Origin: Gemmatimonadota bacterium
GTDB taxonomy: Bacteria > JBHIER01 > G020348925
DNA: 64,000 nucleotides
Assembly: GCA_020348925.1 (NCBI GenBank)
Contig: CP070758.1
Coordinates: 2,020,030-2,084,029, forward strand
Direction: 5' to 3'
The position numbers were made by a program, and so were the translations under genes. How positions within the stretch are numbered: position 1 is the first letter of the stretch; each line of letters begins with the position of its first letter. Below, in pieces: positions 1 through 64,000 of this stretch. The notes below the pieces were generated by a model. The model searched no databases and was not told the DNA's origin. It saw only the letters and a program-made list of their open reading frames with translations.

Positions 1-532
1 GCTCGACAAAACCTACTAACCGCTCGTCCAGGTGCTGAATACCTGTGAGGTAATGCAACACGCGCTCATCTATTCTGATTGGACTCCGGGTGATTCCTCC
101 CTCAACTCCTACCTCGACGAGGCGCCAGTGGCGCAAAGGGCCGGCGGGTGTGATGGCGCTCCAGTGCGGTTCCGGCAAGGCTGCCAGCGCCAGGTTAAAG
201 GTAGGATAGGTTCGTCTTGGGTCCTTCTGGACTTCGGCACAGAGCATCCCAAGGGAAGCATCCAGTTCCACACCCGCACATAGCAGGAGCACATTCCGCT
301 CAAAGGGCGACAGTCCGAACATATTACATAGGATTTCCAGTGCCGGTGGTGAAGACATAGCTGCGGATAATTCCTGGAGGTCTTGTTGTTTCGACCCGGC
401 TGGTTCAACAGCCACTGACGTATCCCGGGAAGACACCGCCTGTTGCTCCAACACCTGACGCACTTCGGCCAGGGCCGCCATCAGGTGGCGTTGATTGGCC
501 TTGTTCCAGTCGTTTGTCGGTCTATTGCTCAT
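1..532 (-). CDS. eCIS-associated AAA+ ATPase (Pvc15/Afp15-like), N-terminal part only; runs off the window start
   Basis: Not in the ORF track. Manual translation from the ATG at 532 (overlapping the DUF4255 stop, ATGA) is open to position 1: MSNRPTNDWNKANQRHLMAALAEVRQVLEQ...PPALEILCNMFGLSPFERNVLLLCAGVELDASLG...PTFNLALAALPEPHWSAITPAGPLRHWRLVEV...IRIDERVLHYLTG. This resembles the N-terminus of ATPases found next to DUF4255. Walker motifs lie outside the window. Confidence 0.75.
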   Translation of the reverse strand, partial: MSNRPTNDWNKANQRHLMAALAEVRQVLEQQAVSSRDTSVAVEPAGSKQQDLQELSAAMSSPPALEILCNMFGLSPFERNVLLLCAGVELDASLGMLCAEVQKDPRRTYPTFNLALAALPEPHWSAITPAGPLRHWRLVEVGVEGGITRSPIRIDERVLHYLTGIQHLDERLVGFVE

Positions 533-1743
533 GGGATCGTTACCGTCGGTCCAAAATGTGAGCTTGCTGGATCCAAGTCTATGGGACTTTCAGCGCCGTC
601 TACCTGTAATCGTACGAAGTACTCTGCGGATTTGACGCCGCTGATTGGAATCTGGATCGAGCCGGTGTCCGCCGTGCGCGTGGGTGCAACAAAGGAGTAG
701 GCAGCAGGTTCAGTCGTTGACCGCTCATTGAGGAGTAAGACCACTCGTTGCTCCTTACCGACATCAGGATCCACTTGCAGGGAAACCTCAGTGCTCGAAG
801 CACTGATTGAAGTAATCGTCGGGTGCAGGACGAAGGCCGCCACATTCGATTCCACGCCGCGATGTTCAACCGGCGGTGTACCCATCAACATCTTCTGAAC
901 AACCTGTACACCGTGCACGCCTGCTCGCAGCACGTCAGCAGGAAGTGGAGGTGAGGCAAGCTGCAAGCTGATCCGTGTATCGCTCACTTCTTGAGGTGTT
1001 ACCTCTTCACCGAAGATCAAAATCCGTGTAACGTCGCCTTTCAACTGTCTGCCCTGAATAATCAGCGTACTGCCTGCCACCACTGGCTGTCTCTCCCCTG
1101 CCTGGGGAAAAACCCGTTCGATGACCGGCCGGCGAAAAGGAACGACGTAGAGATTGCGGTCGAGCACAGGCAGCGGTGTTTGAGGCGTCACCTCGCTCTC
1201 TATCAAGACAACGGTTCCCTGATAAGAGACCGATAGAACATACGGTGTTTGGAAGAATACCGACCACAGCTTGGACAGTTCTTCAAGAGAGAAGGGGATG
1301 GGCGCAAACTTGATCAGCTCGACCTCGTCAGCGAGGTTCGATCCTGCCAGGAAGGTTAGGCTGGCTACCGTATTTTGAATCATTTGTCTTGTGAGAATCG
1401 GTCGGGCATGCAACGTTCGGACAACGCTTCCCAGCAGGCGCTGCGGCTCCAATTCCTCCTCAATACCACTGAAGGTGAGCAGATAGTGAAGGTCCAGGGC
1501 TACTTGCGGGCGCTGCATGAGCCCTCCCTCGGAGCCGCGGGTGGGTAAATCCGAGTTGCGCCAGGCGGCATTGGGTGTAACCTGATATAGAAAAACATTT
1601 ACTCCTGTGGCCGGTGTGTCGTTTCCCAATTCGTTTGGTGAAACTGTTGTAACCTGTGCACCAGATACATCTACGCTCACAACCGCCTCCAATAGCTGAC
1701 GAAGCGTCGCGGTCACGGTAGCAATGGCCAGAAAATTGCTCAT
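529..1743 (-). CDS. DUF4255 / Pvc16-like protein with C-terminal IPT/TIG-like Ig domains
   Basis: MSNFLAIATVTATLRQLL...VNVFLYQVTPNAAWRNSDLP...LDLHYLLT...EELSKLWSVF...SVSYQGTVVLIE is typical of Pvc16_N/DUF4255; sits in a tail-gene operon. Confidence 0.85.
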   Translation of the reverse strand: MSNFLAIATVTATLRQLLEAVVSVDVSGAQVTTVSPNELGNDTPATGVNVFLYQVTPNAAWRNSDLPTRGSEGGLMQRPQVALDLHYLLTFSGIEEELEPQRLLGSVVRTLHARPILTRQMIQNTVASLTFLAGSNLADEVELIKFAPIPFSLEELSKLWSVFFQTPYVLSVSYQGTVVLIESEVTPQTPLPVLDRNLYVVPFRRPVIERVFPQAGERQPVVAGSTLIIQGRQLKGDVTRILIFGEEVTPQEVSDTRISLQLASPPLPADVLRAGVHGVQVVQKMLMGTPPVEHRGVESNVAAFVLHPTITSISASSTEVSLQVDPDVGKEQRVVLLLNERSTTEPAAYSFVAPTRTADTGSIQIPISGVKSAEYFVRLQVDGAESPIDLDPASSHFGPTVTIP

Positions 1744-2489
1744 CGCTCTCCCCTCTTGCGTTGGTTCAAGTACTCACCCAGAGACAGCGTTGGTCGAGGA
1801 TGAGGATGTATTTCCCTGCGCTTCGGTTGTACAGGTTGAGAAATAGCTCTTACTTCGACGCGGCCGATGGTGACTTGAAGGGCAGGTTGCGTATCAGATG
1901 GTTCTTCATTGGGAATATGTTCAACGCATTCCATTGGACCGATGATATGAGGCTGGACAACGATATTTGCGGAATTCGCTATATCTTGTAAAGGGATCAC
2001 AGTCGGACTCGGTGTCACCTGTACAGAAGGTTGGGGTGTGTCTCGTACAATATCTTCTTTGACCTCATCTTGCATCGGTACGACCTGACTTTCAATACCA
2101 AGCTGTTGTTCAGTCTTTTCAGTCTCTTCGATGAATTTCGTTGTTATCTCAGTTTCCTGGAGAACGTTTGCAGGCTGCTCATAGTGTGATATCCTTTCCG
2201 TATGGAAGGTATTGAAAGAGTGATTTTCCTGTCCCAGGTTTTGTGATTGAACAGTCCTGCTGGGGGGTTGATCTTTTGAAGCTTCGGTTTGACCCGGGCG
2301 TTGGACATAGTCATCGAAAGGTTGCCTCGAAAACGAAGGTTTGTTCCCGGTCACATCAGAATAAGAGAGATACGGCTGATGAGCCATGTCCTCAGAGTGC
2401 AATGGCTCAAACAATGAAGTCGGTCTGGGCTGAAGTACTTCAAGCCGGTCGAGACTTCTTGCAATAAGATTGCTGAGATAATCGTTCAT
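1740..2489 (-). CDS. Conserved hypothetical protein of eCIS loci, with a low-complexity P/Q/E-rich centre
   Basis: N-terminal YLSNLIARSL..LQPRPTSLFEP and C-terminal QVTIGRVEVRA...LSLGEYLNQR motifs; 4-bp overlaps with both neighbours. Confidence 0.65.
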   Translation of the reverse strand: MNDYLSNLIARSLDRLEVLQPRPTSLFEPLHSEDMAHQPYLSYSDVTGNKPSFSRQPFDDYVQRPGQTEASKDQPPSRTVQSQNLGQENHSFNTFHTERISHYEQPANVLQETEITTKFIEETEKTEQQLGIESQVVPMQDEVKEDIVRDTPQPSVQVTPSPTVIPLQDIANSANIVVQPHIIGPMECVEHIPNEEPSDTQPALQVTIGRVEVRAISQPVQPKRREIHPHPRPTLSLGEYLNQRKRGER

Positions 2490-3220
2490 TCTTGTATCAA
2501 ATCCATATAAATCTGCCGTCGCACTGGACTCAATGTCAAGATATCGTTTTCACACCAGCCATAGGTGGAGGCCAAGATGTGCACTTCACGGAGAAGCCGC
2601 TTTGTCAAGGCACTGACCTCGCTCCAGAAAAAAGAGACGATGTCAAAAAATGCATTCCACTTGTGGCCACAGGCTGAACAGATAAGGGCTACTCGAACAT
2701 CTGCTTGAGGATCGACCTGGGCCATGTGTTTGATGACAGCTTGCATAATTCTCGGGGGTAATTCGTTGGCCGAGATTTCCTTGCCATGTTCACTGGTCTT
2801 CACAACACAACGTTCAAACAACATTTGCCGGGCTTGATCAATCTCCGTGGGATCCAATACTCCGTACAGGTCCAGACTGTTGGGCAAACGGAACCGCACA
2901 TTATACCCATCTGTTTCAAATGAGAATACGGCAGCCTCCCCTGCTGCAGATTCAATAAGAATATCCGTCACGTTAAAGGTAATTTCTAACCGTTCCTGAC
3001 ATTCCGGACATATAGCCATGCTGACAATCTTTGATCCGAAGATCATTTCACGCAGTTTTAACAGTTGCGCATCACGTTGGCCGATACTCATGCTGGACAA
3101 TGAGTCTCGCGAAATGTCAGGACATGCAGCTGCCAGAAGAGTCAATGCTCTTTCAATCGGTCTATGCGTATGCCCGTTTTCCCAGACGCTCAAAAGCTCC
3201 GATACTGAGAGTGATCGCAT
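2486..3220 (-). CDS. Phage baseplate/hub-assembly-like protein (T4 gp26-like) with two CxxC motifs
   Basis: CPEC and CSAC motifs, FRLPNSLDL, and C-terminal EVHILASTYGWCENDILTLSPVRRQIY; directly downstream of the tail tube gene. Confidence 0.6.
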   Translation of the reverse strand: MRSLSVSELLSVWENGHTHRPIERALTLLAAACPDISRDSLSSMSIGQRDAQLLKLREMIFGSKIVSMAICPECQERLEITFNVTDILIESAAGEAAVFSFETDGYNVRFRLPNSLDLYGVLDPTEIDQARQMLFERCVVKTSEHGKEISANELPPRIMQAVIKHMAQVDPQADVRVALICSACGHKWNAFFDIVSFFWSEVSALTKRLLREVHILASTYGWCENDILTLSPVRRQIYMDLIQE

Positions 3221-3225
3221 ATAAA

Positions 3226-3765
3226 CTATTCGGCTGGTTCAGTGAAGCTGGGCTCCGTCGGTTCGCCCACCGTGTAATCTCGTTCCCAACCCTCATTTTG
3301 TAAGGTGAGTGTTTGGATGGCCAAGGCATTGGCGCTGGCGTCCAATTCAGGCAGGGCCTGAAACTCGGAAACCCAGCAACGATACACATTGTAAGCGATG
3401 ACCACCTGGCCGGCCTCATTTAACACCTTGATAGTAATATTTTTCCTGAAATCCTTGAGTGAGACTTCAGCCTCCAGAAGGGAACCGTAGTTCCAGACCT
3501 TGTTGGCCCACTTCTCAAACTCCGTGTCGTGCGTGACACCGCGCTCCAATGTGATGGGCTCGTATTTGGTCTGGCCCGGGGATTTGCGCACGCTGCTCGG
3601 ATCGCCGCCTTCGCGATGCTCCACAACTTCACTGGTCCGTTTCAGGGCACCGACTTTGCTGATTCCCGCAACCGGGTCTGTTTTCCCCTCCCAGTAGACC
3701 AGGAATTTGAAATTCTTATACGGATCGAAACGTTGTGGATTTGTATTCACACTGAACTGTGCCAT
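3226..3765 (-). CDS. Phage tail tube protein (T4 gp19-like), eCIS
   Basis: DPYKNFKF...REGGDPSSVRKSPGQTKYEPITLERGVTHDTEFEKWANKVWNYG...YNVYRCWVSEFQALPELDA; AGGAGG RBS upstream. Confidence 0.92.
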   Translation of the reverse strand: MAQFSVNTNPQRFDPYKNFKFLVYWEGKTDPVAGISKVGALKRTSEVVEHREGGDPSSVRKSPGQTKYEPITLERGVTHDTEFEKWANKVWNYGSLLEAEVSLKDFRKNITIKVLNEAGQVVIAYNVYRCWVSEFQALPELDASANALAIQTLTLQNEGWERDYTVGEPTEPSFTEPAE

Positions 3766-3776
3766 GGAAATCCTCC

Positions 3777-4391
3777 TTAGGTTTCAATTTGTCCTGCAAT
3801 TTGCTGAATCTTGATGATCACGAACTCGGCCGGTTTCAAAGGCGCAAAACCGACCAGGATATTGACAATACCCAGGTTGATATCGTTCTGGGTCGTCGTT
3901 TCCTTGTCGCATTTGACGAAATATGCCTCTCTCGGTGTCGTCCCTTGAAACGCACCTTGACGGAAGAGATTATGCATAAAAGCTCCAACGTTAAGGCGGA
4001 TCTGCGACCAGAGCGGCTCGTCGTTTGGCTCGAAAACGACCCATTTGGTCCCGCGGTAGAGGCTCTCCTCGAGGTATAATGCGAGACGCCGAACGGGGAT
4101 GTATTTCCATTCCGAGGCCATTTGATCTGCCCCGTCCAAAGTGCGCGCCCCCCAGCAAATATTACCATAGATGTCAAAATTCCTGAGACAATTGATGCCC
4201 AATGGATTCAGTGTGCCGTTTTCCGCATCGGTTAGTGTATATTCAAGTTCTAAAACATTGCGTAGTGTCGCCTCAGTGCCAGCGGGAGCTTTCCACACAC
4301 CTCGCTCACTATCAATACGGGCGTACAGACCCGCAAGGGTTCCACTCGCACCAACAGGACGCAGACGGAAATCATTTAATGGATCGGCGAT
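3777..4391 (-). CDS. Contractile tail sheath protein, C-terminal part (5' end lost in gap)
   Basis: GVWKAPAG...WGARTL...EWKYIPVRRLALYLEESLYRGTKWVVFEPNDEPLW...AYFVKCDKETTTQNDINLGIVNILVGFAPLKPAEFV. Confidence 0.93.
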   Translation of the reverse strand: MADPLNDFRLRPVGASGTLAGLYARIDSERGVWKAPAGTEATLRNVLELEYTLTDAENGTLNPLGINCLRNFDIYGNICWGARTLDGADQMASEWKYIPVRRLALYLEESLYRGTKWVVFEPNDEPLWSQIRLNVGAFMHNLFRQGAFQGTTPREAYFVKCDKETTTQNDINLGIVNILVGFAPLKPAEFVIIKIQQIAGQIET

Positions 4392-4491
4392 NNNNNNNNN
4401 NNNNNNNNNNNNNNNNNNNNNNNNNNNNNNNNNNNNNNNNNNNNNNNNNNNNNNNNNNNNNNNNNNNNNNNNNNNNNNNNNNNNNNNNNNN
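4392..4491. other. Assembly gap / contig join (100 N)
   Basis: Run of exactly 100 N; unrelated sequence on either side. Confidence 0.98.
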
Positions 4492-4638
4492 AAGTGGTTT
4501 CTCCACAAGAAAGGACACAGACTTCTTTATTACTCACGCATATCGAACAAAGTGGACGTTGGAGCAGGCTGCGAAATGGACGGCGGAACATCCGAAGCGG
4601 CCCTCCGCATCCGCTGAGGATCTGACTTCGCACACGTT

Positions 4639-4676
4639 TCCAGATTTCGGAAGTTTTCACACTTCGGAAATCTGGA
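4639..4676. repeat. Short REP-like palindrome
   Basis: tccagatttcggaagt-tttcac-acttcggaaatctgga: 16-bp arms with one mismatch. Confidence 0.5.
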
Positions 4677-4739
4677 CCCTGGAGTGAAACGATTTATCGT
4701 TTGATCATATGCACTGATGAATCATTGCACGCCAAACAG

Positions 4740-4773
4740 AGGGCCGCCCCAATCACCTGATCGGAGCGGCCCT
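4740..4773 (-). terminator. Probable intrinsic terminator of the amylase gene
   Basis: GC-rich hairpin agggccgc...gcggccct about 50 bp past the stop; weak U-tract (TCTGTTT). Confidence 0.5.
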
Positions 4774-4820
4774 TGAAAGAAAATTCGAGAAAATATCAGG
4801 TACTCTTCGATTTTTCGACT

Positions 4821-7800
4821 TTATTTCATCAACACCATCCGCTTCGTCTCGGTAAAACTTCCAGCTTCAATCCGGTAAAAGTACACACCGCTGGGTAAAC
4901 CCGCCGCATCCCAGGTAACACGGTAATAGCCGGAATCCAATGTTTCGTCCACCAACACCTCCACCACCCCGCCCAGTGTATTGTACACCGTCACCCTGAC
5001 TTGGCTCTGCTCAGGAAGGCCAAAGTCAATACTCGTCTCAGGATTGAAAGGATTGGGATAGTTCTCCGACAACACAAACTCCTCGGGGACAACATTTTCC
5101 TTTGTCGCCAGCGGCCCGCGGAAACGTGGCGGACGCCTCACCTCCATGGTCACATCGTAGCTGTGAGAGATACTTCCATCATCACCGGTGATCGTCAATA
5201 TATAATCCCCCACCGGTGTTCCTCGCGTTACCTGAACCACCAACTGTACTGTTGTCGATCCACCTGGCGACACTGGGACAACTTCACTGGGATTAAAATA
5301 GTACCTTCTTGTTCCGAAAGGTAATCCTGTCACACTCAAAGTCACCGGATTATTGAAACAACCTAAAAATTTGATCGTCACATCGTACGTAGCCGTCCCC
5401 ACGAGCCCCATTAACCACTTCACCCTGGCCACATCGGGATCCGCTTCCACGCAACCGTCACATGGGTCCCCCATCCCATCCCCGTCGGAATCAGCCTGAT
5501 CAGGATTGTAATAATTCGGACAATTGTCAACATCAGCACAATACCCGTCGCCGTCGGAATCGCCGGTGGCGTCGTCTCCTATGCACTGGTCCATATCATC
5601 GCAGATACCGTCACCGTCAGAATCGCCGGTGGCATCGTCTCCCAAGCATTGGTCAAGATCGTCGCAAATGCCATCTCCATCGCCGTCGCCGGTGGCGTCA
5701 TCTCCTTCGCACTGATCGCAAACATCCCCGATTTCGTCACCATCACCATCCGACTGATTCTCGTTATTGTCATTGGGACAATTATCACACACATCACCAT
5801 GGGAATCATCGTCCGAATTCTCCTGTCCCGGATTGTACACACTGGGACAGTTGTCGATGAAATCCGGACGGCCGTCCCCATCATTGTCCGGCGAATACAC
5901 CCACACAGTGTAACTGCGTGCTGGGATCTCAAACTGGACATTTCCAGAACCGTCGACGACCATAAATGAAACTGAAGCATTTCCAATCACATCGACTAAG
6001 GCATCGCCGATATTGAGATCCATGGTTGTTACATTGACCCCATGCTTCACATTCAGCGCCTCACCGGCGAAGTTGATGGCCACCAGGACGTCGCGGCCCG
6101 ACGGCATTCCGCTCAGTTGATAGAACAGAGTCGTGGTCGCATAGCCGGTGGTGAACGTCTGGGTGTACGGCGTGCCGGTGCGGCTGAGATAATCCCTGTT
6201 GGGTGCCCCGTAGATGTGATTCCGGTGTACTTCAATTAGCTTATCAATCTTGTCCTTCAAGCCGCGGTTGTAATAATCGTAGTAGAAGACCGTGGGCAGG
6301 CCGACCTGATTGTTGGTGAGGATATACGCGTAGGCCAGAATGGGATCGTTATCGATGGGTTGACCGGGATCACGGGTATCGTGATTGTCGGTGAAGGTGC
6401 AGACGTTGAAGCCGCTGGCCCCGGCGGCGTCAACCATACCCGAGGTGAAGACATTGCGGGCATCGTAACCGAACTGGTCGCAGGCTGCCTCCAGGGCGTA
6501 GCGCAGGGAGAAATCGAAGGCACGGGGTGAGATGGCCGCCTTCGTATCACCGTCCATATTGGCCAGGACATTGTCGATCCAGCTCTTCAGCGTCCATGGA
6601 TTCCCGTCAAAAAACTCACCAACGACCATCCCTGGATCGATTCCATTATCATGGAGGTGATCGAGGAGATCGCCGGTGAACGCGTAGGCGAAATGCTTGA
6701 CGGCATCCATTCGATAGCCGCGAACTCCAACCGTATTCCACAACCAGCGGGTGAAATCCCGCAGCACTGTCTGGGTCGAAGCAACGGTCTGATCGTAATC
6801 GTAGAAGAACCAAGGCCAGTCCCAGTCGCCGGCCAACTGGGTCGGATTGCCGTTGGGCTTGAAATTCCACTGGTCCATGGCCCCCTGAGCGCTGGGCAAG
6901 TTGGTGAAGTCGGTCCAGGTCTGGTAGCCGACGGCCCACTGGATATCCTGATCAGAGGGGCTGTTGTCAAGATCATCGTACCACAGGCCATAGATGTGAT
7001 GGTCGGAGTAATTGCCACCCTGATTGTTCAGATAGACCCAGAGGGTATCATCACCGGAAAAATCGGACGAGGTAAGGGTCAGAGCAAACTCGTCAATAAT
7101 GCAGCCACCCACATCGTCAGTCTGGGCGAGCATATTGATACCCAGGGAGATGGTGTTGTTTCCTTGGCCGCAATCGCCACCACCATTGGGCTCGCTTTCG
7201 TTTTGATCGGGCATTCCCTGCCAGCTGACAGCATTGGTTTCCGTGTAGACTTTGTAGTCCATATAATCAAACCGAGCGTGCCACGAATGGGATCGAATCT
7301 TGAAGTAATATGTCCCCTCACCAAAACCATGAGGCGAACCGAGGGGAATGTAACAGCGGAATCGGTCGGAGGGATAGGGATTATCCCCGCCCTCGGCTTT
7401 CCACCACTCAAAATTTTCTATCCACCCTTCGACGGACGGATTATCCTCAGGGCTGCCGCCATCCCGGTGGTTGTATATCATGTCGGCCACGGCATTCAAT
7501 CCCTGGGGGTTGAACTCAGTGACCAGGGCATCGACGTCAGCGCGGGTGCCAAAACGGGTGGCACCACCTCCGTACTCACCCAGATCGTACAAATCCTTGG
7601 GATCGTAACCCATACTGTACATGCCCGAATTACCCCTGGACATCGGCGGTAGCCATACATATGTGAATCCCGCGTCCGCCAGATCGGCCGCTTTGAGCCG
7701 CAGCGTATCGGCCCAGACTTTACCGTCAGGGGTGCCGGGATAGTCCCAGTAAAATCCCTGCAGCATGAAATCCTGGGCCTGGATAGTATTGGAAAGAAGA

Positions 7801-7850
7801 ATACACAAACTCAATAACGACAACACGACAAGGCAAACAGACCGCTTCAT
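4821..7850 (-). CDS. Secreted GH13 alpha-amylase with enlarged domain B, TSP3 (thrombospondin type 3) Ca-binding repeats, an Ig-like domain and a T9SS-like/FlgD C-terminal domain
   Basis: Signal peptide; MLQGFYW, MGYDPKDLYDLGE, YNHR; catalytic GYRMDAVKH, VVGEFFD, FTDNHD; DNCP..NPxQxDxDxDxxGDxCD repeats; C-terminal LSENYPNPFNPETSI...SGVYFYRI...TKRMVLMK. Confidence 0.9.
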   Translation of the reverse strand: MKRSVCLVVLSLLSLCILLSNTIQAQDFMLQGFYWDYPGTPDGKVWADTLRLKAADLADAGFTYVWLPPMSRGNSGMYSMGYDPKDLYDLGEYGGGATRFGTRADVDALVTEFNPQGLNAVADMIYNHRDGGSPEDNPSVEGWIENFEWWKAEGGDNPYPSDRFRCYIPLGSPHGFGEGTYYFKIRSHSWHARFDYMDYKVYTETNAVSWQGMPDQNESEPNGGGDCGQGNNTISLGINMLAQTDDVGGCIIDEFALTLTSSDFSGDDTLWVYLNNQGGNYSDHHIYGLWYDDLDNSPSDQDIQWAVGYQTWTDFTNLPSAQGAMDQWNFKPNGNPTQLAGDWDWPWFFYDYDQTVASTQTVLRDFTRWLWNTVGVRGYRMDAVKHFAYAFTGDLLDHLHDNGIDPGMVVGEFFDGNPWTLKSWIDNVLANMDGDTKAAISPRAFDFSLRYALEAACDQFGYDARNVFTSGMVDAAGASGFNVCTFTDNHDTRDPGQPIDNDPILAYAYILTNNQVGLPTVFYYDYYNRGLKDKIDKLIEVHRNHIYGAPNRDYLSRTGTPYTQTFTTGYATTTLFYQLSGMPSGRDVLVAINFAGEALNVKHGVNVTTMDLNIGDALVDVIGNASVSFMVVDGSGNVQFEIPARSYTVWVYSPDNDGDGRPDFIDNCPSVYNPGQENSDDDSHGDVCDNCPNDNNENQSDGDGDEIGDVCDQCEGDDATGDGDGDGICDDLDQCLGDDATGDSDGDGICDDMDQCIGDDATGDSDGDGYCADVDNCPNYYNPDQADSDGDGMGDPCDGCVEADPDVARVKWLMGLVGTATYDVTIKFLGCFNNPVTLSVTGLPFGTRRYYFNPSEVVPVSPGGSTTVQLVVQVTRGTPVGDYILTITGDDGSISHSYDVTMEVRRPPRFRGPLATKENVVPEEFVLSENYPNPFNPETSIDFGLPEQSQVRVTVYNTLGGVVEVLVDETLDSGYYRVTWDAAGLPSGVYFYRIEAGSFTETKRMVLMK
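5529..5717 (-). repeat. Three tandem 63-bp (21-aa) coding repeats DQCxGDDATGDxDGDG(I/Y)C within the TSP3 region
   Basis: DQC codons recur at 5717, 5654 and 5591 (63-bp period). Confidence 0.85.
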
Positions 7851-7991
7851 GAAAATCCTCCTTGTGGTTCGATAAAAGACGGGTTGAAAAATTTCATTCG
7901 ATTGACAATGGTTCTATTCAAGAGAGAGTTTTTTAAAAACGATGAAAACCGACAGATCTCCCACAGCCTCTGCCCTTCATTATGCATCTCT

Positions 7992-8020
7992 AAATTAGAG
8001 CGCTGTCTGAGACTTGTCAA
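7992..8020 (-). promoter_or_regulatory. Putative sigma70 promoter of the amylase gene
   Basis: TTGACA-N17-TAATTT on the minus strand. Confidence 0.55.
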
Positions 8021-8235
8021 GGATTTTTTCTGAGCAGTGCAAGCTGCATTCAGAAAGAGTTCAAAGAAAGAATCTCCTCGAACTCCTCTTTCTATCAGAT
8101 CCTCCGCATCCGCGTCGTGCCTTACTCCTCACGATACTTCACTGCGTGCTCCGGAAGTCAGAAACGTTCCGAGCTTCCCCTATTGAATAGAACAAAAAAA
8201 GACGGAAAGAGAGAAATAAGTCCTGAAAAAAAGAG

Positions 8236-8308
8236 AGCGGATGACGGGAATCGGACCCGCGACCCTCAGCTTGGGAAGCTGATGCTCTACCAACTGAGCT
8301 ACATCCGC
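8236..8308 (-). tRNA. tRNA-Gly(CCC), CCA not encoded
   Basis: GCGGATG-TA-GCTC AGTTGGTA GAGC-A-TCAGC TTCCCAA GCTGA-GGGTC-GCGGG TCCGATT CCCGT-CATCCGC-T: full cloverleaf with U73 discriminator. Confidence 0.93.
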
Positions 8309-8319
8309 TCGAAGATTTG

Positions 8320-8348
8320 AAAATACACGTTTTTGTATACGCTGTCAA
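8320..8348 (-). promoter_or_regulatory. Putative sigma70 promoter of tRNA-Gly
   Basis: TTGACA-N17-TATTTT ending 12 bp upstream of the tRNA 5' end. Confidence 0.6.
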
Positions 8349-8570
8349 GAAAAATCTGAGCCGACGTGACTCAGGGTTCAGAGAAATTCAAGAACAATCG
8401 GGACACAAACGGAGACGTCACTATGAAAGTGAGGCCTTTGGTTTCTCCTGAAAAATAGTACGGATGTTTTGCTCCAGACGGAATTGGAATTCACATCTTC
8501 TTATTTCATTCATCCCCACGTCTCAGTGCCACGGTGGTGAATATCCAGGATCGTAAAAAACAGAACCATA

Positions 8571-9521
8571 TTACTTTCGTTTTCCTGCAGTCGTGTAGAC
8601 ATCAAGAATCCTGTCGATGATAGAATCGATGCTCTCATCTTCCTTAACATCAAACCATGTCACGCGCCGGTCCTTGCTGAACCAGGTAAGCTGCCGTTTG
8701 GCATAATGCCGCGAGTTCCGTTTCACGAGCCGTACCGCCTCTTCAAGATCAACCTCACCACCGAGGTACGAAAACACCTCCTGGTAGCCAACCGTCTGCA
8801 TGGCATTGAGGGTTCGATCGTATCCCATTGTTACGAGGTTTTGAACCTCATCCACCAATCCTTTTTTCATCATGTCATCGACGCGTCGATCAATTCGCTC
8901 ATACAAAACCGGCCGAGACATGGTTAAACCGATAAAGAGCGGCTCAAAGGCTGGCATAACTCCCCTTGACTCCCTCTGGATGAGAGAGAGCGGACGTCCG
9001 GTTATTTCATGGACCTCCAGAGCCCGGAGGATACGCTGCGTGTCGTTGGGGTGAATACGCCCAGCAGTCTCAGGATCGATGGTCATCAATTCGGCATGGA
9101 GCGGTTTCGGTCCCCATTCTTTCATCCTTCTTTGAAGGTTCTCTCGGACTTCGTTATCGTGCACGAAGGGATCGAAAAAACCGTCCACCAGAGCCCGGAT
9201 GTATAAGCCCGAACCACCCACCACAATCGGCACACAACCTTTTCGAAACAAGGCATCGATCACTCTTCGGCTCTGACGCCCGTATTCCCCTGCACTGAAA
9301 TACGCATCAGGATCGACGACGTCGACGAAGTGATGCCGAATCTGTTCCCTCTGCTGGATTGTCGGCTTGGCTGTCCCAATGTCCATGTAACGATATATCT
9401 GCCGCGAATCGGCGGAGACGATCTCACCTTGTAATCTCTGCGCCAGGTGAAGGGAGAACTCCGTCTTTCCAACCGCAGTCGGCCCAACGAGAAGCAAGAG
9501 ATTGTTTTTAGGGGGACTCAC
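8571..9521 (-). CDS. miaA: tRNA (adenosine(37)-N6)-dimethylallyltransferase
   Basis: GPTAVGKT, SADSRQIYRYMDIGTAKP, VGGSGLY, RHYAKRQLTWF; follows mutL. Confidence 0.97.
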   Translation of the reverse strand: MSPPKNNLLLLVGPTAVGKTEFSLHLAQRLQGEIVSADSRQIYRYMDIGTAKPTIQQREQIRHHFVDVVDPDAYFSAGEYGRQSRRVIDALFRKGCVPIVVGGSGLYIRALVDGFFDPFVHDNEVRENLQRRMKEWGPKPLHAELMTIDPETAGRIHPNDTQRILRALEVHEITGRPLSLIQRESRGVMPAFEPLFIGLTMSRPVLYERIDRRVDDMMKKGLVDEVQNLVTMGYDRTLNAMQTVGYQEVFSYLGGEVDLEEAVRLVKRNSRHYAKRQLTWFSKDRRVTWFDVKEDESIDSIIDRILDVYTTAGKRK

Positions 9522-9527
9522 CGAAAG

Positions 9528-10895
9528 TTATCGTTTAAATTTACTGTCCAACTCATTAAGCGGCATACGAATAAATGTTGGTCTTCCATGAGGACAAAAG
9601 TCCGGATTGGGGGTTGCAAAGAGCATGTCGATGAGGTTGTTCATCTCATCCTGTGAGAGGGGGTCGCCGTCTTTGATGGCGGTTTTGCAGGCGAACGAGA
9701 TGGCTATCCGCTCCCGGATATTTTTTTCCGTCTTCCCGGTCTCGATGAGATCGTCCAGGATATCTTTCATCGCCTGCTCGCCGGTCGTATGACGCAGGAG
9801 CGCCGGAATGGCTTCGACAACGACCGTGTTTCCACCGAAGAGTTTGATGCTGAATCCTAATTGTTGGAACAGTGGCAATGCCTCGGCCATGACTGCCAGC
9901 TCTTCGAAGGACAATTCCATTGTGAGCGGGAAGAGCAACTGTTGGCCGGTCGCCCGTTGCCCCTCAAAGCTCTTCTTGGCCAATTCATAGAGCACCCGTT
10001 CGTGGGCCGCATGTTGATCGATAATGACGGCCCCGTCTTTGATCTGTGCCAGAATATATCGCTTGTGGAGCTGCCATAACGTGACCTTTTCCTCGGCCAA
10101 TGAACCCATCCCTTGCACTGAGCTTTCATCTTCAGCCCCCCCCTTGTCTTCTCCTTTCTGCGACTGGAGTGTCATATGTTCTCTTTCGTTTTCAGGAATC
10201 TGACTCGATGCCGTTCGTTGGAGATCCATTTGAAGAACCGGTTCATTGAAGGGGAAACGGGCCGCCAACTCTTTTCTTATATCGGCGCGAGCATGGGGAG
10301 GAGTCCATTGAGGTGCAGCCGTCTTCTTTCCCAATGCACTCCGAACCGCGCTGACAAGGGCGTGATGGACCGATCTTTCGTCGGCAAAGCGAACTTCCCG
10401 TTTCGTCGGATGAACGTTGACATCGACTCGGATCCTGTCGATGTCCAGCAGGATAACTGCCATGGGAAACTTTCCCTTTTGCAGCTGCGGCTGATAACCC
10501 TCGAAGATGGCATGGTAAAGAAGCTGGCTGACGATCGGTCGCCTATTGACAAAGATAAACTGGTGGACTCTCGATGATCTCGCCGACTCTGGTCTTCCGA
10601 TCCATCCGGATATTTGGATCCCATCGGCTTTGTAATCCAAGGGTAAGGCCTCTTTCAATAACTGAGGACCATAAATGTCTTGAAGCCGAAGTTTCAAGCT
10701 CTCCGCTTTGGACCAATGAAAGAGCTCCCTCTCATTGTGATGGAGCGTAAATCCTATCTCAGGGTGGGCTATGGCACACTGTATTATTGTCCGCGTGCTA
10801 TGTCGCAGTTCCGTAGACGCGCTTCGTAAAAATTTTCGTCGGGCAGGTGTGTTGTAGTACAGTTGTTTTACGGTGACCGTTGTCCCGACTGCGCG
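9528..10895 (-). CDS. mutL: DNA mismatch repair endonuclease MutL, 5'-truncated by gap
   Basis: GTTVTVKQLYYNTPARRKFL, DVNVHPTKREVRF; endonuclease motifs DQHAAHERVLYE, ACK and CPHGRP. Confidence 0.96.
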   Translation of the reverse strand, partial: RAVGTTVTVKQLYYNTPARRKFLRSASTELRHSTRTIIQCAIAHPEIGFTLHHNERELFHWSKAESLKLRLQDIYGPQLLKEALPLDYKADGIQISGWIGRPESARSSRVHQFIFVNRRPIVSQLLYHAIFEGYQPQLQKGKFPMAVILLDIDRIRVDVNVHPTKREVRFADERSVHHALVSAVRSALGKKTAAPQWTPPHARADIRKELAARFPFNEPVLQMDLQRTASSQIPENEREHMTLQSQKGEDKGGAEDESSVQGMGSLAEEKVTLWQLHKRYILAQIKDGAVIIDQHAAHERVLYELAKKSFEGQRATGQQLLFPLTMELSFEELAVMAEALPLFQQLGFSIKLFGGNTVVVEAIPALLRHTTGEQAMKDILDDLIETGKTEKNIRERIAISFACKTAIKDGDPLSQDEMNNLIDMLFATPNPDFCPHGRPTFIRMPLNELDSKFKR

Positions 10896-10995
10896 NNNNN
10901 NNNNNNNNNNNNNNNNNNNNNNNNNNNNNNNNNNNNNNNNNNNNNNNNNNNNNNNNNNNNNNNNNNNNNNNNNNNNNNNNNNNNNNNNNNNNNNN
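10896..10995. other. Assembly gap / contig join (100 N)
   Basis: Run of exactly 100 N. Confidence 0.98.
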
Positions 10996-13969
10996 GTCCG
11001 TCGCCGCTCAACGGAACCGTCCCCAGAATGTGGTTTATGGTGGCCAGCACATCCAGAATATTGATGCTGCCGTCGTTGTTGACGTCCCCACGAACCCCCT
11101 CCAACCAGGAAGGACTGAAAGTGATCCCGATGTTCTCCTCCCAACCCTTGGTCACGCGCACTATCTCAGGCTCACCGGCACGACCCTCTATGGCTCCACC
11201 GCGACTCCGAGAGCCGCCCTCGGCATAGTACATCCAGTTGCGATGAAACGCCCCGTCCGGAAGAAGGGGCTTGGCGAAAAATCGGACCGCCGTCTCATCC
11301 GTGGCCCTCAGGTGAATCCAGAAATCCCCGCAAAGCCCGACCAGACTCTCGTAGTCCGGACGCTGCGTCAAGTCGAGCACAATCCGGCCGTCGGCATCGA
11401 CGGAGTCCGGATAGAACAGAAAGGGGGCGATCAGCTCATCACCAAAAGTGCTGTCGTTTTCCCCCGGCCCAAAAACGTACACCTCCAAGGGTGAGACCTC
11501 ATCGCTCATCCCCCGGTCCCGGCCTCTGTCCGGGCAAGAAGAGGACGAAACAGAACCGTTCCAGGCCGCACCGATCACAAGGGTCTGAAGAGCCGCCTCT
11601 GGCGTCTCTCCCGGTATGCTGAAGCGGACTGCCGGCCCTGCACCGGGCTCCGACTCGACGCTATCGCGCTCCGTGCTGTAAGGATCAAAATAACCCAAAT
11701 ACCCTGAACCGGATTCACTGACCGCCACAGGACCGATGAGCATCGTGTCGTTCACACCAAGCGTATCGCACGGAGATTCGAGTAAAACCTTCAGGTAATA
11801 CAGTCCACCAGCTGCCGGTCTCCAGTCGTACTCATAGGCATAGATAGTATCACCGGCTGGAAGGAGGAAGAAGGGATATTGAAACTTGGGGCCAATCGGA
11901 TGGACATCGCCGGGGAGAATACTTACACCGCCCTCATCAAGGATATCGATGTAGGCATTTCCAGGGGCCATGTCGAGATTGCTGAGATTGGTAATGGCAA
12001 CCTGGACCGGCGTGGTATAGTTCACTGAAACCGGATTGGAAACTGCGATGTGGGTGACGGCGAAGTCGCACTCGGCGTGGATAACGAAAAACTCATCGTT
12101 CTGGTCGCAGCAGGTGGAGTCCAGGGCGTCGCAGATGATGACGAGGCAGTTGTCGGAGGGGGTGCCGGGAACGGTCCAGTCATACGATCCATCGTCCTCG
12201 GTGCCTCCACTTATGGGTATGTAAAATTCGCCTCCGTCAGGGGAGTATTCGATGATGACTGTACCGCTGGTGTTTTCTGAAATCCACGTGATGATCTCCG
12301 TCTCCCCAGCCTCCCAGATCTCCCCCCCGTTGGGGGAGCTGACCTCAAGGAAGCACGGTACCTGGATCTCGATACACTGGGAGAACTCAGACGTGTTGCC
12401 TGAAGGATCCGTGGCCGTGGCCGTTATGAATTGGCCCTCGGCAATAGCGTCAGAAGGGGTGAAACTGAAACTCGCATCGCCGCCAGTGTCAGTGTATACA
12501 ATTATCCCCTCCAAAAATGTCTCCCCTTCACCGTAGCCGGAAGGATCGCATTCGGTGTTGGAGAAGAAGTCGATTCTGAATTCTGTATTCGGCGTGCTGT
12601 TGAGGTTTCCTTGAACGAGGTCCGGTGTGGCCGAGGTTAACACTGGAAAATTTTGCACATGGTTGGCACCTGCATCACCATCCCCGGCATCATTGGGTGT
12701 CACGCCGTCATCGTTCAGATCGATTCCCAGGCCACCGTTGGAGAAGACGGTATTGGAGAGAATAGCGTTACCCGTGCCGGAAGAAGACACCACACCTGCG
12801 AGCACGTTGAAGGCAATGGTATTACCTGCGGTCCCTCCAATACTGTTATCCGAGGCCTCATCATCGATCCGCACACCGTCCCCGCCATTTCCCAGGGCCC
12901 CTGTACCGTAGCTGTCGACACCGATGAAGTTGCCCAGCACCAGATTATCCGTGGTGCCGCTATTGGCTAAGTAGACGCCTGCGAAGCCGTTGCCTGAGAT
13001 AACGTTGGTCGATTCCATCGAAGTTCCGCCGATGGTGTTGTTCGAGGCCTGCTGCTGGATAACGACGCCCGCGTTTGAGTTACCGATCGGTGATGTGCCG
13101 GTAACGTCAGTGCCGATAAAGTTGCCCTGCACGACATTGTTTGAGGCGGTGCTTTCAATAATCAGGACGCCGATGGCGTCGTTGCCTGAAATGACATTGT
13201 GAGCTCCGGGATTCGTTCCGCCGATGGTGTTGTTTGCCCCTCCGAAGATAGAGATCCCAAAGAGGGCGTTGCCCCGGTCGGCGGTTCCGCTGATGTCGGT
13301 GCCGATGAGGTTGCCCTGCACCACATTGCCGGTGACACCTGCACCTATCATGAGGACGCCCATCTGGGCGTTGCCTGATAGAAGGTTACGTGCCGCAGGC
13401 GTTGTTCCCCCGACGGTGTTGTTGCTGCTCCAAATCGATACGCCTTCCATGCCGTTGCCTGAAGCAGATATGCCGCTGAAATCCGTTCCGATGAAGTTGC
13501 CTTCGATGACATTTCCACCGCCGGTGTGTATCCAGATCCCCTCGGCGCTAAAATCTTTGATCACCAGCCCTCGCACCGTACTGTTCCCGGCAACGATCTC
13601 CAGGCCCATGGCATCGCCGGCACTGCTTCCGTTCAGGACGATCTTCAATACCGTGTTCAGACCCTGGCCGACAGGATTTGTATTGGGACTGGCTCCGGTC
13701 TGTGTATAGCCGTCTATTATGACCGGATCGGTGATGGGGGGAAGGATAGATGAGGGCTGGATGGTATGCACCAAGCCAGCGGGGGGAATGTTGAACTCGA
13801 TAAGATCCGATCCCGGATTGCGGTTGGCGTCCTCGATGGCCTGTCTCAGTGAACCTGGCCCGCTGTCCTCTGCGTTCGTGACCGTGATGCTCATGGCCGG
13901 AAGCGAACCGGGCACTACCACGAACGCCAAGAGATACACAAGACCTACGATAAGCGATATGAGACGCAT
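10996..13969 (-). CDS. Large secreted protein: right-handed beta-helix repeats, Ig-like domains and a dockerin-like module; 3' end lost in gap
   Basis: ATG at 13969 after a GGAGG RBS; signal peptide; VTNAEDSGPGSLRQAI; repeated GN(F/L)IGTD.SGT...GN..GV.I....NNTIGGT....RNVISGN; GNTSEFS; C-terminal GDVNNDGSINILDVLATINHILG. Confidence 0.85.
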
Positions 13970-14191
13970 CTCAGAGTCCCTCCTTTCCTTCCTCACGGAT
14001 ATATTGAGTGTGTGTCAAAAAGTCCTCAGCCTTCGAATACCAGCTGACTTCGAAATTTTAAACGTTTTTAAATTCTTGAGGAATATCCATACTCTTTTTG
14101 CTGGAAGTTTTACACGAATGTCTGATTCTGGTTGATTCTCGTATATGCAGATGTGACGATGTCTTGGCTGATAGCCTGACAGCGTCATCTA

Positions 14192-14220
14192 ATTATAGCA
14201 TATAAACAATTGTTTGTCAA
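14192..14220 (-). promoter_or_regulatory. Consensus sigma70 promoter with extended -10 for the beta-helix gene
   Basis: TTGACA-N17-TATAAT with TG one base before the -10 hexamer (TGCTATAAT). Confidence 0.75.
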
Positions 14221-14548
14221 GACATTTTTGGCACAAAATCACTTTCTGAAAAGGGCGGCTCATAGTGCCAGTATTGTTAGAGGCATCACGGGACATACGA
14301 ACGCGATATTTTTCCAATCGGTTCTATGAATTTTTTCTTGCTTTTTTCGGCAAAGTGAGATAGTTTGCATGAGACGATCGCGAGTTGTGATCTGGTGGAT
14401 AGGTGGCAAGGACCATGAAGAGTGCAGCGCTCTTCTCAATAATAATCGCAAGAATCCGATACCGAAAAAAGATGTGTGCGGCGATGATAAAATGATTGTT
14501 CCCTTGATCGCACAATACATCGCATTTGCTGACTTTTGTGGTAATAAT

Positions 14549-14577
14549 CTTTACGAAATCTCGAACGTTTCGTAAAG
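14549..14577. repeat. Perfect 10-bp inverted repeat just upstream of the kinase RBS
   Basis: ctttacgaaa-N9-tttcgtaaag. Confidence 0.5.
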
Positions 14578-14594
14578 GTAAATGGAGAAAATAA

Positions 14595-17588
14595 ATGGAT
14601 AATTTCATCGGTCAAACGATATCCCACTATCAAATCATCGAGAAACTCGGCGAAGGCGGCATGGGGGTCGTCTATAAGGCTGAGGACACCAAGCTCCGGC
14701 GCACCGTTGCCCTGAAATTTCTACCGGCAGTTATGACCCGTGACCCGGAGGCTAAGGAGCGCTTCATCCAGGAGGCACGGGCGGCCTCGGCCATGGACCA
14801 TTCCAATATCTGTACCATTCATGAAATCGGCGAGACCGAAGATGGGCATATGTTCATCTGTATGGCCTGCTATGAGGGACAGACCCTCAAGGACAAAATC
14901 AAAGACGGACCGTTGGAGCTTGGAGAGGCCGTGAATATCGCTGTGCAGGCTGCGCAAGGTCTGGCCAAAGCTCACGATCAGGGAATTGCCCACCGGGACA
15001 TCAAGCCGGCCAACATTTTCATCACCGAAGATAACGAGGTGAAAATCGTCGATTTCGGTCTGGCTAAATTGGCGGGTAACATGGGGCTCACGAAGACCGG
15101 AACGACTGTGGGTACGGTGCCCTACATGTCACCCGAACAGATCCGCGGCCAGGGAGTTGATCACCGAACCGACATCTGGTCTCTGGGCGCGGTGTTGTAT
15201 GAGATGGTCACCGGGGAGATGGCCTTCAAAGGGGAATACGAGCAGGCGGTGATGTATTCTATCATGAGTGAGGAGCCGGAGCCGATCGTAAATTTCCGCT
15301 CGGATGTGCCACAGGATCTGGAATGGGTTATCCAGAAGGCGCTCCAGAAGGATGTCAGCGAGCGATATCAGGATGTGGCTGAAATGCTGATCGATCTGAG
15401 GAGGTTCGCCCAGGGTGCGGTGGTCGAAGGTGCGATCCGGCCGCCCAGGGTATTGGAGGAGGAGATCACAAAAAAATTGTTGAAGAGGATTGTGTTGCCT
15501 GTGGGTATTGTCCTCTTTTTCGTCATCGCCGTTGTCCTGGTCCGACCGCTTCTTCTCCAGCAGGTACTGGTTTCGGAGCCGAAGCCCATCGCCGTGATCA
15601 GCTTTGTCAACCAGACGGGGGACAGCACCTATGATTATCTCCAAACGGTCATTCCGAATTTATTGATCACGAGCCTTGAACAATCACCCAATATCCGTGT
15701 CGCCACCTGGGAGCGCATGTATGACCTCCTGAAACAGATCGGCAAGGAGGATAGGGATATCATTGACAGGGAACTGGGATTTGAAATCTGCCGCATGGAT
15801 GGTATCGATGTCATCGTCCTGGGCAGCTTCACCCGAACGGGCGATATATTCGCGACTGATGTGAAGGTGTTGGATGTGACAACGAAAGATCTGCTGAAGG
15901 GTGCCACGTTCAAAGGCGAGGGGGTTGCCAGCATTCTCAAAACACAGATCGATGAACTCACGAGGGAGATCTCTCGAGGTGTGGGCATTTCCGATCTTGC
16001 GTTCGAAGAAGCCGGAACCGGGATCGCCGATATGACAACTTCCTCAATGGAGGCGTACAACTATTTCTTGAGGGGTAAAGAGAATTGCGAAAAATTCTAT
16101 TACGATGATGCCCTGCCATTTCTCGAAAAGAGTGTGGATCTCGATTCGACCTTCGCTGTGGCATACCTCTATCTTGGCTGGGCATACGATTGGTTGCACG
16201 ATAACGACGCCAGAAAGAACGCCTACGAGAAGGCGAAAAAATTCTCCCAAAAAGCAACAGACAAGGAAAGACTCTATATCGAGGCGACGTACGCCGGGGA
16301 GATTGAAAACGATCGGGAAAAGAAATATCATGTCCTCAAACAGATTACCCAGAAATATCCGAAGGAAAAGCGAGCGCATCTCTTATTGGCGGAGTATTAC
16401 AGAACACAGAGAGTGCTGGCTGAGGCCATACTTGAGTTCCATAAGGCCCTGGAACTCGATCCCAATTACGGATTTGCCATGAATCAGCTGGCTTACACGT
16501 ACGCTGATAGTGGTGACTTTGAGAAGGCCATCGAATATTTTGAGAGGTACGCATCCGTATCTCCCGGGGACGCAAATCCATTCGATTCAATGGCCGAGCT
16601 CTATGTGCGCATGGGAAAGCTCGATGAGGCGATAGTACAATACAACAAGGCCTTGGACATAAAACCGGACTTCGGTTCGGATTGGAGTATCGCCTACATC
16701 TATGCCTTGAAGGAAGAGTACTCCGAGGTCATGACGTGGATCAATCAGTTTTTATCCATGGCCCCTTCGCCGGGGATACGAGTACAGGGATATGTGTGGA
16801 AGGGGCTGTATCACTGCTTACTGGGGAGTTTCGACGAGTCCCTGAGTGATCTTGAAAGAGCGGTGGAACTGGCCGACGTCATAGGGAACGAGGCGTGGAA
16901 AGCCCATGCGGACAGGACAAAAGCGTGGATTTATTATGAGAAGGGTGAGTTTGAGCGCGGTCGGAGATTCATTCGAAATTGGCTCGATTTCTATTCAGAA
17001 TACTATCCACCATACATACCATATTTTACGGCCAGTCATAAAACGTATCTTGGTTTGGCTGATATAAAGCAGGGGCGAACCGATTCGGCATGGGTCAGGC
17101 TGGAAGATATAAAATCTCTGTTGCCCGACATAGCTCCGAAGGTGAAGGGAAATATAACGTTCGGTTATGACGTGCTTTACGGAGAGTACTTGCTCGCTTC
17201 AGACTCCCTCGAAAAAGCCATCGCTACCGGCGAAAAAGCATCGCCTCTGGGAAAGCTTCCGCTGATGCACCCATGGAATCTCCTCCCCTATAATGTGCCC
17301 TTCCGGAAAGATGTATTGGCGCGGGCATATCAACGGACGGGAGAGATCGACGAAGCCATCTCCGAGTACGAGCGTTTGATCACAGTTGACCCGAACAGCG
17401 TGGAGCGGCCGCTCATTCACCCCGTGTATCACTATCATTTAGCCAATCTGTATTCGGAGAAGGGCCTGTCAGACAAAGCCGTTTCCCAGTACGAGCAGTT
17501 CCTCGACATCTGGAAGGATGCCGATGAAGATCTGCCAGAACTGATAGACGCCAAGGCGAGATTGGCGAGGTTGAGGGAGGCGGGTTGA
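14595..17588 (+). CDS. Hanks-type Ser/Thr protein kinase with a TM helix, TolB-N-like domain and multiple TPRs
   Basis: LGEGGMGVVY, VALK, HRDIKPANI, DFG, YMSPEQ, DIWSLG; hydrophobic IVLPVGIVLFFVIAVVLV; IAVISFVNQTGD; TPR-like helical repeats. Confidence 0.93.
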   Translation: MDNFIGQTISHYQIIEKLGEGGMGVVYKAEDTKLRRTVALKFLPAVMTRDPEAKERFIQEARAASAMDHSNICTIHEIGETEDGHMFICMACYEGQTLKDKIKDGPLELGEAVNIAVQAAQGLAKAHDQGIAHRDIKPANIFITEDNEVKIVDFGLAKLAGNMGLTKTGTTVGTVPYMSPEQIRGQGVDHRTDIWSLGAVLYEMVTGEMAFKGEYEQAVMYSIMSEEPEPIVNFRSDVPQDLEWVIQKALQKDVSERYQDVAEMLIDLRRFAQGAVVEGAIRPPRVLEEEITKKLLKRIVLPVGIVLFFVIAVVLVRPLLLQQVLVSEPKPIAVISFVNQTGDSTYDYLQTVIPNLLITSLEQSPNIRVATWERMYDLLKQIGKEDRDIIDRELGFEICRMDGIDVIVLGSFTRTGDIFATDVKVLDVTTKDLLKGATFKGEGVASILKTQIDELTREISRGVGISDLAFEEAGTGIADMTTSSMEAYNYFLRGKENCEKFYYDDALPFLEKSVDLDSTFAVAYLYLGWAYDWLHDNDARKNAYEKAKKFSQKATDKERLYIEATYAGEIENDREKKYHVLKQITQKYPKEKRAHLLLAEYYRTQRVLAEAILEFHKALELDPNYGFAMNQLAYTYADSGDFEKAIEYFERYASVSPGDANPFDSMAELYVRMGKLDEAIVQYNKALDIKPDFGSDWSIAYIYALKEEYSEVMTWINQFLSMAPSPGIRVQGYVWKGLYHCLLGSFDESLSDLERAVELADVIGNEAWKAHADRTKAWIYYEKGEFERGRRFIRNWLDFYSEYYPPYIPYFTASHKTYLGLADIKQGRTDSAWVRLEDIKSLLPDIAPKVKGNITFGYDVLYGEYLLASDSLEKAIATGEKASPLGKLPLMHPWNLLPYNVPFRKDVLARAYQRTGEIDEAISEYERLITVDPNSVERPLIHPVYHYHLANLYSEKGLSDKAVSQYEQFLDIWKDADEDLPELIDAKARLARLREAG

Positions 17589-17646
17589 TATCAAGCTTTT
17601 CGAAAAACTTTACTAATCTGTATAATTCCTTGATAAAATAAAAGTT

Positions 17647-17731
17647 GTCATTCGTCCGAAGGCAGGAACCTCCTCGATTTGCTGATCACACACACTCCAG
17701 TAAGGAGATTCCGGGGAAAAACCGGCATGAC
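17647..17731. repeat. Degenerate GTCATT...ATGAC REP/MITE-like palindromic element
   Basis: gtcattcgtccgaaggcaggaacctcc...ggagattccggggaaaaaccggcatgac. Confidence 0.5.
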
Positions 17732-17873
17732 GTAGTAATTACCGTGAAATGTGTCGTGTAACAAAGTACAAAACCAAAAATCACCATAAGTCAATAAATA
17801 TTTTAAGGTTACGCTGCATTTAAATTATTTTATGACCGAAACTGAGCGATCTTTAGACAAAAGTAACGGAGTG

Positions 17874-17959
17874 GTCATTCTGAACGGAGCAAGGCCAAGT
17901 GAAGAATCTCACTCACAAGGTGAGAGATGCTTCGCCCGATAAATCAAGCTCAGAATGAC
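17874..17959. repeat. GTCATTCTGA...GAAGAATCTC / GAGATGCTTCG...TCAGAATGAC REP/MITE-like element
   Basis: 10-bp terminal inverted repeat GTCATTCTGA/TCAGAATGAC plus an inner GAAGAATCTC/GAGATGCTTC stem. Confidence 0.65.
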
Positions 17960-18117
17960 ATCTCAGTCATAGTGTTTGCCAAGAATTACTCAATTTAGGT
18001 ACGAATAATTCAGGCGAAACTTTGAAAGTGTCGTGAAGTTCAATGAGAATAGATGGCGGAATACATGGACTGCCAGCGAGATTGAAGGACCGGAGCCTTT
18101 TCTCTCTTTCGATACAT

Positions 18118-19128
18118 TCAGACACCCTGGAGCATGTGCAGTTGCCACAGTTCCCGGCTGCTCGTATGAAGAAAGGGCGAAATGGCCAACCTCCCTGTTT
18201 TCCCGATGCTTTTTTCCAAATATCTCATCTCCTCGAAGTTCTCTCGTATCTCCGGGTCCGCAGAGGGTTCGAATCCGGCCTCCCGTAGCATGAGTATCCC
18301 CTTGGCTCTGACGGACAACTCCAGGTGAATCCGCAACAGACACAGCATATCGGCCACAATCTCTCCGGAAAACCGGTCTTTGAGGGAATCCAGGTACCTC
18401 CCAATTTTGGTCTCCGAGATGTTTCCCGTGGTGATCATGTCGAGAAGAAGGACATCCGTATCAAGACCCACCTCCAGCCAGAATTGGAGGGATTTTTCGC
18501 TCCGGGAGAAAACGACAACGATGACCAGGGGAAGCAGAATTAACTGCAAGACGGTTGTCACAACCGGCGAGAAGATGAAGTTGTTAAAGAATCCATGGAT
18601 TACAATCGCTACGATGATTCCCGGGAGAAAGATGTGGAATTTTTCAGTGAATCCCCGATCGGCTGCATTCTTTGACATGATCCCCATGGCTGCCGTTGTC
18701 CCACCATGCATCACCGCCGTTCCCAGTCCTCGAAGGATCCAAAGGAATATATTCGCATCCTGCAAATACTTGAGATAATATATGTTTTCGACAAGGGCGA
18801 AGCCGGCCCCGATGGCGAAGCCGTAGATGGCCGCATCCACCAGAAATCCGATCCTTTTCGATTTGATTAAAAAGACAATATAGACTGCCTTGAATAGCTC
18901 CTCAATAACCGGGGCTCCACCCTTGGAGTATGATGAGAAATCGACGCCCAAAAGATTTATCAAGAGACTGTTCATGAACAGGGATCCCACTGCTGTAACG
19001 CAACCAATGAGGATCGTCAGCAGGATCGAGCGAAATTTCACCAGCTTATAGCTGTCCAATACTACAAAAGCCACAAGGAAATAGAAAACGGGCAGGAGAC
19101 TTACTGACGCTCTGACGATGAAATCCAC
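18118..19128 (-). CDS. PrsW-family intramembrane glutamic/metallo protease with a C-terminal soluble extension
   Basis: Several TM helices; PVIEELFK (EExxK), GFALVEN (FxxxE), VMHGG and IVIHGFFN (HxxxN) motifs. Confidence 0.88.
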   Translation of the reverse strand: MDFIVRASVSLLPVFYFLVAFVVLDSYKLVKFRSILLTILIGCVTAVGSLFMNSLLINLLGVDFSSYSKGGAPVIEELFKAVYIVFLIKSKRIGFLVDAAIYGFAIGAGFALVENIYYLKYLQDANIFLWILRGLGTAVMHGGTTAAMGIMSKNAADRGFTEKFHIFLPGIIVAIVIHGFFNNFIFSPVVTTVLQLILLPLVIVVVFSRSEKSLQFWLEVGLDTDVLLLDMITTGNISETKIGRYLDSLKDRFSGEIVADMLCLLRIHLELSVRAKGILMLREAGFEPSADPEIRENFEEMRYLEKSIGKTGRLAISPFLHTSSRELWQLHMLQGV

Positions 19129-19249
19129 GGTAGGAGCAAAGAGAGTGAAACTCTTGATTTACAGGTTTACATTAGTACGCTCACCGGTGTACCAACACAG
19201 TGCCAGGCTGGACGTATTATTGAGACACTTCTCCTTTTGAAACAAAATA

Positions 19250-22200
19250 CTATCTCAATATTTTAAGGGAAATCATAAACTCTTTCTCTATAGAATGATG
19301 TTTCTCGAAGGCCAATGCATATCCCAGAGAGAGTGTCGACGGAAGGTTAGAGAATATGACGAGCTGCATATCTATCTGACCACCGGCATTCATTACGGAT
19401 CGTCTGTAATCTTTGCTCGTCAGCTCGAAGAGATCGTCAGGATCCACGTTCGTCTTGATTCCGGAGGTGAAAACGGCCATTCGGGCCCAGTTACAGTACA
19501 GGACAGGAAATCCGAATCGCCGGAATCGCAGAGGCGGAAAGGTCCATTCGAGCATCATTTTGGCGTAATTTGTACCACCGATGGCGTTGAGCTCGACACC
19601 GGGAAAGCTGTAATACTCCCTGTAACGCTTGATGGACAAATAATCGACCCAGTTGTTGCCAAACCCTCCGAAATAAAAGTTGGCAAAGGGTTCGTCCCGA
19701 TCACCGTGAGCATATCCGAAGGAGCTTCTCAACCAGAGTGCCATGTGCTCGATGGGGAGCAAAAACCCGTAATCGAGGTTTGCGTTGACATGAGGGTAGA
19801 ATTTTTCGTTGACGTAGGTGTTGAAGGAGTTTATTTGCCCAGTCACCCCTTTCTCGGAATCGACCCCACCCAATGTTGTCCGCTTATTGGAGTAATTCAA
19901 ATTTGCCCGCAGTGTCACAAACTTGTCGTAGGAGACCGCAACGTTCTGGAAATCCGGGAGCCGTTCGAGTCCGCCGTAACCGGCCACATTGAAGGAATAA
20001 TCCAGCATCTTCGGCTTCTCGTAGATGAGGTAACTTTGATAATTCAGGGACAACGAATAGCCTTTCCGACTCTTCTTGGTGGGGCCGAAAAGGTCGTAGA
20101 AATCCGCTCCGTTGTATGAGGCCGAGATATCCCACGGCCACTTGCTATAGTTAAAGGTGGTGTGGAATCGTTCGTCACCCGGTAATTTCGAATAGGGCGA
20201 ATAGGATGCTGTGAGATTGAAGTCGTTCATCCTGATGGGATCGGCGAAATTCATGCGGATCCCAAGGGCCACATAATCACTGTGTCCGTCAACGTACGTG
20301 TCCCTGTATCCCTCAACAACGGGATAGACGGAGGCAAGTTTTATGTTCCGAAAAGGACTGTAGGGACCGCTAAAGGTTGTCAGGGAATCGATATTGATGG
20401 ACGCCGGTGATCCGGCCATCCACTCCGTGACGATGGGGTGTCGGTCCACAACGGCCTGCCCCAGGTACCGTATGGCACTCACGTCCTCCAGCGGTTGCGC
20501 GGAGATCATGACCGGTAGAAATCCTTTCCCTGTGTACCGGAAGACGATGAGAGAGTCGCCCGGGAGAGGGACCGGTCGAAAGAAACCGGTCTCGCAATTT
20601 GTCAGGATGTCCATGTGTTCGGTTTCGAAATCGTATCTCCAGACGTTTGAGACACCCGTGTAGTATGAGGTTCCGAGGAGATAGCGACCGTCGTCAGTGA
20701 AGACAAAATTTTGAGGGGCATTTTCCTCGAATTCGTACAGCACGTCGTAGGAGGTGTCCTTGCTCAGGAGGTTTTCGATGTTCATTCTGATGAGACGCTG
20801 CCTGCCGGTGACCTCGATGATGGACGCCGTCAGGTACTTTCCGTCCGGGGAGATATCGAGATCGAAGATGTTCTTTCCGTAGGGCAAGACGAAAATATCC
20901 TCCCACGTCTCATAAGGAGATGGAATCCGAACCACTATGGATCGCCCGTTGTGGTGTTGCACACCCCATAACGATTTGTCCGCACGATTGAAGGCCAGAT
21001 CCCCGGTCCGACAGTCCTTGATCAGCCTTTTCGACGTTCCGGTCTGAAGGTCGACGACCCGAATATCCCGCCAGCGAAAAACGTTATCGGTCGTGAAGAA
21101 GATGTTCCGTGTGTCCGGATCGTAGGCCAGGGACGAGACGTAGTACAAGGCAGGCCCGGGAACATTGCAGATCTTCTCGATCCTGCCGGTGTCGATATCG
21201 ATGGAGGAGATGTTGGCCAGTTGGCCGGGGTAGAGGGTGGCTGCATACAGTTTTCTCGTCACTGGATCGTAGAATGAGCGTGAGACCGAGCCGAGGGCGC
21301 GCTCGGACAGAGGCCGATACTGCGTCACAGGATTGGCATGAATCGAGTCGAGATTTGTCCGTTGCCACTGATGCTCCCACTCGACCCAAGCGACCCACTC
21401 GTCATCCAGGGATCGCCCGTACACCTTCTTGAACTGGGAGGTAAAATATCGTTTGCTCTCACCAGTTCGATCGAACCACTCCAGCAGTTTCTCAGGCCCA
21501 TAGTGATAGGCCAGATAGCTCACGAAACGGGTCCCGTAGAGGTAAGAGTTTTGGCCGACCTGAAAATCGATGGTCGTGCCCTCGGATTCGAGCCCCACGA
21601 TATCGTAGAAGTAGCTGCTGTCCCGAACCATGGTTCTGAAAACCATCTCATCATAACCACCCAGGGCGCGTCCGAGACCTCCAGACATCCACGTCTCCAA
21701 AAAGACGGCGATCCCTTCATGGTACCACCGCGGACAGTACCACCGGGGACTCGTCAGATAACTGTAAAACATCGAGAGGGGATAGTCGGCGATGGGCAAG
21801 ACCTTTCCGAAGAATATCGTACGATAGAATTCATCGTTCGGTGAAGATTTGTCTGTGGCCACCACGTGGACAAGCTCATGGTGCATGAGCCAGTTCATTC
21901 GCTCATTGGACGGGGCCGTTTCATACACCTGCTCAAAAGGTTCGATACCGAGGGTGATGTAGTTCCAGGGCATCGTTATCGTCCCGCCGTGTCCAATATC
22001 TCCAAAATCATGCAGCAGAATGAGCACTTTTTCCGAAGGCGTATAGTCAAAAAGCTCCCTGTGAAACTTCATTGAGTTTTCGAAACTCCGGGCCAGATGG
22101 GCAATGATGTAGTAACTTTCCTCGAAGTACACCAAAAGCAGAAACTCTGTCTCCAGCGACTGAAGCTGCACTGAGGCGGCGGGCATTGAGATGAGGAATA

Positions 22201-22258
22201 AAAAAATGCAACTTATAGAAAAAACAAAACGTTTCACGAGTGATTCCCTCCCTTTCAT
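19250..22258 (-). CDS. Secreted/outer-membrane protein: gluzincin (HEXXH...E) peptidase domain, TolB-like beta-propeller and C-terminal beta-barrel (Omp85/BamA-like by inference)
   Basis: Signal peptide; HHELVH followed by WYHEGIAVF; propeller-like blades (LAYDPDTR, LDISPDGK, FVFTDDGR); the last ~350 aa are aromatic amphipathic beta-strands with a YFGGFGN loop. Confidence 0.7.
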   Translation of the reverse strand: MKGRESLVKRFVFSISCIFLFLISMPAASVQLQSLETEFLLLVYFEESYYIIAHLARSFENSMKFHRELFDYTPSEKVLILLHDFGDIGHGGTITMPWNYITLGIEPFEQVYETAPSNERMNWLMHHELVHVVATDKSSPNDEFYRTIFFGKVLPIADYPLSMFYSYLTSPRWYCPRWYHEGIAVFLETWMSGGLGRALGGYDEMVFRTMVRDSSYFYDIVGLESEGTTIDFQVGQNSYLYGTRFVSYLAYHYGPEKLLEWFDRTGESKRYFTSQFKKVYGRSLDDEWVAWVEWEHQWQRTNLDSIHANPVTQYRPLSERALGSVSRSFYDPVTRKLYAATLYPGQLANISSIDIDTGRIEKICNVPGPALYYVSSLAYDPDTRNIFFTTDNVFRWRDIRVVDLQTGTSKRLIKDCRTGDLAFNRADKSLWGVQHHNGRSIVVRIPSPYETWEDIFVLPYGKNIFDLDISPDGKYLTASIIEVTGRQRLIRMNIENLLSKDTSYDVLYEFEENAPQNFVFTDDGRYLLGTSYYTGVSNVWRYDFETEHMDILTNCETGFFRPVPLPGDSLIVFRYTGKGFLPVMISAQPLEDVSAIRYLGQAVVDRHPIVTEWMAGSPASINIDSLTTFSGPYSPFRNIKLASVYPVVEGYRDTYVDGHSDYVALGIRMNFADPIRMNDFNLTASYSPYSKLPGDERFHTTFNYSKWPWDISASYNGADFYDLFGPTKKSRKGYSLSLNYQSYLIYEKPKMLDYSFNVAGYGGLERLPDFQNVAVSYDKFVTLRANLNYSNKRTTLGGVDSEKGVTGQINSFNTYVNEKFYPHVNANLDYGFLLPIEHMALWLRSSFGYAHGDRDEPFANFYFGGFGNNWVDYLSIKRYREYYSFPGVELNAIGGTNYAKMMLEWTFPPLRFRRFGFPVLYCNWARMAVFTSGIKTNVDPDDLFELTSKDYRRSVMNAGGQIDMQLVIFSNLPSTLSLGYALAFEKHHSIEKEFMISLKILR

Positions 22259-22295
22259 TCCACATAGTTCTCTTGGAATTTATCACCTGTGACCA

Positions 22296-22324
22296 AACAT
22301 AAGATGCTTTCTTCTCGTTGTCAA
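22296..22324 (-). promoter_or_regulatory. Putative sigma70 promoter of the peptidase-barrel gene
   Basis: TTGACA-N17-TATGTT immediately downstream of the terminator hairpin. Confidence 0.55.
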
Positions 22325-22334
22325 GTTTTTTGTT

Positions 22335-22372
22335 ATAAAAAGAAAGAGATGCCGAGCCTCGGCATCTCTTTC
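22335..22372 (-). terminator. Intrinsic terminator of the repeat-protein gene
   Basis: 14-bp perfect stem gaaagagatgccga/tcggcatctctttc with a 3-nt loop, followed by TTTTTA on the minus strand. Confidence 0.85.
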
Positions 22373-22404
22373 CCCTCTACTGTGTATGTCAACGACCGCC
22401 TGTC

Positions 22405-25400
22405 TTAGTGTTGATACTCCAGCTGGAAGGCCTGCAGATCGGAAACTAAGTTCTCAAGAGCTCGGATTTCCTCTCTCTGCAGAGTGGGGATCACCTGCTT
22501 CCTGAACCCATCAAACTCAGCCACAAGGTTCTCCAAAGCCTGGATCTGCTCGCGCTCCAGAGCCGGGATGACCCGCTTGTCCAAAGTCCGCAACTCAGCG
22601 CCCATATGTTCAAGGGCTTGGATCTGCTCACGCTCCAGGGCCGGGATGACCTGCTTCTGAAAGCCGTCATACTCAGTGACCAGGTTCTGCAAGGCCAGGA
22701 TCACTTGCTTCTCGAGCACCCGCAGCTCCTGCCGCTCCAGGGCCGGAATGACCTGCCGGTCCAAAGTGCGGAACTCACCGGCCATATGCTCAAGGGCCTG
22801 GATCTGCTCGCGCTCCAGGGCCGGGATGACCTGCTTCTGGAAGCCATGAAACTCAGTCACAAGGCTCTGCAGGGCTTGAATCTCTTGCCTCTGGAGGACC
22901 ACTATCTCTTGCCTCTCAAGAGCGGGAATGATCTCTCGCTCCAGGGCCGGGATCACCTGCTTCTGCAGGGCCGGAATGACCTGCCGCTCCAGGGCCGGAA
23001 TGACCTGCCGGTCCAGTGTCCGGAACTCACCGGCCATGTGTTCGAGGGCACGAATCTCCTCTTTCTCCAGGGCCGGGATCACCTGCTTCTGAAAACCATG
23101 AAAGGCAAGTGTCAGGTTCTCTAGGGCAGGGATGATCTCTTTCTCCAGGGCCGGGATCACCTGCTTCTGCAGGGCCAGAATGACCTGCTTCTGCAATGCG
23201 GGGATGATCTCTTTCTCCAGAGCTTGAATTTCCTGCTTCTCCAGGGCTGGAATGACCTGTCGCTCCAGGGTCGGGAGAACCTCTCTCTGCAAGGTCAGAA
23301 TGACCTGCCTCTGGAGGGCCGGGATGACCTGCTTGTCCAGGGTGTTCAGCTCAGCGCCCATATGTTCGAGGGCACGAATCTCCTCTTTCTCGAGGGCCGG
23401 GATCACCTGCTTCTGGAAACCATCGTACTCTTTAACCAGGCTCTCCAGAGCCGGGATGACCTCTCTCTCCAGGGCCGGGATCACCTGCTTGAACAAGGCA
23501 GGTAAGACCTCTTTTTCCAGGGCCAGAATCACCTGCTTCTCATAAGCTGGGATCACTTGCCTCTTTAGGGTGCTTAACTCAACCGCCATATGCTCAAGAG
23601 CCTGAATCTGTTCTCTCTCCAGAGCCGGGATCACCTGTTTCTGGAAACCATCAAACTCCGTGACCAAACTCTCCAACGCCTGAACCACTTCCTTTTCGAG
23701 GACCCGCAGCTCCTGGCGCTCAAAAGCAGGGATCACCTGCTTGTCCAGGGTGCGCAATTCAACCGCCATACTTTCGAGAGCCCTGATTTCCTCTCTCTCC
23801 AGCGCCGGGATGACCTGCCTCTGAAAACCGTGAAACTCAGTGACAAAACCCTGCAACACCTGAATCTCTTGCTTCTGGAGAACCAGCATCTCTTGCCGCT
23901 CCAAGGCCGGGATGACCTCTCTCTGAAGCGCCGGGATCACTTGTCTCTCCAGGGCCGGAATGATTTGCCGCTCCAGGGCCGGAATGACCTGCTTGTCCAG
24001 GGTAGTCAACTCAGCGGCCATGTGCTCAAGAGCACGGACTTCCTCTCTCTCTAAGGCCGGGATAACCTGCTTCTGAAAGCCATGAAACTCTTTGACCAAA
24101 TTCTCCAGGGCCGGGATGACCTCCCGCTGCAAGGCCAAGATCACCTGCTTTTCCAGAGCCGGGATGACCTCCCGCTCCAGGGCCGGAATGACCTCTCTCT
24201 CCAGCGCCGGGATCATCTCCCTCTCCAGAGCCGGAATAACCTGCCGCTCCAAGGCAGGGATCACCTGCTTCTGCAGGGCTGGAATTATCTGCCGCTCCAG
24301 AGCCGGAATGACCTGCTTGTCCAGGGTGTTCAGTTCTGCGGCCATATGTTCCAGAGCCCGGATTTCCTCTTTCTCCAGAGCCGGGATCACCTGCTTCTGG
24401 AACCCGTCAAATTCAACCACCACGTTCTCAAGAGCAGAAACGACCTCTTTCTGCAGGGCCAGAATGACCTGCTTCTCCAGGGCCGGGATGACCTCTCTCT
24501 GCAGGGCCAGAATGACCTGCTTCTCATAAGCCGGGATCACCTGCTTCTCCAGGGTGCTCAGCTCAGCGGCCATATGTTCCAGAGCCTGGATCTGCTCACG
24601 CTCCAGAGCCGGGATCACCTGCTTCTGGAAGCCATCAAACTCTTTGACCAGGTTCTCCAACGCCCGAATTTCTTCCCTTTCGAGAACCATTATTTCCTGC
24701 CTCTCAAGAGCGGGAATGACCTGTCGTTCCAAGGCCGGAATGACCTGCCGCTCCAAGGCCGGAATGACCTGCCGCTCTAAAGTAGGAATGATCTGCTTGT
24801 CTAAGGTGTTCAGCTCAGCAGCCATGCGTTCGAGAGCTTGGATCTGCTCGCGCTCCAGTGCAGGAATCACCTGTTTCTTGAAACCATCAAACTCCTTGAC
24901 CAGGTTTTCCAGGGCCGGGAGGACCTCTCTCTGCAGAGCCGGGATGACCTGCTTATTCAAAGCGGGAATGACCTCTTTCTCCAGGGCAGGGATCATCTCT
25001 TTCTCCAGGGCCGGAATAACCTGCCTGTCCAAGGTAGGAACAACCTCTTTCTGGAGTGCCGGCAGGACCTCTCTCTGCAGGGCAGGAATAACCTCTCTCT
25101 GCAGCGCAGGAATGACCTGCTTGTCCAATGTGCTCAATTCAGCGGCCATATGTTCGAGGGCTTGAATCTGCTCTTTTTCCAGCGCGGGCATCACCTGCCT
25201 TTTGAAGCCATCGAACTCCTTAACCAGGTTCTCCAAAGCCGGAATAACCTCTTTCTCCAAGGCCGGAATGACCTGTTTTTCCAAAGCCGGGATGACCTCT
25301 TTCTCCAAAGTCAGCATCACCTGCTTCTCGAATGTGGGGACCACGAGCTTTTCCAGTTTCCGCAACTGAGCGGTTGTCTGCTCGAGGGCCTGAATTTGCT

Positions 25401-25812
25401 CTTTCTCAAGAACAGGAAGCACCTGCTTCCGAAAACCATCAAACTCTGTCACGAGATTCTCTAACGCACGCAGCTCCTCCTTCTCTAAGACGGGGGTCAC
25501 CTGCCGTCCCAAGTGCTGCAATCTGGCAATCAAGTTCGCCAGTTGACGACCATCCATCTCCCCCAATTGGGGCTTCGTCGTATTTTCAAAGGCCTCAAAC
25601 TGCGCCGCCAAATTAAGGAGTTGTTGGCCTTCGAGGACCACGTCACTTTCTGTAATCTGATCCGCCCGGTATTTCTTGACTTTTCCGATCGTACCCCGTA
25701 CGTCTTCACCGGGCGTAGGTGGATAGAAGAACGCAAAATAAGCGATGACAAGAACTGCGATGACTATGCCACCAGCTAAAATTTTCTTCATCAAACCACT
25801 GCGCTTTTCCAT
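22405..25812 (-). CDS. Membrane-anchored hierarchical tandem-repeat protein (VIPAL[EQ][KR][EQ] octads plus 13 x ~44-aa modules); function unknown
   Basis: 1135-aa open frame after a GGAGG RBS; N-terminal hydrophobic helix ILAGGIVIAVLVIAYFAFFY then PP..GEDVRGTIGKVKKYRADQI; ~1030 aa of Pro-punctuated amphipathic repeats with synonymous third-position variation. Confidence 0.9.
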   Translation of the reverse strand: MEKRSGLMKKILAGGIVIAVLVIAYFAFFYPPTPGEDVRGTIGKVKKYRADQITESDVVLEGQQLLNLAAQFEAFENTTKPQLGEMDGRQLANLIARLQHLGRQVTPVLEKEELRALENLVTEFDGFRKQVLPVLEKEQIQALEQTTAQLRKLEKLVVPTFEKQVMLTLEKEVIPALEKQVIPALEKEVIPALENLVKEFDGFKRQVMPALEKEQIQALEHMAAELSTLDKQVIPALQREVIPALQREVLPALQKEVVPTLDRQVIPALEKEMIPALEKEVIPALNKQVIPALQREVLPALENLVKEFDGFKKQVIPALEREQIQALERMAAELNTLDKQIIPTLERQVIPALERQVIPALERQVIPALERQEIMVLEREEIRALENLVKEFDGFQKQVIPALEREQIQALEHMAAELSTLEKQVIPAYEKQVILALQREVIPALEKQVILALQKEVVSALENVVVEFDGFQKQVIPALEKEEIRALEHMAAELNTLDKQVIPALERQIIPALQKQVIPALERQVIPALEREMIPALEREVIPALEREVIPALEKQVILALQREVIPALENLVKEFHGFQKQVIPALEREEVRALEHMAAELTTLDKQVIPALERQIIPALERQVIPALQREVIPALERQEMLVLQKQEIQVLQGFVTEFHGFQRQVIPALEREEIRALESMAVELRTLDKQVIPAFERQELRVLEKEVVQALESLVTEFDGFQKQVIPALEREQIQALEHMAVELSTLKRQVIPAYEKQVILALEKEVLPALFKQVIPALEREVIPALESLVKEYDGFQKQVIPALEKEEIRALEHMGAELNTLDKQVIPALQRQVILTLQREVLPTLERQVIPALEKQEIQALEKEIIPALQKQVILALQKQVIPALEKEIIPALENLTLAFHGFQKQVIPALEKEEIRALEHMAGEFRTLDRQVIPALERQVIPALQKQVIPALEREIIPALERQEIVVLQRQEIQALQSLVTEFHGFQKQVIPALEREQIQALEHMAGEFRTLDRQVIPALERQELRVLEKQVILALQNLVTEYDGFQKQVIPALEREQIQALEHMGAELRTLDKRVIPALEREQIQALENLVAEFDGFRKQVIPTLQREEIRALENLVSDLQAFQLEYQH

Positions 25813-25870
25813 TGCTTTACCCTCCCTTCAAAGGTTTCAAACTTCCGACTACCAACCATCAACCATACAG

Positions 25871-25903
25871 CTAACGGATCAGACGAACCATACTCACCTC
25901 CTT
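25871..25903 (-). promoter_or_regulatory. Leader minigene MVRLIR* (25871-25891) with a perfect Shine-Dalgarno AAGGAGGTGA (25894-25903)
   Basis: Minus strand reads AAGGAGGTGA-GT-ATG GTT CGT CTG ATC CGT TAG, ending 58 nt before the repeat-gene start. Confidence 0.5.
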
Positions 25904-26041
25904 TTTTCATTGTCCAAATCTTTCAAGATCGTTAACTCATTACGTTGTCTTATCAAAGTACAAATCAAACTCGAAATAGTTGGTCTTTTTTTATACTTTT
26001 CCAATCATCCGGTATCCCGCCTGACAATAATAGGGCGGTCA

Positions 26042-26141
26042 NNNNNNNNNNNNNNNNNNNNNNNNNNNNNNNNNNNNNNNNNNNNNNNNNNNNNNNNNNN
26101 NNNNNNNNNNNNNNNNNNNNNNNNNNNNNNNNNNNNNNNNN
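26042..26141. other. Assembly gap / contig join (100 N)
   Basis: Run of exactly 100 N. Confidence 0.98.
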
Positions 26142-26429
26142 AGGATATGAATTTGGACCTATAATAACCCCAGAAACAATAGAGAAACATTTAAGAAACA
26201 CTTGAGATACGATAAAGAAACAATTTGATATGTATATTTTCTATACATCTCAAGTATTTTACCATCTCCCCGGGCCTTCTTTGATTTTCTGTTCGCCTTC
26301 CTTTAATCGAAAAAGAGCAAGTCTGAAGCAGATGAGTGGAACCGACAGGAAAGGTTAGAACTTTATAATTTTATAATTAATTATACAACATAGAGTTTCG
26401 AGACTAATATAGTAATCACATTAAATCTT

Positions 26430-26457
26430 AGTTCGTATAATATATATTATGTAAACA
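26430..26457 (+). other. dif-like XerC/XerD recombination site
   Basis: AGTTCGTATAA-TATATA-TTATGTAAACA: 11-6-11 layout close to E. coli dif (GGTGCGCATAA-TGTATA-TTATGTTAAAT), in AT-rich intergenic DNA. Confidence 0.78.
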
Positions 26458-26588
26458 TATTAATGATGTATCTTTTATTGTGTATATTCCAGAAGTCCAA
26501 ATCATACCATGATTAATCCTGATGGGACGTATAATTTTTGAATATTACGAGAAAATGGGTCTCTTGAGGGACGTAATACAGTTTCTGT

Positions 26589-29024
26589 CTATTGGGCAAC
26601 GATACTCAATAATTTTTTCTGAACGTAGACAGTCTTTTTGACTTTTTTGCCTTCGGTGTATTTTTGTACTCTTTCATTGTCGAAGGCAATCTTTTTCAGA
26701 GCATCCTCTGAAATATCTGCCTCCACATCTAAATGCGCCCGTACTTTTCCATTTATCTGGACAACGACTGTGATGTGATCGGTCTTAATCGCTTCATTAT
26801 CGTAAGTGGGCCAGGGATGTCGAAAAACACCTTCGTCATGGCCTAACTTCTCCCAGAGCTCCTCCCCTGCGTGCGGAGCGAACGGAGCTAACAGGAGCGC
26901 CAGAATATCCAAAGAACGGTTCCAGTCACGGTACTCTATTTTTTCCTCTTCCAGATAGAGATAATTCACGTACTCCATGAGAGCTGCAATGGCTGTATTA
27001 AAATGCAGTCGATCAACATCACCAGTCACTCTTTTAATTGTCTTGTGGATCCATCGATCCAATTCTCTTGGATGGACGGTTTTCTTTGCACTCGGACTTT
27101 TTTCGTAGAGCCGCCAAATACGGTTGAGAAATCGAAAGATACCACCAATACCCTGGTCGTTCCAGTCCCCTCCGTCCTCGTAGGAACCCATGAACATAAG
27201 GTACATTCTGAAGGTGTCGGCACCGAAGCTTTCGATGAACTCTTCAGGATTGACAACATTGCCTCTCGATTTGGACATACGTGCTCCGTCCTTCGTAATC
27301 TGACCCTGATGAGTGAGTTTCATAAAGGGTTCATCAAAATGAACAAATCCCAGATCAAACAGGGCCTTCGTAACAAAACGAGCATAGAGGAGATGCATGA
27401 CGGCATGCTCAGCCCCTCCCATATAGTGATCCACAGGAAGCCATTGTTTCACCAGCTCAGGGGAGAAAGGACCATCCTCGCAATGTGGATCCGGATACCT
27501 CAGGAAATACCAGGAAGAGCAGACAAAGGTATCCATAGTATCCACTTCCCTCTCCCCTGCTCCTCCACATTTTGGGCACTTCGTGTTTAGGAAATGAGAA
27601 GCAGAGGCTAAAGGTGAGAGATCTGAACCGGTCGGCTTGAAATCAACATCTTGTGGTAATAGAACAGGTAAATCCTCTTCCGGGACTGGAAGTTCTCCGC
27701 ATTCCTTACAGTAAATTATTGGTATGGGTGCTCCCCAGTAGCGCTGCCTGGATACAAGCCAATCCCTCAATTTATATTGAACGGTCTTTTTCCCCTGTCC
27801 TTTCTTATTGAGATCTTCGACAAGCCTGGCGATACATTCCTCATTGGTGAGACCGTTGTATGGACCGGAGTTCACCATGATTCCGGGCTCGATATATGCG
27901 CCCCTCATATCATCGAGAGGCGAAGGGCCGTCGTTGGGTCTCACCACTTCTCGGATGGGCAGCCCGAATTTCTGGGCGAATTCGAAATCCCGCTCATCGT
28001 GGGCAGGACAGGCAAAGACGATTCCTGTTCCGTAACTGGCTAAGACATAGTCGGCAATCCAGAGCGGGACGCGCTCACCATTGATCGGATTGATCACATT
28101 GCGACCGATAAAAACCCCTGTTTTTTCGCGATCAGCGGATATCCGCTCTATCTCCGAGATACGTCTTGATCTCTCGCAGTAAGCATCCACGTCACTTTTC
28201 TGTCCAGACGTCGTCAGCTCCGACACAAGAGGATGCTCAGGTGCCATGACGACATACGTCATCCCATAGAGTGTATCCGGTCTGGTGGTAAAGACTTCGA
28301 TCGTTCGTGCATCATCCTCTATGTGAAAAGAGAGCAGGGCCCCCTCACTCCGCCCAATCCAGTTGCGCTGCATTGCCAGCGTCTTCTCAGGCCAGTCGAT
28401 CTTAGCGTGATCTTTGAGCAGTCGTTCCGCGTAAGCCGTGATCCGAAAGAACCACTGGGTGAGATCCCTTTTGGTCACCTCGCTGTCACATCGTTCACAC
28501 AAACCCTGAACAACTTGCTCGTTGGCCAAGACGGTCCGGCATTGCGGGCACCAGTTCACCGGTGCCCGCTTCCGATAGGCCAATCCATGCTTATATAACT
28601 GCAGAAAGAGCCATTGCGTCCATTTATAGTATTCTGGATCGCTCGTATTGATCTCTTTATCCCAGTCGTACATGGCCCCGATGGCCTTGATCTGTTGGCG
28701 AATATAATCGATGTTTTCCGCCGTGCTCACCGCAGGGTGAACACCGTGCTTTATGGCGTAATTTTCGGCAGGGAGGCCGAAGGCATCAAAACCCATGGGC
28801 TCAAACACATTGTACCCCTGCATCTTCTTGAATCGGGTCCAGGTATCGGCAGGCCCATAGTTGTACCAGTGCCCGATATGCAACTTCTCACCTGACGGAT
28901 AGCTGAACATAACCAGAGAGTAGAGCTTTCGGCTGGTGTCGGACATATCCGTTCTGTGGGCTCCGATCTTCTCCCAGATCCGTTGCCACTTCGACTCGAT
29001 CTCAGCAAAGGGGTAATCGGCCAT
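26589..29024 (-). CDS. leuS: Leucine--tRNA ligase
   Basis: MFSYPSGEKLHIGH, FTTRPDTLYG editing domain, RDWLVSRQRYWG, RMSKS (KMSKS variant). Confidence 0.97.
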   Translation of the reverse strand: MADYPFAEIESKWQRIWEKIGAHRTDMSDTSRKLYSLVMFSYPSGEKLHIGHWYNYGPADTWTRFKKMQGYNVFEPMGFDAFGLPAENYAIKHGVHPAVSTAENIDYIRQQIKAIGAMYDWDKEINTSDPEYYKWTQWLFLQLYKHGLAYRKRAPVNWCPQCRTVLANEQVVQGLCERCDSEVTKRDLTQWFFRITAYAERLLKDHAKIDWPEKTLAMQRNWIGRSEGALLSFHIEDDARTIEVFTTRPDTLYGMTYVVMAPEHPLVSELTTSGQKSDVDAYCERSRRISEIERISADREKTGVFIGRNVINPINGERVPLWIADYVLASYGTGIVFACPAHDERDFEFAQKFGLPIREVVRPNDGPSPLDDMRGAYIEPGIMVNSGPYNGLTNEECIARLVEDLNKKGQGKKTVQYKLRDWLVSRQRYWGAPIPIIYCKECGELPVPEEDLPVLLPQDVDFKPTGSDLSPLASASHFLNTKCPKCGGAGEREVDTMDTFVCSSWYFLRYPDPHCEDGPFSPELVKQWLPVDHYMGGAEHAVMHLLYARFVTKALFDLGFVHFDEPFMKLTHQGQITKDGARMSKSRGNVVNPEEFIESFGADTFRMYLMFMGSYEDGGDWNDQGIGGIFRFLNRIWRLYEKSPSAKKTVHPRELDRWIHKTIKRVTGDVDRLHFNTAIAALMEYVNYLYLEEEKIEYRDWNRSLDILALLLAPFAPHAGEELWEKLGHDEGVFRHPWPTYDNEAIKTDHITVVVQINGKVRAHLDVEADISEDALKKIAFDNERVQKYTEGKKVKKTVYVQKKLLSIVAQ

Positions 29025-29096
29025 GAGAACTCCTCATACTCAGTGCAATCAAGATGTTTTCAACGCCTTCTGAACATTGTGTTCTATGATTGAAAT

Positions 29097-30389
29097 TTAG
29101 GGATAGAGTCTGTGCATCAATCTCGGGAAAGGCACGGTTTCCCGAATATGCGGTATACCACAAATCCAAGCGACCGTTCGTTCCACACCGAGACCGAATC
29201 CCGAGTGAGGAACCGTTCCATATCGGCGCAGATCAAGATACCATTGAAAAGCTTCCACGGGCAGATGGTGTTGCTCTATTTTGTCCCCTAACACCTTCAG
29301 ATCGTCCTCGCGCTGTCCACCGCCCACGATCTCCCCGTAGCCTTCGGGAGCGAGCACATCCATGCCGAGCGCTAAGCGCCCGTCTTCAGGATCCGTCTTC
29401 ATGTAAAAAGCTTTGATTGCTTTCGGAAACCGATGAACAATCAGAGGTTTATCGAATTGTTGAGAGAGGACGGTCTCTTCATCGCCACCAAAATCATCAC
29501 CCCATTTCACATCCAGACCATCTTTCACTAGCTGCGCAACGGCCTCATCGTAACGAATTCTTGGAAATGGGGGGACAACCTTTTCCAACGGCGCGGTATC
29601 TCTTTCCATGGTTTTCAACTCTTTGTGACGACGTTCAAGGACCCGCTGCACAATATATACGATCATCTCTTCAGCCAATCTCATGTCGCCTTCGAGATCA
29701 AGATACGCCACCTCAGGCTCAATCATCCAAAACTCCGTCAGATGACGTCTTGTTTTTGATTTTTCTGCCCGAAAGGTCGGCCCGAAACAGTACACCTTGC
29801 CAAAAGCCATGGCCCCTGCTTCCATGTACAGTTGTCCGCTCTGGGTCAGATAAGCTTTCGTATCAAAATACTCCGTCTCGAAAAGAGTTGATGTCCCCTC
29901 GCACGCTGCCGGAGTGAAGATCGGGGCATCGACAAGGACAAAACCGCGCTCGTCGTAAAAATCGCGGCACGCTTTGACGACTTCGCTTCGAACTCGTATG
30001 ATGGCCTGCTGCTTGGACGAGCGGAGCCACAGGTGTCTGTGGTCCATCAAGAACGCCGTGCCGTGCTCTTTGGGCGTAATCGGATATTCATCCGCCTCGT
30101 GGATGATCTCATACTGCGTCACATCAAGTTCGTATCCGCCTGGTGCTCTTTCGTCGGCGCGCACTCTTCCGGAAAGAATGACGGAGGACTCCTGGGGAAG
30201 ACGATCACACTTCTGGTAGAGCTCCTGCCCTATCGCGTTCGGTGCAATTACGCCCTGAATAATTCCTGTCCCATCTCGAATGATGTGAAACTGGACTTTT
30301 CCACTCGATCGTTTATTGTACAGCCATCCCTTGATGGTCACCTCCTGTCCGTCGTAGTCGGCGATATCCTCAATGTAAACATGGTGCAT
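29097..30389 (-). CDS. asnS: Asparagine--tRNA ligase
   Basis: [13 protein letters not shown]-fold, [46 protein letters not shown]; start placed at MHHVY. Confidence 0.95.
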
Positions 30390-30425
30390 TTTTTTCCGTC
30401 CCCTGGTCACAACAGCGTGAAGATC

Positions 30426-31541
30426 TTAACCAAGAACCTCCTCAAGAGGATAATAGTCAAGCTGAAAGGCTTCAGACACACCTGGGTGTGTAATTTTACC
30501 GTCGATGATGTTCACTCCCGCTGCAATCTCCGGGTTCGTGCGGATCGCTTCTTCGTAGCCCTTTTCGACAATCTCCTGGGCATACGGAAACGTGGCGTTT
30601 GTCAAAGCCAAGGTGGATGTCCTGGGGACAGCACCCGGCATGTTGGCCACGCAGTAATGCAGTACGTCATCCACAATGTACGTCGGTTCCTCGTGCGTCG
30701 TCGGTTTGCACGTTTCGACACAACCTCCCTGATCGACCGCAACATCAGTAATAACAGAGCGGGGTTTCATGAGCTTGAGCATATCCCGGGTCACAAGACG
30801 GGGTGCCTTTGCTCCGGGGATAAGAACAGCTCCGACCAAGAGGTCGGCCTCAGAGATGGCATTCCGAATGTTGTAACTGTTGGACATGACGGTACTCACA
30901 TTGCCCGGCATGATATCGTCCAAGTATCTGAGTCTCTCAAGGTCAATATCCAAAATGGCCACGTTGGCTCCGAGCCCAGCAGCCATCTTTGCCGCATTCG
31001 TCCCGACGACCCCACCACCGAGGATGACGACTCTGGCCGGTTCCACTCCGGGGACACCGCCCAACAAAATTCCCCGCCCGCCCATTCGTTTTTCAAGGTA
31101 CTTCGCTCCCTGCTGGATTGCCATGCGTCCCGCCACCTCGCTCATAGGTATAAGGAGAGGCAGTTTTTCGTCGGCAGTTTGGACCGTCTCGTAGGCTATG
31201 GCTACGATCTTCGCGTCCATCATAGCCCGAGTCAGCTCTTCGCTGGCGGCAAAATGGAAGTAGGTGAAGACGACCTGTCCCTCCCGGAGAAGCGTGTATT
31301 CCGGAGCCAGGGGCTCCTTGACCTTCATAATCATGTCGGATTTCTCGAAAATCTCGTCAGGCGTACCGACGAGAGTTGCCCCGGCCTTCGTATACTCCTC
31401 GTCCTCAATGCCACTTCCGACACCACCGTTCTTTTCAACAAGAACCGAATGCCCCATCTTGACAAACGTCTCAACACCAACCGGCAGTAATGCAATGCGA
31501 TCTTCATTGCTTTTAATCTCTTTCGGTACTCCGATAATCAT
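30426..31541 (-). CDS. ald: Alanine dehydrogenase
   Basis: MIIGVPKEIK, MKVKEP, PMSEVAGR, GGGVVG, DVAVDQGGC, HYCVANMPGAVPRTST. Confidence 0.96.
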   Translation of the reverse strand: MIIGVPKEIKSNEDRIALLPVGVETFVKMGHSVLVEKNGGVGSGIEDEEYTKAGATLVGTPDEIFEKSDMIMKVKEPLAPEYTLLREGQVVFTYFHFAASEELTRAMMDAKIVAIAYETVQTADEKLPLLIPMSEVAGRMAIQQGAKYLEKRMGGRGILLGGVPGVEPARVVILGGGVVGTNAAKMAAGLGANVAILDIDLERLRYLDDIMPGNVSTVMSNSYNIRNAISEADLLVGAVLIPGAKAPRLVTRDMLKLMKPRSVITDVAVDQGGCVETCKPTTHEEPTYIVDDVLHYCVANMPGAVPRTSTLALTNATFPYAQEIVEKGYEEAIRTNPEIAAGVNIIDGKITHPGVSEAFQLDYYPLEEVLG

Positions 31542-31564
31542 AGTCGTTCCTTTCACCAAAGTAA

Positions 31565-32857
31565 TTAATTGACGAAAAGATCCTCATTTTTGAGAAGGTC
31601 TTCTTTGACCGGACCTAAAACAGTCACGATGAACTTCTCGGGATCAAAAAGATCCGTAGCAACGGTCTGAATATCTTCGGCAGTGACCCGGTCTATGTGG
31701 GCTATTGTTTCATCCAAGCTGGAATACGTGTCCAAATAGATCTCCTGCTCTGAGAGACGCATCATGCGGTTACTTGTACTCTCCAAACTTAACATTAAAT
31801 TGCCTTTGAGTTGCGATTTGGTGCGTGTAAGTTCATCTTCAGACACAGGGGTCGTGACAAGAGATTGAAATTCCTGAAGAATCAGTGCCAGTACCCTTTG
31901 AATATGGGAGGAGTCTGTACCTGCGTAGACACCGAAGATCCCCGTGTCGACGAAGAAATCCTGAATGGTGAAAATCGAATAGGCGAGTCCTTCTTTTTCC
32001 CGGATATTCTGGAAGAGCCTTGAACTCATACCTCTTCCCAACAACGTACTCAGAACAAACAGTGGAATCCGCTGAGGGCGGGCGTAAGGAAAACTTCTCG
32101 TTCCGACACACACATGTGTCTGGGCACTATCTCTTTGGTGAATATCGATCCGCGTCGATATTTCGGAAAACACCGAGGTGTCGTCCTGCACAAAAAAATT
32201 TCCAACGCAAAAATGTTGTTGAATAAAATCCACCAATGTATTATGCTCGACATTTCCGGCCGCAACGACGACGGTCCTATTATTCGCATAATGATCTTCA
32301 ACGAAGCAGCGGAGTTCATGCGCTGAAAACCTCCGAATATTTTCCGGAGAACCGAGAATTGGCCACGCGAGTGGATGTGGTTCATAGAGTGATCGAAAAA
32401 ACAGATCATGTATGAGGTCGTCAGGGGTATCGTCACGATTTTTGATTTCCTCTAAAATGACCTGTCTCTCTTTTTCAATGTCCTCTTCTTTGAAGAGTGA
32501 ATTTATGAGAATGTCAGCCAAAACTTCCAGAGCGAGAGGAACATGTTCGTCCAACACTCTGGCATAGTAACATGTCAATTCCTTGCTTGTAAAGGCATTG
32601 AGGTGTCCCCCGACCGCTTCCAAGCTCTGAGCAATCTCTTCCGTCGTCCGGTTGGTTGTACCCTTGAATACCATGTGCTCGACAAAATGGGAAATTCCGT
32701 TTTTTTCCACCACTTCATTGCGTGAGCCGTTCTGAATCCATACACCGATCGAGACCGATCTCACATGGGGAATATACTCTGAGACGATTCGTACCCCGTT
32801 TTCAAGTACTGATTTCTGATATATCGATTCCGAGGTCATCGTCGCCGTTCCACTCAT
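31565..32857 (-). CDS. M16 (pitrilysin/MPP-like) zinc peptidase
   Basis: Inverted zinc motif HFVEH, NAFTSKE, SSRLFQNIREKEGLAYS; position after pnp is a common arrangement. Confidence 0.93.
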   Translation of the reverse strand: MSGTATMTSESIYQKSVLENGVRIVSEYIPHVRSVSIGVWIQNGSRNEVVEKNGISHFVEHMVFKGTTNRTTEEIAQSLEAVGGHLNAFTSKELTCYYARVLDEHVPLALEVLADILINSLFKEEDIEKERQVILEEIKNRDDTPDDLIHDLFFRSLYEPHPLAWPILGSPENIRRFSAHELRCFVEDHYANNRTVVVAAGNVEHNTLVDFIQQHFCVGNFFVQDDTSVFSEISTRIDIHQRDSAQTHVCVGTRSFPYARPQRIPLFVLSTLLGRGMSSRLFQNIREKEGLAYSIFTIQDFFVDTGIFGVYAGTDSSHIQRVLALILQEFQSLVTTPVSEDELTRTKSQLKGNLMLSLESTSNRMMRLSEQEIYLDTYSSLDETIAHIDRVTAEDIQTVATDLFDPEKFIVTVLGPVKEDLLKNEDLFVN

Positions 32858-35076
32858 CGATCATCCTCAGAAGAGTATCTTCTTTGAGGAGGTTCGGTTT
32901 TTCTATCTGGAGTGTACCCGCGAGGTGAGCTCCCTCGAGGTGCACCCCCTCGGGCTGAACCTCCTCGGTGTGCACTCCCTCGTGGTGCGCCTCCTCGGGG
33001 CGATCCCAGAGCAGCCTTTCTGCTTAATTTCACTTTTCCCAAGGGATCGATACTGATCACCTTCACCAGAATTTCATCTCCGAGGGAAACAACGTCTTCC
33101 ACGCGGTTCACCCTGTGGCGCTCCAAATCGGATATATGGACCAATCCTTCTTTGGCGGGCATGAACTCAACAAAAGCGCCGAAGTTCGTAATCTTTTTCA
33201 CGACGCCTGTGTACGTTCTGCCGATCTCGGGTTCCTCCACCACAGCGTTGATGAGGTTCACCGCTTTTTGTCCCATTTCAAGATCATTGGCAGCGACAGT
33301 AATTGTACCATCATCCTCAATATCAATTTTCGCGTCCGTCTGTTCCTGAATACTTCTGATCATCTTCCCCCCCGGTCCGATCACATCCCCGATTTTTTCC
33401 ACGGGAATTTTCAGGATCGAAATTCTCGGAGCATAGATGGAGAGATCGGGTCGCGGTTTGGAGATGGTCTGCGTCATGATATCCAGAATATGGAGCCTCC
33501 CGACATGTGCTTTCTCCAGAGCCACTTCAAGCAACTCGTATGAGATTCCGCTCATTTTGATATCCATTTGAAAGGCGGTGATCCCCCTCCGGGTTCCGGT
33601 CACTTTGAAATCCATGTCGCCAAGATGATCTTCAACACCGAGAATATCGGTCAGAATCTCGACACGATCTTTCTCTTTGACCATGCCCATGGCAATACCG
33701 GCTACCATTTCTTTGATGGGAACGCCGGCATCCATGAGTGCCAGTGTCCCAGCGCAGACGGTGGCCATGGATGAGGATCCGTTCGATTCGAGCACATCGG
33801 AGACAATGCGGATGGTGTAGGGAAAATCCTCATCCGACGGGATCATCGGCTCGATGGCCCGCTCAGCCAAAGCGCCGTGTCCGATTTCCCTTCGCCCAGG
33901 ACCGCGGATAGGTCGGACTTCTCCGACACTAAAAGGTGGAAAATTGTAATGGAGCATATAGCTCTTCCAAGATTCTCCTATTAAATCGTCAATGCGCTGT
34001 TCATCCATCTTCGTCCCGAGAGTAGCGACCGCTAGGCTCTGTGTCTGCCCTCTGGTGAACAACGCGGAACCGTGCGTGCGGGGGAGCACGCCGACCTCGC
34101 AAGAGACCGGCCGGACTTCATCCAAACTCCGACCATCAATGCGCTGTCCCCCCTCAAGAATCATACGACGCATATCCTCCTTTTCGATCTCAAAAACCAG
34201 TGAGGTCATGACTTTTTCGCATTCGGGAAATCGTTCGGTCAACTCCGCGATAACGTACTCCACCGTATCGTCAATTGCTTTCTGCCTCTGCTCTTTATCC
34301 GGAAGCATATTGGCACGACGAATTCTGTCAAGACACATATTTTTTACTGTTTGGGTGAGTTCCTCATTCACTTCAGGAGACGTCACTTCCCGTTTCGGCT
34401 TGCCGCAGACAGCTATCAGCTCCCGTTCGAGTTCGATAATGTTCTGAATCGATTCATGGCCAAAACGAATGGCTTCCAAAAGTTCATGCTCGGGAATTTC
34501 CTTGGCCTTGCCCTCAACCATAAGGATGGAATCAGCGCTGCCTGTGACCACAATGTCTAAGTCGCTCTCCTCCAACTGTGAAAACGTGGGATTGAGCACA
34601 TACTTTCCAGAAATGTACCCCACACGAACGGCCCCAAGCGGCGTCGAAAAGGGGATATCCGAAATGCATAGGGCGGACGCTGCTCCGATGAGGCCCAGCA
34701 CATCTGCATCGTTCTCTTGATCCGACGATAGGACCGTGATCATCACTTGAACTTCGTGCATAAACTCGGGGGGGAACAGAGGTCTTATGGGACGATCAAC
34801 GAGTCGAGCACTCAAGATCTCCTTCTCCCCCGGTCGCCCCTCCCTCTTGAAAAAACCTCCGGGTATTTTTCCGGCCGCATAGGCTTTTTCTCGGTATTCA
34901 ACCTGCAGCGGAAAGAAGCCGCGATCTTCGATTGCTTCCTTCGCTCCCACCACAGTAGCCAGAATAGCCGTGTCGGCATATCGAACGAACACAGCGCCAT
35001 CAGCCTGTTTTGCCATTCTCCCCGTTTCGATACTGAGGGTTCTCCCCCCCAACTCCATCTCCATACTATGGATCAT
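32854..35076 (-). CDS. pnp: Polyribonucleotide nucleotidyltransferase (PNPase) with an Arg/Gly-rich tail
   Basis: AGKIPGGFFKREGRP, RTHGSALFTRGQTQ, RREIGHG, SNGSSSMA, KH (VIGPGGK) and S1 domains. Confidence 0.98.
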   Translation of the reverse strand: MIHSMEMELGGRTLSIETGRMAKQADGAVFVRYADTAILATVVGAKEAIEDRGFFPLQVEYREKAYAAGKIPGGFFKREGRPGEKEILSARLVDRPIRPLFPPEFMHEVQVMITVLSSDQENDADVLGLIGAASALCISDIPFSTPLGAVRVGYISGKYVLNPTFSQLEESDLDIVVTGSADSILMVEGKAKEIPEHELLEAIRFGHESIQNIIELERELIAVCGKPKREVTSPEVNEELTQTVKNMCLDRIRRANMLPDKEQRQKAIDDTVEYVIAELTERFPECEKVMTSLVFEIEKEDMRRMILEGGQRIDGRSLDEVRPVSCEVGVLPRTHGSALFTRGQTQSLAVATLGTKMDEQRIDDLIGESWKSYMLHYNFPPFSVGEVRPIRGPGRREIGHGALAERAIEPMIPSDEDFPYTIRIVSDVLESNGSSSMATVCAGTLALMDAGVPIKEMVAGIAMGMVKEKDRVEILTDILGVEDHLGDMDFKVTGTRRGITAFQMDIKMSGISYELLEVALEKAHVGRLHILDIMTQTISKPRPDLSIYAPRISILKIPVEKIGDVIGPGGKMIRSIQEQTDAKIDIEDDGTITVAANDLEMGQKAVNLINAVVEEPEIGRTYTGVVKKITNFGAFVEFMPAKEGLVHISDLERHRVNRVEDVVSLGDEILVKVISIDPLGKVKLSRKAALGSPRGGAPRGSAHRGGSARGGAPRGSSPRGYTPDRKTEPPQRRYSSEDDR

Positions 35077-35118
35077 TCAACAACCTCCACATTCATCGCG
35101 GTCAGTAGAACACATATT

Positions 35119-35388
35119 CTATTTTCTAAGATTTAAGTCCCCTATGATCTTCTTATATCTCTCCGGATCTTTCCTGTTCAAATAGTTCAATAATCGTCGG
35201 CGTTGACCGACGAGTTTCATGAGACCTCTGCGGGAATGATGATCTTTGGAATGGGTTCGAAAATGCTCCGTCAAATCACCGATCCGTTTCGTCAGAAGTG
35301 CAATCTGCACCTCCGCAGAACCGCAGTCTTTTTCATGAGTTTGAAATTTTTCAACCAGTGACCGTTTTTCTTCCGCCGTTAAAGTCAC
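35119..35388 (-). CDS. rpsO: 30S ribosomal protein S15
   Basis: [11 protein letters not shown]...[23 protein letters not shown]. Confidence 0.98.
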
Positions 35389-35400
35389 AAGAACCTCCTT

Positions 35401-36351
35401 TCAAACAACGTGTGTTAATGTATAGGCGTTCGAGAGCATGTGCAATGCTTTTGATTTATCACGTTCAATTTGATCGACCAAATCCTCTTCACTTTCAAAG
35501 CGACGTTCTTCCCTGATTCGGTACATGACGTCAATCGTTATGACTTCATCATAGATGTCTTCTTGAAAATCGAACAGATGTACTTCGATCGTCCGGTCGG
35601 ACTCGGGAAACGTCGGACGCCGACCGATGTTCATCAATCCCCCATATATCCGCTCATGTTGATGCGCTCGAATGGCATAAACCCCCTCAGCAGGATACAG
35701 TTTGTGCGCGGCGATCGTTTGAATGTTTGCGGTGGGAAACGTCAATGTGCGTCCGCGCGCGTCTCCATGGATGACACGCCCTGAAAAGAAAAAGGGCCGA
35801 CCCAATAATTTTGAAGCCTGTTCGACATCGCCTCTCAGAAGACACTCTCGTATCCAACTGCTGCTCACCCGGCGACCGTCCACTGCTACCGGGGAAACCG
35901 GGTGAACGGAGAAACCATACTGTCGACCCAGTTTCTCAAGTTCGGATAGAGTCCCCGCCCGGTTTTTACCGAAAGCGTGATTGCGACCAATGATGATCTC
36001 CTTCAAGCCTATTTTTTCAACGAGGAAGGAGGTGACGAAATCACCCGCGCTCATTTGAGAAAAGGCGTCGGTAAACGGCAGGATGAGTACGATATCAAGT
36101 TTGGTTTGCTCAAGAAATCGCACCTTTTCATCTTTTGTCATGAGAAGGTACGGAGCGCTTTCCGGAGCAACAACGGTTTGAGGATGAGGTTCGAAAGAGA
36201 TCAAGATGGATGTTCCGTTCAATGACGCAGCTCGTTCGATCACCCTGTCAATAATAACGTGATGACCAACATGGAGACCGTCAAAGGTTCCAACCGTGAC
36301 GACAGGATACGTATAGGAATCTAAGGCAACAAGCTGTTCGATAACTTTCAT
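35401..36351 (-). CDS. ribF: Bifunctional riboflavin kinase / FAD synthetase
   Basis: GTFDGLHVGH, SSSWIR, GRTLTFPTAN, NIGRRPTF, EVHLFDF. Confidence 0.96.
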   Translation of the reverse strand: MKVIEQLVALDSYTYPVVTVGTFDGLHVGHHVIIDRVIERAASLNGTSILISFEPHPQTVVAPESAPYLLMTKDEKVRFLEQTKLDIVLILPFTDAFSQMSAGDFVTSFLVEKIGLKEIIIGRNHAFGKNRAGTLSELEKLGRQYGFSVHPVSPVAVDGRRVSSSWIRECLLRGDVEQASKLLGRPFFFSGRVIHGDARGRTLTFPTANIQTIAAHKLYPAEGVYAIRAHQHERIYGGLMNIGRRPTFPESDRTIEVHLFDFQEDIYDEVITIDVMYRIREERRFESEEDLVDQIERDKSKALHMLSNAYTLTHVV

Positions 36352-36355
36352 CGTC

Positions 36356-37264
36356 TCAAACGAGCACCCGGATTGGCTTTAGATAGAACTCCTCTTGGGA
36401 TGTCGGACCCTCAAGAGTGCCCAGTCCCAATAACGTGTCATCGGAGCCTACAATGCGAATTGTCCTCTGCTCGTCAGTCCATGTCTGTGTCTCAAAACCA
36501 ATCTGCCGAACGACAGGGGCTCCGTTCGCAATGCGGTATCCCTCCGCAGCTCCTACTCTAATTTTCGGAAGCGAACTGAGAGCATCATTGATGGAAACGA
36601 TATGCTTCTGGAGAACACCCGTCTTCATGAAACGCTCAATTTCCTCTAATGTGCAGGCGTCCTCAAGGCCGAATTGTCCCACCCGTGTCCTTTGGAGCGC
36701 AGTGATATGAGCACCACAGCCCAATGTTTCGCCGATATCGGCAGCCAACGAACGGATATAGGTTCCTGGGGAGCATTGTACCAGGATCTTCAGATCATCG
36801 TTGTGAACCTCTATGAGGTCGAGATTGAAAATGTGGATCCTTCGTGACGGACGGCTGACGGTCTCTCCGTTTCTGGCCCGTTGATATAATCGCTTCCCGG
36901 CATGTTTGATTGCAGAGAACATGGGAGGTGTTTGTTCAATCTCCCCTTGAAAGGATGACAAAACATCCTTTATATCTTGAAGTGTCGCATGAGTGCTCCT
37001 TTTCTCCAGGACCGTCCCCTCAGCGTCAAGGGTGTCTGTTGTGACTCCCAATTTGAGCGTCGCGATATATTCCTTCTTTTTCCGCGTTATGTACTGGGCG
37101 ATCTTTGTCGCTTTACCCATACACACCGGGAGCACCCCTGTGGCCATCGGATCAAGAGTCCCCGTATGTCCCACCTTTGATTCGCCGATCAAATGACGAA
37201 TCTTCAAGACAACATCATGAGATGTCAAACCACGTGGTTTATCTATAATTAAAATGCCATCCAT
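36356..37264 (-). CDS. truB: tRNA pseudouridine(55) synthase
   Basis: MDGILIIDKPRGLTSHDVV, GHTGTLDPMATGVL, PPMFSAIK, GTYIRSLA; start set at 37264 because the longer ORF overlaps rbfA. Confidence 0.96.
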   Translation of the reverse strand: MDGILIIDKPRGLTSHDVVLKIRHLIGESKVGHTGTLDPMATGVLPVCMGKATKIAQYITRKKKEYIATLKLGVTTDTLDAEGTVLEKRSTHATLQDIKDVLSSFQGEIEQTPPMFSAIKHAGKRLYQRARNGETVSRPSRRIHIFNLDLIEVHNDDLKILVQCSPGTYIRSLAADIGETLGCGAHITALQRTRVGQFGLEDACTLEEIERFMKTGVLQKHIVSINDALSSLPKIRVGAAEGYRIANGAPVVRQIGFETQTWTDEQRTIRIVGSDDTLLGLGTLEGPTSQEEFYLKPIRVLV

Positions 37265-37268
37265 ACGC

Positions 37269-37637
37269 TCACGCACCTCCATGTGAGTCGCACGAGTTCT
37301 CGCTCTTGAGATTTCTGAGCAACTCTTCGATATGTGCTCCGTACGAAACGGATTCGTCCAACCGGAAGGAAAGTTCAGGGACGTACCGGAGTCTGACCCT
37401 TTTCCCGATACAGTTTCGGATAAAACCGGTGGCACTTTGCAAGCCATCAAAAGTTTGTTGGATCTCGTCGTGTGATCCCAAAACGCTCACGAAGATTCTC
37501 GCATTCCTCAGATCATCGGATACGGAAACACCCGTCACGGTTACAAATCCCAAGCGAGGATCTTTCAACTCTTGAAGAATAATACTGCTGATCTCCTTTT
37601 GAAGAAGATCACCCACGCGTGTGGCTCGTTTTGACAT
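37269..37637 (-). CDS. rbfA: Ribosome-binding factor A
   Basis: RATRVGDLLQKEIS...KDPRLGFVTVT...SDDLRNARIFVS...LRYVPELSFRLDES. Confidence 0.96.
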   Translation of the reverse strand: MSKRATRVGDLLQKEISSIILQELKDPRLGFVTVTGVSVSDDLRNARIFVSVLGSHDEIQQTFDGLQSATGFIRNCIGKRVRLRYVPELSFRLDESVSYGAHIEELLRNLKSENSCDSHGGA

Positions 37638-37679
37638 TCTTACAGTGCATCCCAACAGACCGAGAGCGTTCCACTCTCT

Positions 37680-37961
37680 TTAACGTATCTCCACAGAGTA
37701 ATCAATGAGTTCGACTCGTCTCTCAGAGCGAATAAAATCAACTACTTTTGAAAGGACTTGATGCGCAAATTGGGCATCGCTCGAAACCACAGCGACCCCG
37801 AGGAGCGCTCGTTGCCACAGATCATGATGATCGATCTCGGAGATACTGACGTTAAATTTTTTTTTAATACGTTCTTTCAGACCTTTCAATATCTGTCGCT
37901 TGCTTTTCAATGACCCATTACCCGGTAAATGCAAATCGACTGTACATGCTCCAATTAACAT
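37680..37961 (-). CDS. DUF503 (YlxP-like) protein
   Basis: SLKSKRQILK...KKFNVSISEIDHHDLWQRALLGVAVVS; lies between infB and rbfA. Confidence 0.92.
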   Translation of the reverse strand: MLIGACTVDLHLPGNGSLKSKRQILKGLKERIKKKFNVSISEIDHHDLWQRALLGVAVVSSDAQFAHQVLSKVVDFIRSERRVELIDYSVEIR

Positions 37962-37999
37962 ATCTATTCAAGTCTGTCGTGGGAGTTTCTCAAATACAA

Positions 38000-40204
38000 T
38001 TACGTACTGTTGCTCTTCAATTCCCTTGGGGTCTCGACCACTTCGTACACTTCTAAGATATCATCGGATTTGATATCGGAAAATCGTTCCAAGCCAACAC
38101 CACACTCAAATCCCGTCTGAACCTCGCGAACGTCCTCTTTGAACCGGCGAAGAGAAGCAATCTTCCCATCATAAATCGTGACACTATCTCGCAAAAGTCG
38201 AACGTTCATATTCCGCCGCACCGCTCCTGATTTGACAAAACAGCCAGCAACGGTACCGATTCCCGATGCCCGGAAAATATCCCTGACCTCCAAGGTTCCT
38301 ACGATGGTCTCCTTCATCTCCGGTTCTAACAATCCCTCAATGGCAGCCTTGACATCATTCACGACTTCATAAATAATGTTATAAACCCTGATATCAATGT
38401 GTTCCTGTTGGGCCAGTAACCGTGCCCTCGGGTCCGGCTGGACGTGAAAACCGATAATAATTGCCTCGGAGGCAACAGCTAAAAGTATATCGGAGGGTGA
38501 AATAGCTCCGACACCTTGGTGAATCACTCGAACTTTCACCTGATCAGTGCTCAATTTCATCAAAGTATCGCTCAGGGCTTCGACCGAACCATCCACATCC
38601 CCTTTGAGAATAAGGCACAAATCCTTGGCTTTTCCGGTCTGAATTTGTTGCGAGATATCATCCAGCGTAATCCGCTTCACAGGACGATAAATATGCTCCC
38701 GCTTCAATTGCTGCCTCTTCAAACTGAGTTCTCTGGCGTCCCTTTCCGAATCCATGACAACAAAAGTATCTCCAGCCATGGGGACACCGGCAATTCCGAT
38801 CACCTGAACAGGAGTGGACGGTCCAGCCTTTGTCACGGTCTGTCCTCTGGCATTTACAAGCGTCCTGACCCGTCCGCTGTATAATCCGGTGACAAAGGGA
38901 TCGCCGATATTCAAAGTCCCTTCCTGAACCAAGACCGTCGCTACCGGTCCCTTCCCCTTGTCCAGCTCCGCTTCGACAATGACTCCTTTTGCATTCTTAT
39001 TGGGATTTGTCTTAAACTCCATCATTTGCGCTACCAACAGGAGCATCTCCAACAGTTTTGGGACACCCTCACCTGTCTTGGCTGAGACGTCGACGGCAAT
39101 TGTTTTTCCGCCCCACTCCTCAACGAGCAATCCCTGTTGGGCCAGTTGTTTTCGAATCGTTTCTGCGTTGGCGTTCGGTTTATCAATTTTGTTGACAGCC
39201 ACAACAATGGGTACATTTGCGGCTCTGGCATGATCTATCGCTTCGATCGTTTGGGGCATGACTGCCTCATCAGCGGCCACGACCAGCACAACGACATCCG
39301 TCACTTGAGTTCCTCGCGCCCTCATGGCCGTAAAGGCTTCATGACCCGGTGTATCAAGGAACGTAATCTTTCCACCGACCACTTCAACGTCATAGGCACC
39401 GATGTGCTGTGTTATGCCTCCGGCTTCGGTAGCGACGACGTTGCTCTGTCTGATATAATCGAGAAGCTTCGTTTTTCCATGATCGACATGTCCCATAATG
39501 GTCACGACCGGTGCTCGAAGTTCGAGGGCCTCTTCCTCCTCTTCCTCTTCATCAAACACATCTGCCCCATACTCAGCCATGGCCTCAACCTCGAAATGAA
39601 ATTCGTCGGCCACCATTGTGATTGTATCCATATCCAACCGCTGGTTGATCGTAACAAGCAATCCCATTTCCATGCATTTCGAAATCACCTCGGTCGGACT
39701 CACTTCCATCATTTCAGCCAATTCAGCAACCGAGATGAACTCACTGACCTGAATGACATTGGTTTCCTCGATTGCACCATCAGGCTTTATTTTTCTTTTC
39801 TGATACTTCTTCTTTGGCTTCTCTCTGCCCTCCATTCTCGCCAACGTCTTCTTCACACTGGCTTCGACGGCCTTTTGATCCACTTGCGGTCGATCTTTTT
39901 TTACTCTCCCCTTGGGCTTTTCAGAAGGTTTGACCCCCGTTTTCTTTCGCCACTTCCGTTCCTTTTTCACGGTCACACGCTCGGCCCGGCGCCGCGCTTC
40001 CATCTTTTTCTTCTTCCGGGCAAGTTCCTTCTTCTGTGCCTCTTTCTCTTCTTCAAACTTGCTGTCAATGGCTTTTCGCATTTCCTCAGTGACAACGCTC
40101 ATATGACCTTTCACGCTGTACCCGCGCCCCCTGAGAACCTCAAGAAGCGCTTCACTGGAAAGATGAAATTCTCGTGCGACTTCGTAAACTCTCTTCTTTT
40201 CCAA
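38000..40204 (-). CDS. infB: Translation initiation factor IF-2
   Basis: RVYEVARE N-terminus, MGHVDHGKT, EAGGITQHIGAY, DTPGHEAF, NKID; TTG start. Confidence 0.98.
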   Translation of the reverse strand: MEKKRVYEVAREFHLSSEALLEVLRGRGYSVKGHMSVVTEEMRKAIDSKFEEEKEAQKKELARKKKKMEARRRAERVTVKKERKWRKKTGVKPSEKPKGRVKKDRPQVDQKAVEASVKKTLARMEGREKPKKKYQKRKIKPDGAIEETNVIQVSEFISVAELAEMMEVSPTEVISKCMEMGLLVTINQRLDMDTITMVADEFHFEVEAMAEYGADVFDEEEEEEEALELRAPVVTIMGHVDHGKTKLLDYIRQSNVVATEAGGITQHIGAYDVEVVGGKITFLDTPGHEAFTAMRARGTQVTDVVVLVVAADEAVMPQTIEAIDHARAANVPIVVAVNKIDKPNANAETIRKQLAQQGLLVEEWGGKTIAVDVSAKTGEGVPKLLEMLLLVAQMMEFKTNPNKNAKGVIVEAELDKGKGPVATVLVQEGTLNIGDPFVTGLYSGRVRTLVNARGQTVTKAGPSTPVQVIGIAGVPMAGDTFVVMDSERDARELSLKRQQLKREHIYRPVKRITLDDISQQIQTGKAKDLCLILKGDVDGSVEALSDTLMKLSTDQVKVRVIHQGVGAISPSDILLAVASEAIIIGFHVQPDPRARLLAQQEHIDIRVYNIIYEVVNDVKAAIEGLLEPEMKETIVGTLEVRDIFRASGIGTVAGCFVKSGAVRRNMNVRLLRDSVTIYDGKIASLRRFKEDVREVQTGFECGVGLERFSDIKSDDILEVYEVVETPRELKSNST

Positions 40205-40209
40205 CGTTC

Positions 40210-40488
40210 CTATACCTCGATGTTACCTTGTGTTTGCAACCCACACAGGGAACTGGCTTCAGCCATAAATGATGTGCGGTTCAGACATGAGCTGAAGGAA
40301 TTCTTCTTCAAAGCTTTTTGAACGCACGCAAGCGTGGTACACAGATAGAACCCTCGCCCGCCGAATCGCTGTCCTCGGTCAATTGTTACCGAACCGTCCC
40401 CATGCCGCACACATCGTAGGAATTCCCGTTTCGGCTTCACGCTTCGACAGCCGACGCACATTCGATAGGGAATGTGTCCGCGCTTCAT
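40210..40488 (-). CDS. ylxR: YlxR/RnpM (DUF448) family protein
   Basis: PYRMCVGCR...GRGFYLC...C; lies between nusA and infB. Confidence 0.88.
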   Translation of the reverse strand: MKRGHIPYRMCVGCRSVKPKREFLRCVRHGDGSVTIDRGQRFGGRGFYLCTTLACVQKALKKNSFSSCLNRTSFMAEASSLCGLQTQGNIEV

Positions 40489-41789
40489 TCCCCCTTCCCC
40501 TCTTCCTCCTGCTCTTCCGTTTCTGTCTTCTCCGCCAATTTTTGCTGCTCCTTCAGGAGTTTTCTCGCAGTTTTAAGGAGCGATCGGGCTGTTTTCTCGC
40601 CAACACCGGGGACGGCCAGGAGTTCGTCCTTTCCGATCTCCACCAGATCATGTGCGGACTCGACCCCAATAGTGTAGAACGCGTCGGCAAGTTTGTTTCC
40701 CACGCCCGGGATCTCCTCAATGGGGACTTTTGCTTTCCGTTCAATCTCCAATATCCGTTTGTATTCCGACTCACTCTTAATATCCAGTTTCCATCCCGTC
40801 AGCTTTGCCGCCAGGCGCGCATTTTGGCCGGAGCGTCCAATGGCCAGAGAGAGCTGGTCGTCCTCGACGATGATAAGCAACCGGTGGTTCTCCTTATCGA
40901 CGTTGACATTCAAGACTTTCGCCGGGCTGATGGCCCGCGAAGCAAATGTAACTGGGTTGCTGCTCCAGGGAATAATGTCAATCCGTTCATTGCCCAATTC
41001 GCGCACAATGGCCTGAACGCGGGACCCCTTCAAGCCCACGCACGCGCCGACAGGATCAATCCTTTCATCGTTGGAGAAAACCGCAATCTTTGATCTGAGT
41101 CCGGGCTCTCTGGCCACTTCTTTAATGTGAACGATGCCCTCGTAAATTTCCGGGACTTCCATTTCGAATAAGCGACGGAGAAAATCCGGATGTGTACGCG
41201 AAAGAATGACTTGAGGGCCCTTCGTCGTCTTGAGAACTTGGATAATGCAGGCCCGTATGGTTTCGCCCTGACGATACCGCTCCTTTTTAATCTGTTCTTT
41301 TACCGATAATTTCGCTTCGGTCCGACCCAAATTGATAATAAGATCGCCCCGGTCAACTTGCTGCACCGTACCTGTCACAATATCGCCCATACGTCCTTCG
41401 TATTCATCATAAATATTTTCTCGTTCGGCTTCACGAACACGTTGCATTAATATCTGTTTGGCTGCTTGAATGGCGTTGCGACCGAAGTCTTCGAAAGGGA
41501 TCATCTCCTGCACTGTTTTGCCCACTGCGGCATCGGACTCTATTTCGCTGGCCTCCGAGAGTGAAATTTCGAGGCAGGGATCTTCAACCTCCTCGACGAT
41601 CCGCCGCTTCCGAAAGACACGAATCTCTCCGGAATCGAGGTCGACATGAACTTCAATATCGACCGTTTCGCCAAAACGTTTTTTCGCCGCTGAAATGATA
41701 CCGGTTTCCAAGGTTTCCACCAAAAAATCACGACTAATATTTTTTTCGTTTGTGAGCTGATTTAAGACATCTACGATTTCGTAATTCAC
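40485..41789 (-). CDS. nusA: Transcription termination factor NusA
   Basis: FGRNAIQAAKQ, SRTHPDF, AREPGLRSKIAV, DPVGACVG, SLAIGRSGQNARLAAKLTGWKLDI, C-terminal HhH repeats. Confidence 0.98.
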   Translation of the reverse strand: MNYEIVDVLNQLTNEKNISRDFLVETLETGIISAAKKRFGETVDIEVHVDLDSGEIRVFRKRRIVEEVEDPCLEISLSEASEIESDAAVGKTVQEMIPFEDFGRNAIQAAKQILMQRVREAERENIYDEYEGRMGDIVTGTVQQVDRGDLIINLGRTEAKLSVKEQIKKERYRQGETIRACIIQVLKTTKGPQVILSRTHPDFLRRLFEMEVPEIYEGIVHIKEVAREPGLRSKIAVFSNDERIDPVGACVGLKGSRVQAIVRELGNERIDIIPWSSNPVTFASRAISPAKVLNVNVDKENHRLLIIVEDDQLSLAIGRSGQNARLAAKLTGWKLDIKSESEYKRILEIERKAKVPIEEIPGVGNKLADAFYTIGVESAHDLVEIGKDELLAVPGVGEKTARSLLKTARKLLKEQQKLAEKTETEEQEEEGKGE

Positions 41790-41814
41790 GTATCGATCTC
41801 CATAAGAATTGCCT

Positions 41815-42273
41815 TTAAAATTTTGTGCACACCTGCGCCTTTACAATGCAACGTAAAGGGATCTCCAGCCTTCCCCCGTCCGTCTCCAAAACGACGGTTT
41901 CCTCGTCGACCTCTTTCAAAACACCGTTCCGCAGCACCTCTTGACAGTGCTCTTCAGATACTGAGACACTGAGCGTGCGCCCAACGTTTCGTTGAAAATC
42001 TCTGACCGTTTTCAGTGGGCGGTCAACACCGGGTGAAGAGACCTCCAGGGTGTAGCGCATTGGGTAGGGGTTCTCGATGTCGAGGACTTCCCCGATCCTC
42101 TTGCTCACCTGACGGCAATCGCCGACGGTGACACCGCCCTCCTTATCGATGAATATTCTCACCTGTTGTCTGGCCCTGAAGCGAGGAAATTGGATATCCA
42201 CCAGCTCAAATCCCTCCTCCTGCACCGCACGCTCCACAAGCTCTTTTACCCTGTTATTGATTGCATCACTCAC
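41815..42273 (-). CDS. rimP: Ribosome maturation factor RimP
   Basis: RIFIDKEGGVTVGDC...YTLEVSSPGVDRPL. Confidence 0.95.
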   Translation of the reverse strand: MSDAINNRVKELVERAVQEEGFELVDIQFPRFRARQQVRIFIDKEGGVTVGDCRQVSKRIGEVLDIENPYPMRYTLEVSSPGVDRPLKTVRDFQRNVGRTLSVSVSEEHCQEVLRNGVLKEVDEETVVLETDGGRLEIPLRCIVKAQVCTKF

Positions 42274-42304
42274 GGTTCAACCAGACATTTCTAAGGCTCA
42301 AATA

Positions 42305-42332
42305 ATCAAAAAAGTGGGCGCATGCCCACTTT
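42305..42332 (-). terminator. rimP-leader hairpin / attenuator (may also terminate proS transcripts)
   Basis: AAAGTGGGC-N4-GCCCACTTT stem running into a U-tract on the minus strand, ~40 bp upstream of rimP. Confidence 0.75.
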
Positions 42333-42341
42333 CGAGGACGA

Positions 42342-42370
42342 AATATACGAAAAAATTAACTGTAAAGCAA
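42342..42370 (-). promoter_or_regulatory. Putative sigma70 promoter of the rimP-nusA-infB operon
   Basis: TTGCTT-N17-TATATT between the proS stop and the leader hairpin. Confidence 0.55.
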
Positions 42371-42385
42371 GGAATTTTTTGGATC

Positions 42386-44140
42386 TTATGTGAAAATATT
42401 CTTCTCCGACACTTTTTCCAGTTTTTCGCGCTCGACATCATGTCGCTCCTCCATCATCTTTTTCACAGCGGAAAGAGCATTCTTGTGATCGATTTGAAGA
42501 ACCGTTCTCTCATGCCGAGGCTTGAGTTCCACCTTTCCCTCCTTCAGGCTCCGGGCACCCACATTGATTCTGAATGGAAAACCGATGAGGTCGGCATCTT
42601 TGAACTTTTTCCCAGGGCTCTCCTCGCGGTCATCGATCAGGACTTCAAGACCATGTTCCCGAAAGGACGCATACAGCGCCTTCGACACGGTGGAGACCTG
42701 ATCGTTCGTCATATCGATGGGAAGAATATGGACTTCATACGGAGCGAGAGTGAGCGGCCATATGATGCCGTCTTCATCGTGGTTCTGCTCGATGGCTGCG
42801 GCAATGATCCGCTCTATCCCGATGCCGTAGCTGCCCATGACGATGGGCTTCTTCTCTCCGCTTGAATCCAGGAAGGTCGCCCCCAGGCTCGTGGAATATT
42901 TCGTTCCGAGTTTGAAGATATGTCCCAACTCAATGGCGTTTATGATGTTTAAAGGTTTTCCGCAGTGGATACAGTTTTCGCCCTCTTTCACATGGCGAAG
43001 ATCCTGGTAGGAATCGACCTGAAAATCCTTCTCCGGCGTGAGACCGACCAGGTGATAATCGTCCTCGTTGGCCCCGGTGATGACATCCGTCTGCTCTCGC
43101 AGGCCAATGTCACAAAGAATTTCAGCATCTTTCAGTCCGACCGGCCCAAGAAAGCCCAGGTTGGCCCCGGTGATGTTCAGCGCTTCATCCGCCTCGGCCG
43201 GCCTGAAATTGGACCCTCTGAGGGCCATAAGCTTATTCTCATTGAGTTCATGATCTCCTCTGATGAGAATCATAACCGGTTTGTCTTCAATGATATACAG
43301 CAATGACTTCATAAGGTTTTCAGGTCGACACCCGAGGAAGGCCGAGACCTCATCGATTGTCCTCTGGTCCGGCGTGTGAACCTTCCTCGAACCCTTTTCT
43401 CCCAGGGGCTGGACTGGTTTCGGTACGGACTGGGCCACCTCGAGGTTGGCGGCATAGTCGCACTGGGAACAGCGGATGACGGTGTCCTCGCCGGCTGCTG
43501 TGGGGGCCATGAACTCCTCGGACTCGGAGCCACCCATGACGCCGCTGCTGGCCTGAACGACGAAGAATTTGAGGCCACTGCGGATGAAGATGCGGGAATA
43601 GGCCTCCCGGTGGCGGTGGTAGGCGGCATCAAGTCCTTCTTGGTCTGCATCGAGGCTGTAGGAATCCTTCATGATGAACATCCGTCCTCTGAGGACACCG
43701 GAGCGTGGCCGAAACTCATCGCGATGTTTCAGTTGAATTTGGTACCACAGCTGCGGCATATCCCGAAAGGAGCGGATGGAGGTGCGGGCGATGTCGGTAA
43801 TGACCTCCTCATGGGTGGGCGCCAGGCACAGTTCCCTGTTTCTGCGGTCTTTCAATTTAAAGATGAGATCGCCGAATTCGTCGTAGCGGCCGGTCCCCTG
43901 CCACAGCTCCTTCGGGCTGAGGGTCGGCAGTGAGAATTCCTGTCCTCCGATGCGGTCGATCTCCTCCCGGACGATCTGCGCCGCCTTGCGCATCGCCCGC
44001 CACCCCAGGGGGAGGTAAGAGTACACCCCGGCCACGAGGGGCCGAATCAGCCCGGCCCGGAGCATCAAGCGATGACTGGCCACCTCAGCATCTGACGGTG
44101 TTTCCTTTAATGTCGGTATAAAAGCCTGGGATAATTTCAT
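42386..44140 (-). CDS. proS: Proline--tRNA ligase (bacterial type with INS editing domain)
   Basis: SHRLMLRAGLIR, LAPTHEE, RDEFRPRSGVLRGR.FIMKDSYS, IELGHIFKLGTKYS, MGSYGIGIER. Confidence 0.98.
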   Translation of the reverse strand: MKLSQAFIPTLKETPSDAEVASHRLMLRAGLIRPLVAGVYSYLPLGWRAMRKAAQIVREEIDRIGGQEFSLPTLSPKELWQGTGRYDEFGDLIFKLKDRRNRELCLAPTHEEVITDIARTSIRSFRDMPQLWYQIQLKHRDEFRPRSGVLRGRMFIMKDSYSLDADQEGLDAAYHRHREAYSRIFIRSGLKFFVVQASSGVMGGSESEEFMAPTAAGEDTVIRCSQCDYAANLEVAQSVPKPVQPLGEKGSRKVHTPDQRTIDEVSAFLGCRPENLMKSLLYIIEDKPVMILIRGDHELNENKLMALRGSNFRPAEADEALNITGANLGFLGPVGLKDAEILCDIGLREQTDVITGANEDDYHLVGLTPEKDFQVDSYQDLRHVKEGENCIHCGKPLNIINAIELGHIFKLGTKYSTSLGATFLDSSGEKKPIVMGSYGIGIERIIAAAIEQNHDEDGIIWPLTLAPYEVHILPIDMTNDQVSTVSKALYASFREHGLEVLIDDREESPGKKFKDADLIGFPFRINVGARSLKEGKVELKPRHERTVLQIDHKNALSAVKKMMEERHDVEREKLEKVSEKNIFT

Positions 44141-44297
44141 GTGTTTCTTTCCTTCAACTGTTTCCTTGAAATCTTCAACCGTGATTTTTAAACTTTTTAA
44201 CCTTATAATTTCTAAATCTGTTTCCCATATACCGAATGTCTATAGGACCTGGACCCTTGAACCCTGGGGTCCTTGGCCCCTTTTTCGGATAAAAAAA

Positions 44298-44375
44298 TGG
44301 TACGCCAGAGTGGATTCGAACCACCGACCTACGGATCCGGAGTCCGTCGCTCTATCCAGGCTGAGCTACTGGCGC
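44298..44375 (-). tRNA. tRNA-Arg(CCG), CCA encoded
   Basis: GCGCCAGTAGCTCAGCCTGGATAGAGCG-ACGGA CTCCGGA TCCGT-AGGTC-GGTGG TTCGAAT CCACT-CTGGCGT-ACCA. Confidence 0.96.
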
Positions 44376-44474
44376 ACCTTTAAAAAACAATCGCTTACAA
44401 AGTCCCCAAACTTTTCAAATGCCATTTGGTGGCGAAATGGGGACGTTTCAAAACTCCCATATTTCAGGGCGTAT

Positions 44475-44503
44475 AATTTAGTAATATCAAGTGTTACAGT
44501 CAA
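44475..44503 (-). promoter_or_regulatory. Putative sigma70 promoter for tRNA-Arg/proS
   Basis: TTGACT-N17-TAAATT followed by a GC-rich discriminator-like ACGCCC. Confidence 0.55.
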
Positions 44504-44645
44504 CCCTTTTCCTTCAGTATCTCATAGGTTGCCCTTGTGTTGCTTTATTCCCCTGGTGCTTTTTTTATCGAGTCAAATGTGGTTCAAAACTTTCTTTGAA
44601 CTTTTTGATATTGACTCTTAAGTTTATCTCAGCTTTATTTCTGCT

Positions 44646-44745
44646 NNNNNNNNNNNNNNNNNNNNNNNNNNNNNNNNNNNNNNNNNNNNNNNNNNNNNNN
44701 NNNNNNNNNNNNNNNNNNNNNNNNNNNNNNNNNNNNNNNNNNNNN
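44646..44745. other. Assembly gap / contig join (100 N)
   Basis: Run of exactly 100 N. Confidence 0.98.
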
Positions 44746-45624
44746 GATCACGGTCCCGGATCAGATGGCCCTGACCTCTATTGTGCCGGCGGTGGCACCA
44801 AGACGGTCTGGGATATTGAGTACGATGGCGGTTCGGTTACCGATGGAGCCAGCTACAGTTACTATGCTATGGTGGATACTTCTGATACCCCAGGTGACTT
44901 CATACCCCACAGACTGGCTATTGGCGGTGACATGGACGGTGACGGGAACAAGGACCTGGTTGTTCAGTCAGTGAACCAACCTTCTTCTGTACCTACCATG
45001 TATGTGGTGGAATGGGGTATTGAGTGTACAGGCGATATTGGCGATGTCAACGGTGACGGTGATGTCGATGTCATTGATGTGATTGGAGCAATCAACCATA
45101 TTCTCGGCATTACTCCCCTTGATGCCTGTGGGTTCTTGAGAGCCGATTGCAACCAAGATGGTGAAATCAATGTTTTAGATGCATTGGGGATTGTAAATGT
45201 CATTTTAGGTCTCGGAACGTGCCCACCGACAGGACAGGCAAAGATCTCTCCTGATGCCATTACATACGTGAAATCACTGAGATCTTATTTTACTCCGGAA
45301 GATTTTTCTCGACTGATGGAACTGATCAAAGAAGCTCAGCTCCCAGTCGAGTACGGCCTGTCTCAAAACTATCCCAATCCATTTAACCCGGAGACTTCCA
45401 TCGAGTTCGCTCTACCTCAAACAATTAGAACGAAGGTGAGCGTGTACAACGTATTGGGTCAGGAGGTCAAAGTTTTGTTGGATTCCGAAATGGAGGGTGG
45501 TTACCACACAGTAAGATGGGATGGAACGAACAGTTTTGGTAATGAAGTTTCAGGTGGCATGTACTTTTATCGGTTGCAGGCTGGGGATTACTCCAGTACC
45601 AAGAGAATGCTTCTGTTGAAATAG
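44746..45624 (+). CDS. C-terminal part of a secreted protein with an FG-GAP-like repeat, a dockerin-like module and a T9SS-like/FlgD C-terminal domain
   Basis: GDMDGDGNKDLVV; GDVNGDGDVDVIDVIGAINHILG...ADCNQDGEINVLDALGIVNVILG; LSQNYPNPFNPETSI...WDG...GMYFYRL...TKRMLLLK. Confidence 0.85.
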   Translation, partial: DHGPGSDGPDLYCAGGGTKTVWDIEYDGGSVTDGASYSYYAMVDTSDTPGDFIPHRLAIGGDMDGDGNKDLVVQSVNQPSSVPTMYVVEWGIECTGDIGDVNGDGDVDVIDVIGAINHILGITPLDACGFLRADCNQDGEINVLDALGIVNVILGLGTCPPTGQAKISPDAITYVKSLRSYFTPEDFSRLMELIKEAQLPVEYGLSQNYPNPFNPETSIEFALPQTIRTKVSVYNVLGQEVKVLLDSEMEGGYHTVRWDGTNSFGNEVSGGMYFYRLQAGDYSSTKRMLLLK

Positions 45625-45640
45625 AGCCGGCAGGGAAATG

Positions 45641-45679
45641 ACGGGTGGAGGCCACTGTGCCTCCACCCGTTTCCTTTGT
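45641..45679 (+). terminator. Intrinsic terminator
   Basis: 12-bp stem acgggtggaggc/gcctccacccgt followed by ttcctttgt. Confidence 0.75.
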
Positions 45680-45744
45680 CCGGATTCAATTGTGGTTTGC
45701 TTTCCATTCAATTGTTATTACATTCTTCCACCACGTGAAAGGAG

Positions 45745-48447
45745 GTGTTGAGCGTTAAAAACAGATACCCCTTCGTTGCTTGTGTCCTTGTGACCACAGT
45801 GTTCCTCTTGTCCGGGAACACTCCTCTGTGGGCAGGAACGACGGGAAAAATTTCCGGCAGGATCACCGATACCAAGACCGGGGAACCACTTCCTGGGACC
45901 AATGTGATCATCGAGGGCACGACGCTCGGTGCTGCTACGGATTTGGAAGGATATTATGTGATCTTGAATGTTCCGCCGGGAATGTACACCCTCAGAGCTT
46001 CAATGATAGGTTACAGGGAAGTACGGGTTGAGGCGGTCCGGGTGTCCATTGAATTGACTACTGAGAGGAGTTTTCAACTCGACCCCACTGTTTTGGAACT
46101 TTTAGAGGCCATAACGGTTACGGCGGAAAGGACGTTGATTCAGAAAGACATAACCTCCACCCTGTCTTCCGTGAGCGCCCAGGAGATAGCCGAGTTACCG
46201 GTTGAAAGTGTTGGGGAAGTTTTGCAGCTTCAGGCCGGGTGGGTCGAGGGGCACATGCGGGGGGGAAGGGCCAGCGAAGTGGCCTATTTGATCGACGGAG
46301 TCTCGGTTACCGATCCCTTCTCCGGAAACAGGGCCATAGAAGTTGAAAATATGACCGTTCAAGAACTGCAAGTGGTGAGTGGAGCCTTTAACGCAGAATA
46401 TGGGCAGGCCATGTCAGCGATCGTGAACATGGTGACCAAAGAGGGAAATAATACACTGAGCGGTACTTTTTCGATGTACGCCGGGGATTATCTGAGCCAG
46501 CGCAGTCAACTCTTATATAATAGTAACGAAAATGCGTATGGGAATGAACATCTGCTTTCCAATGTGGAGCCAACGAATACCATCGATCTCCAGGCCAGCG
46601 CCAACGGGCCAGTGCCGGTTCTGAAAAACAAGCTCTTTTTCTTTACATCAGCCAGGTATGAAAACAACGAGGGGTTTTTGTACGGTCGCAGAGTCTACAA
46701 CATTTCGGATAATCCTTTAGACAGCCTCTATACCGGACCGGGCGGCGATAATGCTTTTGTCTCTATGAATCCCAGTGAAAGATTATCCCTCCAGGGAAAA
46801 CTCACTTTCAAAATCGGTCCCAGTATCAAACTGAACGTAAGTTCATTGTGGGAAAAGAGTGATTATCGGGAATACAACCATGCCTTTCGATACAATCCGG
46901 ACGGTGATTACGGTCGCTTCGAATGGAGCTATGCAAACGGCTTCACGCTGACCCACACCCTCAACCCCAAAACATTCTATACGGCCAGCCTGTCCAATTT
47001 TTTCTATGATTACAAATATTATGTGTTTGAAGATCCATACGATCCCCGGTATGTCGATCCCGACCTCTTGAAAAATATGTCGGCCGGTTTCCAAACCGGC
47101 GGGACAGAGATGTGGCATTTTAACAGAAATACCAACACGCTGATCGGTAAGTTCGACATCACCAATCAGATGACGAGAACACATCAACTGAAAACGGGAT
47201 GTGAGCTGAGACGACACAAACTCTTCCTTCACGAGTTTAAAATTCGTGAAAAGAGAGACGAGGCCGGAATCAAGATTGAACCTTTCCAGCCGGACGTTCC
47301 ACCCATCACCTCCCCATACAACAACCGGTATACCCACCACCCGATAGAAGCCGCCATATATGTTCAGGACAAAATGGAATTTGAGGACATGATTGTCAAC
47401 GCCGGTCTGCGGTACGACTATTTCGACTCCAGGGGAATTGTTCCGTTGGATCTTCGGGACCCGAACAATTCATACATGCAGAGGGAGGTCTGGTACAAGA
47501 AGGCCACACCCAAACATCAACTCAGCCCCCGCATCGGTATCGCCTATCCCATCACTGATGAGGGAGTGATTCATCTCTCCTACGGCCATTTCTTTCAGAT
47601 TCCTACCTTTGAAAATCTTTACACCGATCCCGAGTTTGAGGTGGAAATTGGAGGGCTACGAACCAGAATGGGGTACGCAGATCTGAAACCTCAAAAGACA
47701 GTTATCTACGAGATTGGTTTGCAGCAGCAGTTATCTGAAAATGTGGCCATGGATGTAACGGGCTACTATAAAGACATCAGAAACCTGCTGGGCACGGAGA
47801 TCCACGAACTCTACATCATGGGTGATAGATACGCTCGGTATGTAAATCGAGACTACGGAAATGTCCGGGGAGTTACTTTTTCTCTGACGCGGAGGCAAGC
47901 CGGCTACCTGTCCGCTTCCATAGATTATACATACCAGGTTGCTGAGGGGAACGCCTCCGATCCTGACGCCGTCTTCTGGGACAACCAGAGCGAGCCCCCG
48001 CAGGAAAGCGAAAAACAGGTCGTTCCCTTAGATTGGGATCAGACCCATACCCTCAATTTCACCGTGACCTTAAGCGAGGCTGGAAACTGGGGCGTAAGCC
48101 TCCTGGGACGCATGGGGAGTGGTCTTCCGTACACCCCGGCATACAACTACCAGCGTACCGGCTTTGAGAACAGTGAGCGTAAGCCGTCTCAATATGAGTT
48201 GGACCTGAAGGCTCATAAGGACTTTATGATTGGAAGGTTGAGGTATTCTATCTTCTTGAAAGTCTACAACCTTTTCGACAGAAAAAATGAGAATGATGTG
48301 TACGGCGACACAGGCCGAGCCGGCTACACGCTGACTCAACACTCAGGGACAGTGTACGGTCCCCTCACTTATGACGATTTCTATACTCGATCAGATTTTT
48401 ATTCCAGACCGAGGCATGTGAGAGCGGGAGTAACCCTGGGGTTCTGA
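45745..48447 (+). CDS. TonB-dependent receptor with an N-terminal carboxypeptidase-regulatory-like domain
   Basis: GKISGRITD..TGEPLPGTNV; plug HMRGGRASEVAYLIDGVSVTDP...GAFNAEYGQAMS; barrel SPRIGIAYPI; terminal Phe (VRAGVTLGF). Confidence 0.93.
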   Translation: MLSVKNRYPFVACVLVTTVFLLSGNTPLWAGTTGKISGRITDTKTGEPLPGTNVIIEGTTLGAATDLEGYYVILNVPPGMYTLRASMIGYREVRVEAVRVSIELTTERSFQLDPTVLELLEAITVTAERTLIQKDITSTLSSVSAQEIAELPVESVGEVLQLQAGWVEGHMRGGRASEVAYLIDGVSVTDPFSGNRAIEVENMTVQELQVVSGAFNAEYGQAMSAIVNMVTKEGNNTLSGTFSMYAGDYLSQRSQLLYNSNENAYGNEHLLSNVEPTNTIDLQASANGPVPVLKNKLFFFTSARYENNEGFLYGRRVYNISDNPLDSLYTGPGGDNAFVSMNPSERLSLQGKLTFKIGPSIKLNVSSLWEKSDYREYNHAFRYNPDGDYGRFEWSYANGFTLTHTLNPKTFYTASLSNFFYDYKYYVFEDPYDPRYVDPDLLKNMSAGFQTGGTEMWHFNRNTNTLIGKFDITNQMTRTHQLKTGCELRRHKLFLHEFKIREKRDEAGIKIEPFQPDVPPITSPYNNRYTHHPIEAAIYVQDKMEFEDMIVNAGLRYDYFDSRGIVPLDLRDPNNSYMQREVWYKKATPKHQLSPRIGIAYPITDEGVIHLSYGHFFQIPTFENLYTDPEFEVEIGGLRTRMGYADLKPQKTVIYEIGLQQQLSENVAMDVTGYYKDIRNLLGTEIHELYIMGDRYARYVNRDYGNVRGVTFSLTRRQAGYLSASIDYTYQVAEGNASDPDAVFWDNQSEPPQESEKQVVPLDWDQTHTLNFTVTLSEAGNWGVSLLGRMGSGLPYTPAYNYQRTGFENSERKPSQYELDLKAHKDFMIGRLRYSIFLKVYNLFDRKNENDVYGDTGRAGYTLTQHSGTVYGPLTYDDFYTRSDFYSRPRHVRAGVTLGF

Positions 48448-48479
48448 AAAGAAGTGTTCCATGAAGGTTTGGAGAGTAT

Positions 48480-51281
48480 ATGTTGAACGGTAAGAGATCA
48501 AATGCAGTAGTATTCCTGACTTTTGTTGTGCTCTTGTTGACGACTCATCTTTCCGTCTCTCAGGAGAGGGAAGTTCCGGCAGATATAGAAATCACAGGAG
48601 AACGACGATTCAGAAAGATGGGGATTCACAATGCCAATCGGGTGCGAACGATGTTCCGCAATCAGGGTGAGGTGGGAGAGTGGAAGCACCCTCTTTCGGG
48701 GGAATGGCCCAAGGGAACGGGGCATACCTATCTGGATGGCAACGCTCTTCTGGTGGCTGCGGCGGTGATGGATGTTCACGGCAATCGTATCCATCCCCTG
48801 GAAGCCGCCTATCGGGAGTGCATGCGGCCGGGGGACTGCCACAATCCGGCAGAGCGCGATTACGGCTGGGAGCCCCTTCCGGGGTACGCCTATCCGGATC
48901 AGGATTATATCGCCATGAGCGATCAAACGGATACCTGGCCGGTCGTGTGGCCGGATAAACCGGAGTGGGCCGGCTCCTGGAACGGGTACTTCGGCAGGGG
49001 TATCATGAATGCGGATCAGGAGAGCTACTTTGTCATGGACGACGATGCCGATGAGGGATTCGATTTCTACCCCGATGCCACCAACCCCTCTCGGCGCGGT
49101 CTGGGATTGAGAGTTGCAGTGCGTGGGTTTCAATGGGTTCACGTTTTGGCTCAAGATGTCATCTTCTGGCATTACGAGATCACCAATGTAGGTACCACCG
49201 ATTACGACAGTGTGTTCTTTGGCATGTATTTCGATACGGGCATCGGTGGCGAAGGTGACTCCTGGGATGATGACTCATACTTTGACAAACGGGCGGACAT
49301 CACCTACGTCTCGGATCACGATAACAAAAGTGTGAATTGGCCGGGCATACCTGGATTAGTAGGATATGCCTACCTGGAGAGTCCAGGAAATCCATGGGAC
49401 GGGATTGACAACGATGACGATGGGCTCATCGATGAACGGAGGGATAGTGGACCGGGCGTCTGGCTGGATACCTATCCTTATGGAGTTGATGATGTCGACA
49501 ATTTCAGAACGTTCTACGGCAGAGAACCGAAACCCCATTGGTCGGGTGACGAGAATCAGAATTGGGACCCGTACGAAGATGTGGACGGAGATGGAGTCTG
49601 GGATCCTGATGAACCCTTGAACGATGATGTCGGGGCCGATGGGGCCGGACCGCTGGATGCCGATTATCCCGGCCCGGATGAGGGTGAGGGTGACGGCATA
49701 CCCACCCTCGGCGAACCCGATTTCGACAAGACCGATAAGGACGAGTCCGATCAGATCGGACTCACGGGCGTGAACGTCAGAAGAACCCATTACACCGATC
49801 TTTACGAGTACGAAGAAATCTGGGACATATTCACCTGTAATTTCAATTCGGCCTCGTCGGAAAATTGCACCTCGACACCGGATAACTGTTTCAATGACTG
49901 CACCGAGAACGACGATACGAGCATCTACTATGCCTCCGGGCCCTTTCCCCTGACCGGACGAAAGGGGGGGGAGTTGGTGGGGCAGACGGAGCGTTTTTCC
50001 ATGGCCCTGATTTTTGGTGACGATGAAGCGGATATCCTGAGAAAGAAAGCCACCGTTCAGGCCATCTATAATGCCAACTACAATTTCTCAAAACCGCCGG
50101 ACAAACCCACAGTGACGGCCGTTCCTGGAAATGGCACAGTTACGTTGTACTGGGATGACAGGGCCGAACAGTCCTACGATAAGTTTCTGCAGCGGCAGGA
50201 CTTTGAGGGCTACATGATCTATCGCAGCACCGAATATGCTTTCAATGAGACCTTTATTATTACCGACTCTCAGGGGCATAAAAAATTTAATAAGCCTCTG
50301 GCCCAGTTTGACGTGAAGAATGGCGTAGAGGGGTTCCATTCGACGGATGTGGATGGGATTAAATTCTATCTGGGTGATGATACGGGCCTGGTTCACGCCT
50401 GGACGGATACGACCGTTCAAAACGGGCAGACCTATTATTACGCCGTCGTCTCGTACGATCAAGGAGATACTCTTTTAGGTGGGGGTGAGGGATTGGCTCC
50501 GACTCCCTGTGCAGCCATCGTCGATAAGGATGTGTCCGGCAACCTTCGTTTCGATGTGAACACCGTGGCGGTCACGCCAAACGCTCCGGCGGCAGGCTAC
50601 GTCCCCCCTGCCATTGAGGGGGACATTGTCCATCTTGAGGGAGAGGGAACAGGCTTTATTGAAGTGGAGATCGTGGATCCGAGATTGGTCAGAGATGAAG
50701 GCTTCTATGAGATAGCCTTCAAGGACGACGATTTCCAGGTTCTGAGTTATTCGGTCCGTGATCTCACCCTCTCTCCCGCCGATACCCTGATCCCGGACTG
50801 CCGAAGTGTGGGACCGGGTGAGGAGGGACCATTGTTCCACGGCATGAGGATCTTTGTCTTCAACGATACCACTTCGGAGGGGGTACCCTTCGGGACGGGC
50901 GATCTCTTCCAGTTCAGAACGAAGGGGGCTCGGATCGACCAGACTCAGGCCAAACACGATATGGACAAGATCGCCGTTGTTCCGAACCCTTACGTGGCCG
51001 CAGCATCATGGGAATCCTACACCCTTGCTTCCCTCAATTTGGGTCGCGGTGAAAGAAAGGTCTACTTCATCCATTTACCCTCGCGGGCCACCATCCGTAT
51101 TTACTCTATCAGTGGACACTTGGTTGATACCATAGAGCACGAGGGGACCATGGACGATGGATCAGAACCCTGGGATCTGGTCTCCCAGGATGGTATGGAC
51201 ATCGCCTACGGAGTCTACATCTATCACGTGGATGCGCCAGGGATTGGGCAAAAGATAGGGAAATTTGCGGTGATTAAGTGA
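48480..51281 (+). CDS. Large secreted hypothetical protein with Asp-rich Ca-binding loops, an FN3-like domain and a VVPNPY-type C-terminal domain
   Basis: Signal peptide; GIDNDDDGLIDE and DVGADG..GEGDG loops; PTVTAVPGNGTVTLYWD...FEGYMIYRS...NGQTYYYAV; C-terminal IAVVPNPY...WDL...YGVYIYHVDAPGIGQKIGKFAVIK. Confidence 0.8.
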   Translation: MLNGKRSNAVVFLTFVVLLLTTHLSVSQEREVPADIEITGERRFRKMGIHNANRVRTMFRNQGEVGEWKHPLSGEWPKGTGHTYLDGNALLVAAAVMDVHGNRIHPLEAAYRECMRPGDCHNPAERDYGWEPLPGYAYPDQDYIAMSDQTDTWPVVWPDKPEWAGSWNGYFGRGIMNADQESYFVMDDDADEGFDFYPDATNPSRRGLGLRVAVRGFQWVHVLAQDVIFWHYEITNVGTTDYDSVFFGMYFDTGIGGEGDSWDDDSYFDKRADITYVSDHDNKSVNWPGIPGLVGYAYLESPGNPWDGIDNDDDGLIDERRDSGPGVWLDTYPYGVDDVDNFRTFYGREPKPHWSGDENQNWDPYEDVDGDGVWDPDEPLNDDVGADGAGPLDADYPGPDEGEGDGIPTLGEPDFDKTDKDESDQIGLTGVNVRRTHYTDLYEYEEIWDIFTCNFNSASSENCTSTPDNCFNDCTENDDTSIYYASGPFPLTGRKGGELVGQTERFSMALIFGDDEADILRKKATVQAIYNANYNFSKPPDKPTVTAVPGNGTVTLYWDDRAEQSYDKFLQRQDFEGYMIYRSTEYAFNETFIITDSQGHKKFNKPLAQFDVKNGVEGFHSTDVDGIKFYLGDDTGLVHAWTDTTVQNGQTYYYAVVSYDQGDTLLGGGEGLAPTPCAAIVDKDVSGNLRFDVNTVAVTPNAPAAGYVPPAIEGDIVHLEGEGTGFIEVEIVDPRLVRDEGFYEIAFKDDDFQVLSYSVRDLTLSPADTLIPDCRSVGPGEEGPLFHGMRIFVFNDTTSEGVPFGTGDLFQFRTKGARIDQTQAKHDMDKIAVVPNPYVAAASWESYTLASLNLGRGERKVYFIHLPSRATIRIYSISGHLVDTIEHEGTMDDGSEPWDLVSQDGMDIAYGVYIYHVDAPGIGQKIGKFAVIK

Positions 51282-51348
51282 AACAGTTCGACATGGGAAG
51301 TGCATCTTATGAATGTGCCCGTTCGCGGGTTTATTATTTTTGAGTGAA

Positions 51349-53304
51349 ATGAAACATGCATTGACATTTTGTTTGAGTTTGTTCTTCGGGGTGTGCGGAG
51401 TGTGCCTGGGTCAACTCGTCAATGTGCCTCCCTCTCAACCCACGGTCACGGCCGTTACTGGCGATGGTACAGTGACCTTGTATTGGGACGATCAAGCTGA
51501 GGAGAGCGTCGACTCTCTCTGGATTGACCCTGACTCCCTGTCCTACAGAAAAGATTTTGAAGGGTACAACATATATCGCAGCACCGAGCCGTCTTTTGAA
51601 GAGGTACGAACCATCACCGATGGTTTTGGGGATCCAATCTATTATAAACCTATCGCGCAGTTTGATCTGAAAAATGGGATCAGAGGCCCTCACCCGATAG
51701 ATGTGAATGGGGTTCAGTTTTACCTGGGTGATGACACGGGCCTGGTCCACATCTGGACCGACTCCACGGCCACAAACGGCCAGACATACTACTATGCTGT
51801 ATGCGCCTATGATCAGGGCCATTCCGATCTGGGCTTGCCTCCCAGTGAGAACAGCAAGTCGATCACCATCGACGATTTCGGCAACCCAACCTTTGTGGAT
51901 AGAAACTGCGCCGTGGTTACGCCCAATCCACCGGCGGCGGGCTATACACCGCCGTATGTTGAGAGCGACCTCTTTTCTCCCTCCGCCTTGATGTATGTTG
52001 AATACATAAATTATGACACCGAGGAGATGGTCGATTATGAATATCAGATAGTGAGCGACATCTTTCTCTATCCTGCTGTCGGCTCGGGTACGGGAGTGAT
52101 TACGGTTGAAATCGTAGATCCCATCAAGTTGAAGGAGGACCATATCTACCACATTGCTTTTCAGGATACCGGTTTTCTTCACCAGACAACCGGTTATTCG
52201 GTCTACGACGCGACCTTCTCCCCGCCCGATACATTGATTGAAAAGAGCACGTATATAAAAAGTAAATACATACAGGAAGTGACAGAGGTGCCAGTCAGTG
52301 AAACCGTGACGATAAGGGAATTGAGAGGCCCCATGAGAGCTGAAAGAGAGCTGGGCCCCTTCTTTGATGGCATGAGCCTCATGGTGTTCAACCATCCGGC
52401 AATTGTTTACGCAGATTCCCTCTCCGGTTGGATTGTTGGAGATTGTAATTATGAGGTTTCCGTTGGTCTTGATGCGGATCTAAGGTATCGGCTGGCCTTC
52501 CCGGCTGATTTTGAAATCCGGTTTTACGATCACATCGTCGATACCTCAGTTCTATTACGACCGCAGCCGACCAATTTCGAGGTCTTCAATGTTACCGACA
52601 GTGTGCGATATGATTTCATATTCCGGGATAGAGATGAAGATTCACTGCTCACATCGGGAGACGCTGTTTATCCTGTCATCTATGATTATGATGAGAATTC
52701 CGATTACGAAAGACTTTGGAAGATCTCCTTTGCAGCACCTTCAGATACAATACTGTATGACACAACCTATGTTGTTACCTATGATACGACGACCATTCCT
52801 CCTGACAGTGTGGTCATACTTCCCCTTGACACTCTCACAGTAACAACTCCCATCGATACGATCATTGTCCCAAAAATTCCACCGGAGCCAGGGGATGTGT
52901 GGTTCCTTCATACTACCAAACCTTTTCGCACAGGAGATGTCTTCGAGTTTACGACGAAAGCTGCTCATGTGGACCGGGCGGTGGCCCGATCCGAGCTGGA
53001 TATGATTGCTGTAGTGCCCAACCCCTATCCCGGTGCGGCCTCGTGGGAGGGCAAAAACTCCTCAGGAACACAGGAAAGGAGGATTTACTTCATCCATTTG
53101 CCGCAGAGAGCTACGATCCGCATTTATACTATCAGTGGCTATCTGGTCGATACCATCGAACACGAGGGCACTGTCGGTGACGGAGCTGAACCATGGGACT
53201 TGGTGTCCCATGAGGGCAAAGAGATTGCCTATGGAATCTATATTTATCATATCGATGCTCCGGGGATTGGGGAGAAGATCGGAAAATTTGCGGTGATAAA
53301 ATGA
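51349..53304 (+). CDS. Paralog of the upstream protein's C-terminal half (FN3-like domain, insertion, VVPNPY-type C-terminal domain)
   Basis: Start at MKHALTF (signal peptide); PTVTAVTGDGTVTLYWD...FEGYNIYRS; near-identical C-terminus DAPGIGEKIGKFAVIK. Confidence 0.8.
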   Translation: MKHALTFCLSLFFGVCGVCLGQLVNVPPSQPTVTAVTGDGTVTLYWDDQAEESVDSLWIDPDSLSYRKDFEGYNIYRSTEPSFEEVRTITDGFGDPIYYKPIAQFDLKNGIRGPHPIDVNGVQFYLGDDTGLVHIWTDSTATNGQTYYYAVCAYDQGHSDLGLPPSENSKSITIDDFGNPTFVDRNCAVVTPNPPAAGYTPPYVESDLFSPSALMYVEYINYDTEEMVDYEYQIVSDIFLYPAVGSGTGVITVEIVDPIKLKEDHIYHIAFQDTGFLHQTTGYSVYDATFSPPDTLIEKSTYIKSKYIQEVTEVPVSETVTIRELRGPMRAERELGPFFDGMSLMVFNHPAIVYADSLSGWIVGDCNYEVSVGLDADLRYRLAFPADFEIRFYDHIVDTSVLLRPQPTNFEVFNVTDSVRYDFIFRDRDEDSLLTSGDAVYPVIYDYDENSDYERLWKISFAAPSDTILYDTTYVVTYDTTTIPPDSVVILPLDTLTVTTPIDTIIVPKIPPEPGDVWFLHTTKPFRTGDVFEFTTKAAHVDRAVARSELDMIAVVPNPYPGAASWEGKNSSGTQERRIYFIHLPQRATIRIYTISGYLVDTIEHEGTVGDGAEPWDLVSHEGKEIAYGIYIYHIDAPGIGEKIGKFAVIK

Positions 53305-53347
53305 TACATTAAGAATACTTATAAATACTAATGAAAAGGAATCAAAG

Positions 53348-54373
53348 ATGAAGAGAAAAATGCTGATGTCCCTGGCTGTGCTGATGGCCTCGGGCCTGGC
53401 TCACGGCCAACTGATCTCCGATGTCTCCAAAGTGGGCACCACCGCCGCTTCCTTCTTGGAGATCGGGATCGGATCGCGGGCTGTAGCCATGGGAGGTGCT
53501 TTTGTGGCCGTGGCCGACGATGCTACGGCTCTTTACTGGAATCCAGGTGGATTGTCCAGGCTCCCGAGCAAGGAAGTAGCCCTTGTCCATACGGAATGGC
53601 TGGCCGAGATCAATTTCGATTTTGCGGGTTTCGTCTTGCCATTGGGCCAATTTGGGTCTCTGGGGGCCAGTATTACGTCCCTGAGCATGAGTGACATGAA
53701 AGTGAGAACAATTGACGAGCCAGAGGGGACGGGGGAGATGTTCGGGGCGGGTGACATCGCCCTGGGGGTCTCTTATGCCAAAAACTTGACAGATAGGTTT
53801 TCCATAGGTTTTAGTGGCAAGTATATCCAACAGAAGATATGGCATATGAAAGCCTCCAGCGTCGCTTTTGATATCGGAACCCTCTTTACCACTCAGTTCA
53901 ATGATATGAAGATCGGAATGTCCATCTCCAATTTTGGAAATAAAATGCGGCTCGAGGGTAAGGATACCATGGTCCAACATGACATCGACCCCGAGCACAT
54001 GGGCAACAACGATCGCATCAACGCTCATCTTGATACCGATCGGTGGTCTCTGCCCTTGGTCTTACGGGTGGGAGTGGCCATGGATGTGCTCGAGAGAGGA
54101 AATAACCGGTTGACCATCGCTACGGATGCCCTCCACCCCAACGATAATACGGAGAGTCTGAATCTGGGCGGCGAATATGTCTTCAACGATCTCTTCTTTC
54201 TGAGGCTGGGTTATAAAGCCCTCTTTCTCAGGGACAGCGAACAGGGGCTCACCGCCGGGGCCGGGTTGTCATATACCCTAACGGGAGATACTCTCCTCAA
54301 AATCGATTATGCCTACGCCGATTTCAATCGGCTGAACAATGTTCAGAGATTTTCCTTGGGGATAGAATTTTGA
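53348..54373 (+). CDS. PorV/PorQ-family (FadL-like) outer membrane beta-barrel
   Basis: KVGTTAASFLEIGIGSRAVAMGGAFVAVADDATALYWNPGGL; terminal IDYAY...QRFSLGIEF. Confidence 0.88.
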   Translation: MKRKMLMSLAVLMASGLAHGQLISDVSKVGTTAASFLEIGIGSRAVAMGGAFVAVADDATALYWNPGGLSRLPSKEVALVHTEWLAEINFDFAGFVLPLGQFGSLGASITSLSMSDMKVRTIDEPEGTGEMFGAGDIALGVSYAKNLTDRFSIGFSGKYIQQKIWHMKASSVAFDIGTLFTTQFNDMKIGMSISNFGNKMRLEGKDTMVQHDIDPEHMGNNDRINAHLDTDRWSLPLVLRVGVAMDVLERGNNRLTIATDALHPNDNTESLNLGGEYVFNDLFFLRLGYKALFLRDSEQGLTAGAGLSYTLTGDTLLKIDYAYADFNRLNNVQRFSLGIEF

Positions 54374-54509
54374 CTCCCAAGGCATTACTGATACCTTTCA
54401 GTTTATACCCTAATCTGCGGAACGGAGACATATCAGACTTTCGTCTTGATCAGCCCTTCGAGCTGCAAACCTGGCTTAAGGGATACAATGTCTGCTTGGG
54501 ATTAATGCA

Positions 54510-55862
54510 ATGCACGTAGCCATGCTTTCGCCTATAGATTGGATAACACCACATCGACATTATGGTCCATGGGAGAATGTGGTTTCGCTTTTGACTGAAG
54601 GTCTGGTAAAAAGGGGTGTGGATGTCACCCTTTTTGCCACCAAAGACTCTCAAACAAAGGGAAGATTGGTCGGCGTCTGCCCTCGCGGTTACGAGGAAGA
54701 TGAAGATATTCTGCCGAAAGTTTGGGAATGTCTCCACATCTCCGAGTTGTTCGAACGCGGAGCTGATTTTGATCTGATCCACAACCACTTCGATTATTTG
54801 CCACTGACCTACATGGGGATGACATCCACGCCTGTCGTGACGACCATTCACGGGTTTTCATCACTCAAAATTCTGCCGGTGTACAGAAAGTACAACGGCC
54901 GATCGTATTATGTCTCCATCAGTGAGGCCGACCGCAGCAGCGAACTTGACTATATCGCCACGATCCACCACGGCATCGACCTGCGGCAATTTACCTTCCA
55001 ACCAGAACCGGGAGACTACCTCATCTTCTTTGGCCGAATCCATCACGATAAAGGGGTCAAGGAGGCCATTGAGATCTCTCGGATGGTCGATATGAAACTG
55101 ATTATAGCCGGCATTGTACAGGATAAGCGCTATTTTGAGAGTGAAGTCAAGCCGCATCTGAAGGAGGATAGGGTTGTCTATGTGGGCAGTGCTGGCCCAG
55201 AGGAACGTGACCGTCTGCTGGGTGGAGCTACTGCTTTGCTTCATCCCATTAACTTTGACGAACCCTTCGGATTATCCGTGGTCGAGGCCATGGCCTGCGG
55301 GACCCCGGTGGTTGCCTTCAACCGGGGCAGTATGCCTGAAGTGATATCGAATGGGCGAACGGGTTTCCTGGTTTCATCGATTGATGAGGCTGTGTCAGAG
55401 ATTGTTCAGATCAAGGAACTTGATCGGGCGGAATGTCGTAAATGGGTTGAGGAGAAGTTTAGTGTCGAACGGATGGTGGAAAACTATATCCGAGTCTACG
55501 GCAAAATTCTGACTGAACGAAAGCGTAATGACCACAGACCCTGGGGCTATTACTGCGTCCTGGCAGATGAGCCGGATCATAAGGTGAAAAGGATTACGGT
55601 CGATCCCGGCCAGCGCATGAGCCTTCAACGCCACCACCGCCGGGCCGAACACTGGTACATTGTCCGGGGTCGAGCGGTCGTTACGAAGAATGGTGAAGAG
55701 GTACTCTTAAAAAGTGGTCAAGCAGTGGACCTGCCGGTGGGGACGTGGCACCGGATTATGAACCCTGGCGACGAGAACCTGGTCTTTATCGAGGTTCAGA
55801 CAGGCGATTCATTCGGCGAGAATGATATCGAGCGAGTGGAGGATGACTATGGCCGAGTCTGA
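54510..55862 (+). CDS. GT4 glycosyltransferase fused to a C-terminal type-II mannose-6-phosphate isomerase-like cupin
   Basis: GT-B motifs VTTIHG, FGRIHHDKG, EPFGLSVVEAMACGTPV; cupin RPWG..KVKRITVDPGQRMSLQRHHRRAEHW...EVQTG...E.DIERVEDDYGR. Confidence 0.9.
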   Translation: MHVAMLSPIDWITPHRHYGPWENVVSLLTEGLVKRGVDVTLFATKDSQTKGRLVGVCPRGYEEDEDILPKVWECLHISELFERGADFDLIHNHFDYLPLTYMGMTSTPVVTTIHGFSSLKILPVYRKYNGRSYYVSISEADRSSELDYIATIHHGIDLRQFTFQPEPGDYLIFFGRIHHDKGVKEAIEISRMVDMKLIIAGIVQDKRYFESEVKPHLKEDRVVYVGSAGPEERDRLLGGATALLHPINFDEPFGLSVVEAMACGTPVVAFNRGSMPEVISNGRTGFLVSSIDEAVSEIVQIKELDRAECRKWVEEKFSVERMVENYIRVYGKILTERKRNDHRPWGYYCVLADEPDHKVKRITVDPGQRMSLQRHHRRAEHWYIVRGRAVVTKNGEEVLLKSGQAVDLPVGTWHRIMNPGDENLVFIEVQTGDSFGENDIERVEDDYGRV

Positions 55863-56793
55863 TCAGTCAATCATCAAGAGATACGAGGACAACCCCATTC
55901 TATCGAAGAAGGACGTACCGTATCCAGTCGAGACCGTCCACAACGCCGGTGTGGTCAAACACAAGGGCCGATACGTGATGCTCTTCCGATCGCATCTAAG
56001 AAACGGCCGTTCAATCATCGGGCTGGCTGAGAGCGATGACGGTTTCCATTTTAACGTCGGACCTGAACCGTTTATGACTCCTGCTTCCAGGGAGCCATTC
56101 GCCACGTATGAGGAGTTTGGGGTGGAAGATCCTCGCATTTGCCCCCTTGGTGGAGAATACATCATCACCTACAGCGCTTACTCCAGACACGGTGCCCGGA
56201 TCGCTTTGGCCAGGACCAGAGACTTCCAAACAGTGGAACGGGTGGCGTTGATTACACAGACGGATTACCGCAACGCCGTCATCTTTCCCGAAAGATTCGA
56301 TGGGTACTATGCCCGGCTCGACCGGCCTCAGTCGGAAATGTGCCCCTGGTCCATCTGGATCTCCTACTCGCCGGACCTCGTTCATTGGGGGAAATCCAAA
56401 GTCCTTATAAAGCCCTTTGCCTATCACTGGGACGAGATGAAAATCGGCCCGGGGGCAACACCGATAAAGACGCGCGAAGGCTGGCTGAACATCTTTCATG
56501 GTGTTTTTAAAACTATGGATGGAGCGATCTATCGATTGGGTGTCGCCCTTCACGCCCTGGACGACCCTTCCCAGGTTCTCGGAGTAGCCGATGAGTGGAT
56601 TCTCCAGCCCGAGGATCCTTGGGAAGTAATCGGTTACGTTCACAACGTCGTTTTTACCTGTGGGGCGGTGGCCGAGGATGATGGATCGATCAAGATTTAC
56701 TGGGGCGGCGCGGATACGGTGATGTGCGTCGGTACCGCTCGAATCGACGACCTGATCGATGTGTGTCTTTCCAGATCGCGACCGGCCCTGTGA
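55849..56793 (+). CDS. GH130 family mannoside phosphorylase/hydrolase
   Basis: RYEDNPIL, VHNAGV, GVEDPRI, KIGPGATPIKT, GYVHNVVFTCG, IYWGGAD; start at MAESDQ after a GGAGGA RBS. Confidence 0.9.
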   Translation: MAESDQSIIKRYEDNPILSKKDVPYPVETVHNAGVVKHKGRYVMLFRSHLRNGRSIIGLAESDDGFHFNVGPEPFMTPASREPFATYEEFGVEDPRICPLGGEYIITYSAYSRHGARIALARTRDFQTVERVALITQTDYRNAVIFPERFDGYYARLDRPQSEMCPWSIWISYSPDLVHWGKSKVLIKPFAYHWDEMKIGPGATPIKTREGWLNIFHGVFKTMDGAIYRLGVALHALDDPSQVLGVADEWILQPEDPWEVIGYVHNVVFTCGAVAEDDGSIKIYWGGADTVMCVGTARIDDLIDVCLSRSRPAL

Positions 56794-56940
56794 ACCATAA
56801 TTTCCCTGATGAACATGACTTAATCCCACATGCACACGAAGGAGGCTCTCAAGTCAAGGATGAGATTTCATTCTCGGTACCATTGCTGGTCTGACACGGT
56901 GTGAAGCGGAAGGGTGAGTGGAGTGAACAGTTTCGTTCAG

Positions 56941-56966
56941 ACCTTACACAGAGATCTCTGTAAGGT
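56941..56966. repeat. Short intergenic palindrome (REP- or operator-like)
   Basis: accttaca-cagagatctc-tgtaaggt. Confidence 0.4.
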
Positions 56967-57094
56967 GCGCCCTCAGGCCAAAGATGTACCTGCTTTTTAA
57001 GAGGTACAACCCAGAAGGTTTTTTCTGCCCGATCAGGATCTATGTGCTTTTGGATTATTCATAATGCATCTTCATCGAAGTGGTTTCATAAAAG

Positions 57095-59374
57095 ATGAGG
57101 TCATCGAACTTCAAAGTGCAGATCAGATGTATCGCTTGTGCGGTACTGATTGCCGGATCAGGTCTCGTAAAGGTGTTTGGACAGCAGATTGATGTTGACC
57201 GTATTGAGATGATGCCGAATAGTCCCTCACCGTATGAGATGCGAGATTGGAGGCAAGTTGCCTTGGGCTACGAGAGCTTTGTTTTCGATTTCAATCTGAC
57301 AGGTCAATATCTTCCCCTCATTTGGTGGAGGACACATACGATAAATTATCCTCATCACGACAGTTTCGGATTACATACTGTTGTCGGTACACTTTCTCCC
57401 AATTCATCCGAGGCAATTAATCTGTTACCTGCGGTTATCGGTGCCAGTCTGGTTGGTATTGACAAAAGCGACCAGAATGGCAACAACTGGGTTCTTATGT
57501 GTGAAGAATACTTTAACAGAAGGCCTGAGGAAAACGTGTATTTTAATCATCCTTTCTCCGCCAGCGGGAGTGATTGGTGGTACGATATAATGCCAAATGT
57601 TTTCTTTTACCAACTTTATGATCTCTATCCTCAGACGGGTGATTTTGCATTTCAATTCACGACGGTCGCGGATCGCTGGTTGGAGGCGGTGGTCGCTATG
57701 GGCGGCGGTACTGCACCCTGGCAACGCCCGTATATGAATTATCGGGCCTGGTCTCTTTCGACGATGACTCCCAATGCTGCAGGTGTGCCAGAGCCAGAAG
57801 CCGCAGGAGCCATCGCCTGGCTGCTGTATCATGCATTTGCCGAAACCGGGCAATCCCGATACAGAATCGGTGCAGAATGGGCCATGGAGTTTTTAAACAG
57901 TCTGACGACGAATCCTTCGTATGAACTGCAGCTGGCTTACGGCGCCTATATTGCGGCGCGCATGAATGCCGAGATCGGAACCGCTTATGATGTAGAGAAA
58001 ATAGTCAATTGGTGCTTCGATGTCGGTCCGCTTCGTCAGTGGGGTGCAATCGTCGGCACATGGGGAGGGTACGATTGCCATGGCTTGATCGGAGAGGTGG
58101 GTGACAACGATTATGCTTTTATTATGAATACGTTTGAACAGGTTGGCGCCCTGGTTCCAATGGTACGTTATGATGATCGATTTTCCAGGGCTGTTGGTAA
58201 GTGGGTACTCAATGCGGCCAACGCCGCACGGCTGTTTTATCCCAACTATTTGCCGGATGTGAATCAAGATAGTGAGGAGTGGTCACATCAATACGATACA
58301 AAATCGGTGATTGCTCATGAAGCCATGCGGGAGAGGGCCCCCCATATTTCAACCGTTCGTCCTTATGCGACAGGTGATGCCATTGATGGAGACTGGGGAT
58401 TGACAAACCTGGCTCTGTACGGATCGTCTCATGTTGGAATCTTGGGAGGCATAATCGACACAACGAACGTGAAAATGATTCTTCAATTGGACGTTTTAAA
58501 AACCGACTACTTCCACGATGTGGCTTATCCAAGCTATCTCTATTTCAATCCGTATGAAGATGCTCGGATTGTGGAAGTAGACATTGGCAGCGGTATGCAT
58601 GATGTGTACGATGCTGTTTCGAATAGTTTTCTGGCAATGGGTGTGAGTGGTAGCACATCCATCACCATCCCCGGAGATCAAGCGGTTCAGTTGGTCATAG
58701 CACCAAACGGTGGGAACGTCTCGTACAAACTGGATCACATGTTGATTGATAGTGTGGTTGTGGACTATCGATCCGGTCAACAGGTGAGTAACTATCCGCC
58801 TCGGATAAAAAGTTTAGCCAGTGAATCTGATACCGTAATGACAGAAAAAACGGTGTGCCTTTACTGCACAGCGGAAGACAGAGATGGTGATCCATTGGCT
58901 TATACATGGAATGCTGAAAACGGAACGATGAACGGAGACGGTGCGGTGGTTCAATGGACCGCTCCCAACACTGGAGGCAGTATTCGCGTAAATTGTCAGG
59001 TCAGTGATGGAAATGGTGGTTTCGATAGCGTAAGCCTGATCATTCATGTTGTAGATAACGTGGGTCTTGCTTCTGACATGAATGATATTATTCCCAAAGA
59101 GAACAGACTCTATTCGAATTATCCTAATCCGTTTAACCCGTATACGACGATTCGGTACGATCTCCAAAAAGATTGTCACCTGAACTTGAAAATATGTAAC
59201 GTACTTGGACAGGGAGTCCGAATGCTTGTTGATAAGATCCAAACTGCGGGCGCCAAACAAGTGCAATGGGATGGTTGTGATGATTCAGGAAAACAGGTTT
59301 CAAGCGGTATATACGTTTATTGGCTTAAGGCTGGCGATTTTGTAGATGCGAAAAAAATGATATTTCTGAGATAG
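57095..59374 (+). CDS. Secreted uncharacterised protein (aromatic-rich helical core, possibly glycan-active) with PKD/Ig-like and T9SS-like/FlgD C-terminal domains
   Basis: Signal peptide; ~550-aa W/Y/D/E-rich core (MPNSPSPYEMRDWR..., GSDWWYD, PSYE); AEDRDGDPLAYTW...VSDGNGG; LYSNYPNPFNP...WDG...SGIYVY..KKMIFLR. Confidence 0.7.
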   Translation: MRSSNFKVQIRCIACAVLIAGSGLVKVFGQQIDVDRIEMMPNSPSPYEMRDWRQVALGYESFVFDFNLTGQYLPLIWWRTHTINYPHHDSFGLHTVVGTLSPNSSEAINLLPAVIGASLVGIDKSDQNGNNWVLMCEEYFNRRPEENVYFNHPFSASGSDWWYDIMPNVFFYQLYDLYPQTGDFAFQFTTVADRWLEAVVAMGGGTAPWQRPYMNYRAWSLSTMTPNAAGVPEPEAAGAIAWLLYHAFAETGQSRYRIGAEWAMEFLNSLTTNPSYELQLAYGAYIAARMNAEIGTAYDVEKIVNWCFDVGPLRQWGAIVGTWGGYDCHGLIGEVGDNDYAFIMNTFEQVGALVPMVRYDDRFSRAVGKWVLNAANAARLFYPNYLPDVNQDSEEWSHQYDTKSVIAHEAMRERAPHISTVRPYATGDAIDGDWGLTNLALYGSSHVGILGGIIDTTNVKMILQLDVLKTDYFHDVAYPSYLYFNPYEDARIVEVDIGSGMHDVYDAVSNSFLAMGVSGSTSITIPGDQAVQLVIAPNGGNVSYKLDHMLIDSVVVDYRSGQQVSNYPPRIKSLASESDTVMTEKTVCLYCTAEDRDGDPLAYTWNAENGTMNGDGAVVQWTAPNTGGSIRVNCQVSDGNGGFDSVSLIIHVVDNVGLASDMNDIIPKENRLYSNYPNPFNPYTTIRYDLQKDCHLNLKICNVLGQGVRMLVDKIQTAGAKQVQWDGCDDSGKQVSSGIYVYWLKAGDFVDAKKMIFLR

Positions 59375-59654
59375 GAATTCCTGTGATTCCTATTTCGAGA
59401 AGATATCAGAGCTTCGTGGAGTCATCTGTCGGACGAAGCTTCGGGGACAATGTCGGTGGTCCGGATAGTATTGATAACGTCGGAAAAACCTCACCTTTCA
59501 GGTGGGGAGAAATCGACACATTACGCAGGAATTCTTGGGGGACGTGCAATCCCCTTAGTCTGGATTTTCAAAAGGGGATGTGTTTCCTATTCTTTCGATA
59601 CATAATCATTTTCGGAAGGCAAGGTCCAATGCACCGTCGATCATGGGAAAACGC

Positions 59655-62243
59655 TTAATAGTGCACGACTACTGTATCACTGATTGACTGGTGAGAAAAG
59701 GATATGCTCAGCCGGTAAATATCATCATCCCGCTGAAAATTCAAACCGTCTTTCAATTCAATCCCGTTAACGAATACTGATTTTGGCCGCCAGGGTGAAA
59801 TGATGTCTGTCGTATTTCGATGGCGTGGAAACGCTTTGAGATCCATGGACAGAGTCTTTTCCTTCCTGTCGTAATTACTGGAAAGAAGTATTGAAGTAGT
59901 GCTCGCAACATATGGACAATTCGGGGTTCCGAGCGCGATATCGATTTTCCTGCTGAGTGCTTTCTCCTCAGGGATAACCGCCGATGGATACGTTGTATCA
60001 TCGTATTGTATGCTGCTGATGTAGGGACCTGAGCCGACAGTACTCACTGTTACAAGCCTGCCTCCGACGAAGAGACTATACTGAGATTTTTGTTGACCCT
60101 CAAATAAGAAGGGCTCAAAACTTATGTTCCATTCATTTTCACGGACTCCTAACAGATTGTACAGACTGTAGAGATACCATCCGGCGGCCCATAAAAATTG
60201 AGGTTTATCCACTTTTCCATATGTGGTGGAATCCCGGTAATTGCTGTTTCGGTATTCATACATGGCGGGTTGCCCGTTGGGACTTTTCATAATTCCTTCG
60301 AGCGTCATTGTGTTTTTCATGAAACGAAGCGCCTCTGCCTTTTTGTCGGCGGAAATTAATGCGAGAGTATACCAGGCGTTCCCGTGGGGCCAAATCCCTC
60401 CGTTCATGTAAACAAAGGGATCGCCTGCTTCATTCCCGCTGAATGTGAAGAAATCAGTGAGGAGGTGGAAATCCATCGGGAACGCATTGTATATTCCCAG
60501 TTTTTCATCAAGGAGTTTATTACTTGCTGTTTGAACCAGGGCTCTTTTCCTGTCACTGTCTATTAGATTAAAATGTGCGGCAAGAAGAGAACCGATATAT
60601 ACGTGCGAATCTTTATTGCCATCTTCTAAGTAATTGATGAGGTAGTTTTGATCCGTATCCCATAATTTCTCATTCAACTGCTTTTGCATATGAGAAGCGA
60701 TATCCTCATAATAGGATACCTCAGATACATTCCTATTGAGAACAGTGGAAATGTAGGTAAATTCTCGTAAGGCGCGGATGGCCAAAAGAGTCATGTAGGA
60801 TCGAGGGCCGAGACTTTTACCAATGTCCCACCAATCGGGACGATACGCCCATATGAGATCATTTTCTCTTTTGTTCGTCATGACGAGTTCAATACTCTTG
60901 GATATGTACGGATAGAGATCCTCAAGCATTTTCTTGTCATCGGAATGACGCAGGTACCTCGCAGACAAAAGGACAAACCAGAAGTGATTCCAATTGTCCG
61001 CTCCTGCAAACTCAGTGGCGTAACGGTCATCTTTCCAATAATACGCGTGGGGGATTATCTGACCGTCGGCGTGTTTGACGATGAACGTGAGATCCCTTTT
61101 CACGCGGGTAATATCGAAGTGAATGGCCGCCAGATCGGTCAGGAGAACATCGTGAGTGAAGTAAAAATTGTATTCTGCCGGGCAGGGCATAGGAACGATC
61201 TGTCCATCGAGATAATGGGCATTTGCGGCGAGAATCGCTCTGGCCCAATGAGCCGAATGATCGATTGAAGTGTCTCCCGTCTCTATCTGTCCCTCGCGAT
61301 ATGCACCGTTCAGTACAAACTGCTCATACGAACTTGTGTCCTGCACATAGTTATTCAATAAGTAACTCACCGTATCTCTTCCCTCGCCCGTGCGGCAGGA
61401 ACCGATGATCTGCACAACCGTCATCTTTTGTCCAGGAGCCAGGTTCCGTCTGTAAACAAATGCTGCAACGGGCCGTTGTGGAGAGTCTCTATTGATGATC
61501 TCTCCAGGAAGCGCTGTCGTTGTGTTCATCCACCAGTGTGTATTTGTCAACGGAGGTCCGATCGTCTCACCATTGGTGGTAAAGCTTCTCGGCGATTCTA
61601 CGGCATTGGCCACGAAAATCTGGGCATTTCCAGTTTCGGAATCATCATAATTGATATAGATGGTCGATCCCGTTGTATCATATTCGGTCCAGGCCTTATC
61701 CTTCAGTGCGTATGTATGGCTCGTTTTGAGTGAGGCCTCCAGATGAGTACACAGCTCGAAAAGCTCTGGCTGTCTCGAGTTATTTGTTATTTCGATTCTC
61801 GCAACCATCGCGGGCTTGTTTTTGCAGAATTCGTACGAGATCTCGATGATAGTTTCAGTGTCCTTTTTGTAAAAGACAACCGAATAGGGCGTGAGCTGAT
61901 ACTCATAGGGCTCGAGCCCAATCCACTGTTTTGCTCCATCTCCAATTTTTAAACCGACACACATTGAGCGAAATTGATCGCGATGCCAATAGTCGGTACT
62001 CGGATCGATGCTGTTCGCCACAGGGTAGAAAAAGCTGATTCGGTTTAGTAGTGGCGAACTGTTGTGCATTGCGATGCCGACGAAAGGTCCGCCCACCTCA
62101 ATCTGTGCATGCTCACTCTTAAAATTAATTTTCAACGCCTCATACAGAAAATTATCCCTTTGTCGACTACTACAAGAAAAAAAGAGTATTACAGTCACAA
62201 CTGATATTATAGAAATAAATAATCCGTATCGTGTTCTCAACAT
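59655..62243 (-). CDS. Putative lipoprotein glycoside hydrolase/phosphorylase with a six-hairpin (alpha/alpha)6 barrel (amylo-alpha-1,6-glucosidase-like)
   Basis: Lipobox-like ILFFSC; N-terminal beta-rich domain followed by a helical domain with YFTHD, PDWWD, LNEKLWD, YMNGGIWPHGNAWY, MYEY, QFLWAAG. Confidence 0.6.
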   Translation of the reverse strand: MLRTRYGLFISIISVVTVILFFSCSSRQRDNFLYEALKINFKSEHAQIEVGGPFVGIAMHNSSPLLNRISFFYPVANSIDPSTDYWHRDQFRSMCVGLKIGDGAKQWIGLEPYEYQLTPYSVVFYKKDTETIIEISYEFCKNKPAMVARIEITNNSRQPELFELCTHLEASLKTSHTYALKDKAWTEYDTTGSTIYINYDDSETGNAQIFVANAVESPRSFTTNGETIGPPLTNTHWWMNTTTALPGEIINRDSPQRPVAAFVYRRNLAPGQKMTVVQIIGSCRTGEGRDTVSYLLNNYVQDTSSYEQFVLNGAYREGQIETGDTSIDHSAHWARAILAANAHYLDGQIVPMPCPAEYNFYFTHDVLLTDLAAIHFDITRVKRDLTFIVKHADGQIIPHAYYWKDDRYATEFAGADNWNHFWFVLLSARYLRHSDDKKMLEDLYPYISKSIELVMTNKRENDLIWAYRPDWWDIGKSLGPRSYMTLLAIRALREFTYISTVLNRNVSEVSYYEDIASHMQKQLNEKLWDTDQNYLINYLEDGNKDSHVYIGSLLAAHFNLIDSDRKRALVQTASNKLLDEKLGIYNAFPMDFHLLTDFFTFSGNEAGDPFVYMNGGIWPHGNAWYTLALISADKKAEALRFMKNTMTLEGIMKSPNGQPAMYEYRNSNYRDSTTYGKVDKPQFLWAAGWYLYSLYNLLGVRENEWNISFEPFLFEGQQKSQYSLFVGGRLVTVSTVGSGPYISSIQYDDTTYPSAVIPEEKALSRKIDIALGTPNCPYVASTTSILLSSNYDRKEKTLSMDLKAFPRHRNTTDIISPWRPKSVFVNGIELKDGLNFQRDDDIYRLSISFSHQSISDTVVVHY

Positions 62244-62342
62244 TGTATGTCCTTGTTAGAGAAATGCTCAATATTTGTGTCCATCTTTAAATCTATCTTT
62301 CGATTGAGGGTTTGACATTAACAACCTCTCTTTTCAAACCGT

Positions 62343-62371
62343 AATGTACAAAATTATTATCACACCGTCAA
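62343..62371 (-). promoter_or_regulatory. Putative sigma70 promoter
   Basis: TTGACG-N17-TACATT about 100 bp upstream of the 62243 start. Confidence 0.5.
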
Positions 62372-62687
62372 GGGCAACGATGTAGTTTCGACTCTGCGAC
62401 TCAACCCAAAAATGTCAACGATATAGAGAATATTACATGAGATTCGATCCCCTGGTAACCATCTTATTACGCTTTCATTAGATAATGGAGGTGATTTCTG
62501 TGATTCTTGCGAGTAACATTGACTTTTTAGCTAAAATCCAACGTGTTGATTATCTGTTATGTAGAAAGTCAAGAGATTTCTTGACGATTTTTTCGGACAG
62601 GGTGTACTCCTTCCTGAGATGTTGGTGAGACATCGTCTGGTTTTTCTTGTTCTCTGAAAAGTGCAAACCCGCTAAGCACCCATCATA

Positions 62688-62787
62688 NNNNNNNNNNNNN
62701 NNNNNNNNNNNNNNNNNNNNNNNNNNNNNNNNNNNNNNNNNNNNNNNNNNNNNNNNNNNNNNNNNNNNNNNNNNNNNNNNNNNNNNN
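62688..62787. other. Assembly gap / contig join (100 N)
   Basis: Run of exactly 100 N. Confidence 0.98.
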
Positions 62788-62789
62788 TG

Positions 62790-64000
62790 GTGGTGACCGA
62801 TGACAGCGGGACGCCAGGTGTGCCTGGGGATGATTTCAACCCGACTTTTATTGGTGGGGATACGAACGGCAACAGCCAGTTGGATGTGGGGGAGACGTGG
62901 ACGTATGAGGCTGGTGGGACGGCCTCGGTGGGTCAGTATGTAAATTACGGGACAGTGACAGGGACCGATCCTGTGGCCGGGGAAGTGGTGGACAACGATC
63001 CCAGTCATTATTTGGGGATTCAGCCCGGATTGGTGGTGACAAAGAGTCTTATTGATCCGGCTGGCGGGACAGCGGCATTGGGTGATGACGTCACCTTCCG
63101 TATCACAATGCAGAATACCGGAAATACGACCATCACCCTTCTCCCGATGAGAGACGATTATCCGGAGACGTGTTTGACACCGGTGAGTGCAACCGTACCA
63201 TGGAGCAGCGATAATGGATCAGTATTGACCTGGAACAATCTGGGATCATTGGCTCCCTCGAACAGTACCATCATTGATGTGACGTTCAATGCTGGTGCGG
63301 CGTGTGATCCGGCCACGAACGTAGCCATCGTGGATCAGGCCAGTGACGAGCACGGGACGCCTGTTCCACCAAACCAGGACGATGCGAACCTGACGGTTAC
63401 GATACCTTCTGCCAGTTACCTCTTGACGAAAACTCTCGTTTCACCTTCTGATGGGACGGCCCAAGTGGGTGAGATGATTGTTTTCCAGATTTCGATAACG
63501 AACACCGGCGGATCGACGATGACGGCTGTGCCGCTCAGCGATACGTACAATCCGTCGTGTCTCGGATATATCTCGGCGTCGGTCGCACCCAGCAGCCAAT
63601 CGGGGGGATCGATTGAATGGACCAACCTGGGACCTCTCACTCCCAGTGCCAGTATGACAGTGACTTTAGGTTTCACGGCCCTCAGCCCCTGCGGGGCGAC
63701 CGTGAATACGGCCGCGATCAACGGGGTCCAGGATGAATACGGGACGCCGTTGCCCTCTCAACAGAAAGCGGCCTCAGTGATCATCTCCTGTAACGATCAG
63801 GACGGGGACGGTGTGTGTGACGATGCGGACAATTGTCCAACAGATCCGAATTCTGCGCAGACCGATACAGACGGCGATGGTCTGGGTGATGCGTGCGATC
63901 CCTGCCCGTACGATGCATTTAACGATTACGACGGCGACGGCATCTGCGCCGATGCGGACAATTGCCCGACAATAAGCAATCCCAACCAGGCCGACAGCGA
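62790..64000 (+). CDS. Internal fragment of a large surface protein with DUF11-like Ig repeats followed by TSP3 repeats (no start or stop in window)
   Basis: Not in the ORF track. Frame from 62790 reads VVTDD...[17 protein letters not shown]...VTKSL...[15 protein letters not shown]...LTKTL...[15 protein letters not shown]...[33 protein letters not shown]. Confidence 0.85.

Follow-up and report, generated by a model that had tools for sequence, protein, structure and literature searches.

What do three co-directional genes accomplish together when they encode a long repeat protein, a peptidase joined to a propeller and a barrel, and a PrsW-family protease? They lie in the window analysed here, a stretch of 64,000 nucleotides from a Gemmatimonadota genome, flanked by leuS upstream and a convergent Ser/Thr kinase-TPR gene downstream (coordinates are collected in the table). 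The first-pass annotation described this layout accurately, including the lack of an adjacent sigma/anti-sigma pair: all three ORFs were found on the minus strand, and no sigma or anti-sigma gene lies beside the trio within the window. It took the three genes for an export or processing system. We arrive at a different answer, to which we assign a probability of slightly over one half (about 55%), namely that a conserved module for envelope signalling has the trio as its distal half, under sigma control, and joins a SigW/RsiW/PrsW-type switch to a zinc peptidase of the outer membrane and to a second PrsW client with a repeat tail.

Table. Features of the trio and its upstream region (positions within the window).
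Feature	Position	Strand	Basis
Repeat protein gene	22405-25812	minus	1135 aa ORF
Predicted transmembrane helix, residues 11-30	25723..25782	minus	read from sequence
Periplasmic juxtamembrane segment (predicted), residues 31-60: YPP..G-T-I-G..KYRA.QI...DV.L	25633..25722	minus	conservation in alignment
Repeat tail, ~residues 76-1135: xVIPALEx 8-residue units within 52-192 aa modules	22408..25587	minus	repeat analysis
Peptidase-propeller-barrel gene	19250-22258	minus	1002 aa ORF
Helical HExxH...E peptidase domain, residues 30-308	21335..22171	minus	AlphaFold2 model and invariant motif residues
Six-bladed TolB/PD40-like beta-propeller, residues 309-591	20486..21334	minus	Foldseek, VIA
16-strand Omp85/BamA-type barrel, residues 629-1002	19253..20374	minus	model, Foldseek and VIA
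PrsW gene	18118-19128	minus	336 aa ORF, GTG start
PrsW-family intramembrane protease part, residues 1-205; extra C-terminal domain of ~130 aa, residues 206-336	18118..19128	minus	Pfam
Promoter-like dyad CCAAC-N16-TGTA (P2), 147 nt ahead of the ATG of the repeat gene	25959..25983	minus	motif search
Duplicated native upstream segment	25711..26041	minus	blastn, 98.8% over 331 bp to G000:C1:4936314-4936644

We surveyed synteny at 80 genome loci from many phyla, limiting each count to loci with enough flanking sequence. The barrel gene is preceded by a gene for a repeat protein with the same N-terminal motif in 63 of the 65 loci with at least 1 kb upstream (the remaining two also encode repeat proteins, one of them cut by a contig end), PrsW follows the barrel gene in 71 of 73, and 57 of the 61 loci with both flanks hold the complete trio. 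The earlier expectation that an anchored N-terminal motif protein, whatever its repeat tail, would co-occur with the other two genes was thus borne out; across phyla we saw neither the lack of a conserved upstream TM+YPP...GTIG protein nor independent distributions of the genes. The hosts, according to record titles, include Ignavibacteria and other Bacteroidota, KSB1, Latescibacterota, Eisenbacteria, Calditrichia, Zixibacteria and Acidobacteriota, among others. Within a sample of 41 genomes, strong matches to the barrel protein and to this PrsW subfamily fell in the same two.

Further upstream, a sigma gene is present in 43 of 51 loci, and the usual operon order is ECF sigma, anti-sigma, repeat protein, peptidase-propeller-barrel, PrsW. 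The full module is often preceded by an RsbW/STAS/PP2C partner switch (RsbW-like genes in 39 loci, STAS genes in 25), and no conserved gene follows PrsW in the synteny loci. The parts can also be uncoupled: the upstream sigma is missing in 8 of the 51 loci and PrsW in 2 of 73. We found no paper on the five-gene module. The first-pass annotation considered the classical role of PrsW not evident; instead, the trio usually forms the 3' part of a SigW/RsiW-like operon, and here the genome encodes a cognate sigma pair elsewhere and the window carries a sigma-type promoter motif.

The sigma factor of the module has Sigma70_r2 and r4_2 domains over their Pfam cut-offs, and its best NCBIfam match is SigW (E 5.8e-35, 120.8 bits against an equivalog cut-off of 209). 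The anti-sigma reached no Pfam family and stayed far under the NCBIfam anti-sigma cut-off. A profile built from 35 anti-sigmas matches the RsiW N-domain structure 5wuq_C (E 3.9e-11, positions 4–77); the anti-sigma lacks cysteine, with LKKHLSKNPEARQYF in place of the H..C..C of RsiW (zinc-binding H-x3-C-x2-C), and a single TM helix is visible in the alignment. In the present genome the orthologous sigma and anti-sigma genes are adjacent at 4.937 Mb, 2.9 Mb from the trio, and are followed by a shortened duplicate of the 5' end of the repeat gene. The sigma ortholog scores 190 bits (102 for the next-best ECF sigma in the genome) and the anti-sigma ortholog has an E of 1.5e-34; the same genome also holds a gene for an M50 site-2 protease. 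On our reading the trio is the output half of a module that, in the assembly, is parted from its sigma and anti-sigma.

The dyad CCAAC-N16-TGTA precedes the sigma gene at 29 of 43 loci and the repeat gene at 28 of 61; of its 71 matches in 1.23 Mb, only 7 fall on the opposite strand. The single match in the 64-kb window compares with 0.29 expected and with at least one in 26 of 100 shuffles. When the 5-Mb genome was scanned with a PWM, the two copies of the site ranked first (23.1 bits versus 18.5 for the best shuffled sequence). Because almost no further sites were found in the genome, the module may be mainly self-regulating, a motif marking a very small regulon, and the trio may serve as an effector and not as a sensor. 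As the trio keeps its own promoter motif, it would remain in the sigma regulon.

According to its AlphaFold2 model (pLDDT 90.8, pTM 0.89), the 1002-aa protein is an outer-membrane Omp85-type barrel carrying a zinc-peptidase domain and a TolB-like propeller. It begins with a helix that looks by eye like a signal peptide. The peptidase domain contains HELVH at 127–131 and WYHEG at 178–182, with H127, E128, H131 and E181 invariant across 59 aligned homologues, and E181 is the probable third ligand of a zincin site. By sequence the domain stays below the Pfam cut-off for Peptidase_MA_2 (E 1e-3, 17.8–19.3 bits, cut-off 32.4), and a PDB sequence search with it gave nothing significant (best an M1 aminopeptidase, E 0.44). 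The propeller resembles TolB 1c5k (VIA Z 23.1, rmsd 2.9, 244 aligned; Foldseek E 5.8e-9 to TolB), with other six-bladed propellers within ~1–2 Z of TolB. About 16 long strands at 629–999 make up the barrel in the model; when the C-terminal part was folded separately, the best 50 Foldseek matches were all BamA (best E 7.9e-8). VIA ranks 1–18 were all Omp85-superfamily (Z 19.0 to 14.5, other porins at most 14.2), led by BamA 8xnb (Z 19.0, rmsd 4.6, 285 aligned) and including FhaC (Z 16.4) and CdiB (Z 15.8–15.7). Sequence profiles fall short here too, with Omp85_2 below its Pfam cut-off (E 0.0016, 18.3 bits, cut-off 23.1) and no match in a PDB profile search with the barrel. POTRA domains are absent: only the peptidase, the propeller and a short helical linker precede the barrel in the model, and there was no POTRA match in Pfam.

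Such a barrel might be an outer-membrane quality-control or assembly factor, BamA-like with its own protease and a BamB/TolB-like propeller, its supply being set by sigma, anti-sigma and PrsW during envelope stress and the repeat protein serving as a periplasmic spacer or chaperone-like accessory. The BamA type of the barrel and the TolB likeness of the propeller agree with this, and the conservation of the protein across phyla (50–65% identity, the propeller likewise) fits a housekeeping-like activity. In the accessible text of Heinz and Lithgow 2014 (PMC4104836), the WD40-Omp85 cluster of the Omp85/TpsB superfamily, described as having a TolB-like propeller in place of POTRA on a 16-strand Omp85-type barrel, is likened to a BamA-BamB fusion, and periplasmic quality control is suggested for Omp85-metalloproteases. 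That text does not mention a peptidase domain, PrsW, sigma factor or repeat protein for the cluster, all of them features of our module. We regard this reading as improbable, since it leaves unexplained both the PrsW and the repeat protein with its TM helix and G-T segment beside the barrel in nearly every locus and the membrane module common to repeat protein and anti-sigma (see below); the family also has a strong match in only 2 of the 41 sampled genomes.

PrsW itself is well supported, matching Pfam PF13367 with E 8.4e-24 (84.6 bits, cut-off 23.5, residues 34–204). Seven positions (E76, E77, E114, N115, H141, H178 and N182), which we take to be the catalytic motifs of the family, are invariant in 62 homologues. 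It falls below the Bacillus-type equivalog NCBIfam NF033739 (35 bits versus 225). The C-terminal domain returned no Pfam family for 206–336, and it too has invariant residues among the 62 homologues.

The 1135-aa repeat protein starts with MEKRSGLMKK, followed by a hydrophobic helix (residues 11–30), the segment YPPTPGEDVRGTIGKVKKYRADQITESDVVL and a tail of 1060 aa. The TM helices of 58 orthologues align with this helix, which has basic residues before it and acidic residues after it. As read from the sequence, it is an uncleaved-looking TM anchor and not a cleavable Sec signal peptide, and the protein is predicted to be membrane-anchored with its N-terminus in and its C-terminus out. In the juxtamembrane segment Q52 is found in all 59 aligned sequences, and G40, I42, G43 and D57 each in ≥90% of them. 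A profile of the N-terminal 75 aa matches 1592 cluster representatives at E≤0.001 among 1.84 billion proteins searched. The tail, the longest among 61 compared, comprises 61 xVIPALEx-type octads together with 12 larger E[FY][DH]GF modules, and in its DNA 24-nt units are nested inside units of 180–324 nt. Sequence and period vary from lineage to lineage in these 61 tails, which have no conserved C-terminus. In Pfam searches no family passed its cut-off on the repeat protein as a single stretch (the hits are summed weak repeat matches), the TPS domain was absent, and no toxin domain was found in the repeat tails.

An hhalign comparison matches the N-terminus of the repeat protein to the anti-sigma's TM helix and G-T region over 52 columns (probability 91%, E 1e-6). 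Seven loci, without a separate anti-sigma, encode an in-frame fusion of anti-sigma N-domain, TM helix, GTIG and repeats. Among the best 150 N-domain representatives 25 have an N-terminal extension, and exactly those 25 match the anti-sigma N-domain profile. To judge by these alignments, a TM helix plus G-T segment is common to the two proteins, and the window offers it as a candidate recognition or cleavage site for PrsW.

These results bear on the model of the first-pass annotation, cast as sigma-controlled export or processing: PrsW would release the repeat protein, and the peptidase-barrel would trim it and export or anchor it as a fibre, strut or peptide source. The repeat gene's own sigma-type promoter motif and the rank of the trio as top PWM target are expected of an effector, the tails are hypervariable as is often the case in surface-exposed proteins, and the Omp85 family includes translocators, FhaC and CdiB being among the fold matches. 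Two-partner secretion (TpsA/TpsB; FhaC, CdiB) likewise has an Omp85-superfamily barrel encoded beside a long repetitive protein, but the module lacks POTRA (in the model), a TPS domain and a cleavable signal peptide, and its repeat protein is TM-anchored. In the accessible text of a computational study (Zhang et al. 2012, PMC3482391), PrsW is proposed as the releasing peptidase that frees membrane-tethered polymorphic toxins, some of these cargos with long repeats; there, however, PrsW is fused to the toxin-ended cargo, whereas here it has a gene of its own, and neither a toxin domain nor a conserved C-terminus occurs in the tails. Moreover, conservation in the repeat protein lies at its membrane-proximal end, which the anti-sigma has in common with it, and the anti-sigma fusions (in seven loci and 25 of 150 representatives) suit a regulator better than a cargo. 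We thus consider the model quite unlikely. The action of PrsW on the anchored repeat protein stays plausible; export, a fibre or a multi-copy peptide precursor is without specific support, given the missing POTRA, TPS-type cargo domain and conserved C-terminus and the fusions to anti-sigma.

In the signalling module that we prefer, homology suggests that the anti-sigma holds sigma at the inner membrane. If the analogy to B. subtilis holds, PrsW would make the site-1 cut in the periplasmic juxtamembrane segment with its invariant G-T, and the M50 site-2 protease encoded elsewhere would then free sigma. Sigma would read CCAAC-N16-TGTA before its own gene and the repeat gene, with the trio, to go by the distribution of the motif, as main output. 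The repeat protein has the TM helix and G-T segment of the anti-sigma and no sigma-binding domain, and so would be a second client of PrsW; it could act as a competitor that damps the switch, or as a sensing arm. The peptidase and propeller, hanging from the outer membrane, might engage or trim the tail, so that PrsW access would depend on the condition of the outer envelope. Since the tails are unconserved while the propeller is 50–65% identical across phyla, it is not evident that the propeller recognises them specifically. If the parts cooperate in this way, they would show a route from outer-membrane events to a SigW-type switch, and a catalogued but unstudied Omp85 subfamily would gain a function.

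The module could go further and work as a trans-envelope proteolytic gauge, which we think unlikely. The hypervariable tail, held in the inner membrane by the PrsW-recognised TM helix and G-T segment that the anti-sigma also has, would reach the outer-membrane peptidase and propeller, and its engagement or consumption would report outer-membrane integrity or envelope spacing and gate the PrsW cut of the anti-sigma. Since only the bulk of the tail would matter, its length and sequence could drift freely. If true, this would be a form of outer-envelope sensing in diderm bacteria without a described counterpart.

How does the proposed signalling module compare with known pathways? In the FecA-FecR-FecI system and the sigma-E/RseA/DegS/RseP pathway of Proteobacteria, a signal at the outer membrane or in the periplasm reaches an inner-membrane anti-sigma, and sequential proteolysis frees sigma. 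The outline is similar and the parts are unrelated: the operon lacks a TonB-dependent transducer, a FecR domain and a DegS or PDZ protease, and its outer-membrane partner is itself a peptidase. The closer relative is the PrsW-RsiW-RasP-sigmaW pathway of B. subtilis, which the accessible part of a review presents as established (PMC10202637). The likeness, known here from sequence, extends to a sigma with SigW as best match, an anti-sigma with an RsiW-like N-domain, a PrsW with conserved motif residues and an M50 protease. Unlike in B. subtilis, the host is diderm, the PrsW gene lies inside the sigma operon, PrsW carries an extra C-terminal domain of ~130 aa, the anti-sigma is without Cys ligands and a partner-switching set is often found upstream; the B. 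subtilis pathway has no counterpart of the peptidase/propeller/barrel protein or of the repeat-tailed TM protein. Control of an ECF sigma by PrsW is known in detail only from Bacillus, whereas here its core sits in a larger set kept in many diderm phyla, with two added components absent from every described proteolytic signalling pathway: a zinc peptidase that is anchored by an Omp85 barrel and bears a TolB-like propeller, and a membrane protein that resembles the anti-sigma and ends in a free-running repeat tail.

That the trio stands apart from its sigma could, in principle, reflect a chimeric join in this metagenome-derived assembly, the true genome having a contiguous five-gene operon. DNA upstream of the trio is indeed a mosaic. 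A piece of at least 331 bp (a lower bound for the duplicate) is 98.8% identical to the sigma locus, where its copy lies directly downstream of the cognate anti-sigma gene; it takes in the last anti-sigma codons, the spacer between anti-sigma and repeat gene, and the opening 102 nt of the latter. Next to it, a stretch of 141 bp matches a third locus, at 0.674 Mb, with 100% identity. The sequence was found only in sediment-metagenome DNA runs, and no examined metagenome contig bridges the mosaic, the contigs of the best-matching runs diverging at ~26287–26291; short-read contigs are, however, expected to break at repeats, so that the lack of a bridge proves little. In run X2 two variants of 25744–25830, at depths of 4.43 and 3.3, together account for the flank depth (7.71) and look like two alleles of one locus, not two copies. 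Against this, a chimera needs two reciprocal false joins, and beyond the copy at the sigma locus come unrelated sequence and a convergent gene. An upstream sigma is likewise missing from eight of 51 other loci, which shows that natural uncoupling happens. A chimera therefore seems to us possible but somewhat unlikely, and the window possibly offers a natural case of output genes parted from their sigma factor.

The first-pass annotation had described three co-directional genes, coding for an anchored repeat protein, a signal-peptide protein combining a zinc peptidase with a propeller and a barrel, and a PrsW-family protease, and this description proved correct in every particular (ORFs, motifs and the identity of PrsW). 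The ORFs lie head to tail with intergenic gaps of 146 and 121 nt, and a simple scan detected no terminator-like sites between them beyond chance. Across 17400-26600, scans for sigma-70 promoters and terminators gave counts no higher than those of shuffled sequences.

Features of the window, in order of position
Feature	Position	Strand	Evidence
Large secreted protein	4821-7850	-	
mutL	9528-11144	-	mechanical ORF call
Large secreted protein, 1042 aa	10868-13996	-	mechanical ORF call
Ser/Thr kinase (Hanks-type), 997 aa	14595-17588	+	
PrsW-family protease, 336 aa	18118-19128	-	ORF, Pfam match E 8.4e-24
Peptidase/propeller/barrel protein, 1002 aa	19250-22258	-	ORF
Repeat protein, 1135 aa	22405-25812	-	ORF
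Segment duplicated at 4.937 Mb	25711-26041		98.8% identity
CCAAC-N16-TGTA dyad	25959-25983	-	sole match in the window
141-bp segment with inverted copy at 0.674 Mb	26142-26282		100% identity
AT-rich spacer	26283-26588		

The family of the 1002-aa protein is large (at least 5899 proteins at E<=1e-10, with 8000 candidates scored), and the 120 closest relatives, leaving out the window's own product, are 56–66% identical to it. With one genome taken per species, at least 581 loci were confirmed among the 598 pattern matches listed. The best 80 of these, taken with their flanks, formed our synteny sample; by their record titles they belong to Ignavibacteria and other Bacteroidota, Chlorobi-like bins, KSB1, Latescibacterota, Eisenbacteria, Krumholzibacteria, Calditrichia, Zixibacteria, Fibrobacterota-like bins, Acidobacteriota and others. 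ORFs were called in all loci and then searched with profiles for which the window's proteins served as seeds; the counts take in one locus (L084) that shares a contig with another (L008, genome G020). Directly upstream of the barrel gene, on the same strand, 63 of the 65 loci with at least 1 kb of upstream sequence encode a protein with a membrane helix and a conserved periplasmic juxtamembrane segment (TM + GTIG). The remaining two encode upstream repeat proteins too, one being cut by the contig end and the other having its motif region unread. PrsW is the next gene downstream in 71/73 loci with at least 1.1 kb on that side (exceptions L056 and L072), and all three genes are present in 57 of the 61 loci with both flanks. 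In a separate sample of 41 genomes, strong matches to the barrel protein (E = 0) and to the PrsW subfamily (E 9e-158 and 3e-148) fell in the same two genomes, and neither was detected in the only other genome of the phylum in the collection, which at 87% completeness is too incomplete for this to count as absence. The earlier suggestion that the three genes belong together is borne out by these counts, and their distributions are not independent of one another, as a refutation of it would have required.

In genomes other than this one, the three genes form the 3' part of a larger operon: in 43 of the 51 loci with enough upstream DNA, the repeat gene is preceded by genes for an ECF sigma and for a membrane protein of roughly 250 aa, giving the usual order sigma, anti-sigma, repeat protein, barrel protein, PrsW. 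The profile of the 250-aa protein matches the N-terminal sigma-binding domain of Bacillus subtilis RsiW (5wuq_C) at E 3.9e-11, the next match being at 0.0057, and the best NCBIfam model for the sigma is SigW, at E 5.8e-35 and under the equivalog cut-off. By profile similarity, the sigma, the anti-sigma and PrsW are homologous to the Bacillus trio, in which PrsW is the site-1 protease of RsiW (review PMC10202637). With such partners the classical role becomes the obvious reading of the family, and the view that this role was not evident, put forward because no sigma/anti-sigma pair adjoins the window's genes, no longer stands. Farther upstream, an RsbW-like kinase is conserved in 39 loci and a STAS protein in 25, a pattern suggesting that this sigma has a phospho-switch as its second input. 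No conserved genes were found beyond PrsW in the loci sampled; the Hanks-type kinase, which has a long TPR region and is convergent to PrsW in the window, is not conserved beside the module in other loci.

The repeat protein itself resembles the anti-sigma. A glycine about 12–20 residues past the membrane helix is invariant in 35 anti-sigmas, with threonine next in the consensus, and this G-T aligns with the G-T of GTIG in the repeat protein. Profile-profile comparison of the two families aligned the TM helix and GTI over 52 columns with a probability of 91% (E 1e-6). Seven loci (L014, L031, L034, L036, L053, L074, L082) carry no separate anti-sigma; there the sigma gene is followed by one fused ORF comprising the anti-sigma N-domain, the TM helix, GTIG and the repeats. 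An eighth candidate (L060, 4848-6787) was dropped, being a separate anti-sigma ORF that merely matched the N-terminal motif profile weakly. Among the best 150 representatives retrieved with the N-terminal profile, 25 have the motif beginning at residue 63–125, and the anti-sigma N-domain profile matches exactly those 25 extended forms. On sequence comparison, the shared TM and G-T, the fusions and the extended forms together mark the repeat protein as an anti-sigma-like membrane protein from which the sigma-binding head was lost or always absent, and in some lineages as the anti-sigma itself.

Conservation of the repeat-protein family is confined to the first ~60 residues, which in the window consist of a short basic stretch, one hydrophobic helix (residues 11–30) and the segment YPPTPGEDVRGTIGKVKKYRADQITESDVVL. 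Within the N-terminal segment Q52 is invariant, and G40, I42, G43 and D57 are present in at least 90% of sequences; the profile built from it recovered 1592 cluster representatives at E<=0.001 and 773 at 1e-10 from 1.84 billion proteins. The tail of the window's protein, 1060 aa and the longest of 61 compared (range 145 to 1060 aa), is made of 61 xVIPALEx-type octads in 12 larger modules marked E[FY][DH]GF. Tails differ among loci (ELQAALKSP, ASLQEKAxxFxR, NFRKAVQDK, DAAFQELLK, LPDADGGRQIK, VDAVKNLDAKT, EGLSGK), with a period of 8 in the window and dominant periods elsewhere that are mostly multiples of 9 and 12; periodicity is weak in about a quarter of them, Cys residues are very rare and no C-terminal sequence is conserved. 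Matches of the repeat protein to Pfam and NCBIfam models (RAD51D_N, RelE, T3SS translocon and others) were dismissed as summed repeats with no single passing stretch. One locus (L085, 1-1822) has two tandem proteins with the N-terminal motif and non-repetitive tails.

An AlphaFold2 model of the 1002-aa protein, built from an alignment of 59 homologues (pLDDT 90.8, pTM 0.89), begins with a signal-like helix, followed by a predicted helical HExxH domain (about residues 30–308, with HELVH at 127–131 and WYHEG at 178–182), a six-bladed propeller (309–591), a short helical linker and about 16 long strands. The propeller is nearest to TolB (Foldseek E 5.8e-9; VIA Z 23.1, rmsd 2.9, 244 aligned). Because fold searches with the whole model gave propeller matches only, the C-terminal part was folded alone (pLDDT 85.4); its top 50 Foldseek matches are BamA only, and VIA rows 1–18 all belong to the Omp85 superfamily (BamA, Toc75, Sam50, FhaC, TamA, CdiB; Z 19.0 to 14.5), against Z values of at most 14.2 for porins outside it. 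These predicted folds go with weak profile matches, both under the cut-off, to Peptidase_MA_2 and Omp85_2; the barrel and peptidase domain profiles had no significant match among PDB sequences. A 'WD40-Omp85' cluster with a TolB-like propeller replacing POTRA was described by Heinz and Lithgow 2014 (PMC4104836), whose account of that cluster, unlike the module here, makes no mention of a peptidase, PrsW or a sigma factor. A distant homologue (L009 5916-8852, genome G008; 22–24% identity) with the same peptidase/PD40/barrel layout and a clear LRGYP loop motif adjoins LolCDE-like ABC transporter genes and a TetR regulator. It is not accompanied by PrsW, and the architecture is therefore older than its PrsW link. 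The first-pass annotation had placed the barrel in a pathway for exporting the repeat protein or building a fibre from it. We consider this proposal unlikely, and it finds no specific support: the 1002-aa protein has no POTRA domain, there is no TPS domain or conserved tail end, and conservation in the repeat protein is at the end buried in the inner membrane.

The regulatory reading is also consistent with a promoter-like dyad, CCAAC-N16-TGTA (extended consensus ACCAACTTTT-N12-TGTA.TT), strongly enriched upstream of the sigma genes. Its 71 occurrences in 1.23 Mb of loci comprise 29 within 200 nt upstream of the sigma ORF (29/43 loci), 28 upstream of the repeat gene (28/61 loci), seven elsewhere on the operon strand, several of them before sigma genes with an over-extended ORF call, and seven on the opposite strand. 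The window's match lies 147 nt before the ATG of the repeat gene (chance expectation 0.29 per window). When the 5-Mb genome was scanned with a weight matrix built from the 64 operon-strand sites of other genomes, the two copies of the window's site ranked first at 23.1 bits, the best score in a shuffled genome being 18.5; the match upstream of the sigma itself, with its 17-nt spacer, is not scored by the matrix. The third-best site (19.9 bits, G000:C1:561462, minus strand) precedes by 71 nt a 695-aa ORF whose N-terminus is signal-like and which may also belong to the regulon. From the distribution of the dyad and its top rank in the scan, the trio is apparently its sigma's principal target, and would remain so after separation from it.

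Such a separation is what the assembly presents. The orthologous sigma (190 bits, 51% identity to a Latescibacterota sigma; the next ECF sigma in the genome reaches 102 bits) and anti-sigma (E 1.5e-34) are encoded by adjacent genes at 4.937 Mb; a distance of 2.9 Mb separates them from the trio. Directly upstream of this cognate sigma are genes for STAS, HATPase_c_2 (RsbW-like) and GAF-SpoIIE/PP2C proteins (L103 12096-14126, G000:C1). Directly after the anti-sigma gene comes a truncated copy of the repeat-gene start, within a duplicated segment of at least 331 bp that spans the last anti-sigma codons and the intergenic region and includes the initial 102 nt of the repeat gene; the window's dyad lies inside this duplicated native segment. 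No further copies of the N-terminal motif were found in the whole genome. Mosaic DNA separates leuS from the trio; it includes a 141-bp stretch whose inverted copy (G000:C1:674082-674222; L104 5083-5223) is intergenic and neighbours a Fic/DOC-family gene as well as dockerin/cohesin proteins with T9SS tails, no transposase being seen near it. GC is 0.41 in 26001-28000, against about 0.50 elsewhere in the window; this interval takes in the AT-rich spacer and the start of leuS. The region's sequence was found in sediment-metagenome DNA runs only, with no RNA run among the matches.

The split may reflect either a true rearrangement or a chimeric assembly. Pointing to a chimera, which we consider possible and on the unlikely side, are the mosaic upstream DNA, bridged by none of the contigs of four metagenome runs compared with 25200-27200 (contigs from the two best-matching runs diverge at about 26287-26291), and the two variants of 25744-25830 in run X2, whose depths of 4.43 and 3.3 sum to the flank depth of 7.71, as two alleles of one locus would give. 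Real or chimeric, the split leaves the trio's natural partners in the same genome.

In the working we propose, PrsW would cut the anti-sigma, and probably the repeat protein as well, in or close to the G-T segment. Release would be completed by an M50 site-2 protease, for which there is a gene at 2.34 Mb, and the freed sigma would then raise the trio's expression. In BamA the N-terminal domains face the periplasm. By analogy, the peptidase and propeller would do the same and might bind or act on the repeat tail, so that the outer membrane could influence the switch, the repeat protein being either a competing substrate that damps it or its sensing arm. For PrsW paired with residues 1–75 of the repeat protein, complex predictions run without controls scored 0.41, 0.11 and 0.00 (median 0.11, threshold 0.32), values that count neither for nor against an interaction. 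The C-terminal domain of PrsW gave no usable lead in the ESM Atlas (best scores <=0.80).

The closest characterised system is sigma-W/RsiW/PrsW/RasP, which the module resembles in outline while adding two components that have no counterpart there. We found no published description of the module in the literature on PrsW with ECF/anti-sigma/outer membrane, Omp85 or Gram-negative SigW/propeller, and PrsW, PD40, WD40 and peptidase do not appear in the main text of Casas-Pastor et al. 2021 (PMC7826278). New in this genome are the apparent separation from the sigma/anti-sigma pair and the retained promoter motif, together with the profile-level link between repeat protein and anti-sigma and the longest of the tails compared.

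Elsewhere in the window, an alpha-amylase domain is combined with a T9SS C-terminal sorting tail in one of the two large secreted proteins, so type IX secretion is in use in this organism; the second protein carries a dockerin repeat. The mutL ORF overlaps the upstream 1042-aa ORF by 277 nt, and its true start is probably farther downstream than the mechanical call.

Follow-up and report, generated by a model that had tools for sequence, protein, structure and literature searches.

Within the window, by which we mean the whole stretch of 64,000 nucleotides that was analysed, positions 22405..25812 of the reverse strand carry an intact gene for a protein of 1135 amino acids plus stop, consisting of an anchor, a linker and a nested repeat array; all gene features given below lie on this strand. 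Its open reading frame begins with an ATG, and the upstream region (25813..25830) contains a ribosome-binding site, GGAGG, 7 nt ahead of the start codon. The product is a single-pass inner-membrane protein with a short basic cytoplasmic tail, one transmembrane helix and a juxtamembrane motif, beyond which some 1030 residues of nested repeats, predicted to be helical, lie outside the cytoplasm. An earlier note on this DNA had given the range 22405-25510, which covers the repeat part; the gene extends to 25812, and the N-terminal 104 residues had been overlooked. Its statement that the protein contains neither Cys nor Trp agrees with the translation.

The conserved N-terminal anchor domain (25618..25812, residues 1-65) comprises the basic tail, the transmembrane helix (25717..25782, residues 11-32) and the juxtamembrane motif, which in this protein reads YPP..GTIG..KYR.DQI..DVVLEG. 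A non-repeat linker (25501..25617, residues 66-104) connects it to the repeat array (22417..25500, residues 105-1132). Two further genes follow downstream. The first, termed c1 here (19250..22258), encodes 1002 residues with a signal peptide, an HExxH zinc-protease-like domain, PD40/TolB-like propellers and an Omp85-like barrel, and the second (18118..19128) encodes a PrsW-family intramembrane protease of 336 residues (Pfam E=8.4e-24). On the upstream side, 229 bp that are non-coding in all frames run into a 100-N scaffold gap (26042..26141) located 230 bp from the gene, at the place where relatives have their sigma and anti-sigma genes. Promoter-like sites were no more frequent in the window than in shuffled sequence (8 versus 5.7 +/- 2.5), nor were terminator-like sites (5 versus 9.0 +/- 3.5).

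Architecture and age of the nested repeats

The array is built from octads with the consensus VIPALE[KR][EQ] and from paired 10-residue inserts that generate 13 modules of 44 residues. A three-level nesting of octad, module and super-unit, as proposed in the earlier note, is reproduced exactly when modules and octads are counted. The module marker [EA][FY][DH]GF..Q identifies 13 of 13 modules, at residues 113, 189, 297, 381, 457, 565, 649, 709, 785, 893, 977, 1037 and 1089, and a marker for the second half of the module is present in 12 of them, the last module being degenerate. Between successive modules lie 4, 8, 5, 4, 8, 5, 2, 4, 8, 5, 2 and 1 octads, precisely the series previously counted, with zero leftover residues. 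The variants said to recur in register do so throughout: VIPAYEKQ opens two of the 4-octad blocks, E[IM]xVL closes all three 5-octad blocks, and ELRVLEK closes both 2-octad blocks.

This arrangement resolves into three super-units and a terminal remnant. Super-unit A (24673..25476, residues 113-380) spans 268 residues in the order module-4-module-8-module-5, the numerals denoting octads. Super-unit B (23689..24672, residues 381-708) spans 328 residues and extends this order to module-4-module-8-module-5-module-2, a layout shared by super-unit C (22705..23688, residues 709-1036; 328 residues). The terminal partial unit (22405..22704, residues 1037-1135) consists of a module, one octad, the degenerate module and the tripeptide YQH. 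Tandem repeat detection (TRF) recovers 24-bp arrays together with higher periods. When the sequence is compared with itself without gaps, identity is highest at offsets of 328 residues (0.52 for amino acids, 0.59 for nucleotides), 268 residues and 596 residues, the best other offset reaching only 0.38 and 0.50, respectively. Super-units B and C align without gaps at 77% amino acid and 78% nucleotide identity, and super-unit A lacks exactly one module and two octads, or 60 residues, relative to them. At the DNA level, octads in corresponding positions are more similar to each other (0.776) than other octad pairs (0.685), a value reached by 0 of 2000 label permutations. The super-unit of approximately 328 residues was duplicated en bloc, with one copy differing by exactly 60 residues.

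The copies are old. Synonymous divergence (dS) between super-units is 0.98-1.9 with omega of 0.08-0.16, the 44 canonical octads contain 42 distinct 24-mers, and the longest exact DNA repeat in the array measures 36 nt. Since the duplication, purifying selection has kept all super-unit copies free of insertions and deletions. Because the copies are old and under purifying selection, and because exact repeats do not exceed 36 nt, the array is not an assembly artefact, as synonymous divergence between copies had already been taken to indicate.

What fold might such a sequence adopt? Of five AlphaFold2 models, one reached a pLDDT of 73.6 and the others 41-49; the full-length model, with a pLDDT of 41, was unusable. 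The helical character envisaged in the earlier note is retained in so far as the repeats are predicted, with only moderate confidence and from one model of the five, to be mostly helical; the models obtained do not favor any one of solenoid, fibre and ruler over the others. Comparison of the modeled super-unit with PDB structures by Foldseek returned 0 matches at E <= 0.001 (best 0.098).

Nested periodicity as such has precedent on the bacterial surface, where ice nucleation proteins reside. These proteins show octapeptide-based nested periodicities of 8, 16 and 48 residues (PMC3445048), and the array described here likewise builds its nested periods on an octapeptide. Unlike the ice nucleation proteins, whose 16-residue repeats are modeled by AlphaFold as a beta-solenoid with outward-facing Thr and Tyr (PMC9418140), it is rich in Glu, Leu, Gln and Ala, is predicted to form helices, and is held at the inner membrane by its anchor.

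An anchor-defined family within a conserved operon

The protein belongs to an unnamed family that is defined by its anchor rather than by its repeats. The full-length sequence yielded zero homologues in a protein homologue search; residues 1-112 retrieved no homologue of near length, with one 'hypothetical protein' among the shorter ones, and the anchor found no usable match in a protein atlas. When an alignment of 8 closer sequences was used to search for genomic relatives, 102 were confirmed and 80 loci kept, all from metagenome-assembled genomes of the FCB group and its allies. The family motif, an N-terminal transmembrane helix followed by YPP..GTIG..KYR.EQI..DV.L, is present in the window protein. 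Y25, F26, F28, P31, P32, G40, T41, I42, G43, K47, Y48, R49 and Q52 are invariant in the 8-sequence alignment, and G40, G43 and Q52 remain so in 25 aligned sequences. The anchor occurs in 77 of 151 collected proteins and in 58 of 78 locus ORFs; a representative library gave 323 matches in two classes, one of which matches only residues ~6-100. Matches of the repeat region in that library were rejected as relatives, being unrelated periodic proteins with arrays of, for example, VIPALEPP, VKPALDHD or DPVVEKKA, and the RAD51D_N, RNase_3_N, CorA and T3SS translocon entries in family and PDB scans are repeat-driven noise. No stretch of the window protein passes alone among its Pfam rows, and its NCBIfam row falls far under the cut-off; the anchor-plus-repeat family and its conserved domain are absent from the copies of both databases used, and a literature search found no paper on this family or its operon.

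Relatives keep the anchor and bear different nested repeats, with units of 9, 12, 18 or 27 residues and super-periods of 108-273 residues (for example, 12 residues with 272-273 in five proteins). Short tandem repeats combined with a longer super-period are a family trait, represented here by periods of 8, 44 and 268/328 residues. The repeat sequences are wholly different between lineages, and those used by relatives lack Pro. Among the 151 collected proteins, octads and module marker occur together only in a 66-residue fragment from another sample (P0003), to which the terminal partial unit is 80% identical. Members of the family measure between about 200 and 1135 residues, the window protein being the largest seen here. 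In 8 of 20 scanned relatives the repeats match MgtE_N (PF03448) at E <= 0.01, and 7 of these matches exceed the gathering score; the relative at locus L048 matches MgtE_N at 9e-27. The window protein shares anchor and operon position with these relatives; unlike them, it has no MgtE_N match, and its unit is 8 residues with Pro versus about 12.

Across FCB-group phyla the family gene sits in one conserved operon, found in many little-studied phyla, namely Bacteroidota, Ignavibacteriota, Krumholzibacteriota, Latescibacterota, KSB1, Calditrichota, Zixibacteria and others. Its order is GAF-SpoIIE phosphatase, RsbW-like kinase, STAS protein, ECF sigma factor, RsiW-like anti-sigma factor, repeat-family gene, HExxH/PD40/outer-membrane-barrel protein (c1) and PrsW, of which Pfam confirms the phosphatase, the kinase (HATPase_c_2), the STAS protein, the sigma factor and PrsW. 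The last three genes appear in the window in the same order as in the relatives. This gene neighborhood, with its metalloprotease/PD40/barrel protein and PrsW, had been overlooked in the earlier note and points to signaling at the envelope. Among 51 loci that extend far enough, c1 is the next gene downstream of the family gene in 50, of which ORF calls account for 39 and tblastn for 11; an ECF sigma gene occurs no more than 1.5 kb upstream of the family gene in at least 27 of 49, an undercount. The next gene after c1 is PrsW in 27 of 36 loci; its non-adjacency in the other 9 speaks against a PrsW-switch reading. Judged from their residues, c1 and PrsW both look like active proteases: HExxH is present in 50 of 50 c1 sequences, with H127, E128, H131 and E181 at least 95% conserved, and the PrsW motif residues E76, E77, K80, H141, H178 and N182 are invariant in 35 of 35. 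Identity of c1 across phyla is 55-62%, far above that of the repeats. Homologues of the sigma, anti-sigma, STAS and RsbW proteins were sought by tblastn in the window and none was found, a result that covers the window only given the scaffold gap upstream; the sigma-factor link in this genome therefore rests on the relatives.

The neighboring protein of approximately 255 residues in relatives matches, by profile, RsiW of B. subtilis in its cytoplasmic domain (PDB 5wuq_C, E=2.3e-10). In 8 of the 77 anchor-bearing collected proteins an anti-sigma domain precedes the anchor, and such fusions also occur at loci L046, L030 and L031. Fusion of an RsiW-like domain to anchor and repeats places the repeats outside the cytoplasm and shows that anchor and repeats can supply an anti-sigma factor with its outer half. 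The window protein itself, with only 10 residues ahead of its transmembrane helix, has no N-terminal anti-sigma domain and differs from RsiW in this respect. Separate anti-sigma factors carry G-[TAS]-[MLI] 12-17 residues past their transmembrane helix (G in 33 and T in 23 of 34), a short resemblance to the GTIG of the family. The anchor profile matched 2 of 36 separate anti-sigma proteins, namely the fusion L030 and a mis-sorted family member, L043, so that the family and the separate anti-sigma proteins share only the short G-T motif. Synteny and fusions point to a functional link, compatible both with an input role (sensor or substrate) and with an output role (regulon member).

Possible roles of the repeat protein

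What is the relevance of a long repeat array in such an operon? On balance, we favor a functional link between the repeat protein and a PrsW-type regulated-proteolysis module. The B. subtilis sigma-W/RsiW system, in which PrsW and RasP carry out regulated intramembrane proteolysis (PMC10202637), offers the closest comparison. As in that system, relatives encode an ECF sigma factor and a single-pass anti-sigma factor with an RsiW-matching cytoplasmic domain, and a PrsW-family protease lies in the same operon. Unlike it, the operon contains two extra conserved envelope genes, for the repeat protein and the HExxH/PD40/barrel protein, as well as upstream partner-switching genes, and its hosts are diderm bacteria of the FCB group. 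PrsW, STAS and PD40 are absent from the main text of PMC7826278; in its supplement, as far as this was covered, PrsW is named solely in connection with Firmicutes systems and PD40 not at all.

Regarding the exact mechanism, we tentatively suggest that the repeat protein could form the input arm of a PrsW-type switch in the periplasm, acting as sensor or as substrate, a possibility to which we give appreciably less weight than to the link itself. The anchor would hold the repeat protein beside the anti-sigma factor and PrsW, and the array would either report the state of the envelope or be consumed by the outer-membrane metalloprotease c1 and PrsW. With respect to a putative cleavage by PrsW at an extracytoplasmic site, the sequences show PrsW adjacency and the shared juxtamembrane G-T motif; a predicted complex of PrsW with the anchor scored 0.31 against a mark of 0.32. 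The complete difference in repeat sequence between lineages makes a single specific ligand a poor fit.

TolA and TonB have an N-terminal membrane anchor, a long repetitive periplasmic region and, at the C-terminus, a globular domain with which they dock to a partner in the outer membrane. The window protein resembles them in its anchor and its long, predicted-helical repeats, and its near-universal pairing is with an outer-membrane protein bearing TolB-like PD40 propellers. It could accordingly be imagined as a structural helical spacer or spring anchored in the inner membrane and reaching across to the outer-membrane protein c1, a product that the sigma factor switches on and not a means of its control; the far stronger conservation of c1 would fit a spacer of little-constrained sequence. 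We regard this alternative as serious though unlikely. Unlike TolA and TonB, the protein has no separate C-terminal globular domain, the repeats continuing to residue 1132 of 1135, and the spread of family lengths implies no fixed span. No sequence match to TolA or TonB came to light. A purely structural output would not readily account for the anti-sigma fusions, and TolQR/ExbBD-like genes are absent among the recurrent annotated neighbor clusters.

Exchangeable apolipoproteins (ApoA-I/A-IV/E) are characterized by Pro-punctuated tandem helical repeats with 11/22-residue periods, and the earlier note had raised a comparable lipid-binding belt. The array shares tandem, predicted-helical repeats punctuated by Pro, here every 8 residues, and the 18-residue module halves are indeed amphipathic, as had been supposed, with a helical moment peaking at 106 degrees and moments of 0.40-0.46 at 100-106 degrees; an envelope sensor of misplaced lipid might also suit the operon. 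The octad blocks, however, show a hydrophobic moment of just 0.06 at 100 degrees, with signal at 45 and 90 degrees instead, the periods are 8/18/44 and not 11/22 residues, and relatives have repeats without Pro. The Pfam scan gave 8 rows at E <= 0.1, none of them an apolipoprotein family; Perilipin_2 attains just 14.5 bits where its cut-off demands 30.1, and no stretch passes. The belt was consequently not upheld, and we consider it improbable.

Finally, that the gene is an assembly artefact or a non-functional expanded repeat, as the five 100-N gaps in the window (one of them close upstream) and the long mirror ORFs on the opposite strand might be taken to suggest, is extremely improbable given its position within a single gap-free stretch (10996..26041), the divergence and low omega of its copies, the scarcity of exact repeats, the intact reading frame, the conserved N-terminal domain and synteny, and the C-terminal match to a fragment from elsewhere.

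Returning to the link with regulated proteolysis, we speculate, well beyond the sensor or substrate arm proposed above and with correspondingly little confidence, that in FCB-group bacteria the repeat protein and c1 may jointly span the envelope as an input device, not described before, that feeds an RsiW/PrsW-type switch and operates in the manner of a proteolytic fuse or strain gauge. The nested array would then be a register-encoded periplasmic element in which the 44-residue modules may form turns, as hinted by one AlphaFold2 model, and the 4-8-5-2 octad counts would determine how long the helices of a defined bundle are. Consumption or deformation of this bundle by the outer-membrane metalloprotease could time the release of the sigma factor.

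To our knowledge, it has yet to be established, even for Bacillus, what sets off the PrsW-type cleavage of anti-sigma factors at site 1. The operon adds two conserved extracytoplasmic parts to a PrsW-type switch, and these are concrete candidates for the missing PrsW input. In addition, the repeat grammar has persisted without a single insertion or deletion through saturating synonymous change, which makes the array a good object for asking whether the number and order of repeats, beyond their sequence, are selected.

Repeat architecture of the 1135-residue protein

The family gene (22405..25812, reverse strand) is an uninterrupted ORF of 1135 aa with an ATG start and a GGAGG 7 nt 5' of it; the coordinates in the earlier note covered the repeat part and left out the first 104 residues. 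The protein consists mostly of E, L, Q, A, V and I, with 66 prolines and, as that note had stated, neither Cys nor Trp. A script parse matched, residue for residue, the three-level nested repeat described there, built from an octad (VIPAL[EQ][KR][EQ] in the note, consensus VIPALE[KR][EQ] here), a 44-aa module (18+8+18) and three super-units (here placed at aa 113-380, 381-708 and 709-1036). An EFDGF-type marker occurs in all 13 modules and an ALEHMAAEL..L marker also in 12 of the 13; all the listed in-register octad variants are present, and the octads between modules number exactly 4, 8, 5, 4, 8, 5, 2, 4, 8, 5, 2 and 1, the series previously counted, with no residue left over. Read directly, each 18-residue module half combines an octad-like xxxALExx with a 10-residue insert (VKEFDGFQKQ or AAELxTLDKQ), and the region can therefore be described as a single octad array with paired decad inserts. 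Its net charge is -50. A series of antisense ORFs (22606..25464, forward strand; 93-232 aa) mirrors the array, with translations rich in LQGRDDL and similar strings; these are by-products of the repeat codon pattern, not genes.

The repeat array is real, old and under purifying selection, as indicated by its periodicity, its divergence and its genomic setting. In gapless self-comparison, protein identity is highest at shifts of 328, 268 and 596 aa (0.52, 0.46 and 0.56; best other offset, 0.38), bearing out the higher-order periodicity. Super-units 381-708 and 709-1036 align free of gaps at 77% amino acid and 78% nucleotide identity, and super-unit 113-380 equals the others minus exactly one module and two octads. 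Octads at corresponding positions share 0.776 DNA identity versus 0.685 for other pairs, a value reached in 0 of 2000 permutations (4 and 0 of 2000 in the remaining two comparisons); for modules the positional effect is slight (0.75 versus 0.73). Pairs of super-units differ with a dS of 0.98-1.9 and a dN of 0.13-0.17 (omega 0.08-0.16), the 44 canonical octads are encoded by 42 different 24-mers, and the gene sits within a gap-free portion of the scaffold. Another sample yielded a 66-aa fragment that shares 80% identity with the C-terminus and retains the ending of a module, one octad and a degenerate module. An assembly artefact, against which synonymous divergence had already been invoked, is rejected by the dS values, by a longest exact repeat of 36 nt and by the gap-free location.

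The fold is probably helical with turns at the modules, judging from an AF2 prediction of super-unit 381-708 in which the two other super-units served as the alignment. One model reached a pLDDT of 73.6 (pTM 0.60) and the other four 41-49; the former has long helices at 2-94, 101-151, 153-202 and 209-327, interrupted at the central octad in two modules and halfway through the 8-octad block. Modelling the full-length protein from its single sequence gave an unusable result (pLDDT 41), and Foldseek against the PDB returned no matches at E <= 0.001. Judged by hydrophobic-moment spectra, the repeats follow two grammars: module 18-mers behave as ordinary bundle helices do, with a peak at 106 degrees (0.40-0.46 over 100-106 degrees), whereas octad blocks have moments of 0.06 (100 degrees), 0.48 (90 degrees) and 0.60 (44-45 degrees), so that a straight alpha-helix of octads would not be amphipathic.

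A family defined by its anchor

Whole-protein scans against Pfam, NCBIfam and PDB sequences yielded repeat noise only. An exhaustive representative search with the window protein returned 323 matches of two kinds, namely unrelated periodic proteins aligning to the repeats and many proteins of 60-575 aa aligning only to residues ~6-100. The latter have in common a TM helix and, after it, FFYPP..GTIG..KKYR.EQI..DV.LEG, an anchor (aa 1-65 of the window protein) found in 77 of the 151 proteins retained. In a scan that took one genome from each species, 102 relatives were confirmed and 80 loci retained. Every one comes from a MAG (Krumholzibacteriota, Ignavibacteriota, Bacteroidota, KSB1, Latescibacterota, Eisenbacteria, Calditrichota, Zixibacteria, Fibrobacteraceae, Acidobacteriota and others), and their best identity to the window anchor is 43-68%, which shows that the genome carrying the window is absent from this set. 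The one named relative is annotated 'hypothetical protein'. At 1135 aa the window protein is the longest member seen; the largest locus ORF has 915 aa and the largest retained representative 575 aa.

The tandem units C-terminal of the anchor are quite different among relatives: 12 aa (A[ST]LQEKAxxFxR; L018, L022, L025, L037, L058), 9 aa (LKSPELQAA; L014), ~27 aa (ERSPVWSQPYG...; L017, L050, L073) or ~110-150 aa and MgtE_N-like (L001, L002). Pfam MgtE_N is found in 8 of 20 scanned relatives at E <= 0.01, seven of them above the gathering score; the window protein has no match to this model. Many relatives carry a long period over a short one, 12 with 272-273 aa in five proteins and elsewhere 12 with 202, 24 with 214 and 32 with 160 aa, which makes nested repetition a trait of the family. 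The 272-273-aa super-repeats (L025, L042, L048, L051 and L055, from Krumholzibacteriota and unclassified MAGs) have a base unit of 12 aa, not 8, and their closeness to the 268-aa super-unit of the window protein may reflect coincidence or a length constraint. Relatives with 12-aa repeats also show a punctuating motif (..ENFDKF.., ..EAFDK[LM].. or ..DVFEKM..; L018 at aa ~150-175 and ~492-515, also L025, L037, L055 and L058) that resembles the KEFDGF of the window modules; the punctuation modules may be homologous family-wide despite the differing units.

A conserved operon and the window locus

Clustering of every ORF from the 80 loci and the window, with Pfam annotation, gave a recurrent gene order: GAF-SpoIIE phosphatase, HATPase_c_2 kinase (RsbW-like), STAS protein, ECF sigma factor, a single-pass ~255-aa protein, the family gene, c1 (a ~1000-aa protein) and the putative intramembrane protease PrsW. 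The profile of the ~255-aa protein matches the cytoplasmic domain of B. subtilis RsiW (5wuq_C, E=2.3e-10). Of 51 loci with enough sequence, 50 have c1 as the gene directly downstream of the family gene (39 from ORF calls and 11 from tblastn; the exception is L077), and PrsW comes directly after c1 in 27 of 36. Sigma genes lying within 1.5 kb upstream were counted in 27 of 49 loci, too low a figure, since some calls were displaced by antisense ORFs. The full partner-switching set of phosphatase, kinase and STAS protein precedes the ECF sigma and membrane anti-sigma genes in L003, L005-L007, L011, L030, L032, L056 and others; this combination is an unusual double layer of control.

The catalytic motifs of both proteases are intact at the level of sequence. 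c1 has a signal peptide, and an HExxH motif occurs in all 50 sequences, with H127, E128, H131 and E181 at least 95% conserved; c1 groups with PD40/TolB-like and Omp85/D15 proteins in a protein atlas, no Pfam model spans it as a whole, and its identity across phyla (55-62%) is far above the conservation of the repeat protein. PrsW keeps E76, E77, K80, H141, H178 and N182 in 35 of 35 sequences. The Pfam match of the window PrsW covers only residues 34-204 of 336; the C-terminal ~130 aa are also conserved, with invariant residues out to P318 in the 35 sequences.

In the window, c1 (19250..22258, reverse; 1002 aa) comprises a signal peptide, an HExxH zinc-protease-like domain, PD40/TolB-like propellers and an Omp85-like barrel, and is followed by the 336-aa PrsW homologue (18118..19128, reverse; Pfam); the nearest homologues, at 62% and 57%, are from a Latescibacterota MAG. 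Within the 64 kb we found no sigma, anti-sigma, STAS or RsbW homologue. The 229 bp 5' of the family gene contain no coding sequence and run up to a 100-N scaffold gap (26042..26141, 230 bp upstream of the gene), the place occupied in relatives by the sigma and anti-sigma genes; beyond it lie ~450 bp of AT-rich non-coding DNA and then a leucyl-tRNA synthetase gene (region 25813..26588). Four further 100-N gaps lie at 4392, 10896, 44646 and 62688. Convergent with PrsW is a 997-aa Ser/Thr protein kinase with TPR repeats (14595..17588, forward), whose homologues (ORF cluster c9) occur near the operon in 10 of 80 loci, or 11 including the window. A 1009-aa protein (4821..7850, reverse) with an alpha-amylase-like region carries a T9SS C-terminal sorting domain (Por_Secre_tail), consistent with an FCB-group host. 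This domain and the Latescibacterota matches of c1 and PrsW would both suit a candidate phylum of the FCB group.

Topology and possible role

Eight of the 77 anchor-bearing retained proteins carry an RsiW-like domain of ~80 aa ahead of the anchor, as do loci L046, L030 and L031; in L030 the fused gene stands between the sigma gene and c1, immediately after the former, and a separate anti-sigma gene is absent. These fusions indicate that the repeats lie on the extracytoplasmic side, with which the four basic residues in the 10-residue tail of the window protein agree, and that anchor and repeats can supply the outer half of an anti-sigma factor. Only 2 of 36 separate anti-sigma proteins match the whole anchor profile, both of them mis-sorted. 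The separate anti-sigma proteins do carry, 12-17 residues past the TM helix, a G-[TAS]-[MLI] motif (with G present in 33 of 34) that is reminiscent, as a sequence pattern, of the family GTIG.

What might such an anchored, extracytoplasmic, repeat-built protein, with its own family, operon and fusions, be doing? By analogy with the sigma-W/RsiW/PrsW pathway, as described in PMC10202637, we infer that the window protein is most likely the arm of a regulated-proteolysis switch that lies in the periplasm. Its role would be either to sense the state of the envelope or to be cut by c1 and PrsW as their substrate; its loss would expose the anti-sigma factor. One rival explanation is that it is a TolA-like structural tether reaching to c1 and produced as an output of the sigma factor; another is the lipid belt proposed in the earlier note.

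Literature searches found no published description of the operon or the family. The main text of the ECF reclassification paper mentions no PrsW, STAS or PD40, and the portion of its supplement consulted gives PrsW only for Firmicutes systems; the remaining part could still describe the sigma group. We regard the operon as a module of the PrsW/RsiW type that includes two new conserved envelope components, and the window gene as the most elaborate repeat member of that module's family.
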